From an uncultured Isosphaeraceae bacterium (lineage in GTDB: Bacteria; Planctomycetota; Phycisphaerae; Phycisphaerales; SM1A02): 36,006 nucleotides of DNA. The position numbers and the translations under genes are program-made. This document shows positions 1-36,006 of the stretch, in pieces. The stretch is taken from the NCBI GenBank assembly GCA_964596455.1, contig CAZQUA010000001.1, forward strand, positions 1-36,006. Direction: 5' to 3'. How positions within the stretch are numbered: position 1 is the first letter of the stretch; every line of letters starts with the position of its first letter. The notes beneath the pieces were generated by a model. That model searched no databases, was not told where the DNA came from, and was given only the letters and a program-made list of their open reading frames with translations.

Positions 1-1099
1 TCGCGGCGCAGTTGGCGAGATTGAAGAGCGTCAGCACCGGCGTCCGCTGCCGCTCCGGGATCGTGTCGAAGACCAGCAGGAAGGTCGCCATCTCCCAGCA
101 GGCCCAGCCGATGCCCACGACCAGCTGCAGCGAGAAGAGGTACCAGAACTCCCCCGAGACCAGCCACAGCGTCGCCGCCGGCGTGATCGCCACCCCGCCG
201 ATCCACAGCAGCCTGCCGGCGCCGTGCCGCTTGGTGAACCGCCCGATGAGGGGAAGGGCCACGACCTTGGAGATCACGGTGCAGGCGTTGATCCCCATGA
301 GCTCGAGGTAGCTGAAGCGAAGCTCCTCGAGGATGTAGGCGGTGAAGAAGGGGCCGGACACCTGCACGCTCATCGTGACCGCGAGCATGTAGAGCAGCAC
401 CAGGCGGCCCTTGCCGCCGGCGAGGAAGGGCCGCAGGGCCCGTCGCGAGAGCGGCTCGATGGCGGCGGCGAACGCCGGCGACGCGTCGCTGTGGCGGTAG
501 AGCAGCACCGACGAGACGGCCCGGGCGAGGAACGCGGCGAGGAAGATCCATCCGAATGCCGCGAGCGGATCGCCGCCGTCGTTGCCCCGCTGCAGCACGA
601 TGGCGGCGGCGGCGAGGCCGACGATCAGGCCGACCTGGGAGATCCTCGACCGCTGCGCGAAGAAGCGGGAGCGGATCGGCCCGGGCACGATCGTCGTCAC
701 CCAGGTGTTCCACGCGGGACCGGTGGCCAGTCCCGCCGCCCAGTACAGCGACGCCAACGAGAAGAGCAGCCACGCGGGAACGGAGTCCGCCGCCGCCATC
801 GCCACCAGCGGCACCAGCGAGAGCGCCTGCAGCAGCGCGTTGGAGGCCACCCAGGTCCGCAGCGATCCGCACCGGCGGATCGCCCAGGGCGAGACCAGCT
901 GCAGCACCGCCCCCACGAGCAGCGGCACCGTCGCGAGCAGGCCCGACAGCAGTTCGCCCATGCCGGAGGCGAGGCCGAAGGCGACGAAGTAGGCCTCGCC
1001 GCAGCCGGTCATGACCGCCCACGCGAAGGCGTCGGCGTTGAGCAGGCGAAGGTCGCGTCGAAGTCGGATGGCCCGGTCCGTCGGGCCCGGGGGCGGCAT
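1..1099 (-). CDS. MFS-type transporter (partial; C-terminus lies beyond the window edge)
   Basis: Minus-strand reading frame is open from ATG (1099-1097) to the window edge. It is absent from the ORF track because it has no in-window stop. My translation MPPPGPTDRAIRLRRDLRLLNADAFAWAVMTGCGEAYFVAFGLASGMGELLSGLLATVPLLVGAVLQLVSPWAIRR... continues as successive hydrophobic helices with short Arg-rich loops, typical of MFS permeases. The plus-strand ORFs here (224..1402 etc.) are R/P/G-rich artefacts. Confidence 0.7.
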   Translation of the reverse strand, partial: MPPPGPTDRAIRLRRDLRLLNADAFAWAVMTGCGEAYFVAFGLASGMGELLSGLLATVPLLVGAVLQLVSPWAIRRCGSLRTWVASNALLQALSLVPLVAMAAADSVPAWLLFSLASLYWAAGLATGPAWNTWVTTIVPGPIRSRFFAQRSRISQVGLIVGLAAAAIVLQRGNDGGDPLAAFGWIFLAAFLARAVSSVLLYRHSDASPAFAAAIEPLSRRALRPFLAGGKGRLVLLYMLAVTMSVQVSGPFFTAYILEELRFSYLELMGINACTVISKVVALPLIGRFTKRHGAGRLLWIGGVAITPAATLWLVSGEFWYLFSLQLVVGIGWACWEMATFLLVFDTIPERQRTPVLTLFNLANCAA

Positions 1100-1561
1100 C
1101 GCGCGGATCCTACCGACCGCCGCCCTCGGCGACGCGGCCGCCCCGCCCCGGAACGCCGCCGCCTTTCCCCTCCGGCGACGCGGGTTTCGGTTGCCTCCGC
1201 TCGGGGAGCGAAGTATGGTCAGCGGTCCCCGGCGCTCGCCGCGGGACCTTCTTCAGCGCCTGCCGAGTCCGCTTGCCCGTGCCCATCCGCACCTCCGCCG
1301 CTTCGCCGCACCCCTCGGGTCGGCTCCCCCGCCACGGGCGGGGCGTCCGTGGCGGACGGTCCCACGCGGTCCGGCCGGGCAGCCTTCCGAACCACCCGAT
1401 GACGCTCGCCTCTCGATGACTGCAGCTCCCGTTTGGTGCTGCGGACGCGAGCGTCCCCGATCCGACCAAGCCGGTCAGGCGTGGGGCGTCGCCGGAACGC
1501 GCCCGCGTCCTCTTCCCACCCCATCCCTCCGGCCGACGAAAGGAATCCAGCCATCTCCCAG

Positions 1562-2308
1562 ATGAGACGCCCCTTCCGAGGGGAGAGTGCCCCGAGCGGC
1601 CCCCGGATCAACGACCGCATCCGGATCTCGCCGATTCGCCTGATCGACGAGCACGGAGAGATGGTGGGCATCGTCGAGACCGACGACGCCCGCCGCCGCG
1701 CCGCCGAGGCCGGGCTCGACCTCGTCGAGGTCGCCGCCGACGTCCGCCCGCCGGTGTGCCGGATCATGGACTACGGCAAGTTCCGCTACGAGCAGTCCAA
1801 GAAGGACCGCGCCGGGCGAGCCAAGAGCAAGGTCTCCGAGATGAAGGAGGTCCGCCTCGGCCGCTCGATGAAGATCGACCCGCACGACGTGGAGATCCGG
1901 ATCAACCAGGCCCGGAAGTTCCTGCTCGAGGGGCACCGGGTCCAGATCGTGCAGAACATCCGCGGCGCCCGCGAGATGGCCCACCGCCACCGCGGCGATG
2001 CCCGCATGCAGGATGTGATCGACCGCCTCGCCGACCTCGGCAAGGTCGAGATGGCGCCCCGCCTGAACGGCCGGCGGTTCATCATGATCATCGTCCCCGA
2101 CCGAGCGAAGGTGGAGGCCCACAAGCGCCGTGAGGCCGCGAAGAACCCGCAGGCTCCCGCGGCGGCCCCGGACGGCGACGCCCACGAGGTCCTCGAAGAG
2201 ACGGGCGAGCCGCAGCACGCCGCGATGAGCGGCGAACGCCTCGCGATCCCGCAGCTCTCCGCCGGCGACGGCGGCGGCGAGGACGGCGGCGACTCCGCGG
2301 GCGACTGA
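1562..2308 (+). CDS. infC: Translation initiation factor IF-3 with an acidic low-complexity C-terminal tail
   Basis: INDRIRISPIRLIDEHGEMVGIVETDDARRRAAEAGLDLVEVAADVRPPVCRIMDYGKFRYEQSKK...EVRLGRSMKIDPHDVEIRINQARKFLLEGHRVQIVQNIRGAREMAH matches both IF-3 N and C domains. First in-frame ATG is at 1562; the exact start is uncertain because infC often uses atypical starts. The ~65 aa tail (…DGDAHEVLEETGEP…GDGGGEDGGDSAGD) lies beyond the usual IF-3 end. Confidence 0.9.
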   Translation: MRRPFRGESAPSGPRINDRIRISPIRLIDEHGEMVGIVETDDARRRAAEAGLDLVEVAADVRPPVCRIMDYGKFRYEQSKKDRAGRAKSKVSEMKEVRLGRSMKIDPHDVEIRINQARKFLLEGHRVQIVQNIRGAREMAHRHRGDARMQDVIDRLADLGKVEMAPRLNGRRFIMIIVPDRAKVEAHKRREAAKNPQAPAAAPDGDAHEVLEETGEPQHAAMSGERLAIPQLSAGDGGGEDGGDSAGD

Positions 2309-2311
2309 CCG

Positions 2312-2349
2312 CTTGCGATATTTATTCGGCCATCGCATAATGATGCGAT
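2312..2349 (+). promoter_or_regulatory. Putative tandem ARG-box operator overlapping the argR start codon
   Basis: This is the only AT-rich island in this part of the window: TTGCGATATTTATTCGGC-CA-ATCGCATAATGATGCGAT. The second 18-mer (2332-2349) has perfect inverted ends (ATCGCAT / ATGCGAT) around a 4-bp AATG centre, with a GCAT-AATG-ATGC core. TGCGAT half-sites occur at 2314-2319 and 2344-2349, and the reverse complement ATCGCA at 2332-2337. Two 18-bp boxes separated by 2 bp is the classical ARG-box layout. Confidence 0.45.
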
Positions 2350-2803
2350 GTCCCAGAAGGTCCGCCGCCGCGCCGCCATCCTCGAGCTGATCCGGACCGG
2401 CTCCCACCGCCGGCAGGAGTCGCTCCGGCAGTCGCTGCTCGAGCGGGGCCTCTCCTGCACGCAGGCCACGCTCTCGCGGGACCTCGCCGAACTCGGCATC
2501 CTGAAGGGTGCCGAGGGCTACATCGTGCCCGAGGATGCCAGCGTCGCCGGCGGCGAAGCCCCGCTCGCGGACGCGTTGCGGCGGGAGCTCCTCGCCGCCT
2601 CCCGCGGCGGCACCACCATCGTCCTGCGGACGCCCCCGGGCCACGGCAACGCCCTCGCGGTCGAGCTCGACCGCAGCCGCCTGCCGGGGATGCTCGGCTC
2701 GATCGCCGGCGACGACACCGTGTTCATCGCCGCGGCTTCCTCCGCCGCCGCGGAGCGCCTGCTGCGGCGCCTCCGCGGCCTCGCCGGCCTCTCCTCCCGC
2801 TGA
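2348..2803 (+). CDS. argR: Arginine repressor
   Basis: N-terminal winged-helix signature (RRAAILELIRTGSHRRQESLRQSLLERGLSCTQATLSRDLAELGILK) and C-terminal oligomerisation/arginine-binding signature (SIAGDDTVFIAA). Sits at the head of the arg operon. Confidence 0.9.
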   Translation: MSQKVRRRAAILELIRTGSHRRQESLRQSLLERGLSCTQATLSRDLAELGILKGAEGYIVPEDASVAGGEAPLADALRRELLAASRGGTTIVLRTPPGHGNALAVELDRSRLPGMLGSIAGDDTVFIAAASSAAAERLLRRLRGLAGLSSR

Positions 2804-2825
2804 ACGCCTCCCGCGAGACCCGCCC

Positions 2826-3875
2826 ATGCCGAAGGTCGCCGTGATCGGAGCATCCGGATACGCGGGAGGCGAACTCCTCTCGCTGCTGCTGGCGCATCCA
2901 GCGTGCGAGCTCGTCGGGGCCTTCGGCTCGGGAAGCGGCGCGGCTCCGCCAACGGTCGCGGAGGCGCACCCGCGTCTGCGAGGCGCGACGTCGCTCGCCA
3001 TCGAGGCCGCCTCGCCCGAGGCGATCCTTGCGAGCGGACCCGACGCGGTGTTCCTCGCCACGCCGCACGAGGCGAGCCACGCCCTCGCGCCGACGCTGCT
3101 CGAGCATGGCTGCGTGGTGCTCGATCTTTCCGCGGCCTTCCGGTTGCCCGATCCCGCCGCGTACGAGCGGCACTACGGCTTCGCCCACCGCCGGCCGGAC
3201 CTGCTCGCCCGCGCCGCCTACGGCCTCGCCGAGCTCGAGGCCGAGGCGATCGCCGCGAGCGATCTCATCGCCGTGCCCGGCTGCTATCCGACCTCGGTCA
3301 TCCTGCCGCTGCGGCCCCTCGCGGAGGCCGGCATCCTCGATCCCGCCGGGACCGTCGTGGTGGATGCGGTGAGCGGCGTCAGCGGCGCCGGCCGCGGGGC
3401 CCTTGCCCGCACGAGCTTCTGCGAGGTGAGCCTGCAGGCCTACGGGGTCATGAGCCACCGCCACGAGCCGGAGATCGCGGCCCACGGCGGCGTCGAGGTC
3501 GTCTTCGTGCCGCACCTCGGCCCCTTCCCCCGCGGCATCCTCAGCACCCTGCACCTGCCGCTTCGGCGGGGCGTGGGCGAAGCGGCGCTGCGGGAGATCC
3601 TCGCCGCCGCCTACGAGGGATCGCCGTCGGTCCGACTGCTGCCGAGCGGGGCCTGGCCCTCCATCGCCGCGGTCGAGCGGACGGACTTCTGCGACCTCGG
3701 GCTCGCCGTGCATCCCTCCCGTCCCCACGCGGTGGTGTCGAGCGCGATCGACAACCTCCGCAAGGGCGCCGCGGGGCAGGCGATGCAGTGCCTCGAGATC
3801 CGCTTCGGCCTCGCCGCCTCGCCCGATCCCGAAGCGGCCCTCGCCCGCCTCGCCGCCGTGGGGGCGCCGCGATGA
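2826..3875 (+). CDS. argC: N-acetyl-gamma-glutamyl-phosphate reductase
   Basis: MPKVAVIGASGYAGGELLSLLLAHP (NAD-binding Rossmann start) and the active-site motif VPGCYPTS. In-frame ATG at 2826 inside track ORF 2508..3875. Confidence 0.95.
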   Translation: MPKVAVIGASGYAGGELLSLLLAHPACELVGAFGSGSGAAPPTVAEAHPRLRGATSLAIEAASPEAILASGPDAVFLATPHEASHALAPTLLEHGCVVLDLSAAFRLPDPAAYERHYGFAHRRPDLLARAAYGLAELEAEAIAASDLIAVPGCYPTSVILPLRPLAEAGILDPAGTVVVDAVSGVSGAGRGALARTSFCEVSLQAYGVMSHRHEPEIAAHGGVEVVFVPHLGPFPRGILSTLHLPLRRGVGEAALREILAAAYEGSPSVRLLPSGAWPSIAAVERTDFCDLGLAVHPSRPHAVVSSAIDNLRKGAAGQAMQCLEIRFGLAASPDPEAALARLAAVGAPR

Positions 3876-4696
3876 GCCGCGGCTCCCTCGCCGCTGCGGC
3901 GGGCCCGCTCGTGGTGAAGGTCGGCGGCGGCCTGCTCGAGGGGGACGGCCCGGAGGCGATCGCAGGGTTGGCGCCGCCGCTTCGCCGCGGCGGCGGGGTC
4001 GTGCTCGTCCACGGCGGCGGCACCGCCGTCGACCGACAGCTTGCGGCCCTTGGCTTCGACACGGTGCGTCGGGAGGGCATCCGCATCACGCCGCCGGAGC
4101 AGATGGACGCGATCGCCGGCGTGCTGGCGGGGAGCGTGAACAAGCGTCTCGTGGCGGCGCTCCTCGCCGCGGGCGTGCCCGCGGCGGGGGTCTGCCTCGG
4201 CGACGGGGGCCTCGCGGCCTGCCGGCGACGCCGCGGCGGCTTCGACGCGGGCTGCGTCGGCGAGGTCGCGGGCGGCGAGGGCGGCCTGCTTCGGGTGCTG
4301 CTCGCCGCGGGCTACCTGCCGGTGGTGAGCTCGATCGGCATCGGCGAGGACGGGGAACTGCTCAACCTCAACGCCGACGACGCCGCCGCCGGCCTCGCCC
4401 GGATCCTCGACGCTCGCGAACTGCTGCTGCTCACCGACACCGCCGGCGTCCGCGGCCGCGACGGCGGCACCCTGCGGCAACTCGATCGCGAGGCCATCGA
4501 CCGCGGCATCGCGGAGGGCTGGATCGAAGGCGGCATGGTCGCCAAGGTCCGCAGCGCCCTGCACGCCGCCGAGACCGCCGGCATCCCCGTCCGCATCGCC
4601 TCGTGGCGAGATCCGCAGGCGCTCTGCGGCGAGGCCGCCGGCGGCACGCGGATCCTCCCCCACGCCCCCATCTTCGAGGCCCTCTCCCCACGATGA
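3872..4696 (+). CDS. argB: Acetylglutamate kinase
   Basis: LVVKVGGGLL…VLVHGGG…LNLNADDAAAGLA…LLLLTDTAGV…GGMVAKV are amino-acid-kinase family motifs. The ATG at 3872 overlaps the argC TGA (ATGA). Confidence 0.95.
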   Translation: MSRGSLAAAAGPLVVKVGGGLLEGDGPEAIAGLAPPLRRGGGVVLVHGGGTAVDRQLAALGFDTVRREGIRITPPEQMDAIAGVLAGSVNKRLVAALLAAGVPAAGVCLGDGGLAACRRRRGGFDAGCVGEVAGGEGGLLRVLLAAGYLPVVSSIGIGEDGELLNLNADDAAAGLARILDARELLLLTDTAGVRGRDGGTLRQLDREAIDRGIAEGWIEGGMVAKVRSALHAAETAGIPVRIASWRDPQALCGEAAGGTRILPHAPIFEALSPR

Positions 4697-5640
4697 ACTC
4701 GCTCGCCATCCCGCCCGCGGCCGCGATCGGCCGCCCGGTCCTCCGTTCGCTCGATCTCGCGCCGCAGGAGATCCTCGCGATCCTCGACCTCGCCGCCGCC
4801 CTCAAGCGGGAGCCCGCCGCCTTCGCGGACTCGCTGCGGGGACGCGGCCTCGTGATGCTCTTCGAGAAGCCCTCGCTGCGGACCCGGGTCAGCTTCGAGC
4901 TCGGCTTCGCTCGCCTCGGCGGCGCCGCCGTCCATCTCGACCATCGCGGCGAGGCGATCGGCCAACGGGAGACGATCGAGGACTACGGCCGCAACCTCGA
5001 GCGGTGGGCGGACCTCGTGGTGGCCCGGGTGCACCGGCACGACACCCTCGAGCGCCTCGCGGCGGCCTGCCGCGTGCCGGTGATCAACGCCCTGAGCGAC
5101 CGCTTCCACCCGTGCCAGGCGCTGGCGGACTTCCTCACCCTCGCGGAGCGGGGGATCCCGATCCCCGAGGCCCGCCTCGCCTTCGTCGGCGCCGGCAACA
5201 ACGTCTGCCACTCCCTGATGGAGACCGCGGCGCTGCTTGGAGCGGAGTTCGTCGCGGTGACCCCGCCGGACTGCCGCCCCGACGCGGCCATCGAGCAGGA
5301 GTGCCGCGAACTCGCCGCCGAACGGGGCGGCCGGGTGCGGTGGAGCGGCGAGCTGGAGGCGATCCGCGGCGTCCACGCGGTCTACACCGACGCCTGGGTC
5401 TCCATGGGCGAGCGCGACGACGCCGCCCGGCGGGCCGCCCTCGAGGCCTACCGGATCGACGAGCGGGCGATGTCGATCGCCGGCCCTCGCGCGATCTTCA
5501 TGCACTGCCTCCCCGCCCATCGTGGCGAGGAGGTCTGCTCCGCGGTGATCGACGGTCCCCGCTCGGCGGTCTTCGATCAGGCGGAGAATCGCCTGCACGC
5601 CCAGAATGCCCTGATGCTTCGCCTGCTCGGCGCCGCCTGA
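4693..5640 (+). CDS. argF: Ornithine carbamoyltransferase
   Basis: Carbamoyl-phosphate motif SLRTR, HPCQALAD, ornithine-binding DAWVSMGE and FMHCLPAHRGEE. The ATG at 4693 overlaps the argB TGA (ATGA). Confidence 0.9.
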   Translation: MNSLAIPPAAAIGRPVLRSLDLAPQEILAILDLAAALKREPAAFADSLRGRGLVMLFEKPSLRTRVSFELGFARLGGAAVHLDHRGEAIGQRETIEDYGRNLERWADLVVARVHRHDTLERLAAACRVPVINALSDRFHPCQALADFLTLAERGIPIPEARLAFVGAGNNVCHSLMETAALLGAEFVAVTPPDCRPDAAIEQECRELAAERGGRVRWSGELEAIRGVHAVYTDAWVSMGERDDAARRAALEAYRIDERAMSIAGPRAIFMHCLPAHRGEEVCSAVIDGPRSAVFDQAENRLHAQNALMLRLLGAA

Positions 5641-5683
5641 ACGGCGGCGCGTCCCGCCTCCGCAATCCCTCCGGACCCCTTCC

Positions 5684-6910
5684 ATGGCCAGCAAGATCGC
5701 CGTCGCCTACTCGGGCGGCCTCGACACCTCCGCGATGATCCCGTGGCTTCGCGAGCACCACGACGCCGAGGTCGTGGCGATCGTCGCGGACGTCGGGCAG
5801 GGCGAGGAGGAGCTCGCGGGCATCGAGCAGAAGGCCCTCCGCTCCGGGGCCGCCGCCTGCGAGGTCGTCGACCTTCGCGAGGAGTTCGTCGAGGAGTACC
5901 TCTTCCCGATGCTGCTCTCCGGGGCGGTCTACGAAGGCCGCTACCTGCTCGGCACCGCGATCGCCCGGCCGGCGATCGCCAAGGCGCAGGTGGAGGCGGC
6001 GCGACGGCTCGGCTGCGATGCCCTCGCCCACGGCTGCACCGGCAAGGGCAACGACCAGGTCCGCTTCGAGGCGGCCTACGCGGCGCTGGCACCCGATCTC
6101 GAGGTGATCGCGGCATGGCGGCACTGGGAGTTCCGCGGCCGCGAGGACCTGCTCGCCTACCTCGCCAAGCACGGGATCGCCTCGAGCGCCTCCGCGAGCA
6201 AGATCTACAGCCGCGACGGCAACCTCTGGCACCTCTCCCACGAGGGCGGCGCCCTCGAGGATCCCTGGAACGCGCCGCCCGCGGACCTGTGGGTGCGGAC
6301 CGCCGATCCGCAGCACGCCCCCGCGGAGCCGGCGGAGACGACCCTCTCCTTCGTGCGGGGCCGCCCGCGGGCGATCGACGGCCGGGCGGTCTCGGGCATC
6401 GAGGCGATCGAGCATCTCAACCGCCTCGGCGGCGAGCACGGCGTGGGGCGGGTCGATCTCGTCGAGAACCGCCTCGTCGGCATGAAGAGCCGCGGCTGCT
6501 ACGAGACCCCCGGCGGGACGATCCTCATGGAGGCGCTGGCCGGCCTCGAGGAGCTCGTGCTCGACCGCCGCACCCTGCGGTGGCGCCGCGAGCAGTCGCT
6601 CGCGTTCGCGGAGCTCATCTACGACGGCCGCTGGTTCACGCCGCTTCGCGAGGTGATGGAGGCCGCCTTCGAGCGGATCGCCGATCGCCTCGAGGGCGAG
6701 GTGCGGGTGCGGGTCCACCGCGGCACCGCGACCACGGTGGGCCGCCGCAGTCCCCGCAGCCTGTACGCGGAGGCCTTCGCGACCTTCTCCGCCGACGAGG
6801 TCTACCGGCAGTCCGACGCCGGCGGCTTCATCCGGCTGTTCACCCTGCCGAGCCGCATCGAGGCCCTGCGGGACGCCGCCGCCGCTCCGACCGCGGAAGC
6901 CCCGCGATGA
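5684..6910 (+). CDS. argG: Argininosuccinate synthase
   Basis: AYSGGLDTS ATP-pyrophosphatase motif, HGCTGKGNDQVRFE, and ENRLVGMKSRGCYETPGGT. Confidence 0.95.
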   Translation: MASKIAVAYSGGLDTSAMIPWLREHHDAEVVAIVADVGQGEEELAGIEQKALRSGAAACEVVDLREEFVEEYLFPMLLSGAVYEGRYLLGTAIARPAIAKAQVEAARRLGCDALAHGCTGKGNDQVRFEAAYAALAPDLEVIAAWRHWEFRGREDLLAYLAKHGIASSASASKIYSRDGNLWHLSHEGGALEDPWNAPPADLWVRTADPQHAPAEPAETTLSFVRGRPRAIDGRAVSGIEAIEHLNRLGGEHGVGRVDLVENRLVGMKSRGCYETPGGTILMEALAGLEELVLDRRTLRWRREQSLAFAELIYDGRWFTPLREVMEAAFERIADRLEGEVRVRVHRGTATTVGRRSPRSLYAEAFATFSADEVYRQSDAGGFIRLFTLPSRIEALRDAAAAPTAEAPR

Positions 6911-8811
6911 CCGGAACCGACGGCGAGGCCCCGCTGCCGCCCCGAGCGGCCCCGCTCTGGTCGGGCCGCCTCGACGGGAGCGTGCACGAGCTCTTCTCGC
7001 TCTTCAACGATTCGCTTCCGATCGACGGCCGCCTGCTCGCGGAGGATCTCGACGCCTCCGCGGCATGGGCCCGGGCCCTCGAGCGGGCCGGGGTCCTCGG
7101 GCACGCCGACCGCCTTGCACTGGAGGAGGCGATCGAGGGGATCCGCGAGGCGGTCGCCGCGGATCCGTCGCGGCTGCAGGCCGCCCGCGACGAGGACGTC
7201 CACTCCTTCGTCGAGCGGGAACTGGTCGCGAGGCTCGGCGATCTCGGCAAGCGCCTGCACACCGGCCGAAGCCGCAACGACCAGGTCGCGACGGACCTTC
7301 GCCTCTGGACGATGCGGGCGATCGACGCCCGCAGCCGCGAGCTGCAGGAGGCGATCCACGCCCTCGTCGCCCTCGCCGACCGCGAACGCGAGGCGGTCTT
7401 CCCCGGCTACACCCATCTGCAGCGGGCTCAGCCGATCCTCTTCGCCCACTGGTGCCTCGCCTACGTGGAGATGCTCCGCCGCGACCTCGCCCGCCTCGCG
7501 GATGCCCGCCGACGCACCGCCTCCTGCCCCCTCGGCAGCGCCGCCCTCGCCGGCACCGCGTATCCGATCGATCGCGAGTCGCTCGCGGTGGACCTCGGCT
7601 TCGCCGCGGCGAGCGTCAACAGCCTCGATGCGGTGGGCGACCGCGACTTCGTGGCGGAGACGGTCGGGGCGATCTCGCTCTGCGCCGTGCATCTCTCCCG
7701 CCTCGCCGAGGACCTGATCTTCTACGCCTCCAGCGAGGCCGGTCTCGTCGAGCTGCCCGACGGCCTCTGCTCGGGCAGCTCGATCATGCCGCAGAAGCGG
7801 AACCCCGACGCCCTCGAGCTGATGCGGGGCAAGGCGGCGATCCAGATCGGCCGCGGCGCCGGCGTCCTCGCCCTGCTCAAGGGCCTGCCCACCGCCTACA
7901 ACAAGGACCTGCAGGAGGACAAGGCCACGCTGTTCGCGTCGATGGACGACCTCTCGATCTGCCTGCGGGTGCTGCCGCCGCTGCTCGACGGCCTGCGGGT
8001 GCGTCGGGATCGGGCCCGCGAGGCCGCCATCGGCGACTTCGCCAACGCCACCGAACTTGCCGACCATCTCGCCCGGCACGGCGTGCCCTTCCGCGACGCC
8101 CACCATCAGGCGGGACGCCTCGTGAACGAGGCGATCGCCCGCGGCGTCGGCCTCGAGGGGCTTCCTCTCGAGACGATCCGCGGCGTCGCCCCCGCGGCGA
8201 CCGGACGGGTCTTCGTGGATCTCACCATCGAGAGCGCCCTTGCCCGTCGTCGCAGCGTCGGCGGCACCGCGCCGGACCAGGTGGCGGCGAGGCTCGCGCG
8301 GCTCCGCCGTCCCCCCGCCCGCTCCGCCGGCAGCGGCGAGGCGACGGTCCGCACCGCGACCGTCGAGGATCTTCCGGGCATCAAGCGCCTGGTGGACCTG
8401 TGGGCGGACGCCGGCGAGAACCTGCCCCGCAGCGAGGAGGAGATCCTGCACTCGATCCGCGACTTCGCGGTCGCCCTCGACGGCGGCGAGGTCGTGGGAT
8501 GCGGGGCCCTGTGGCTCTACACCCCCACCCTCGGCGAGATCCGCTCGGTGGGCGTCGATCCCGATCGCCACGGCGGCGGGATCGGCAGCCGCATCGTCGA
8601 GCACCTCGCCGGAATCGCCGCGAAGCTGCGGGTCGAGCGGGTCTTCGTGCTCACCCGGGCGCCGCTCTTCTTCGAACGCCTCGGCTTCCGGCAGGTGAGC
8701 GTGAACGCGTTGCCCGAGAAGATCCTGAAGGACTGCGCCCGCTGCCCGAAGCGGCACTGCTGCGACGAGATCGCGATGGTCCGAACGACCTTCGAAGGCG
8801 AAGGGGCATGA
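6907..8811 (+). CDS. argH: Argininosuccinate lyase fused to a C-terminal GNAT (short N-acetylglutamate-synthase-like) domain
   Basis: Lyase signatures LHTGRSRNDQVATDLRLW and GSSIMPQKRNPD are followed by a ~17-aa linker. A ~150 aa GNAT domain comes next (VRTATVEDLPGIKRLV…GEIRSVGVDPDRHGGGIGSRIVEHL…FFERLGFRQV), ending in CARCPKRHCC. The ATG at 6907 overlaps the argG TGA. Confidence 0.9.
   Translation: MTGTDGEAPLPPRAAPLWSGRLDGSVHELFSLFNDSLPIDGRLLAEDLDASAAWARALERAGVLGHADRLALEEAIEGIREAVAADPSRLQAARDEDVHSFVERELVARLGDLGKRLHTGRSRNDQVATDLRLWTMRAIDARSRELQEAIHALVALADREREAVFPGYTHLQRAQPILFAHWCLAYVEMLRRDLARLADARRRTASCPLGSAALAGTAYPIDRESLAVDLGFAAASVNSLDAVGDRDFVAETVGAISLCAVHLSRLAEDLIFYASSEAGLVELPDGLCSGSSIMPQKRNPDALELMRGKAAIQIGRGAGVLALLKGLPTAYNKDLQEDKATLFASMDDLSICLRVLPPLLDGLRVRRDRAREAAIGDFANATELADHLARHGVPFRDAHHQAGRLVNEAIARGVGLEGLPLETIRGVAPAATGRVFVDLTIESALARRRSVGGTAPDQVAARLARLRRPPARSAGSGEATVRTATVEDLPGIKRLVDLWADAGENLPRSEEEILHSIRDFAVALDGGEVVGCGALWLYTPTLGEIRSVGVDPDRHGGGIGSRIVEHLAGIAAKLRVERVFVLTRAPLFFERLGFRQVSVNALPEKILKDCARCPKRHCCDEIAMVRTTFEGEGA
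8347..8808 (+). other. GNAT acetyltransferase domain portion of the ArgH fusion protein
   Basis: Acetyl-CoA-binding-like motif R/Q-x-x-G-x-G/A is seen as RHGGGIGSRIV. The domain follows the normal ~460 aa end of ArgH. Boundaries were estimated by eye. Confidence 0.7.
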
Positions 8812-10046
8812 CCGCGACGGCAGGCCGCCGCCATCCCCCGACTCCGCACGCCGCCGCGGGAGTCACGATGCCTTCGGCGCTGCCGCAGGGCTTCTCCGCC
8901 GCGGCCACCGCCGCGGGCATCCGCAGCGGCCCCGGGGACGACCTGCTGCTGATCGCCGCCGACGCGCCCGCCGCCGCCGCGGGCGTCTTCACGCGGAACC
9001 GCTTCGCGGCGGCGCCGATCACGCTGTCGCGGTCGCACCTCGAGGCGAGCGGCGGATGGGCGAGGGCCCTGCTGATCAATGCCGGCGCCGCCAACGCCGC
9101 GACCGGCGAGGCGGGGCGGGCCGACGCCCTCCGCAGCATGGCCGCGGTGGCGGCCGCAGTCGGATGCCCGCCCGAGGAGGTGCTCGCCAACTCGACCGGC
9201 GTCATCGGCCGCCGCCTGCCGATCGAGCGGATGGTTGCGGCGATCCCGACCCTTGCCGCGTCGCTCGCCCGCGACCGCGTCGAGGCCGCGGCTCGGGCGA
9301 TCATGACCACCGACACCGCCCCGAAGGCCGCGGAGCGGCGGATCGCGGCCGCCGACGGCGGCGAGATCTCGATCGTCGGCATCGCCAAGGGCGCCGGCAT
9401 GATCCACCCGGACATGGCGACGATGATCGCGGTGGTGCTCTGCGATGCCGCGCTCCCGCCGGCGGGGCTGCAGGCCTCGCTGCGGAACGCGGTCGAGCGA
9501 TCCTTCCATCGGATCAGCATCGACGGGGACACCTCGACCAACGACGCCGTGTTCGCGCTGGCGAGCGGCCGGCGGGGCGAGGCCGCCCGCGCCGCCGAAC
9601 TCGACGCGGCGATCGCGGATCTCTGCCTCGACCTCGCGAGGATGATCGCCGCCGACGGCGAGGGCGCCACCCGCCTGCTCGAGGTGGAGGTCCGCGGCGC
9701 CGCCACCCCGCAGGAGGCCCGCGAGTCGGCCCGCGTCATCGGCTCGAGCCTGCTCGTCCGCACCGCGGTGGCGGGAGGCGATCCCAACTGGGGACGGATC
9801 GTGGCGGCCCTGGGGCGAAGCGGGGCCGCGTTCGATCCCGACGCGGTGTCGATCTCCGCCAACGGTCTTCCTCTGTTCGCCGCAGGCGGACCGGCCGGCG
9901 GTGATCCCGCCGCGCTCGCGGCGGCCTTCTCCTCGCCGGTGGTGTCGCTCGCGGTGGACCTCGCCGCCGGCGGCCACGCCGACCGCTTCCTCACCTGCGA
10001 CCTGACCGGGGAGTACTGCCGGATCAACGGCGACTACACCTCGTGA
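8808..10046 (+). CDS. argJ: Bifunctional ornithine acetyltransferase / N-acetylglutamate synthase
   Basis: GFSAAATAAGIR…, NSTGVIG, TTDT, autoproteolytic site GAGMIHPDMATMIAV, and terminal CRINGDYTS. The ATG at 8808 overlaps the argH TGA. An alternative start MPSALPQGF lies at 8868. Confidence 0.95.
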   Translation: MTATAGRRHPPTPHAAAGVTMPSALPQGFSAAATAAGIRSGPGDDLLLIAADAPAAAAGVFTRNRFAAAPITLSRSHLEASGGWARALLINAGAANAATGEAGRADALRSMAAVAAAVGCPPEEVLANSTGVIGRRLPIERMVAAIPTLAASLARDRVEAAARAIMTTDTAPKAAERRIAAADGGEISIVGIAKGAGMIHPDMATMIAVVLCDAALPPAGLQASLRNAVERSFHRISIDGDTSTNDAVFALASGRRGEAARAAELDAAIADLCLDLARMIAADGEGATRLLEVEVRGAATPQEARESARVIGSSLLVRTAVAGGDPNWGRIVAALGRSGAAFDPDAVSISANGLPLFAAGGPAGGDPAALAAAFSSPVVSLAVDLAAGGHADRFLTCDLTGEYCRINGDYTS

Positions 10047-10061
10047 CCGCCGCCGTCCGAC

Positions 10062-11585
10062 TCACTCCGCCTCGAGCCACGCCGGATCGAAGCGGGTGCC
10101 TTCCGGCGCCGCGGGCGGCGGGCCCGCATCCTCCATCGAGGCGATCGGGACCGCGCAGGCATCCACGCTGAAGGCGCCCGCGGGACGGTGGTTCCCGCTG
10201 CGGCCGAGGCCGCCGAAGGGCAGGCGGCTGCTCGCCCCGGCGGTGCCGCAGTTGAGGTTCAGGCACCCCGCGCGGGTGCGGGCGAGGAACGCCTCGTGCT
10301 CGGCGGGGTCGCGGGTGAAGATCGACGCGGCGAGGCCGAACTCGGTCGCGTTGGCCTGCTCGATCGCGTCGTCGAGATCCTCCGCGACCGCCACCTGCAC
10401 GATCGGCGCGAAGACCTCGCCGTCGGTCTCGACCGTGAACCGCTCGACCTCGGCGACTCCCGGCGTCAGGAAGAAGCCCGGTCCGTCGAGCGGGCAGGCC
10501 GGCACCACGATGCGGGCGCCGCGGCCGCGGAGCTGCGACTGGAACTCGAGCGCTGCGAGGCGGGACGCCTCCGTCACGAGCGGCCCCATGAAGACCGGGG
10601 CCGGCGAGTCGAAGGGGCCGACGAGCACGCTCGCGGCGGCCTTGGCGAACGCGGGCAGGAACGATCCCGCCACGTCCCGGTGCACCACGATGCGGCGGGT
10701 GCAGGTGCAGCGCTGACCGGTCGTCGCGAAGGAGGCCCGCACGCACTCGACGACCGCGCGGCCGAGCTCCGCCGAGGGCATGACGATCGCCGGATTGCTG
10801 CCGCCCATCTCGAGGGCGATCAGGCGTCCCGGCCGGTCGAGGTTCGCCTCGAGGATCCGCCGTCCCACCGGCCAGCTGCCGGTGAAGAGGATCCCGTCGA
10901 GATCGGGATGGGCGACCAGCGCCGCGGCGATCCGCCCGTCGCCGTGCAACAGGTTCAGCACGCCCGCGGGAAGGCCCGCCTCCTCCCAGAGCCGGGCCAT
11001 GAACTGCCCCACCGCGGCGGCCTTCTCGCTCGGCTTGAAGACGACGGCGTTGCCGAGCAGCAGGGCCGGCACGATGTGCCCGTTGGGAAGATGCGCCGGG
11101 AAGTTGAAGGGGCCGAGCACCGCCATCACGCCGTGGGGGCGGAAGCGGCAGAGGCCGGTGCGTCCGGGGCCGGCCGGCACCGCGAAGCCCTCGACCCGCT
11201 GCCGCACCCGCTCCTCGAGGGTGATCTCGATCTTGTCGGCGACGAGCTTCGCCTCGAGGCGAGCCTCGGACAGGATCTTGCCCATCTCGAGGCCGATCAG
11301 GTTCGCAAGCTCCTCCTGCCGCCGCGACACCACCGCGGCGAACGCCCGCAGGTGCTCGATCCGCCGCTCCATCGGCAGCGCCGCCCACGCGGGCTGCGCC
11401 GCCCGCGCCGCCGCGACCGCGGCCCCGAGGTGGTCCTCCCGCGGCGAACCGCTCCAGACGAGTCGATCCGGCCGCGACGGGTCGAAGGTGCGGAGGCCGT
11501 CGCCGGGGATCGCCGCCCATCGGCCGCCGATCCAGTCCGCCGCGGGGCCCGCCACCGCCTCGGCGAGGGGAGCCGCCCCGCTCAC
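10062..11585 (-). CDS. astD: Succinylglutamate-semialdehyde dehydrogenase-like aldehyde dehydrogenase
   Basis: Aldehyde dehydrogenase core (FKPSEKAA…, LEMGGSNP, catalytic Cys context TTGQRCTCTRRIVV) resembles AstD. The GTG start at 11585 overlaps the astA-like stop (GTGA). Confidence 0.75.
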   Translation of the reverse strand: MSGAAPLAEAVAGPAADWIGGRWAAIPGDGLRTFDPSRPDRLVWSGSPREDHLGAAVAAARAAQPAWAALPMERRIEHLRAFAAVVSRRQEELANLIGLEMGKILSEARLEAKLVADKIEITLEERVRQRVEGFAVPAGPGRTGLCRFRPHGVMAVLGPFNFPAHLPNGHIVPALLLGNAVVFKPSEKAAAVGQFMARLWEEAGLPAGVLNLLHGDGRIAAALVAHPDLDGILFTGSWPVGRRILEANLDRPGRLIALEMGGSNPAIVMPSAELGRAVVECVRASFATTGQRCTCTRRIVVHRDVAGSFLPAFAKAAASVLVGPFDSPAPVFMGPLVTEASRLAALEFQSQLRGRGARIVVPACPLDGPGFFLTPGVAEVERFTVETDGEVFAPIVQVAVAEDLDDAIEQANATEFGLAASIFTRDPAEHEAFLARTRAGCLNLNCGTAGASSRLPFGGLGRSGNHRPAGAFSVDACAVPIASMEDAGPPPAAPEGTRFDPAWLEAE

Positions 11586-12661
11586 GCCGGCACCGCCCGC
11601 GCCTGCGGCGCGGCCCGGCGGGACTCGAGCAGCGTCGTCGGCGTGACGCCGATCGAGTCGCCCTCGGCGGCGCCGATCGCCTCCGCCTGCTCCGCGGACA
11701 GCCGCACCCGCTCGCCCTCGAGGGTGAAGCGTCCGCGGATCGCCCGGTAGCCGAGCTCGCCGAAGCAGCTCACGAAGCCGCTCTCCGCCGCGGGCGACTC
11801 GTCGATCGCGAGCGTCGCGGTGCGGGTCGCGGCGACGAGGGGAATGCGGTCCCGCTCCGCCCAGAGGTAGGGACCCCCGTCGAAGGGATCGACGTGGTCC
11901 TCGCTCGCGAAGCCCTGCGATTCGAGCATCCGCTTGGCGGGCCGGGTCTCCTCGCCCACCTTGCCGATCAGGTTGCGGGCCTCCGGCGGCAGCAGCGAGG
12001 CGTAGATCTCGCCGCGCGGGAAGAGGCTCGTGATGAACTCCTTCGAGTGCTGGCAGAAGAGATCCGCTTCCTTGTAGGAGAGGTTGATGAAGCGGCGGCC
12101 GAGGTACTCCCAGAGCAGGTTGTGGCTGTCGGGGGTCAGCGTGCCCATCATCTCCGCGATGACCTTCTCGGCGAAGAGCTCCCGGCGGATCCCGATGAAG
12201 TGCAGGCGGACCAGGCTCAGCAGCGTCCCGAGCCGCTCCGCGTGGCGGCGGTAGCCCGGCGCGAGGAAGAGGCCGCCGAGCTCGCTCGGGCCGCTCTCGT
12301 CGGTGCCGAACTCGAGGGTGAGGTGCACCTGCCCGGTCCCGAGGTCGCGGCTGAAGAGCGATCGCTTGCGGACGAGCAGGAAGGTGTGGGGATGCCCCGG
12401 CCAGGAGATGCAGCTGATCAGGCCGCTCGTTCCCACGACGTTCCCGGTCGAGGTGTCCTCGAGCACGAACATGAACTCCCGCTCCCGCGCCGCGAGCGGG
12501 TCGCCCGCGTCGTCGAACTCCCCGGCGAAGCTCTTGCGGCTGCGGGCGATCTTGCCGGAGAGGGCGTCGCGGTCCGCAGGCAGGTTGATGAAGTGCACCA
12601 TCCTCGCGAACTTCAGGAGGATCGGCAGATCGTCGGGCTGGGCGGGTCGGATGATGAACAT
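11582..12661 (-). CDS. astA: Arginine/ornithine N-succinyltransferase-like protein
   Basis: MFIIRPAQPDDLPILLKF…SGPSELGGLFLAPGYRR…LWEYLGRRFINLSYKEADL…DPFDGGP fits the AstA/AruF-AruG family pattern and length (~359 aa). Confidence 0.75.
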   Translation of the reverse strand: MFIIRPAQPDDLPILLKFARMVHFINLPADRDALSGKIARSRKSFAGEFDDAGDPLAAREREFMFVLEDTSTGNVVGTSGLISCISWPGHPHTFLLVRKRSLFSRDLGTGQVHLTLEFGTDESGPSELGGLFLAPGYRRHAERLGTLLSLVRLHFIGIRRELFAEKVIAEMMGTLTPDSHNLLWEYLGRRFINLSYKEADLFCQHSKEFITSLFPRGEIYASLLPPEARNLIGKVGEETRPAKRMLESQGFASEDHVDPFDGGPYLWAERDRIPLVAATRTATLAIDESPAAESGFVSCFGELGYRAIRGRFTLEGERVRLSAEQAEAIGAAEGDSIGVTPTTLLESRRAAPQARAVPA

Positions 12662-12680
12662 GGCGGGTTTCCCGAGGCGT

Positions 12681-14120
12681 CTACTCCGCGGCGACGCGGG
12701 CGAGGGATCGCTCGACGATCTCCGCGACCGGCCCGAACTGCGCCGGCTCCATCACCCCCACCGGCGGCAGGAAGCGGACGTGGTAGGGATCGTGGCCGCA
12801 GGAGAAGGCGATCACGCCCTCCTCGAAGAGCACCTGCACCAGGCGCATGATCCGCTCCTTCCTGCCGCCGAAGGGCGTGAACCGCATCATGCCGCCGGTG
12901 CCGGCGATCACCTCGTCGCTGCGGCGGCCGAAGGCCAGCTCGATCGGCGGGAACCAGTCGGGGTGGCGGTCCCGGATCCCTCCGATCGCCTCGCGGAAGG
13001 CGGCGTGCAGGCGGGCGATGCGTCCCTGCGGGCCGTAGTAGCCGCCGTCGCGAAGACGCTCGATCGCCCGCCGCCCCACCCGGAACGCCGCGGTCGCCGC
13101 GGAGAAGGTGCCCGAGAGCAGGCCCGGCCCGGGGTTCATGGCCTCGGTGTAGAGGCACGCGCACGCCTGGCTCATCTTGCCGAGCGTGACCACGTCGATC
13201 CACTCGCCGAGGCCGAGGCGTTCGAAGGCGAACAGGCTCTCGGTGCGGCCGAAGCTCTGCACCTCGTCGTCCCACACCGGGATGCCGTGGGCCCGCGCGA
13301 GCTCGAAGAGCGGCAGGAAGAACTCCCGCGGGGCGACGTTGAAGCCGCCCTCGCCCTGCACGAGCTCGGCCACGAGGCAGCTGTGCTGCTTCGGGTGGCG
13401 GAGGATGGCCTGCTCGAGGTGCCAGCGGGCGATCTCGATCGACCGCTCGCCGAGGGCGGGGTCGTAGAAGGGCAGGTAGTCGACGAGCGTGTTGAGGGGG
13501 ATCCCCTGCCGGTACGCCGCCGCATCGCCGATCTGGCTCATGGTCGTCGAGCGGCCCATGAAGCAGCCCGCGAAGGCGATCACCCGCGGCGCCCCGCCGG
13601 TCCGCTGCTGGCAGACCTTGAGGGCGGCCTCGTTGACCATGCAGCCGGAGTTGCTGACGAAGCAGTGGCGGAGCGGCGAGTGGCGAGCCGCCTCGTCGCG
13701 AAGCAGCTCCGCGAACTCGATCGAGTCGGCGTTGAACTGGAGGTTGCCCTGCATGAGCAGGTCCGACAGTCCCGCGCGGACGGCGATCCCGCAGAGCTCC
13801 GGATCGCCGTGCCCGAAGAGATGCACGCCGATGCCGCCGATCATGTCCCACTTCACGCTGCCGTCGAGCAGTTCCACGAGCGGGCCGTGGCCGAGGCCGC
13901 TGCCGACGTAGGGGAAGAAGCTCCCCCGCCCGCGGACCGAGGCGTTCCGCTCGAGCCACCGCGAGAAGGTCTCCCGCAGGCCCTCGCGAGGCGGCCGGGC
14001 CCCGGTCAGCTCCGCCTGGGCCCGCTGCAGCTCGTCGAGCATCGAGGCGACCGCGGCGTCGATGGCCTCGTTGCGGTCGAGTCGCGAGGCGATCGGGAGG
14101 TCGGCGGCGGTCGTGGTCAT
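12681..14120 (-). CDS. Class-III PLP-dependent aminotransferase (succinylornithine / acetylornithine / lysine-epsilon aminotransferase-like)
   Basis: SNSGCMVNEAALKV, LVQGEGGF, DDEVQSFGRTE, and a candidate PLP-lysine context TLGKMSQAC that resembles the LAT-type FGKK-TQ-VC more than the ArgD-type. In-frame ATG at 14120. The upstream 443 aa of track ORF 12681..15449 is R/G/P-rich and overlaps the M20 gene, so I trimmed it. Confidence 0.8.
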   Translation of the reverse strand: MTTTAADLPIASRLDRNEAIDAAVASMLDELQRAQAELTGARPPREGLRETFSRWLERNASVRGRGSFFPYVGSGLGHGPLVELLDGSVKWDMIGGIGVHLFGHGDPELCGIAVRAGLSDLLMQGNLQFNADSIEFAELLRDEAARHSPLRHCFVSNSGCMVNEAALKVCQQRTGGAPRVIAFAGCFMGRSTTMSQIGDAAAYRQGIPLNTLVDYLPFYDPALGERSIEIARWHLEQAILRHPKQHSCLVAELVQGEGGFNVAPREFFLPLFELARAHGIPVWDDEVQSFGRTESLFAFERLGLGEWIDVVTLGKMSQACACLYTEAMNPGPGLLSGTFSAATAAFRVGRRAIERLRDGGYYGPQGRIARLHAAFREAIGGIRDRHPDWFPPIELAFGRRSDEVIAGTGGMMRFTPFGGRKERIMRLVQVLFEEGVIAFSCGHDPYHVRFLPPVGVMEPAQFGPVAEIVERSLARVAAE

Positions 14121-14177
14121 GGCGGGGCTGCGGGAAGGGCCTGTCGAAGTCGCTCGGGAGCAAGGGAAGATCGACCA

Positions 14178-14196
14178 TTCACCCGCTGCGGGTGAA
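14178..14196 (-). promoter_or_regulatory. Perfect 8-bp-arm palindrome TTCACCCG-CTG-CGGGTGAA between the M20 hydrolase gene and the aminotransferase gene
   Basis: Read directly from the sequence. Located 58 nt upstream of the aminotransferase ATG and 122 nt downstream of the M20 stop. No U-tract follows it on the minus strand, so it could be either an operator or a processing/termination hairpin. Confidence 0.3.
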
Positions 14197-14317
14197 GCCT
14201 CGAAGGGCCATCGTAGATCCCTCACGGAGCGTCGCCGGCCGCGGGCCGGATGGCGGCGGGTCGGGGCGAGGGGGCCGCCGAAGCGAGGCGAACGCCCCGC
14301 GCCGGGGCCGGCGGCGG

Positions 14318-15574
14318 TCAGGCGGCGAGGTCGACCCGTCCCTCCGCGAGACGCTTCAGGAGGATCGCCGCGAGCGCCGCCCGCTCGACGAGGCTGTCGA
14401 GCTCGACGAACTCGTCCCCACGGTGCAGGTTGCCCCCGCGGACGCCGAGGGTGTCGATCACCGGCAGGCCCGCCGCCTGGAGGATGTTGCCGTCGCAGAC
14501 GCCGCCGGTGGCGGCCGGCTCGATGGCCGCGCCGAGGGCGTGCCCGATCGCGATCGCCTCCGCCGCGAGCGCCGCGACCGCGGGCGTCTGCGGCTTGGCG
14601 GGACGGCTCGCGAGCCAGTCGATCTCGACCTGCGGCAGCGAGCCCTCCGGCGTCGCGATCGATCCGATCGCCTCGGCCAGCCACCGCTCCGCATCGCCGT
14701 CGCGGAAGCGGGCGTTGCCCCAGGCCACGGCGGCATCGGGCACCACGTTGGTGGCGTGGCCGCCGGCGATCGGGCCGACGTTCACGATCCGTCCGTCCTG
14801 CGGCTCCGAGAGCGAGGCGAGGCGGACGAGCACCTCGCCGAGGCCGTAGACCGCCGAGATGCCCGAGGCGAAGTCCCTGCCGACGTGGGCGGCCCGCCCC
14901 GCCACCCGCACGCGGAACTGGGCCGAGCCCATGCGGGACACCGCCAGACGCCCCCCCGGCAGCGCCGGTTCGAAGACGAGGCCCGCGCGGTGGCCGGCGG
15001 CATGCTCCCGCAGCGAGCGGGCCGAGTGGAACGAGCCGCTCTCCTCGTCGGCGTTGAGCAGCATCGTCCAGCGAAGCGGGATCTCCGCGGCGTGCAGCAG
15101 CTCCAACGCGGTCACCGCGACGAGCAGGCCGCCCTTCATGTCGGCGCAGCCGGGGCCGACGGCACGATCGCCGCCGCTCGGCTCGAGGCGGCGGAAGTCG
15201 CCCGCGGGATCGTGGACGGTGTCGAGATGCCCGCTCAGGAGGAACGCCTCCGAGCCTTCGCCGCCGCGGGCGACGAGCGTCGCCGGAACCCCGCTGCCGG
15301 CAGCGGGGCCGTCGGGAAGCCAGGCCGGCCGCGGATCGCCCGCCTCGAGATGGAGGTCGGCTCCGAGGGCCTCGAGACGCATCGCGATCGCGTTCCGCTG
15401 CGCCTCGATGCCCGCGGGTTCGCCCCAGCCGGTGGGAATCGCCACCCACGCGGCGAGATCCCGACGCATCGCGGCGTCCCGCGCCTGCGCCGCCGCGAGC
15501 AGGCGTTGCTCGATCGCGTCGAGACGGCCGTCAGGGAGCGTCGGCACGCATCGTCTCCAGGCTTGGCGCCGCAT
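14318..15574 (-). CDS. M20A metallopeptidase, carboxypeptidase-G2-like N-acyl-amino-acid amidohydrolase
   Basis: SGHLDTVH, GPGCADMKGG and LLNADEESGSFHS closely parallel the CPG2 motifs as I recall them (HMDTV / GPGIADDKGG / NTDEEKGSFGS). Start is uncertain: ATG 15574, GTG 15547 or ATG 15469. The first two overlap the dapF stop. Confidence 0.75.
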   Translation of the reverse strand: MRRQAWRRCVPTLPDGRLDAIEQRLLAAAQARDAAMRRDLAAWVAIPTGWGEPAGIEAQRNAIAMRLEALGADLHLEAGDPRPAWLPDGPAAGSGVPATLVARGGEGSEAFLLSGHLDTVHDPAGDFRRLEPSGGDRAVGPGCADMKGGLLVAVTALELLHAAEIPLRWTMLLNADEESGSFHSARSLREHAAGHRAGLVFEPALPGGRLAVSRMGSAQFRVRVAGRAAHVGRDFASGISAVYGLGEVLVRLASLSEPQDGRIVNVGPIAGGHATNVVPDAAVAWGNARFRDGDAERWLAEAIGSIATPEGSLPQVEIDWLASRPAKPQTPAVAALAAEAIAIGHALGAAIEPAATGGVCDGNILQAAGLPVIDTLGVRGGNLHRGDEFVELDSLVERAALAAILLKRLAEGRVDLAA

Positions 15575-16562
15575 CGTCCAGCACGAGTTCCTCCGCGAGG
15601 CCGAGGCGTCGGAGGATCGGCCAGGGGTCGACCCGTCCCTCGAAGACCGCCACCGCCTCGCCCCGCATCCGGATGCCGCCGCGGTGCTGCGGCTGGGCGA
15701 TGTGCAGGCTGCCGCCGGGAAGATCGACCTGCGCCGCCTCGCCGACCCGCCCCCGCAGCCGCAACGCCGCGAAGACCGCGCAGGCGCCGCTGCCGCAGGC
15801 CATGGTGACGCCGCTGCCCCGCTCCCAGGTCCGCATGGCGATGCGGTCGACGGCGATCGCCTTGGCGAAGTGGACGTTGACGCCCTCGGGAAAGCAGGCC
15901 GCCCGCTCGAGGCGAGGCCCCACCCGCTCAAGCGGCACCGCCTCGGGCGAGCCGCACTCGACGACCAGATGGGGATTGCCCATCGACACGGCGCTGAATC
16001 GGGCGTCTTCGCCCACGATGGCCCCGAGGTCGAGTCCGCCGACCGCGGCCGCGAGCCGGGCGATCGGCTCGCCGAGGCATTCCGCCGCGGGATCGAGGCC
16101 GTCGAGCCGCACCGGCACCAGCGCCGCCGCGAGACGAGGCGGGCCCATGTCGACCTCGACCTCCACCTCGCCGCCCGCGGGATGCTCCGGCGACCGCAGC
16201 CGCGACGCCACCACCGCCCCGCCGCTCGCCACCCGCACGACCGGCCCTTCGACGAGTCCGGCCTCGATCGCGAACCGCACCAGCCCGCGGACCCCGTTGC
16301 CGCACATCTCCGCAGCGGAGCCGTCGGCGTTGAACATGGCCATCGAGAGATCGGCGACGCCGCCGGCGGGCGGAGGCCCCGCCACGATCAGGCCATCGCT
16401 GCCGATCCCGAAGTGCCGGTCGGAGAGGGCCCTCGCGAGCAGCGGCAGCGGCCAACCCTCGACCTCCTCGCGGCGGACGAAGATGTAGTCGTTGCCGAGG
16501 CCGTGCAGCTTGCGGAAGGGAATCGAAGCCGCCGCCGCGGCGACGCCTCGCGGCAGGGCCAT
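15531..16562 (-). CDS. dapF: Diaminopimelate epimerase
   Basis: FRKLHGLGNDYIFV, with both catalytic cysteine motifs EMCGNGVR and MACGSGACA. The ATG at 16562 overlaps the M48 stop (TGATG). An alternative ATG lies at 16589. Confidence 0.9.
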   Translation of the reverse strand: MALPRGVAAAAASIPFRKLHGLGNDYIFVRREEVEGWPLPLLARALSDRHFGIGSDGLIVAGPPPAGGVADLSMAMFNADGSAAEMCGNGVRGLVRFAIEAGLVEGPVVRVASGGAVVASRLRSPEHPAGGEVEVEVDMGPPRLAAALVPVRLDGLDPAAECLGEPIARLAAAVGGLDLGAIVGEDARFSAVSMGNPHLVVECGSPEAVPLERVGPRLERAACFPEGVNVHFAKAIAVDRIAMRTWERGSGVTMACGSGACAVFAALRLRGRVGEAAQVDLPGGSLHIAQPQHRGGIRMRGEAVAVFEGRVDPWPILRRLGLAEELVLDDAAPSLETMRADAP

Positions 16563-18196
16563 CACCGCTCGATCGGCGAGGGAAGGCATGCGGGGATGCT
16601 ACCCGCGGCGATCGCCACCGGCGGAGACGCGAGGGCGAGCGGCTCCGCGGGCTCCGATCGCCACCACGCCACCGCCTCCAGCGCCACCAGCAGCGCCAGC
16701 GTCGCGGCGCTGGCGGACTTGATCGCGCGGACCTGGCGGTCGATCGGCAGCGACAGCACCGGCTGCGACACCAGCGAGACGAGATGCCGCTGGCGGAAGG
16801 CGATCGAACCGTGCCGGAAGCTCGGCTGCCGCGGATCGAGGCCGTTGAGCTCGGCGACGCGGCCGAGGGCGCGGCACATCGCCAGCACCGCGGCAGGCTG
16901 GACTCTGGCCTCGCCCGGCGCCAGCGGCGTTCCGTCGAGGCCCACGCTGCGGCCCGACGGGCCGACGACGCTCAGGTACTGCACCGCGAAGGTGTCCGCC
17001 TGCCGCTCGAAGCGCCGCGAGACCCAGCCCGCCGCGAGGCCTGCCAGCAGCAGGCCCGCCAACGCGGCCAGGCCCTGGACGATCGGCGGCGGCGGCTCGC
17101 CGGCAGGCGGCAACGGGCCGAAGCCCTCGAGTTCGAGCCTTCGCGACTGCTCGGGCGAAAGCCAGTCCGGCTCGTCGCCGAGGCCGAACCACGACGCGAT
17201 CTGGCGATCGCCCCGCTCGAGTCCCGTCACCACCGGCGGTTCGGCGAGCCACGAGAGCACGCCGAACAGCGACAGGACCACCACCGCGAACCACGGGAGG
17301 TGGTGGCGGCGGAGGTGCCCCGCCTCATGGGCGACCACCGCCCGCAGCGGCTCGTCGTCGAGTCCGCGGAGCAGGCCGTCGGTCAGCATCAGGTACCGCA
17401 GCGGCGGCAGCAGGCCGAGCACCACGCCGTTCAGGACCATGCCGCCGGTCCGCCACACCCGCACGCCCCGCAGGCGCACGCCGTTGTCGCGGAGGACCTG
17501 CTCGACGCGGTCCCGCAGCGGCCCCTCCGGAAGCGGCGCGGTCACGAGCACCCGCACCACCAGCGGGGGCGACAGCACCGCCACCGCCGCGACCACCCCG
17601 GCGCCGACGATCGCCTGCCAGGCGCTCTCCGGATCGAGCCACCGCGAGGAGACCGCCGCGAACGCCTCGAACGCCCCCAACGCCAGCAGCAGCGGCACCG
17701 CCATGAGTCCGAACTCGTTGCGGAACTGCTCGCCGACGAAGCGGAGCCGCGAGGGCGGCACCTCCTTCTCGCCGCGGGCCGGGGCGAGGGCCTCCCGCAA
17801 CGCCATCTCCATCGGATGCCACGCCCACCAGCAGGCCGCGAAGCCGAGCAGCGCCGGAAGCATCGCCGCGACCTCGACCAGCAGCGGGAGATCGCCCATG
17901 CCGATCCGCAGCAGGTCGACCCATCCGAACGCGACGCTCGCCGCGGCGAGGCCCCACACGCACATCCACTGGAGCATCCGGATGCGCCAGCGGAGCACCG
18001 CGGGCGAGATCGGCCGCCCCTCGCGGAGCGCCCGCATCGAACGCCTCGCGAACCACCCCGCGAGCACCGCGGCCGCGAGCGGCGGCCCCCACGCCCAGAG
18101 CACCGCCTCCGGCAGCAGCGGCGCGGTCGGATCCGCGGCCTCCCACAGGCGGGGCATCGCGACCACGGCAAGCAGCACCAGCACGATCATCTGCAT
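16562..18196 (-). CDS. Polytopic membrane M48-family zinc metallopeptidase
   Basis: HExxH is seen as VVAHEAGHLRRHH, preceded and followed by multiple hydrophobic helices (MQMIVLVLLAVVAM…, LLVEVAAMLPALLGFAACWWAW…, GLLLAGLAAGWV). Confidence 0.75.
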   Translation of the reverse strand: MQMIVLVLLAVVAMPRLWEAADPTAPLLPEAVLWAWGPPLAAAVLAGWFARRSMRALREGRPISPAVLRWRIRMLQWMCVWGLAAASVAFGWVDLLRIGMGDLPLLVEVAAMLPALLGFAACWWAWHPMEMALREALAPARGEKEVPPSRLRFVGEQFRNEFGLMAVPLLLALGAFEAFAAVSSRWLDPESAWQAIVGAGVVAAVAVLSPPLVVRVLVTAPLPEGPLRDRVEQVLRDNGVRLRGVRVWRTGGMVLNGVVLGLLPPLRYLMLTDGLLRGLDDEPLRAVVAHEAGHLRRHHLPWFAVVVLSLFGVLSWLAEPPVVTGLERGDRQIASWFGLGDEPDWLSPEQSRRLELEGFGPLPPAGEPPPPIVQGLAALAGLLLAGLAAGWVSRRFERQADTFAVQYLSVVGPSGRSVGLDGTPLAPGEARVQPAAVLAMCRALGRVAELNGLDPRQPSFRHGSIAFRQRHLVSLVSQPVLSLPIDRQVRAIKSASAATLALLVALEAVAWWRSEPAEPLALASPPVAIAAGSIPACLPSPIER

Positions 18197-18296
18197 GGGG
18201 CGTCCGTCGAGACCCGTCTCCGCCGCGATCGCCTTCCCGCGTCGACGCCTCGACCGGCGGCCCCGCGGAGCGTGGTGGTCCGGCAGGCCGCCATCG

Positions 18297-19772
18297 CTAG
18301 CCCTGCGGCCGGCGGATGGTCCCGAGATCGACCACCATCCGGCCGTCCCGGTACCAGTCGAGGTTCAGCGTCCTCGAATCGATGAAGGTCAGCACGAGGC
18401 AGTTCGCCCCGCTCGCGTCGGCGAAGGCGAAGTCGCCGAGATGCGGGCCGGCGTAGCGGCGGTTCTCATGCTGCTGCGCGTGCAGGTGGAAGTGGAAGAG
18501 GCCGGTCCGCAGCGCCTCGAAGAGTTCCGGCGGACCCACGAAGCGGTCGTCGCCCACCCGCGAGCGGGGCGGGAACTCGAGCACCTCGAACCTCCCGGAT
18601 CCATCGAGGGCGATCACCCCGCCGAACTCGGTGGTCCGATCGAGGCGATCCCGGTCGGCGATCTCGAAGAGGTGGCGCTGCACCGCCGGCACCTCCGCGG
18701 CCTCGATCGCCAGATGCATCGCCACGAGATCGCTCCAGAGAAGGTCCCGTCGCCGCCGGCCGAGGGCTTCGCTCGGGCCGCTGCCGTAGCCCTCGAAGTC
18801 CGCGGCGTGGCGGCCGGCATCGCGTCCTTCGAGGCGGGCCGCCAGCGCCGCGTAGAGCGTCTCCTCGTCCTCGGCGAGCAGTTCCGGGCGGTGCGCGGCC
18901 GCCGCGGCCACCAGCGAGAGATCCCGCATCCGCAGGGTGTCCCGCCGCGCCGGCGGCAGGGCCGCGACCGCGGCGGCGACGCGATCGCGGTGCTCGGCGA
19001 GCGCCGGGGTGCAGATCGCCCGCGCCCAGAGGATCTCCTCCCGGGTGCGGGGCAGCACGCCGAGTTCGATGCCCACCTGCCGAAGGTCGCGAAGCAGCGG
19101 GTCGTCGCCGCCGATCTCCTCGTTGGCCAGCAGCTGCCGCAGGGCGGGCTCGCGATCGAGGGAGAGCAGCAGCTCCCAGCAGCGCATCCGCAGGTTCGCC
19201 TGCACCACCGGGTCGCTCTCGACCAGCGCCAGCAGCAGCACCGCCGGCAGGCGATCGGCGCCGTGGAGCCGCTCCAGCGCCTGCCGCTCCGGCCGCGGCG
19301 CATCGGAGATCTGCCACGCCGGCCGCGGCACCGCCCAGGCGCGGATCAGCGTCGGCGTCATCTCCACCCAGGCGAGCTCCGCGATGCGGCCGCATGCCCA
19401 CTCCCGCCAGAGATCGCTCTCCTCGCGAGGCAGGCGAAGCTCCAACTGCCGACGGAGCGACTCGCGGTCGTTCTCGAGCAGACGCTCGAAAGCGGCCTTG
19501 CGGGCCTCGATCGGAGCTTGAGCGGTCGCCACAAGGCGACGCAGGCTCGCGAGATAGGCGGGATCCGCCGGGGTCGCATCGAGCTGCCGCATCGCCGCGA
19601 CGAGCTGCGTGCTCGAGGCGTCGGGCCGCTCAAGCACCGCAAGGGGATCCTGCACCCGCGAGGGGCCCCCGCAGCCCGCGAATCCGACGGCGATCGCCAC
19701 CGCCGCCAGCCGCTGCCACAGCCGGAGACGAGATCCCCACGCGAAGAGCCTCTGCCGATCGGATTGGGCCAC
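18297..19772 (-). CDS. Hypothetical lipoprotein with a C-terminal HxH…P-H-x-x-D motif region
   Basis: The N-terminus RLWQRLAAVAIAVGFAGCGG is a lipobox-type signal. GC3-rich coding bias holds throughout. The start is GTG at 19772 (uncertain). I recognised no family. The C-terminus reads TEFGGVIALDG…FHFHLHAQQHENRRYAGPHLGDFAF. Confidence 0.55.
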   Translation of the reverse strand: MAQSDRQRLFAWGSRLRLWQRLAAVAIAVGFAGCGGPSRVQDPLAVLERPDASSTQLVAAMRQLDATPADPAYLASLRRLVATAQAPIEARKAAFERLLENDRESLRRQLELRLPREESDLWREWACGRIAELAWVEMTPTLIRAWAVPRPAWQISDAPRPERQALERLHGADRLPAVLLLALVESDPVVQANLRMRCWELLLSLDREPALRQLLANEEIGGDDPLLRDLRQVGIELGVLPRTREEILWARAICTPALAEHRDRVAAAVAALPPARRDTLRMRDLSLVAAAAAHRPELLAEDEETLYAALAARLEGRDAGRHAADFEGYGSGPSEALGRRRRDLLWSDLVAMHLAIEAAEVPAVQRHLFEIADRDRLDRTTEFGGVIALDGSGRFEVLEFPPRSRVGDDRFVGPPELFEALRTGLFHFHLHAQQHENRRYAGPHLGDFAFADASGANCLVLTFIDSRTLNLDWYRDGRMVVDLGTIRRPQG

Positions 19773-19935
19773 CGGCGAAGTCTACGGGTCCGCCTTGAGT
19801 CTCGCCCGCGCGCGGGTCGCGGGCGGCCGGGTGCGAGGACATTGCCGCAGGCCCGGGAGTCTCGGTAGCATCGCGCTGACGCGGCGGCTCGCGATTCACG
19901 CATTCGACGCACTCCAGCAGCCCGCCCGACCCGCC

Positions 19936-20199
19936 ATGCCCGAACCGACGCCGAGTCCGACTCCTGCCGATGCCGACCGCCACCGGGAGGTCGCAGCGGT
20001 GCTCGAGCGGATCCGGCCCGCCGTGCAGGCGGATGGGGGCGACATCGAGCTGGTGGGGGTGACCGCGACGGGCCGGGTCGAGGTGCGATTCCAAGGGGCC
20101 TGCGTGGGCTGCCCATCCTCGAGCGTCACGCTGCACCACTTCATCGAGCGGTTCCTGCTCGAGATCGACGGCATCCGCGAGGTCGTGGCGGTTCCCTGA
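19936..20199 (+). CDS. NifU C-terminal-domain (Nfu-type) Fe-S cluster scaffold/carrier protein
   Basis: VLERIRPAVQADGGDIELVGV…VEVRFQGACVGCPSSSVTL is the Nfu CxxC motif and surrounding consensus. ATG at 19936 inside track ORF 19609..20199. Confidence 0.8.
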   Translation: MPEPTPSPTPADADRHREVAAVLERIRPAVQADGGDIELVGVTATGRVEVRFQGACVGCPSSSVTLHHFIERFLLEIDGIREVVAVP

Positions 20200-20416
20200 G
20201 GTCCTCGGCAGGCGATCCGCCCCCCGGCGTGCCGGGCGGATGCGACCGCCGCTGCGGGCCATGGACATCCCCCGGGCAGTCCCGCTCGATCCGAGGAGGC
20301 GAGGAGGCGAGGCCGGGACCGGGCCATGGAAAGATCGCCTTCTCGGCAAGACAAGGTTGGGTCCGGGAACCGGCTGGGGTACTCTTGCAGGTCCGATTCG
20401 GCCCCGCGGGACCCGT

Positions 20417-20456
20417 TCCTGCGAGCGGTTCCGAGGTCAGGATCGCTCGCAGGAGG
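20417..20456 (+). promoter_or_regulatory. csrA leader hairpin with GGA in the loop and the Shine-Dalgarno sequence in the 3' arm
   Basis: CCTGCGAGCG (20418-20427) is the exact reverse complement of CGCTCGCAGG (20444-20453), extendable by a T17:A54 pair. The 16-nt loop GUUCCGAGGUCAGGAU carries CAGGAU. The 3' arm runs into AGGAGG (20451-20456), 8 nt before the csrA ATG. Confidence 0.45.
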
Positions 20457-20464
20457 TTCGAACG

Positions 20465-20695
20465 ATGCTCGTGATCACGCGGCGAGAGGGTGAGGAAGTC
20501 GTGATCGGGAATCCCGGAGCACCGCTCGGGATCATCCGCGTCGCCCAGATCAAGGGAGATCGGGTCCGCTTGGCGCTGGAGTTCCCCCGAGAGGTCGAGG
20601 TGCATCGCCGCGAGGTCGCCGAGCAGATCGCGGCGACCGATGCCGATGTGCCCGCACCGATCGTGGGATCGATCCGACCGGCCGCCGAGGCCTGA
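20465..20695 (+). CDS. csrA: Carbon storage regulator (RNA-binding translational regulator)
   Basis: MLVITRREGEEVVIGNPGAPLGIIRVAQIKGDRVRLALEFPREVEVHRREV matches the CsrA/RsmA consensus (MLVLTRK-GE-I-IG…V-V--I-G--VR-GI-AP--V-I-R-E). A strong AGGAGG RBS lies upstream. Confidence 0.9.
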   Translation: MLVITRREGEEVVIGNPGAPLGIIRVAQIKGDRVRLALEFPREVEVHRREVAEQIAATDADVPAPIVGSIRPAAEA

Positions 20696-20752
20696 ACCGG
20701 CCGCCGAGGCCTGAACCGGCCGCCGAGGCCTGAACCGGTTCCTGAACCTGAA
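20677..20752 (+). repeat. Tandem repeat: three perfect 19-bp units ACCGGCCGCCGAGGCCTGA plus two decayed units
   Basis: Units at 20677-20695, 20696-20714 and 20715-20733 are identical. They are followed by ACCGGTTCCTGA and ACCTGAA. The first unit encodes the last CsrA codons and the TGA stop (20693-20695). Confidence 0.9.
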
Positions 20753-21179
20753 GCAGGTCCGGAACGAGATCGGTCCCGACCCGGCCGCGGCCCCGCGTCG
20801 CCGCTTGCTGCGGATCGTCCGGGATCACCCGAGTCCAGCGGATCCGGGGGCAATCGCCTCCAGGGCCGTTAGGCGCTGAAGGCGGTGGTTCTCTGCGGGG
20901 CAAGCCCGCCGCCGTGGGTCGAGGCATTCCATGCCGCCGGCACCCACCCGATCGGTCGTCCCTGACCAGACTGCCGCAGACGCGGGATGTCGGAGCGGCG
21001 TTCGCCGTCCGATTCGGGCAGAGCGGGCATTCCTGCGAATGCCGCTCCATGCGGACGCCGGATCGATCCGTGATCCGGCCGCCCTCCCGACACCAGCCTC
21101 CTGCCGGTGATCCCGCGGCGTCGAGAACGGCCGTCCGTGGCCGCCATCGCCGCCCGCTGCGTTCGACGGGCGAAGCCCG

Positions 21180-21653
21180 TCATCCTCCGCTCCCCTGCTT
21201 GGAGTCCGAAATCGCCTGCCTCGCCCGCCGCCAGAACTCCGGCCGGGTCGGTGCCTCCCCCGCCTGGACCTGCAGCCACTGCTCGGGCCGCATCAGCTCG
21301 AGGTGATCGCGGACCCCGAGAATCGTCACCGCGTCCCGCAGTTCGAACTCCCGCAGCAGGCGGTCGGGAATCCGCACGCGGCCCGCCGCATCGAGGGGCA
21401 GCCGCGCCGCCCTCGAGAAGAGTTGCCGCTCGAAGACCATCAGCTCCTCGTCGCCCACGAGCGAGCCGCCGAGTTGCGAGGCCAGCCGCTCGAAGGTCCG
21501 CTCCGGCCAGAGCCAGAGCATGCCGTTGGGCCCCGGTGCCACGATCAGTGCGTCCCCGTGGGTCGCCGGGTCGATGACACCCCGGATCTCGCTCGGGATG
21601 GCGAGTCGCTGTTTCGTGTCGAGCGAGTGCTGGAATTCGCCTAGAAGGAGCAC
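21180..21653 (-). CDS. mraZ: Transcriptional regulator MraZ
   Basis: (GTG)LLLGEFQHSLDTKQRLAIPSEIR and the second SpoVT/AbrB-like repeat LDAAGRVRIPDRLLREF, at the typical ~155 aa length. The start is GTG at 21653. Confidence 0.85.
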   Translation of the reverse strand: MLLLGEFQHSLDTKQRLAIPSEIRGVIDPATHGDALIVAPGPNGMLWLWPERTFERLASQLGGSLVGDEELMVFERQLFSRAARLPLDAAGRVRIPDRLLREFELRDAVTILGVRDHLELMRPEQWLQVQAGEAPTRPEFWRRARQAISDSKQGSGG

Positions 21654-21684
21654 GCATCGTCACCTCGACCGGGACCGGGCGGAG

Positions 21685-21724
21685 ACTAGTCCACTTTGCC
21701 CCACTTCTCAACACTTTGCCCCAC
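21685..21724 (-). promoter_or_regulatory. Putative MraZ operator: four 10-bp-phased direct repeats
   Basis: Read on the mraZ-sense strand, the units are GTGGGGCAAA GTGTTGAGAA GTGGGGCAAA GTGGACTAGT. A 13-nt exact repeat GTGGGGCAAAGTG occurs twice, 20 bp apart. The array ends 31 nt upstream of the mraZ start. The motifs combine the TGGGN-type and AAAGTG-type MraZ boxes reported for other bacteria. Confidence 0.5.
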
Positions 21725-21878
21725 AATCCCCCCTCCAATCGGCCCCGCCGCTCCACTTGGTCTCATAAGCGACTGATGATCATGGATTTGTGATTATCCA
21801 CATCCTGCCCACCGGACTGCACCCCCACGCTGGATCGGCCGATACGACCGCATCCCGCGTCGTCTTCCGGGATCACCC

Positions 21879-22463
21879 ATGAGCGGTTCAGACCTGCCCT
21901 TCTCCTCGCCACTCGACCGGATCCCCAGCGGGCGGTTCCTGCTGACCGCCGCCTGGGGGGAGCAGCGACGGGGCCTGATCGTCGAGTGGGTGCAGCGGTG
22001 CGGCGGATCGCCCCCGATGCTCATGGTGGCGATGCGGAAGGGGCAGCTCCTGAGTCCCGTCGTCCGCGACAGCCGCCACTTCGTGCTGCACGCCTTCCGT
22101 CCCGAGGACCGCCTGCTCGAGCGGCTGTTCGCGGCCGGTGCCGCCGCCGACTCCGATCCGTTCTTCGGCCTGCCCCTCCGCCACGGCGCGAGCGGCGCTC
22201 CCATCGTGCAGCGGGCGCTGTGGTTCGCCGAGTGCGAGATGGTCCGCCATCTCGACGTCGACACCGACTGCGAGCTCTACATCGGACTCGTGCGGAACGC
22301 GGAGGCCATCGAGGGCGTCGCCGCCGCGAAACGGCCGCAGCTGCCTTCGGCGGTCGCCTCGAAGCCGCGGCGACGCGGCGATCCCGAGAGCGAACGCCCC
22401 GCGGCCGCCCCATCGCCGCCGGCGGCGGCCCCGCGACGCCGCAAGTCGCCCAAGGCCAAGTAG
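21879..22463 (+). CDS. Flavin reductase-like (FMN-binding split-barrel) domain protein with a basic C-terminal tail
   Basis: The pattern FLLTAAWGEQRRGLIVEWVQRCGGSPPMLMVAMRKGQLLSPVVRDSRHFVLHAF…ALWFAECEMVRHLDVDTDCELYIGLV follows the Flavin_Reduct domain layout. This call is by eye only. Confidence 0.55.
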   Translation: MSGSDLPFSSPLDRIPSGRFLLTAAWGEQRRGLIVEWVQRCGGSPPMLMVAMRKGQLLSPVVRDSRHFVLHAFRPEDRLLERLFAAGAAADSDPFFGLPLRHGASGAPIVQRALWFAECEMVRHLDVDTDCELYIGLVRNAEAIEGVAAAKRPQLPSAVASKPRRRGDPESERPAAAPSPPAAAPRRRKSPKAK

Positions 22464-22483
22464 GCGAGGTCTACGATCGCGGC

Positions 22484-23584
22484 ATGACGAGCGTCCCTGC
22501 CGCGGCGGCGAAGGCCCCCAATCCCTCGAACCTGCACGGTCTCGACTACCGCGCCGAGGCGGACCGGTTCGGTCCGCCGGCGGCCCCGATCATCGACATC
22601 CACCTGCATCTGACCGGCGGCCGCGCCGTGGAGATCTTCGCCGAGGCCGCCCGCCTCCATGGCGTGCACCGCTTCTTCTCGATGACCCCGCTGCCGATGG
22701 CGGAAGAGGTCCGGGATCGCCTCGGCGACGCGGTCGAGTTCATCGCGGTGCCGAACTGGCTCGCCCCGGATCGTCTCCACGAGCATGGGCGAGGCTTCCT
22801 CGACACCATCGAGCGGTTCCATGCCCTCGGCAGCCGCATGGTGAAGTTCTGGGCGGCGCCCCGCGGCCTCGACGTCGGGCGGGAGAGCGGCGTGCCGGAC
22901 CTTCTCCGCCTCGACGCCCCCGCCCGCCGCGACGCCATGCGGCTCGCGGAGAGCCTCGGCATGCGCTTCATGGTGCACGTGGCCGACCCGGACACCTGGT
23001 TCGCCACCCGCTACGCGGACCGCCGCCTCTACGGCGCGAAGGCCGACCACTACGAGCCGCTGCGTCGCCTGCTCGACGAGCATCCGGTGCCCTGGATCGC
23101 CGCGCACTTCGGGGGCTCGCCGGAGGACCTCGACCGCCTCGACACCCTGCTCGCGGCGCATCCGAACCTGCATCTCGACACCAGCGCCGCCAAGTGGATG
23201 GTGCGGGAGCTGTCGCGGCATCCGCGGCCGCGGCTGCTGGCGTTCCTCGAGCGTTGGCGGGGACGGATCCTCTTCGGCTCCGACATCGTCACCCACGACG
23301 ACCATCTGCTCGCCCGCGACGGCAAGACCGAGATGGCCGCGAAGGCGAGCGATCCCGACTCCGCGTTCGATCTGTACGCGAGCCGCTACTGGGCCTATCG
23401 CACCATGCTCGAACGCGACCGCGAGGGCCTCTCGCCGATCGCGGACCCCGATCTCGCCGCGGTCGATCCGGCGCGGCACGGCCCGCTCGACTCGCCGCCG
23501 CTGCGGGGCTTCTCGCTCCCGGCACCGCTGCTGCAGGAGCTCTACGCGGGCGCCGCGGAGCGGCTCTTCCCGCCGCGGACCTGA
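22484..23584 (+). CDS. Metal-dependent amidohydrolase (TIM-barrel, Amidohydro_2-like)
   Basis: N-terminal metal-binding motif IIDIHLHL, later MVHVADP, AAHFGG and FGSDIV, typical of the amidohydrolase superfamily. ATG at 22484 inside track ORF 21986..23584. Confidence 0.65.
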   Translation: MTSVPAAAAKAPNPSNLHGLDYRAEADRFGPPAAPIIDIHLHLTGGRAVEIFAEAARLHGVHRFFSMTPLPMAEEVRDRLGDAVEFIAVPNWLAPDRLHEHGRGFLDTIERFHALGSRMVKFWAAPRGLDVGRESGVPDLLRLDAPARRDAMRLAESLGMRFMVHVADPDTWFATRYADRRLYGAKADHYEPLRRLLDEHPVPWIAAHFGGSPEDLDRLDTLLAAHPNLHLDTSAAKWMVRELSRHPRPRLLAFLERWRGRILFGSDIVTHDDHLLARDGKTEMAAKASDPDSAFDLYASRYWAYRTMLERDREGLSPIADPDLAAVDPARHGPLDSPPLRGFSLPAPLLQELYAGAAERLFPPRT

Positions 23585-24690
23585 ATCGACCACGGGCCGC
23601 CGAGGGCGAGGCCCCACCGCTGCGGCGATGCCGCCGTCGCATCGCCTCGCCCCGCGGCGGCGGCGGCGGCCCGGGCCTGCGGCGAGGACCACTCCCGGAA
23701 GATCCGCTGCGCCGCCGCGAGCGGCGGCGACACCGGCAGCAGCAGCGCGGCGTTCGCGACGGTCCGCGGCCACGGCGGCTGGTCGAACGCGGCCACGCAG
23801 ACGCCGGATCGCGCGAGCAGTCCCGGCAGCAGCACCGCATCGGGGTCGAGCGGCGGCCGTCCGCCGCTCGGGTCGGCGCCTCCCGCCACGAGGGCGAGGT
23901 CCAGCGCCGCGGCGGTGCCGAGAAGATCGTGCCGCAGCGGCGCGGTCCGGACCCGATCGGCGAGGCCGAACCGCTCCAGCTGCGAGGCGAGGCCCTCCGC
24001 ATGCAGGTCGAGCGGATCGAGCACCACCGAGATGGGCATGCCCGCGAGCATCGCCAGCGCGAGGACGTTGAGGCCGTCATGCCGCGCCGACCGCACCGGA
24101 TCGACGGCGCCGCCCGGCACGAAGAGGCCGACCGCGACCGCGTCGGCGTCGAGGCCGATCTCGCAGCGGATCCGCGGGCGGCTCCGCCTCGCCGCGGCGA
24201 TCGCCGCCTCGACCGCCTCGCCCCCGGGCGAGGGCAGGGGCCGCAGCGGCTCGAGAGCGAAGCGGTGCCGAGGCGACAGCGACTCCAGCCACGCCGACCA
24301 TGCCGCAGCCTCGATCGGGCCGCGGCCGCGGAGGCGACGCTCGCGGACCCCGCTCGGGAACGCATCGAGCACCACCAGGCGGCGGCCCGGTCCGCGGGTC
24401 TCCGCGATCGCGAGGCCGGCGGCGTTGGACCAGGCGATCACCGCCGCCACCTCGATCTGCCGGGCGGCGGCCGCGATCGCCCGCGCCACGCCGCGTCGGT
24501 CCCCCGGCGGCACGCGGGCCACGCTCGGCAGTCCCGAGCCGACCCCCTCGCCGATGGCGATCTCGAGGTGCCGCAGTCCCGGCTGCGACGACGCCGCGTC
24601 GCGGACGAGCAGCCGCCGCAGCGGCGCCGACGCCGCATCCGTGTCGAGGCAGTGGAGCACCGCCGCATCGCCGTGGCCAGCGGGGCTCAT
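23542..24690 (-). CDS. Hypothetical protein with a GT-B (GT4-like) glycosyltransferase-like C-terminal half, possibly degenerate
   Basis: The segment RIRCEIGLDADAVAVGLFVPGG…GLNVLALAMLAGMPISVVLDP…LASQLERFGLADRVRT…LLGTAAALDLALV…LLPGLLARSGVCVAAF follows the order of GT4 C-domain elements, but I see no clear E-x7-E motif. The ATG at 24690 overlaps the upstream stop (ATGA). Confidence 0.4.
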   Translation of the reverse strand: MSPAGHGDAAVLHCLDTDAASAPLRRLLVRDAASSQPGLRHLEIAIGEGVGSGLPSVARVPPGDRRGVARAIAAAARQIEVAAVIAWSNAAGLAIAETRGPGRRLVVLDAFPSGVRERRLRGRGPIEAAAWSAWLESLSPRHRFALEPLRPLPSPGGEAVEAAIAAARRSRPRIRCEIGLDADAVAVGLFVPGGAVDPVRSARHDGLNVLALAMLAGMPISVVLDPLDLHAEGLASQLERFGLADRVRTAPLRHDLLGTAAALDLALVAGGADPSGGRPPLDPDAVLLPGLLARSGVCVAAFDQPPWPRTVANAALLLPVSPPLAAAQRIFREWSSPQARAAAAAAGRGDATAASPQRWGLALGGPWSIQVRGGKSRSAAPA

Positions 24691-25328
24691 CGGTCGCGGA
24701 GGTTCTCGCCGAGATCGACCCGCTCGTGCTTGTAGAAGAGCTTCGCGACGTCGACGGCGATGCGATCGACGAGGCCCTCCTCGAGGACCCGTCGCGAGGT
24801 CGGGGTCGCGTAGAGGTCGGTGCTCACCTCCCGCATCTGCGAGGCGACGAGGCGGCCCTCCGGGGGGTCGGGCGGATAGGTCCGCACGAGGCCATCCATG
24901 TCGATCACCCGCACGAAGACCTCCGCGTAGGGCCGAGGCCGCCCATCGGTGCCGACGAGGGAGAAGTCCGCCACCTGCAGATACACCACCTGGGCGGCGC
25001 CCACGGCCTTGGCGACCGCTTCGAGCGAGGCCGGCTCGGACTTGCGGTCGCTCGACCTCATGAACGCCACCGCGTCCCGCGAACTGATGACCTTGGGCAC
25101 GAGCTTCTCGCGAAGCAGGGCCTTGCCGACCTCCTCGCCGAGGCCCACGCGAAGCGGCAGGCGAGGCATCAGCGAGCGGGGGTCGTCGACGATCACCACG
25201 GTGTCGACCTTCGCGAGCTCGTGCTCCGCGTCGATCATGCCCGGCCCCTCCACGGCGTAGGCGATCGGCGCCACGATGTTGCATCCCGGCAGCAGCGCCG
25301 CCGCGGCCGCAAGGACCGCCCCCAGCAC
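24687..25328 (-). CDS. Hypothetical lipoprotein (paralog B of a tandem pair)
   Basis: Lipobox …AVLGAVLAAAAALLPGC. Start assigned to GTG at 25328, with low certainty. The longer track ORF to 25700 overlaps the upstream gene and is R/G-rich. Shares architecture and a C-terminal motif (RIAVDVAKLFYKHE) with the upstream lipoprotein. Confidence 0.5.
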   Translation of the reverse strand: MLGAVLAAAAALLPGCNIVAPIAYAVEGPGMIDAEHELAKVDTVVIVDDPRSLMPRLPLRVGLGEEVGKALLREKLVPKVISSRDAVAFMRSSDRKSEPASLEAVAKAVGAAQVVYLQVADFSLVGTDGRPRPYAEVFVRVIDMDGLVRTYPPDPPEGRLVASQMREVSTDLYATPTSRRVLEEGLVDRIAVDVAKLFYKHERVDLGENLRDR

Positions 25329-25345
25329 CGCCGCGAGCCGCGGCG

Positions 25346-26011
25346 CTAGGAGGGGTACTTGTCCTCGATGTGGTCGTAGAAGAGCCACGCGATCCTCTGG
25401 ATGAACTTGGAGAGAAGGCCCGTCTCGATCTGCCGGGCGTTGGCGGAGTCCCGGGCGACGCCTTCCATGTCGGGGAACTTCTCGACGACCGAGAAGGTCT
25501 CCGCGAACTCGTCGTGCTCGAAGCCGCCCCGCTCGATCACCCCGATGGTGGCCCCGGCGACGCCGTCCCACAGCCAGCTGTTGCCCGGCGGATGCAGGCG
25601 GTACTCGTGGATGTCCACCACCACCACCCGCTCGACGCCCAACTCCTCGGCGACCTCGCCGTAGGGCAGCGCCGTCCAGTTGGGAGTCTGCCACTGCCAC
25701 TGCAGGACCACGCGGGGATCGAGCACCTTCGCGCCCTCGACCTCCGCGGCGATCCTTCCGGAGAGGTTCGCGGCCACGTTGGGCGCGACGGTGGGATGCT
25801 CGTACAGCAGCGAGAGGTCCGACTGCACCACCACCGCGACGCTGCGGTTCCGAAGGCCGTCGTACTCGGCGAGCACCTCGATCTTCTTGGCCCGCTCGAG
25901 CTGCCCGCTCACCGCGCCGACGATGCCCATCACCTGGCAGCCCCCGGCGGCGAACGCCCCGAGCATCGCCCCGGCGAACGCGGCGGCCGCCATGGCCCTC
26001 CGGAGCCTCAT
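25346..26011 (-). CDS. Hypothetical lipoprotein (paralog A of a tandem pair)
   Basis: MRLRRAMAAAAFAGAMLGAFAAGGC is a canonical lipoprotein signal. The ATG at 26011 overlaps the DUF2752 stop (ATGA). C-terminal motif RIAWLFYDHIEDKY. Confidence 0.65.
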   Translation of the reverse strand: MRLRRAMAAAAFAGAMLGAFAAGGCQVMGIVGAVSGQLERAKKIEVLAEYDGLRNRSVAVVVQSDLSLLYEHPTVAPNVAANLSGRIAAEVEGAKVLDPRVVLQWQWQTPNWTALPYGEVAEELGVERVVVVDIHEYRLHPPGNSWLWDGVAGATIGVIERGGFEHDEFAETFSVVEKFPDMEGVARDSANARQIETGLLSKFIQRIAWLFYDHIEDKYPS

Positions 26012-26496
26012 GGCATCGCCCCCGACTCGAGGCGGATCGCGGCGACCTTGTAGACCCACGCCAACGCCAGCAGGACCACCACCGCCCACACCGTCCGGCC
26101 GCCGAGGAAGGGGCCGAGCAGCTGGTAGGACCGCGAGGCGGTCGCCGCGGTGAAGGCCGCCACCACGACCGCCGCCGCCGCCGCGATCGCCAGCACCGCC
26201 CCCATCGGCTGCGCCTGGAACGAGGCGATGAAGTCGCCCCGCACCGCGAGGGAGAACGCGGTGGTCATGCCGCAACTCGGGCAGGGAAGGTTCATGCCGC
26301 TCATCCACCCGCAGGCGGGCAGGCCGAGCTGCTGGTGGGTTCCCACGCCCGCCGTGTCCGGCTCGAGCCGCCAGGCCACCGCGAGCGGCGTCGCCGCCGC
26401 CGCCGCCACCGCCGCCGCCAGCAGTCGCTCCCGCCCCGAGAGCCGAGGGTCGTCGGCCCGGTGCGGGGTCCCGGGAGTCGAAGCGGCGGAGGCCAT
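26008..26496 (-). CDS. DUF2752-like small membrane protein
   Basis: GLPACGWMSGMNLPCPSCGMTTAFSLAVRGDFIASFQAQPMG matches the DUF2752 signature (C-P-x-C-G-x-T-R/T…G), followed by two hydrophobic helices. Confidence 0.65.
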   Translation of the reverse strand: MASAASTPGTPHRADDPRLSGRERLLAAAVAAAAATPLAVAWRLEPDTAGVGTHQQLGLPACGWMSGMNLPCPSCGMTTAFSLAVRGDFIASFQAQPMGAVLAIAAAAAVVVAAFTAATASRSYQLLGPFLGGRTVWAVVVLLALAWVYKVAAIRLESGAMP

Positions 26497-26594
26497 GGAT
26501 CCGGGAGGGTACTTCCGCCCCGGCGCTGCGGCAACGATTCGCCGCGGAGATCGCCTTGCGGCGGACGCCTCCGCAGCGACGATACTCCGTGCCT

Positions 26595-26629
26595 CCGCCC
26601 TCCGCCCGCCGCCCGCCGCCCGCCGCCCG
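26595..26629 (+). repeat. Heptanucleotide microsatellite: four perfect CCGCCCG units plus one variant
   Basis: CCGCCCT (26595-26601) is followed by four perfect CCGCCCG units (26602-26629). The array ends 4 nt before the dipeptidase ATG. Confidence 0.8.
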
Positions 26630-26633
26630 CACG

Positions 26634-27689
26634 ATGCCCCTCTCCAGTCCCGCCGACGACTCGCCCGCCGGACGCAGCGGCGATCCGCCCTGGCTCGACG
26701 CCCACCTCGACCTGGCCTATCTCGCGGCGGAGGGCCGCGATCTCGACCGCTGCCAGACGCCCGAATCGGGCGCCTGCGTCAGTTGGCCGGATCTCGCCGA
26801 GGCGCCGGTCTCGATTTGCCTCGGCACGATCTTCGTCGATCCGATCGATCCCTCCTCGCCGGCCGGAGGCGTGGACGAAGCGGAGAAGGCGGGGCTGCGG
26901 CAGATCGAGTGGTACGAGTCGCAGGAGCGCCGCGGCCGGATCCGGCTCGTGCGGACCGCCGAGGACCTCGACGATCGTCCTGAGGACGCCGACGCCCGGG
27001 TGCGGGTGGTGCTGCTCATGGAGGGCGCCGAGCCGATCCGGGACCCCGCCGCCGCAGCGTGGTGGTTCGCGGCCGGCGTCCGTGCGGTCGGCCTGACCTG
27101 GGCGAGAGGCTCCCGCTACGCCGGCGGCAACGCCTCCGGCGGCGGCCTCACCTCCGCGGGCCGCGAGCTGGTCGCCGCCCTCGACGAGCTCGGCATCCTC
27201 CACGACGCCTCGCATCTCTCCGACGAGGCGTTCGCGGATCTTCTCGACGCCACGCCTCGCCGGATCGTCGCGACGCACTCGAACCTGCGGCGGCTGGTGC
27301 GGCCCGAGGCGCGGCATCTCTCCGACGAGCAGGTCGCGGCGATCGCATCCCGCGACGGCGCCATCGGCCTCAACCTCTACGGACGCTTCCTCTGCGAAGG
27401 GCGAAGGGCGCGTCTCGACGACTGCCTCGGGCATCTCGAGGCGATCGCGGCGATCGCGGGCCGCCATCGGGTCGGCCTCGGTTCGGATCTCGACGGCGGC
27501 TTCACCACGCGGGACCTGCCGGAGGGACTCGAGCATCCCCGCCGCCTTCGTCGCCTCGACGAAGGCCTCGCCGCGGCGGGCTGGAGCGGCCCGGAGCGGG
27601 AGGGCTTCCGGATCGGGAACTGGCGGCGGGTGCTTCGCGACGCGCTGCCGACGCCTACGCCGGCTCGCTCCGCCGCGCCGCGGGATTGA
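26634..27689 (+). CDS. M19-family membrane dipeptidase (renal dipeptidase-like)
   Basis: N-terminal LDAHLDLA (HxD metal motif), GVRAVGLTWA, ILHDASHLSD, VATHSN and GLGSDLDGGF are M19 hallmarks. ATG at 26634. Confidence 0.85.
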   Translation: MPLSSPADDSPAGRSGDPPWLDAHLDLAYLAAEGRDLDRCQTPESGACVSWPDLAEAPVSICLGTIFVDPIDPSSPAGGVDEAEKAGLRQIEWYESQERRGRIRLVRTAEDLDDRPEDADARVRVVLLMEGAEPIRDPAAAAWWFAAGVRAVGLTWARGSRYAGGNASGGGLTSAGRELVAALDELGILHDASHLSDEAFADLLDATPRRIVATHSNLRRLVRPEARHLSDEQVAAIASRDGAIGLNLYGRFLCEGRRARLDDCLGHLEAIAAIAGRHRVGLGSDLDGGFTTRDLPEGLEHPRRLRRLDEGLAAAGWSGPEREGFRIGNWRRVLRDALPTPTPARSAAPRD

Positions 27690-29148
27690 GCGGCAGGCGA
27701 AGCCAGCCCGCCCCGCCGGCCATCTCCACGCAGAGCAGCAGATGCACCCGCAGGCGGCTCGTGGCGAGCGACGCCGCGGCCTCGGGGCGATCGGTGACGA
27801 GATCGATCGCGAGCTCGTGGTCCTCGATGCGGTCGATGCCGGGGCAAGCGAGGCGAAGCAGGTCCGCGTGGTCCCGCACCCATCCCGCCACCGCCTGCAC
27901 CTCCTCGAGCGAGGCGAGCGGCGCGAGCAGATGCAGGCCGCCCGCCGCATCCACCGCCAGCTCCACCGCGGGGTGGTAGGGGCACTGCACCGGCAGCGGG
28001 CGGAGATGGGGGAACCGAACCGCGAGCGGCCGCGGGAAGGCCGCGCCCCGCACCAGATGCAGATCGCCGTTCGCCCGCGACTCGCCGCCGAAGGGATCGC
28101 TCGGACGCGGCGGCAGCTGCCCCGGCTCCGCCGGCGACGGCGCGGATGCCGCGGGCACGACGGGAGCCTCCGCGTTCGAGGCCGAGTAGGAGGACCACGC
28201 GGCGGCGCGGCCCCCGACGAGGCGGCGGATCGCCTCGAGGTCGCCCCGCACCGGAGGCAGCGGAGGCAGCGGCGCCGCCGCGGGAGCCTCGCCCCGGGGC
28301 TCGCCCTCGGAGGCCTGCGGCTTCGACGCGAACGGCCACGCGGACTGGATCGCCTCGGGCAGGGGCTCGATCGCGGGGGGATCGCTCGGCATCGCCTCCG
28401 ACGACGCGGGGGCGGGGCGACGCCGCAGGAGATCCTCGAGCAGGCGAGGGATGTCCTGGAAGGTGAGCGCCCGCGGCGCCGGCAGCGTGAGGCGGTAGCT
28501 CGACTGCACCGGCTCCATGCGCTGCATCGCCATCGCCAGCGGCAGCTCCATGCCCAGGAACGCCGAGGCGGTGCGGTTGAGCTTCGCCATGGCCTCGCCG
28601 ACCTTCGCCTCCGACGCGCCGAGGACCGCCACCTGCATCCGCGGCAGCGGCAGGCCCTCGACCATGGCGTCCTCCGCGATCGCCTTGAGCATCCGATAGG
28701 CGCCGACCACCGCCGCCTCGTCGGCGCCGGTCAGCACCAGCAGCGACCTCGTGCCGCTCCGCAGCACCTCCGAGGGAGCCGCGGACGCCTCCGGCACGAC
28801 GATCCATCGCCGCGCCAGCCGCACCGCGGCCTCGAGGGCCTGCTCGAGATCGAGCGCTTCGGCGATGCTGCTCCCAAGGCCCGCCCGCAGCACCTCCACC
28901 TGCACCTGCCCGGCGACGAAGCGGACCACGCCCACCGCCCCCTCGTCCCGGGCGAGACGATCGGCGAGTTGGGTGATCCAGAGTCCGGCCGAGACCGGCA
29001 GATGCCCCACCATCGCCACCCGCACCGCCTCGCCGGCGGCCGCGTCGGTGGCGCGAGGCGAGGCGGGCGACGCCGACTCCTCCGCCTCGAACTCCGGCGA
29101 GAGGAAGAGGTCGGCCAGATCGTCGAAGGGATCCCGCGGTCGATCCAT
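27655..29148 (-). CDS. Hypothetical protein with an N-terminal region resembling a P-loop-less ParA/MinD fold; putative partner of the upstream ParA-CBM48 ATPase
   Basis: The start lies 4 nt after the ParA-like stop. Residues ~40-215 keep the beta-alpha rhythm of ParA/MinD (VRVAMVGHLPVSAGLWITQLADRLA…RRWIVVPEAS…LLVLTGADEAAVVGAYRMLKAI…MQVAVLGASEAKVGEAMAKLNRTASAFLGMEL). KGGxGKT is replaced by GHLPVSAG and the Walker B Asp is absent. A Pro/Ala-rich linker and a distinct C-terminal domain follow. Confidence 0.6.
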   Translation of the reverse strand: MDRPRDPFDDLADLFLSPEFEAEESASPASPRATDAAAGEAVRVAMVGHLPVSAGLWITQLADRLARDEGAVGVVRFVAGQVQVEVLRAGLGSSIAEALDLEQALEAAVRLARRWIVVPEASAAPSEVLRSGTRSLLVLTGADEAAVVGAYRMLKAIAEDAMVEGLPLPRMQVAVLGASEAKVGEAMAKLNRTASAFLGMELPLAMAMQRMEPVQSSYRLTLPAPRALTFQDIPRLLEDLLRRRPAPASSEAMPSDPPAIEPLPEAIQSAWPFASKPQASEGEPRGEAPAAAPLPPLPPVRGDLEAIRRLVGGRAAAWSSYSASNAEAPVVPAASAPSPAEPGQLPPRPSDPFGGESRANGDLHLVRGAAFPRPLAVRFPHLRPLPVQCPYHPAVELAVDAAGGLHLLAPLASLEEVQAVAGWVRDHADLLRLACPGIDRIEDHELAIDLVTDRPEAAASLATSRLRVHLLLCVEMAGGAGWLRLPLNPAARRSEPA

Positions 29149-29152
29149 GGCG

Positions 29153-30547
29153 TCAGCGTCCCGGCACGATCAGCAGGTTGGTGGTGCCGAGCGGATCCAC
29201 GGATCCTTCGGCGGCGACGGCCTCGGTGCCCCCGACGGCCCGGCGTTCGATCCGCTCGAGATTGAACGGATCGGGCGATGCCACGCCGTCGATGAGCAGC
29301 TGGTACTCGTAGCGACCCGGCGGCAGCGGCACGGTGAGCTCGAAGAGATCCCCCGCCTCCCGACGCATCTGGAAGACCTGCCACCCCCCGCCGAAGGCGT
29401 GCCCGAAGTCGCCGCGGATGGCCATCTCCGCCGCGCCCGCGGCAGGCTGGGCGAAGCGGACTCCCTCGGGACCGAAGCTGACGCCCATGGGCCGTTCGGT
29501 CCGCGATCGGACGGCGGTGGCGACGCTCTCGGAGTCGCCGGAGCCCGCCTGCGGCCATGCCTCCGCCCCGCTGCCGGCGGCGTCGCCGCGGATCGCCGCG
29601 AGGGGATCCTCGGGAGCCCCGCCCCGCTTCATCCGCCGCACGAGCTCCGCGGCGCGGTCGCCATCGCGGCCGCCGCCGCCCTCCGCCGGCTCGGCCGGGC
29701 CGCGGTCGCCGCGGTCGCCGAGCATGGTCGAGACCGCGCGGCGATCCACCTCGACCGAGGGCGGCTCGGGGCGGGGGCCCGATGCGAGCATCCACTCCGC
29801 GAGGGCCTCGAAGTCGCGGACCGCCTCGCTCTGCGGCGCGAACTCCCGCACCGGCTGCCCGAGGCCCGCGGCTTCCCGCAGCACCTCGTGCTCATGGATG
29901 CGGTGGGGAATCAGGGCGTCGGCGAACCGCTCCTCGAGCGCCGCCAGCACGTCCCTCGCGACCTTGCGGTCGGGATCGTGCAGCGTCGCGAGCAGGCGAA
30001 CGGGGATCACCCGCCCGAGACGCTCGGACACCTTGCGGATCGTCGCCCACTGCCGCTCGGCGCCTCGGAGCGAGAAGAAGCCGGTCTCGACCGGCACGAG
30101 GGCCTCGTCGGCGGCCCGCAGGGCATTGAAGGTGAGCAGGCCGATCGTGGGCGGACAGTCCACGAGGCAGAACTCGAAGCGGCTGTCGAGCCGCCGCAGC
30201 AGCTTGGCGAGGCGGCGGTCCCGATCCGGGAGCGACGCGGCCGGCCCGTTGGGGGCTTCCAGCGCCGCCAATCCCACCCCCGATGGGGCGAGGTAGAGGT
30301 TCCTTGCCACCTCCCACAGGATCGACGCCGGGTCCGGTCCCCGCTCGAGATCCTGCAGCAGCGCGTCGAGCACGGATCGCTCGATCCGCTCCTCGGGCAC
30401 GCCAAGGCCCGCGGCGCAGTGCCCCTGCGGATCCATGTCCACCAGCAGCGTGCGGTGGCCCCGCAGGGCCAGCTCCGCAGCGAGGTTGATGGCGGTGGTG
30501 GTCTTGCCGCATCCCCCCTTCTGGTTCACGACGGCGATCGTTCGCAT
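29153..30547 (-). CDS. ParA/MinD-family deviant Walker-A ATPase fused to a C-terminal CBM48 / AMPK-beta glycogen-binding-like domain
   Basis: N-terminus MRTIAVVNQKGGCGKTTTAINLAAELALRGHRTLLVDMDPQGH…FCLVDCPP is a canonical ParA/Soj. After a ~90 aa Gly/Arg/Asp-rich linker, the C-terminus VRFAQPAAGAAEMAIRGDFGHAFGGGWQVFQMRREAGDLFELTVPLPPGRYEYQLLIDGVASPDPFN follows the CBM48 consensus (V-F…V-V-GSFN-W…M…F-L-L-PG-Y-YKF-VDG-W-DP-N). Confidence 0.85.
   Translation of the reverse strand: MRTIAVVNQKGGCGKTTTAINLAAELALRGHRTLLVDMDPQGHCAAGLGVPEERIERSVLDALLQDLERGPDPASILWEVARNLYLAPSGVGLAALEAPNGPAASLPDRDRRLAKLLRRLDSRFEFCLVDCPPTIGLLTFNALRAADEALVPVETGFFSLRGAERQWATIRKVSERLGRVIPVRLLATLHDPDRKVARDVLAALEERFADALIPHRIHEHEVLREAAGLGQPVREFAPQSEAVRDFEALAEWMLASGPRPEPPSVEVDRRAVSTMLGDRGDRGPAEPAEGGGGRDGDRAAELVRRMKRGGAPEDPLAAIRGDAAGSGAEAWPQAGSGDSESVATAVRSRTERPMGVSFGPEGVRFAQPAAGAAEMAIRGDFGHAFGGGWQVFQMRREAGDLFELTVPLPPGRYEYQLLIDGVASPDPFNLERIERRAVGGTEAVAAEGSVDPLGTTNLLIVPGR
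29156..29488 (-). other. CBM48/AMPK1_CBM-like beta-sandwich domain portion of the ParA-like protein
   Basis: This is the last 111 residues, from MGVSFGPEGVRF to the end. The PGRYEYQLLIDG…DPFN core motif was recognised by eye. Confidence 0.65.
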
Positions 30548-30613
30548 GCGTCACCCCTGCGCCGAATCCGGCCGGGCGGAGCAGACGGACCGCCGCGGAC
30601 CCGCGACCTGAGA

Positions 30614-30632
30614 CGATCCGGTTATCGGATCG
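30614..30632 (-). promoter_or_regulatory. Palindrome CGATCCG-GTTAT-CGGATCG upstream of the ParA-CBM48 gene
   Basis: 7-bp perfect arms with a 5-bp AT-rich spacer, 67-85 nt upstream of the ParA-like ATG, in the 135-bp gap after aroB. Confidence 0.3.
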
Positions 30633-30682
30633 GTCCGAGAACGGACTGCAGCGGCGGCGAAACTTTTGCGCGTCGCCTCCCC

Positions 30683-31843
30683 TCAGCACCGGATCCCGAT
30701 CGCCCGCCATCCCGCCGCCACCACCGCCTCGGGAGGATCGGCGAGCACCTCGGGGCGGCCCCATCCCCGCAGCAGCACCAGGGCGAGGCGGCCGCGGGAC
30801 CGCTTCTTGTCGAGCCGCATCAGGGACCGCAGCCGCGACCCGTCCGCCGCCTCGCCGGGCCACGCCGTGGGAAGGCCCAGCCGATCGAGCATCGCCGCGA
30901 CTCGCGGCGGCGCCGCCGGATCGAGCCAGCCCGCCTCGACCGACGCCGCGGCCGCCGCGACGAGGCCGAGCGACACCGCCTCGCCATGCCGCCAGGGGAC
31001 CTGCGGCAGCGACTCGATCGCGTGGGCGTAGGTGTGCCCGAGGTTGAGGTGCCGCCGCGAGCCCCGCTCGAGGGGATCCTCGGCGACGATCCTCGACTTG
31101 ACCGCGATGCTCCTCGCAAGCAGGCGATCGAGGCAGCCGTCGTCGCCCTCCGCGGGCGTGCCCGCAAGCGCCGCGAGGGACCCCGCATGGGCCTCGAGGA
31201 ACGCCAGCGATTCCTCCCCGTCGAGCATGGCGTGCTTCACGCACTCGGCGAGGCCCGCCCGGAACTCCCGCGGCGGCAGCGTCGCCAGCGACCTCGGATC
31301 GCCCAGGACCAGGCGGGCCGGATGGAAGCTGCCCACGAGATTGCGGCCGAGCGATCCGTCGGCGAGGCGATGGTTGATCGCGGTCTTGCCGCCGATCGAG
31401 GCGTCCACCATGGCCATCAGGGTCGTGGGCACGAGCACCAGCGGCACCCCCCGAAGCAGCACCGAGGCGGCGAAGGCCGCGAGATCGCCGACGCAGCCGC
31501 CGCCGACGGCGACCAGCGGCGTGTCGCGGCCGATCCCCCACTCGATCGCCTCGGCGACGATCCGATCGACCGACGCCTGCACCTTGTTCGATTCGCCGGC
31601 GGGTACGTCGATCCGCCGCCACCCGAGGCCCGCCTCCCCCAGCGACCGCTCGACCTCCGCGATGGCCGCCTCCGCCCCGGGATCGCACACGAGCAGCAGG
31701 CGTCCCTCCGCCGCGAGTCCGGCCGCGGCGAGGCGATCGGCGATCGCGGAAAGTTCGCCGCGGCCGCAGCGGATCTCGCAGGTCGCCGCCTCCGGCGACG
31801 GCCACTCGAGGCGGCGATGCAGCGTCTCGGGCCGGGCGTTCAT
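30683..31843 (-). CDS. aroB: 3-dehydroquinate synthase
   Basis: GESNK, VAVGGGCVGDLAAFAAS, VPTTLMAMVDASIGGKTAIN, LNLGHTYAHAIE and HGEAVSLG. The ATG at 31843 overlaps the upstream stop (ATGA). Confidence 0.9.
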   Translation of the reverse strand: MNARPETLHRRLEWPSPEAATCEIRCGRGELSAIADRLAAAGLAAEGRLLLVCDPGAEAAIAEVERSLGEAGLGWRRIDVPAGESNKVQASVDRIVAEAIEWGIGRDTPLVAVGGGCVGDLAAFAASVLLRGVPLVLVPTTLMAMVDASIGGKTAINHRLADGSLGRNLVGSFHPARLVLGDPRSLATLPPREFRAGLAECVKHAMLDGEESLAFLEAHAGSLAALAGTPAEGDDGCLDRLLARSIAVKSRIVAEDPLERGSRRHLNLGHTYAHAIESLPQVPWRHGEAVSLGLVAAAAASVEAGWLDPAAPPRVAAMLDRLGLPTAWPGEAADGSRLRSLMRLDKKRSRGRLALVLLRGWGRPEVLADPPEAVVAAGWRAIGIRC

Positions 31844-32691
31844 GGACGATCGCCCGCCGCCGACGGCGACGCCTCCTGCCGCAGCACCGCCAGCGCCTCC
31901 GCGGGATCCGTCGGCAGGTCGCCGCGGGGCGGCGGCGTCGCTTCGTCCGATGGCGTGGATCGGGGCGACGCTCCCCCGCTCCGCCCGCCGCGGCCGAGCC
32001 GCCGCAGCCAGACCACCAGGGCCAGCATTCCCATCACCACCGCCGGCAGCAGCCACTCCGGCGAGGCCGCCATCGCGGGATCCTGCGGGGGCATCGCCAC
32101 GCCCACGAACGTGTGCCACCGCCGCGCCACGCCATCGCGAGACCGCTCCTCGGTGACCCGAAGGAAGCGGCCGACCACCTCGACTTCGCGGGGCCCGCGT
32201 CCGGCGGCGGACGGCGGCGGATCGACCACCCAGCACTGCACCGTCGGAGGCGATGGATCTTCCCCGGGAACCGCCTCGAGACGAACGAACCACTCGGCGA
32301 GGCGGGGCGGCGACTCGTCGCCGCGGATCGTCGGCCACTCGAAGGCGGTCTCCTGCTCGAGGCGGCCGCGAAGGCGCACGAGGCTGCCCCGATGGGGATC
32401 CGGTTCGAGCAGCCAGCCGCCCCAGTCGGGACGCCGCACCGTCGGAGCCGCATCGATGGCCGCCCGCAGCGAATCGGGATCGGTCGGCCACGCCCTCGCG
32501 CCCTCGAGCAGGCGATGCCACGCCTCGTCGCGGCGGTCGAGTCCGTCGCTCGCCGCCGCCAAGGCCGCGAGCGCCTCCGAGTCGAGCGGGGGGATCGCCG
32601 CCGCCTGCAGCCGCCCCGCCGCCGGGGAGCCGGCGAGGCCGCAACCGAGGAGCAACGCGGCAAGGACGCGATGGAGCGGATCCCGTCCCAT
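31840..32691 (-). CDS. Hypothetical envelope protein (lipobox-like N-terminus, C-terminal transmembrane helix)
   Basis: MGRDPLHRVLAALLLGCGLAG signal/lipobox and C-terminal WLLPAVVMGMLALVVWLRR. An alternative ATG lies at 32745. I recognised no family. Confidence 0.5.
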   Translation of the reverse strand: MGRDPLHRVLAALLLGCGLAGSPAAGRLQAAAIPPLDSEALAALAAASDGLDRRDEAWHRLLEGARAWPTDPDSLRAAIDAAPTVRRPDWGGWLLEPDPHRGSLVRLRGRLEQETAFEWPTIRGDESPPRLAEWFVRLEAVPGEDPSPPTVQCWVVDPPPSAAGRGPREVEVVGRFLRVTEERSRDGVARRWHTFVGVAMPPQDPAMAASPEWLLPAVVMGMLALVVWLRRLGRGGRSGGASPRSTPSDEATPPPRGDLPTDPAEALAVLRQEASPSAAGDRP

Positions 32692-32807
32692 GAACGCGGG
32701 ACTGTACGCGACGCTCCGGCGAGATCGCCCCGGTATGGGGAACATACTGAAGGAGCCCCCCTCGGCCGGTCGAAGCATCATCCAACGAGCCCGAAACGGA
32801 GCCCGCG

Positions 32808-33209
32808 ATGAGCCACCGAAACCTCGCCAAGATCGCCACGACCCCGCTGCCCAAGCACCTGCTGCCGCTGGTGGCGGTGGCGGGCGTCCTCGGAGCGGTG
32901 GCGGTGGCGACGCGGCCGCAATCGTCGGTGGCCACGCCGGTGGCGATCGTGGCACCGGCGGCGGAGCCGGCCAACTTCGGCCCGACCGAGCATCCCCACG
33001 AGGTGCTGGCGAGCGTCGAGCTCGCGACGCTGCGGGTGGACTGGATCCGCAACGACTGCCCGCTGCTGCTGGCGGTCTACGACCGCGATGGCCGTGCCAT
33101 CGGCCTCTACGAGCATCTCGAGCACGCCATGGCGTCGCATCCGGAGGTCCACGCGGCCTTCATCCTCGGCGCGTTCGCAGGCTTGCCGCTCGGCGAAGCG
33201 GATCTCTGA
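32808..33209 (+). CDS. Hypothetical small membrane-anchored protein
   Basis: Begins at an ATG and has an N-terminal hydrophobic helix LLPLVAVAGVLGAVAVA. Amino-acid composition is protein-like and wobble positions are GC-rich. No recognisable family. Confidence 0.4.
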   Translation: MSHRNLAKIATTPLPKHLLPLVAVAGVLGAVAVATRPQSSVATPVAIVAPAAEPANFGPTEHPHEVLASVELATLRVDWIRNDCPLLLAVYDRDGRAIGLYEHLEHAMASHPEVHAAFILGAFAGLPLGEADL

Positions 33210-33336
33210 GCCGCGTCGCGGATCGCACCGACGGCGGGGGCGAGGACGCATGGGCCCGCCGAGGCGTGGGCCCCGCGTCCCGGTCACCCCTTCGCGCGGC
33301 GGGAGCGGCCGCCTTCGCCTCTGCTACCGTCCCGCC

Positions 33337-34089
33337 ATGCGGCGACGCTCTCGCGCATCGCAAGGCTTCGAGGCTCCGCTGCGACTGCTGCTGCTCTGCC
33401 CGCTCGACTTCGAACGATCGGTGCTCGAGGGTCTCCGGCATGCGATGCACGGGGTGCAGCTTCCGACCGACGCCGCGATCGAGGTCTGCGGGCCGGGGCG
33501 ATCGGGCGTCGCGGACTGGTTCGCGGATCGCCGGGGCGGCCGCTGCCCCGCACGCCTCGGCATGCTGCTCGTCGGGACCGCCGGCGGACTGCATCCGGAT
33601 CTCGCCGCCGGCACCGCCCTGCTCGCCAAGCGGGTGATCGATGGGTCGCAGCGAGCCTGGACGCCCTCGATCGGCCTCGAGGCGGCGTCGGGAGGCTCGC
33701 CTCGCCGCGCCACGGTCCTCTCGCTCGACGACGCCGTGGTCTCGCCCCAGGAGAAGGCGCGGCTGCACGCATCGAGCGGCGCCGACGCCGTCGATCTCGA
33801 GTCGGCCGCCTTCGCCTCGCAGTGCGAAGACCGGGGCTGGCCCTGGGGAGTCGTGCGGGGCATCTCCGACGCCGCGGCGGACTCGCTTCCGCGTGCGGTC
33901 TCGAGCTGGGTCGATGCCCGCGGGCGTCTTCGGCCGTGGGCGGTCCTCCGCTCGCTGGCGTGCTCCCCTCGCACCGTTGCGGCCCTGCCGCAGCTGCGGC
34001 GCCGCAGCATCGCGTCGCTGCAGGCCGCCGCGAGGATCGTCGCCGAGATCGATGCCGCCGCGGCCTCGACGGCGGAGGCGACCGCATGA
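33337..34089 (+). CDS. PNP_UDP_1-family nucleosidase/phosphorylase-like protein (MTA/SAH nucleosidase or HpnG-like)
   Basis: LLLLCPLDFERSVL, LLVGTAGGLHP, VDLESAAFA and VVRGISDAA parallel the Pfs/MtnN motifs (GAMEEE, GSAGGL, EMEA, R-ISD). ATG at 33337. Confidence 0.55.
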   Translation: MRRRSRASQGFEAPLRLLLLCPLDFERSVLEGLRHAMHGVQLPTDAAIEVCGPGRSGVADWFADRRGGRCPARLGMLLVGTAGGLHPDLAAGTALLAKRVIDGSQRAWTPSIGLEAASGGSPRRATVLSLDDAVVSPQEKARLHASSGADAVDLESAAFASQCEDRGWPWGVVRGISDAAADSLPRAVSSWVDARGRLRPWAVLRSLACSPRTVAALPQLRRRSIASLQAAARIVAEIDAAAASTAEATA

Positions 34090-34730
34090 CGCCCCGTCGC
34101 TGGATCGTCTTCGGCGGCAGCTTCGATCCGCCCCACCGCGCCCATGTCCAACTGCCCCGCCGCGCCGCCGAGGCGATCGGCGCCGAGCGGGTGCTCTACG
34201 TGCCGGCCCGCATCAATCCCCTCAAGGGAGACGCCCCGCCGGCCTCGCCCGAGGATCGCCTCGCGATGCTGCGGCTCGCGATCGCGGGCGATCCCCGCTG
34301 CGAGATCCGCACCCTCGAACTCGATCGGGAGGGGCCGAGCTACACCGTCGACACCCTCCGCACGCTCGCCGCGGAGGCCGCCGCCGCGACGCCGCCCGCC
34401 CAGCTCGTGCTGCTCGTCGGCGCGGATGCCGCGATCGGGTTCCCGAAGTGGCGCGACCCGCGCGCGATCGCATCCATCGCCGAGGTCGCGGTCATGCTCC
34501 GGCCGCCGTTCGACGAGGCCTCCTTCCGCGACGCCTATGCGAAGGCCTGGCGCGAGGCCGGCGGCGATCCCGCGATCGAACCCCGTTGGGTCCTCGCCCT
34601 CGGCGACGACCTCGCCTCGTCGACCCTCGTCCGCCGCGACGGCGGGACCGACGATCTGCCCGCCGGGGTCGCCGACTACCTCCGCACGCATCGCCTCTAC
34701 GGCGAGACGCCGCGGCCCGCCGACGGTTGA
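34086..34730 (+). CDS. nadD: Nicotinate-nucleotide adenylyltransferase
   Basis: VFGGSFDPPHRAH (the H/T-x-G-H-type nucleotidyltransferase motif), SYTVDTL and LVGADA. The ATG at 34086 overlaps the upstream TGA (ATGA). Confidence 0.9.
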   Translation: MTPRRWIVFGGSFDPPHRAHVQLPRRAAEAIGAERVLYVPARINPLKGDAPPASPEDRLAMLRLAIAGDPRCEIRTLELDREGPSYTVDTLRTLAAEAAAATPPAQLVLLVGADAAIGFPKWRDPRAIASIAEVAVMLRPPFDEASFRDAYAKAWREAGGDPAIEPRWVLALGDDLASSTLVRRDGGTDDLPAGVADYLRTHRLYGETPRPADG

Positions 34731-34743
34731 CCGTTCCCGCCGG

Positions 34744-35940
34744 TCAGCGTTCCGGTCGCAGCCGGATCGCCTTCGCCGCGCCGTTGGCGAGCCGCCTCGC
34801 CTCGGCGACGGTCCGGCCGCGGGCGAGCACCACGCCCATGCGGCGGCCCTTGCGGGCGCTGGGCTTGCCGAAGATCCGCACCTCGACCCCGGGCCTCGCG
34901 AGGGCGCGATCGACGCCGGTGTAGCGGGGCGGCCGCGGACTCTCGAAGCCGGCGAGCACCACGCTGCTCGCGGCGGGGCCCGTGGCCCGGATCTCCGGGA
35001 TCGGCAAGCCGAGGATCGCCCGCACGTGCAGGTCGAACTCCGAGAGCTCGAGGCCCGCCATCGTCACCATGCCGGTGTCGTGGGGCCGCGGGCTCAACTC
35101 GCTGAAGATCGCCTCGTCGCCTCGGATGAAGAACTCGACGCCGAAGATCCCGGCGCCGTCGGGGCCCGCGATCCGCTCGACGACCTTGCCGGCGATGGAA
35201 CGGGCTCGCCGCAGCGCCGCGGCCGGCATCGGGCAGGGCATCCAACTCTCGCGGTAGTCGCCGTGCTCCTGGCGATGGCCGATCGGCGGGCAGAAGAGGG
35301 TCTTCGCCGGCCTGCCGAGCACCCGACGCCGCTGCTTGACCGTCAGCAGGGTGATCTCGAAGTCGAACTCGACGAACGCCTCGACGATGACCCTGGCGCG
35401 ATCGCCCCGCATGCCCGCGACCGCGAACCGCCACGCCCTCGCGAGATCGGCTGGCCGACGCACCACGCTCTGGCCCTTCCCGGAGCTGCTCATGACCGGC
35501 TTGACCACGCAGGGCACGCCCACGCCGCCCGCGGCGAGGACCGCATCCCGAAGCTCCGCCTCGCTCGTCGCATAGGCGTAGCGGGCGGTGGGCACGCCGA
35601 GCTCCCCGGCCGCGAGATCGCGGATCGCGTCGCGGTTCATGGTGAGGAACGCGGCCTCGGCGCTCGGCACCACCGCTTGCCCGCGGCGTTCGAGCTCGAG
35701 GAGCTTCTCGGTGCGGATCGCCTCGACCTCCGGCACCACGAAATCGGGCCGGTGGCGGCGGACGACGGCCCCGAGGGCGCGGCCGTCGAGCATGTCGATG
35801 GTCTCGCGGGCATCGGCGACCTGCATCGCCGGCGCATCGTCGTAGCGGTCGACCGCGACCACGCGGCAGCCGAGACGCTTGGCGCTGATCGCCACCTCCT
35901 TGCCGAGTTCACCCGATCCGAGCAGCAGCAGCGTGGCCAT
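34744..35940 (-). CDS. purT: Formate-dependent phosphoribosylglycinamide formyltransferase (GAR transformylase 2)
   Basis: LLLLGSGELGKEVAISAKRLG, VVPEVEAI, VVKPVMSSSGKGQS, EFDFEITLLTV, GVEFF, SELSPRPHDTGMVT and KGRRMGV are PurT hallmarks. Full-length at 398 aa. Confidence 0.95.
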   Translation of the reverse strand: MATLLLLGSGELGKEVAISAKRLGCRVVAVDRYDDAPAMQVADARETIDMLDGRALGAVVRRHRPDFVVPEVEAIRTEKLLELERRGQAVVPSAEAAFLTMNRDAIRDLAAGELGVPTARYAYATSEAELRDAVLAAGGVGVPCVVKPVMSSSGKGQSVVRRPADLARAWRFAVAGMRGDRARVIVEAFVEFDFEITLLTVKQRRRVLGRPAKTLFCPPIGHRQEHGDYRESWMPCPMPAAALRRARSIAGKVVERIAGPDGAGIFGVEFFIRGDEAIFSELSPRPHDTGMVTMAGLELSEFDLHVRAILGLPIPEIRATGPAASSVVLAGFESPRPPRYTGVDRALARPGVEVRIFGKPSARKGRRMGVVLARGRTVAEARRLANGAAKAIRLRPER

Positions 35941-36006
35941 GTGCCGATTGCCTCCAGGGGCCTTGCGTTGCGGCGACCGCCCTCGGGCACCCGCCCAAGC
36001 CGCCGG

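Follow-up and report, generated by a model that had tools for sequence, protein, structure and literature searches.

The gene at positions 29153 to 30547 of the window (the whole stretch of DNA analyzed here, 36,006 nucleotides in length) encodes a ParA/Soj-type ATPase and a CBM48/AMPK-beta-fold domain in a single polypeptide, and it is confirmed that this is a genuine single-ORF fusion. According to the reading that we prefer, and to which we assign a probability of roughly 0.45, the product would be the ATPase component of a pair of genes that form one module and are conserved throughout the class Phycisphaerae; this module would consist of a Soj-derived ATPase, a CBM48 tether that would be glycan bound in the typical member, and a regulatory partner with a predicted MinD/FlhG-like fold.

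Architecture and distribution of the fusion protein

29153..30547, minus strand: whole ORF, coding for the ParA-type ATPase, linker, and CBM48-fold domain (464 amino acids plus stop codon)
29783..30547, minus strand: ATPase domain of the Soj-like deviant Walker A type, residues 1 to 255 (Pfam AAA_31 and PDB ParA/Soj matches)
30497..30520, minus strand: deviant Walker A motif KGGCGKTT, residues 10 to 17 (read from the translation)
29882..29971, minus strand: equivalents of the basic residues for non-specific DNA binding in Soj, residues 193 to 222 (alignment to Thermus thermophilus Soj and counts over 120 relatives)
29486..29782, minus strand: linker, residues 256 to 354 (length and sequence differ between relatives)
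29624..29659, minus strand: conserved basic helix motif DRAAELVRRMKR, residues 297 to 308 (23-sequence alignment)
29156..29485, minus strand: beta-sandwich of the CBM48/AMPK-beta fold, residues 355 to 464 (family profile, AF2 model, and Foldseek)
29186..29245, minus strand: lineage-specific insertion of about 20 residues in the CBM, approximately residues 435 to 454, RRAVGGTEAVAAEGSVDPLG (alignment and model)

The ORF starts with an ATG codon, and its coding statistics (GC3 of 0.90 and GC2 of 0.53) are typical of coding DNA in a window with a GC content of 74%. The 464-amino-acid translation has three parts, an ATPase domain (residues 1 to 255), a linker (256 to 354), and the CBM48/AMPK-beta-fold domain (355 to 464); it contains the motifs KGGCGKTT (10 to 17), DMDPQGH (37 to 43), and LVDCPP (128 to 133) and, in its C-terminal part, the motif string IRGDF...LFELTVPLPPGRYEYQLLIDG...DPFN (377 to 429). 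The description of this gene in the first-pass annotation as a ParA fused to a CBM48-type domain is upheld by the family profile, the AlphaFold model, and the conservation of the architecture. That annotation had also named an assembly or frameshift artefact, by which two separate genes would have been joined, among the findings that would refute it. This explanation, for which no supporting point was found, has a negligible probability and was discarded. The ORF is unbroken, with uniform coding statistics along its length, and a 100% identical protein (P0001) is present in public metagenome-assembled-genome contigs, in three independent records. Furthermore, the C-terminal domain is present in all of the 120 best relatives and is fused to the ATPase in 78 of 87 loci, which come from independent assemblies. 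As the same fusion is kept in hundreds of genomes, it is not a product of assembly or of a frameshift.

A scan of species genomes with the pattern NQKGG[CS]GK indicated that at least 574 of them encode a relative, and nearly all of these genomes are labeled as belonging to Phycisphaerae orders. The survey of the architecture and of its partner gene that had been proposed earlier has shown a fusion found throughout this class and a partner located downstream (see below). Seven complete loci lack any CBM and have kept the ATPase, the conserved linker helix, and the partner, so the glycan module is accessory to the system rather than part of its core.

The ATPase domain is Soj-like but lacks the canonical DNA-binding patch

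In Pfam searches, residues 1 to 255 matched AAA_31 with an E value of 7.8e-41, and CbiA and BcsQ were matched as well. Matches to ParA/Soj proteins in the PDB covered residues 2 to 255 with E values from 1e-36 to 1e-29; the best were 8ray (4.6e-36, residues 2 to 251), T. thermophilus Soj 1wcv (1.1e-30), and Helicobacter pylori Soj 6iub. Residues K10, G11, G12, G14, K15, T16, and T17 of the NQKGGCGKTT stretch are invariant in a 23-sequence alignment of relatives, and the cysteine at position 13 is typical of the family. The family-invariant ATPase residues include the signature lysine K10, K15/T16 of Walker A, D37/D39 of Walker A', and D130 of Walker B. This motif, the signature lysine, the Walker A' and B aspartates, and the similarity in fold place the protein in the ParA/MinD superfamily of deviant Walker A ATPases. 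The protein begins with MRTIAVVNQKGG and has no N-terminal HTH extension. The N terminus is thus, as had been stated before, that of a textbook ParA/Soj protein of the type without an HTH extension.

With curated NCBIfam models, the ATPase scored 113.4 bits against ParA_partition (NF041546), which is below the equivalog cut-off of 180, and 106.2 bits against BcsQ (TIGR03371; cut-off of 157.85), with an E value of 1.8e-30 over the whole ATPase domain. BcsQ was rejected as an identity on account of this score and of the genomic context, as no bcs genes turned up in the window or the flanks examined. MinD was also considered as an identity; scores against MinD models were far under the cut-offs, and no min genes were seen. 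With regard to the amphipathic membrane-targeting helix at the C terminus of MinD, the window protein ends in a CBM and not in a helix, and its conserved internal helix (see below), which comes to lie near the C terminus in CBM-less variants, is basic but only weakly hydrophobic.

The residues that mediate non-specific DNA binding in Soj are R182, R194, R208, and R211 in the T. thermophilus protein, corresponding to R189, K201, R215, and R218 in the Bacillus subtilis protein (PMC6393308). None of the four positions is basic in the window protein, which has D193, E205, E219, and V222 instead. Across the family, the R182 position is occupied by D, E, Q, S, and others, and the R211 position by V, A, E, S, P, and others, with no arginine or lysine among the eight commonest residues at either position (114 of 120 relatives in each case). 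At the R208 position, 111 of 120 relatives have the reversed charge (E or D), and the sole position that is still basic is that of R194, with R or K in 78 of 120. Judged from these alignments, the canonical Soj DNA-binding patch is lost in the family, three of its four basic positions having been replaced, and a nucleoid-based positioning mechanism would therefore be left without its usual matrix-binding surface.

The linker contains a conserved helix

Between relatives P0002 to P0016, the linker segment from residue 311 to 354 is 18 to 64% identical, compared with 68 to 94% for the ATPase domain. The linker had been described as about 90 amino acids of disordered sequence. It is indeed variable over residues 256 to 354, but it holds a short element that is conserved in the family, with the core DRAAELVRRMK (residues 297 to 307), in which R298, A300, E301, and R305 do not vary among the 23 aligned sequences. 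This helix is basic and weakly hydrophobic, and it is kept in the CBM-less variants, where it is located at or near the C terminus.

The CBM48-fold domain has a remodeled sugar site in the window lineage

On its own, the window CBM scored 20.6 to 20.7 bits against Pfam AMPK1_CBM (E value of about 5e-4), which is below the gathering score of 26.8. Of the aligned relatives, 43 of 43 matched PF16561 (best E value of 7.9e-15) and 35 of 43 matched CBM_48 (PF02922). A Pfam search of the C-terminal domain, which had been suggested earlier, is thus positive for the relatives, while the window sequence itself stays under the threshold. The family profile matched the AMPK beta CBM with an E value of 6.7e-13 and also the CBM48 modules of GlgB, pullulanase, and SEX4. 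The AF2 model of residues 345 to 464 has a pLDDT of 85.7, and the top 50 Foldseek matches of the C-domain model were all CBM48-containing chains (probability of 1.00, TMq of 0.50 to 0.65). The model superimposes on the AMPK beta CBM with an rmsd of 2.3 to 2.8 Å over about 100 columns. Compared with CBM48/E-set models, as had been called for, the domain therefore matches CBM48 in both family profile and predicted fold.

The residues of AMPK beta1 that are critical for glycogen binding are W100, K126, W133, and N150 (PMC4032982). Two of these four are lost in the window CBM, where W133 is replaced by A423 and K126 by Q416. The equivalent of W100 is ambiguous, since the candidate W389 sits after a 3-residue loop insertion; L146 and N150 have retained equivalents in L453 and N457. 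In addition, the window CBM carries the insertion RRAVGGTEAVAAEGSVDPLG, which is modeled with a pLDDT of only 56 to 58 and is missing from most relatives. Among 119 relatives, the W100 position is W in 104, the K126 position is R in 94, the W133 position is W in 74, and the N150 position is N in 77; the full W-R-W-x-N pattern is found in 59, and W133 is missing in about 38%. Together with the seven CBM-less loci, the latter figure argues that glycan binding is not the indispensable function of the module. The window CBM is 85 to 86% identical to those of P0002 to P0004, compared with 32 to 64% for the adjoining linker, and this pattern of conservation indicates that the CBM of the window lineage, with its remodeled sugar site, remains under purifying selection.

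A partner gene with a predicted MinD/FlhG-like domain

27655..29148, minus strand: partner gene, 497 amino acids (co-oriented, beginning 4 nucleotides past the ATPase stop codon)
29101..29133, minus strand: N-terminal acidic-hydrophobic motif DPFDDLADLFL of the partner, residues 6 to 16, predicted to be helical (conserved in relatives)
28414..29031, minus strand: partner N-domain, residues 40 to 245, predicted MinD/FlhG/ParA-like (SIMIBI P-loop) fold (AF2 and Foldseek)
27679..28041, minus strand: partner C-domain, residues 370 to 490, alpha/beta, with the motif CPYxPxVELAVDxxGxLHL (alignment and AF2)

Of 87 loci, 66 have the partner downstream of the ATPase, and synteny holds for most loci of Phycisphaerales and Tepidisphaerales, while about 15 deeper-branching, Sedimentisphaerales-like loci have no adjoining partner. 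The first-pass annotation had pictured an ATPase that carries its own cargo domain and would position its cargo directly; since a dedicated partner gene lies directly downstream, the ATPase is not adaptor-less. Activation by partner proteins is the rule for ATPases of the ParA/MinD family (PMC7993993 and PMC11407121).

No match to the partner was obtained in profile searches of Pfam, NCBIfam, and the PDB. A profile search through a word index added one protein (P0161), and the size of the family was revealed by an exhaustive HMMER search, which gave 1,608 clusters at 50% identity. In the single AF2 model of the protein, the pLDDT of the N-domain is at least 85 and mostly above 90, with a dip to 66 at residues 91 to 100. 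Foldseek was run on the whole partner model, and the N-domain dominated the matches. The first were to FlhG (4rz3/4rz2), with borderline E values of 7.6e-4 to 1.4e-3 and a probability of 0.99 to 1.0, and the next were MeaB, ArsA, ParA (3ea0), FleN, MipZ, and MinD. As the sequence at the Walker A position is GHLPVSAG and contains no lysine, the N-domain is presumed, from this model, to be a pseudo-ATPase with a MinD/FlhG-like fold. A profile-profile comparison with hhalign detected no homology of the partner N-domain to the ParA domain (probability of 0.6%), and such a relationship was rejected. The one alignment that hhalign returned, which is not significant, pairs 16 residues of the N-terminal partner motif with the final helix of the ATPase.

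Genomic context

Among the ORFs scanned in the 36-kb window, no ParB, gid, or dnaA was found, in agreement with the earlier remark that there is no parB and no origin-type context. A box-motif search for ParB in the flanks of 87 loci returned one ORF (L032), which has no Pfam family. Neither the window nor the annotated flanks of five loci yielded any gene for glycogen metabolism. The syntenic neighbors include envelope-type proteins, namely, a DUF2752 protein and two lipobox proteins; others are housekeeping genes, such as aroB, and none of the genes for division or the envelope forms a consistent transcription unit with the pair.

Discussion

Since the catalytic and dimerization motifs are all intact, it is expected that the orphan Soj-derived ATPase would cycle between an ATP-bound sandwich dimer and a monomer, like ParA and MinD. 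In place of the DNA-binding patch, it carries a short helix that is conserved in the family, then a flexible linker and a genuine CBM48-fold module. As about one in two relatives has kept all four AMPK beta contact residues, the member that is typical of the family, and probably ancestral, would be an ATP-switched protein that is tethered to cytoplasmic alpha-glucan (glycogen), and dimerization would then provide two-handed glycogen binding of higher avidity. For the family, a glycogen-tethered ParA-type switch is plausible. In the window lineage, the sugar site is remodeled by W133A, K126Q, the loop insertion near W100, and the 20-residue insert. Going by these residues, glycogen binding by the window copy is most likely weak or absent, and the present role of its CBM is most likely to contact a protein or an altered ligand. 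ParB, MinE, McdB, and PomX are stimulators or adaptors of their ATPases, and by analogy, the partner is most likely a cognate regulator or adaptor as well; this co-transcribed protein would either stimulate ATP turnover or link the ATPase to a second binding site.

Alternatively, the CBM48-fold domain could be a protein-protein or regulatory module, with the pair positioning or regulating something other than a glycan, such as a complex of the envelope or of cell division. The AMPK beta CBM itself also docks on the kinase. The repeated decay of the sugar site and the loss of the CBM in several lineages, with ATPase, helix, and partner persisting, fit this possibility, as do the continued conservation of the degenerate CBM in the window lineage and the envelope-type syntenic neighbors. 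It would also suit the biology of the class, as ftsZ is absent from all Planctomycetes and Phycisphaerae divide by binary fission through an unknown mechanism (PMC10632474 and PMC5147048). However, exact retention of the alpha-glucan-binding residues in half of the relatives would be difficult to account for if no glycan were bound, and the genes around the pair, such as aroB, point to no consistent division or envelope partner, so that we regard this alternative as rather improbable, although it is the strongest of the competing explanations.

Less probable still, and unlikely in our view, is the model of the first-pass annotation, direct positioning and segregation of glycogen granules, taken in a nucleoid-based form in which the ATPase would form gradients on the nucleoid as ParA and McdA do and would use its own CBM to segregate glycogen granules by a diffusion ratchet. 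The ATPase is indeed nearest to chromosomal ParA/Soj proteins, the CBM48 fold is supported, glycogen contact residues are retained in about half of the relatives, and cargos built from protein are known to be positioned over the nucleoid by ParA-type ATPases (PMC11407121). On the other hand, the Soj basic positions are non-basic at three of four sites in the family and at all four in the window protein, W133 and K126 are missing from the window copy, and the CBM-less variants retain the rest of the module. A ratchet also needs hydrolysis stimulated by the cargo, and the only candidate stimulator, the partner, has no carbohydrate-binding domain. Nucleoid-based segregation of glycogen granules by the window gene is therefore not borne out. 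A chromosomal partition ParA with its ParB encoded elsewhere and with the C-terminal domain as a dispensable decoration would account for the best matches and for the label "chromosome partitioning protein" in the source records. This is very unlikely given the ParA_partition score of 113 against 180 bits, the absence of a ParB domain among the results of the motif search in the flanks of 87 loci, the lost DNA-binding patch, and the dedicated non-ParB partner downstream.

The reading that we favor, a two-gene module with a CBM48 tether, bears on how bacteria organize their interior, as ParA/MinD ATPases are the main bacterial means of placing large structures inside the cell. To our knowledge, every characterized member works at DNA or a membrane, with a separate adaptor making the link to the cargo. 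A conserved ParA that lacks the DNA-binding residues and has its own carbohydrate-binding module would extend the known matrices or cargos by a new kind. In its furthest form, this would be a class-wide Phycisphaerae system in which the ATPase grips glycogen, either as the first polysaccharide cargo or as a matrix replacing DNA or membrane, and is regulated by a pseudo-ATPase partner. While we rate that proposal as improbable, it would, if true, couple the carbon storage state to subcellular organization or division and offer a simple handle on the organization of storage polysaccharide in bacteria. The partner family, with its approximately 1,600 clusters, is entirely without annotation, and the presence of the module throughout the class makes it a concrete entry point into a cell biology that is independent of FtsZ and essentially unexplored. 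The window copy is of value mainly for its degenerate sugar site, as it shows that the indispensable parts are the ATPase, the helix, and the partner.

We found no paper that ties ParA-type ATPases to CBM48, the AMPK CBM, or glycogen granules, which agrees with the earlier statement that no such system was known to have been described. The best matches by sequence, the chromosomal ParA/Soj proteins of ParABS systems (1wcv, 6iub, and 8ray), share the deviant Walker A fold, the signature lysine, the Walker A, A', and B motifs, and the small, HTH-less type. The window protein differs from them in having no adjoining parB, in the replacement of three of the four basic DNA-binding residues in its family, in the family signatures KGGCGKT and DPQxHCAxGLGVP, in a 210-residue C-terminal extension with the conserved helix and CBM48, and in its unrelated partner of 500 amino acids. 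McdA/McdB, which positions carboxysomes, and PomZ/PomXY resemble the module in that an orphan ParA-type ATPase adjoins a lineage-specific partner of no known family, in that the partners combine a conserved peptide at the N terminus with disordered regions, and in having a non-DNA target. The matrix for McdA and PomZ is the nucleoid, whereas the Phycisphaerae family lacks the usual DNA-binding residues and the window protein carries the ligand-binding module on the ATPase itself. Activating peptides that are known are basic, as in PomX (K13 and R15; PMC7993993), while the N-terminal peptide of the Phycisphaerae partner is acidic-hydrophobic.

BcsQ is likewise a ParA/MinD-family ATPase tied to a glucan system, bacterial cellulose synthase, and Pfam CBP_BcsQ matches over the ATPase domain with an E value of 6.1e-15. 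BcsQ has no CBM and acts with BcsR, BcsE, and BcsA; the window ATPase has a CBM, is below the NCBIfam cut-off, and has no bcs genes nearby. The predicted fold of partner residues 40 to 245 is nearest to those of FlhG, MeaB, ArsA, ParA, FleN, MipZ, and MinD, but the partner has no Walker A lysine, shows no detectable homology at the sequence level, and has an extra C-terminal domain. Finally, the AMPK beta CBM, SEX4, and LSF, in which cytosolic CBM48 modules direct a regulatory enzyme to glycogen or starch, share with the window protein the CBM48 fold, which is predicted here with a Foldseek probability of 1.0, and are cytoplasmic and fused or bound to a nucleotide-dependent regulator. The CBM of AMPK is a glycogen sensor (PMC2642990), and its contact residues W100, K/R126, W133, and N150 are shared by about half of the relatives. 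In the present family, the CBM is attached to a ParA-type ATPase and not to a kinase or phosphatase, and compared with the AMPK domain, the window copy is short of two contact residues and has two insertions.

RESULTS

The ATPase ORF is coding-like by codon-position GC (GC3 0.90 and GC2 0.53, with a window GC of 74%), and all motif strings quoted in the first-pass annotation were found in its translation. It is followed closely by a second gene, here referred to as the partner:

29153..30547 (-): ATPase ORF, ATG start, 464 aa
27655-29148 (-): partner, 497-aa ORF starting 4 nt downstream of the ATPase gene

Residues 1-255 of the ATPase match AAA_31 (E 7.8e-41), with the CbiA and BcsQ models also matching, and among solved structures they lie nearest to ParA/Soj proteins of the chromosomal type (8ray, E 4.6e-36; T. 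thermophilus Soj, E 1.1e-30; H. pylori Soj, E 2.2e-29). Across 23 diverse relatives, no substitution occurs at the signature lysine (K10), at K15/T16 of Walker A, at D37/D39 of Walker A', or at D130 of Walker B. By its sequence, the protein is a Soj-derived ATPase that looks catalytically competent; it has no N-terminal extension of any kind, in agreement with the earlier statement that an HTH extension is lacking.

The domain also carries family-specific invariant Cys and His residues, in three motifs:

30497-30520 (-): residues 10-17, KGG-C13-GKT
30407-30438 (-): residues 37-47, DPQG-H43-C44-AAGLGVP
30146-30169 (-): residues 127-134, C127-LVD-C131-PP

Aligned Soj proteins instead carry V at C13, N-A at H43/C44, and I/L at C127; the C131 position is Cys also in PDB 8ray (IDCPP) and Ala in TtSoj.

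The nonspecific DNA-binding patch described in the HpSoj-DNA study consists of four basic residues, R182/R194/R208/R211 in TtSoj and R189/K201/R215/R218 in BsSoj, and mutagenesis showed that nucleoid binding by BsSoj occurs via R189 and R218 (PMC6393308). In an alignment of 120 ATPase relatives with TtSoj and 8ray, the R182 position is occupied by D/E/Q/S and similar residues, the R208 position by Glu or Asp (111/120), and the R211 position by V/A/E and similar residues; the R194 position alone keeps R/K (78/120). The window ATPase has D193, E205, E219, and V222 at these positions, and IHEHE replaces the conserved ParA loop IP(K/R)(S/N). As predicted from this alignment, the usual nucleoid-binding surface is lost from the window ATPase.

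A Pfam search of the C-terminal domain, as suggested in the first-pass annotation, succeeded for the family relatives, but the window sequence alone stayed below the gathering score (AMPK1_CBM, 20.6-20.7 bits versus 26.8). PF16561 matches every one of the 43 C-domains that were aligned (best, 7.9e-15), and PF02922 CBM_48 matches 35 of them. The leading matches of a family profile were AMPK beta CBM structures (E 6.7e-13); next came CBM48 modules from pullulanase, GlgB, SEX4, and LSF1. The top PDB matches of an AlphaFold model of residues 345-464 (pLDDT 85.7) are CBM48-containing chains only, namely, feruloyl-esterase CBM48, TreZ, pullulanases, AMPK beta, SEX4, GlgX, and GlgB (probability 1.00 each), with an rmsd of 2.3-2.8 Å to the AMPK beta CBM. 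The family profile and the model matches bear out the earlier CBM48 fold call, and the homology is secure at the family level.

In rat AMPK beta1, mutating W100, K126, W133, or N150 abolishes glycogen binding (PMC4032982). The equivalent residues were counted in 119 C-domains aligned to the AMPK beta2 CBM sequence and taken from the 120 best database matches, a sample biased towards kin of the window protein.

Residues of relatives at the AMPK beta1 sugar-site positions
W100: Trp in 104/119
K126: Arg in 94/119
W133: Trp in 74/119
N150: Asn in 77/119

The complete W-R-W-x-N pattern is present in 59 of the 119. The window lineage (proteins P0001-P0016) differs, with A423 for W133, Q416 for K126, and a 3-residue insertion in the GDFNxW loop (GDFGHAFGGGW) that makes the W100 equivalent uncertain. 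Its CBM also carries an insert of 20 residues at about 435-454, modelled with low confidence. L453 and N457 preserve the residues at the positions of L146 and N150. The window CBM is 85-86% identical to those of relatives P0002-P0004, compared with 32-64% for the adjacent linker, which argues that it is still constrained and not decaying. To judge from these residues, glycogen binding by the window copy is probably poor or absent. CBM48 is intact in about half of the relatives, degenerate in the window lineage, and absent in some.

The linker, previously described as disordered, is variable, but it holds a conserved helix (sRAAELvrRvr, D297-R308) in which R298, A300, E301, and R305 are invariant in a 23-sequence alignment. 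CBM-less ATPases keep this helix, as do Tepidisphaerales (SRPAELVQRAK). The version in Sedimentisphaerales-like loci, ATADELLQ (SATADELLQ), has no arginines.

With each species represented by a single genome, a scan recovered a relative in at least 574 genomes. Almost all of the best 80 carry the labels Phycisphaerales, Tepidisphaerales, Sedimentisphaerales, or Anaerohalosphaeraceae; a few are MAGs under other planctomycete labels. Among 87 related loci, 78 have the CBM fused to the ATPase and 2 are truncated at the end of a contig. A shorter ATPase is encoded by seven complete loci (L013, L021, L026, L032, L034, L043, and L048); it ends 8-29 residues past the conserved helix (e.g., ...GRAAELAHRLRLSG...), and no CBM was found in any frame downstream of these ORFs. 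These loci show that the glycan module is accessory to a more conserved core. Their ATPase ORFs lie around locus positions 4200-7000, with the partner gene still downstream.

The partner was syntenic in every long locus of those examined first and was detected downstream of the ATPase in 66/87 loci. A divergent partner is recognizable by eye in locus L053, and in about 15 deeper-branching loci this position is taken by genes that are unrelated or lie on the opposite strand. Deeper-branching, Sedimentisphaerales-like loci (L053, L056, L057, L061, L064, L066, L068, L070, L072-L075, L081, L083, L086, and L087) keep the ParA-CBM48 fusion and mostly have no adjacent partner gene. Sequence searches of Pfam, NCBIfam, and PDB gave no match for the partner. 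By exhaustive HMMER search, its family comprises 1,608 clusters (50% identity; E <=1e-30 for 978 of them), all 390-670 aa.

Parts of the partner, from the N terminus
Part 1: conserved acidic-hydrophobic N-terminal peptide, DPFDxLADLFL
Part 2: domain with GHLPV and LTGADEAAVVxxYRxxK motifs
Part 3: variable proline-rich linker
Part 4: C-terminal domain with CPYxPxVELAVDxxGxLHL

Both domains are confident in an AF2 model, in which the best PDB match of the N-domain is FlhG (E 7.6e-4, probability 0.99-1.0), followed by MeaB, ArsA, a ParA, FleN, MipZ, and MinD. A SIMIBI P-loop fold is therefore predicted, an assignment resting on one model. Given this fold and a missing Walker A lysine, the partner may be read as a MinD-like-fold pseudo-ATPase, with moderate confidence only, since hhalign did not relate its sequence to that of the ParA domain.

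The window otherwise holds housekeeping DNA and no glycogen-metabolism genes:

2348-12661: arginine cluster (argR; argC, N-acetyl-gamma-glutamyl-phosphate reductase-type semialdehyde dehydrogenase; argF, ornithine carbamoyltransferase; argG, argininosuccinate synthase; argJ)
21180-21653 (-): mraZ, standing alone
23542-26496 (-): cluster downstream of the partner, syntenic across loci
26008-26496 (-): DUF2752, within this cluster
26556-27689 (+): M19 dipeptidase ORF, mechanically delimited, overlapping the partner 3' end by 35 nt
31840-32691 (-): 283-aa protein upstream of aroB, no Pfam family

An aldehyde dehydrogenase and an arginine N-succinyltransferase (AstA) lie opposite the arginine cluster, and dapF, M20 and M48 peptidases, infC, purT, csrA, and nifU are also present. 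At 20000-21653, csrA and the NifU-domain gene follow mraZ on the other strand, with no dcw cell-wall/division cluster there. The convergent dipeptidase, DUF2752, and two lipobox proteins (~215 aa; lipobox-like N termini, AAGGC and LLPGC) are syntenic in other loci; some lack the dipeptidase and have DUF2752 directly after the partner. The last cluster position is taken by a 382-aa protein without a Pfam family and, in other loci, by proteins with weak GT4/Glycos_transf_1 matches. Directly upstream of the ATPase gene is aroB. The 283-aa protein has a signal/lipobox-like N terminus (LLLGCG) and a hydrophobic C-terminal segment, and its position is conserved in loci L001, L002, and L004-L007. In the public MAG record L001 (GCA_046766315.1, JBJNWD010001441.1), the ATPase is 100% identical to that of the window. 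Indels distinguish the flanks: 493 aa are called for the partner, compared with 497 aa in the window, and positions are shifted by 13 nt at DUF2752. The window therefore stems from another assembly than L001, closely related to it without being identical.

DISCUSSION

We favor, at a probability of roughly 0.45, an ATP-switched module whose typical members would be tethered to cytoplasmic glycogen via the CBM, with the dedicated partner acting as a regulator or adaptor analogous to ParB, MinE, McdB, or PomX (PMC11407121, PMC7993993) and the CBM of the window member having been repurposed or weakened. It is rather unlikely, though conceivable, that the CBM instead binds a protein and not a glycan and that the ATPase positions an envelope or division complex in these bacteria, which are FtsZ-less (PMC10632474, PMC5147048); without alpha-glucan binding by typical members, the retention of W-R-W-x-N in 59/119 C-domains would be difficult to account for. 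Glycogen segregation, as proposed in the first-pass annotation, is doubtful as a nucleoid-ratchet process, since a simple ParA-on-nucleoid model is weakened by the replaced Soj DNA patch. The source annotations say only "AAA family ATPase" or "chromosome partitioning protein," and a plain chromosomal ParA seems improbable; scanning the window revealed neither parB nor origin markers, as had been noted before. That the fusion is an artefact can practically be dismissed, and the C-domain is present in 120/120 best relatives.

Each half of the fusion comes from a well-known group, the ATPase superfamily in one case and the CBM family in the other. The cargos that recent reviews and surveys name for ParA/MinD are DNA, the divisome, carboxysomes, other microcompartments, flagella, chemoreceptor arrays, and conjugation machinery; neither glycogen nor carbohydrate is among them. 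A full-text literature search linked no ParA-type ATPase to CBM48 or glycogen granules, consistent with the initial impression that this is not a described system; no description was found of the ATPase-CBM48 combination, the DNA-patch loss, or the partner family.

There is a likeness between DPFDDLADLFL, the conserved N-terminal peptide of the partner, and the final helix of the ATPase domain, DFEALAEWML (DFEALADWL in the family consensus):

29101-29133 (-): partner residues 6-16
29786-29815 (-): ATPase residues 245-254

These segments are also paired by hhalign, nonsignificantly (probability 0.6%), and the likeness could be mimicry or chance.
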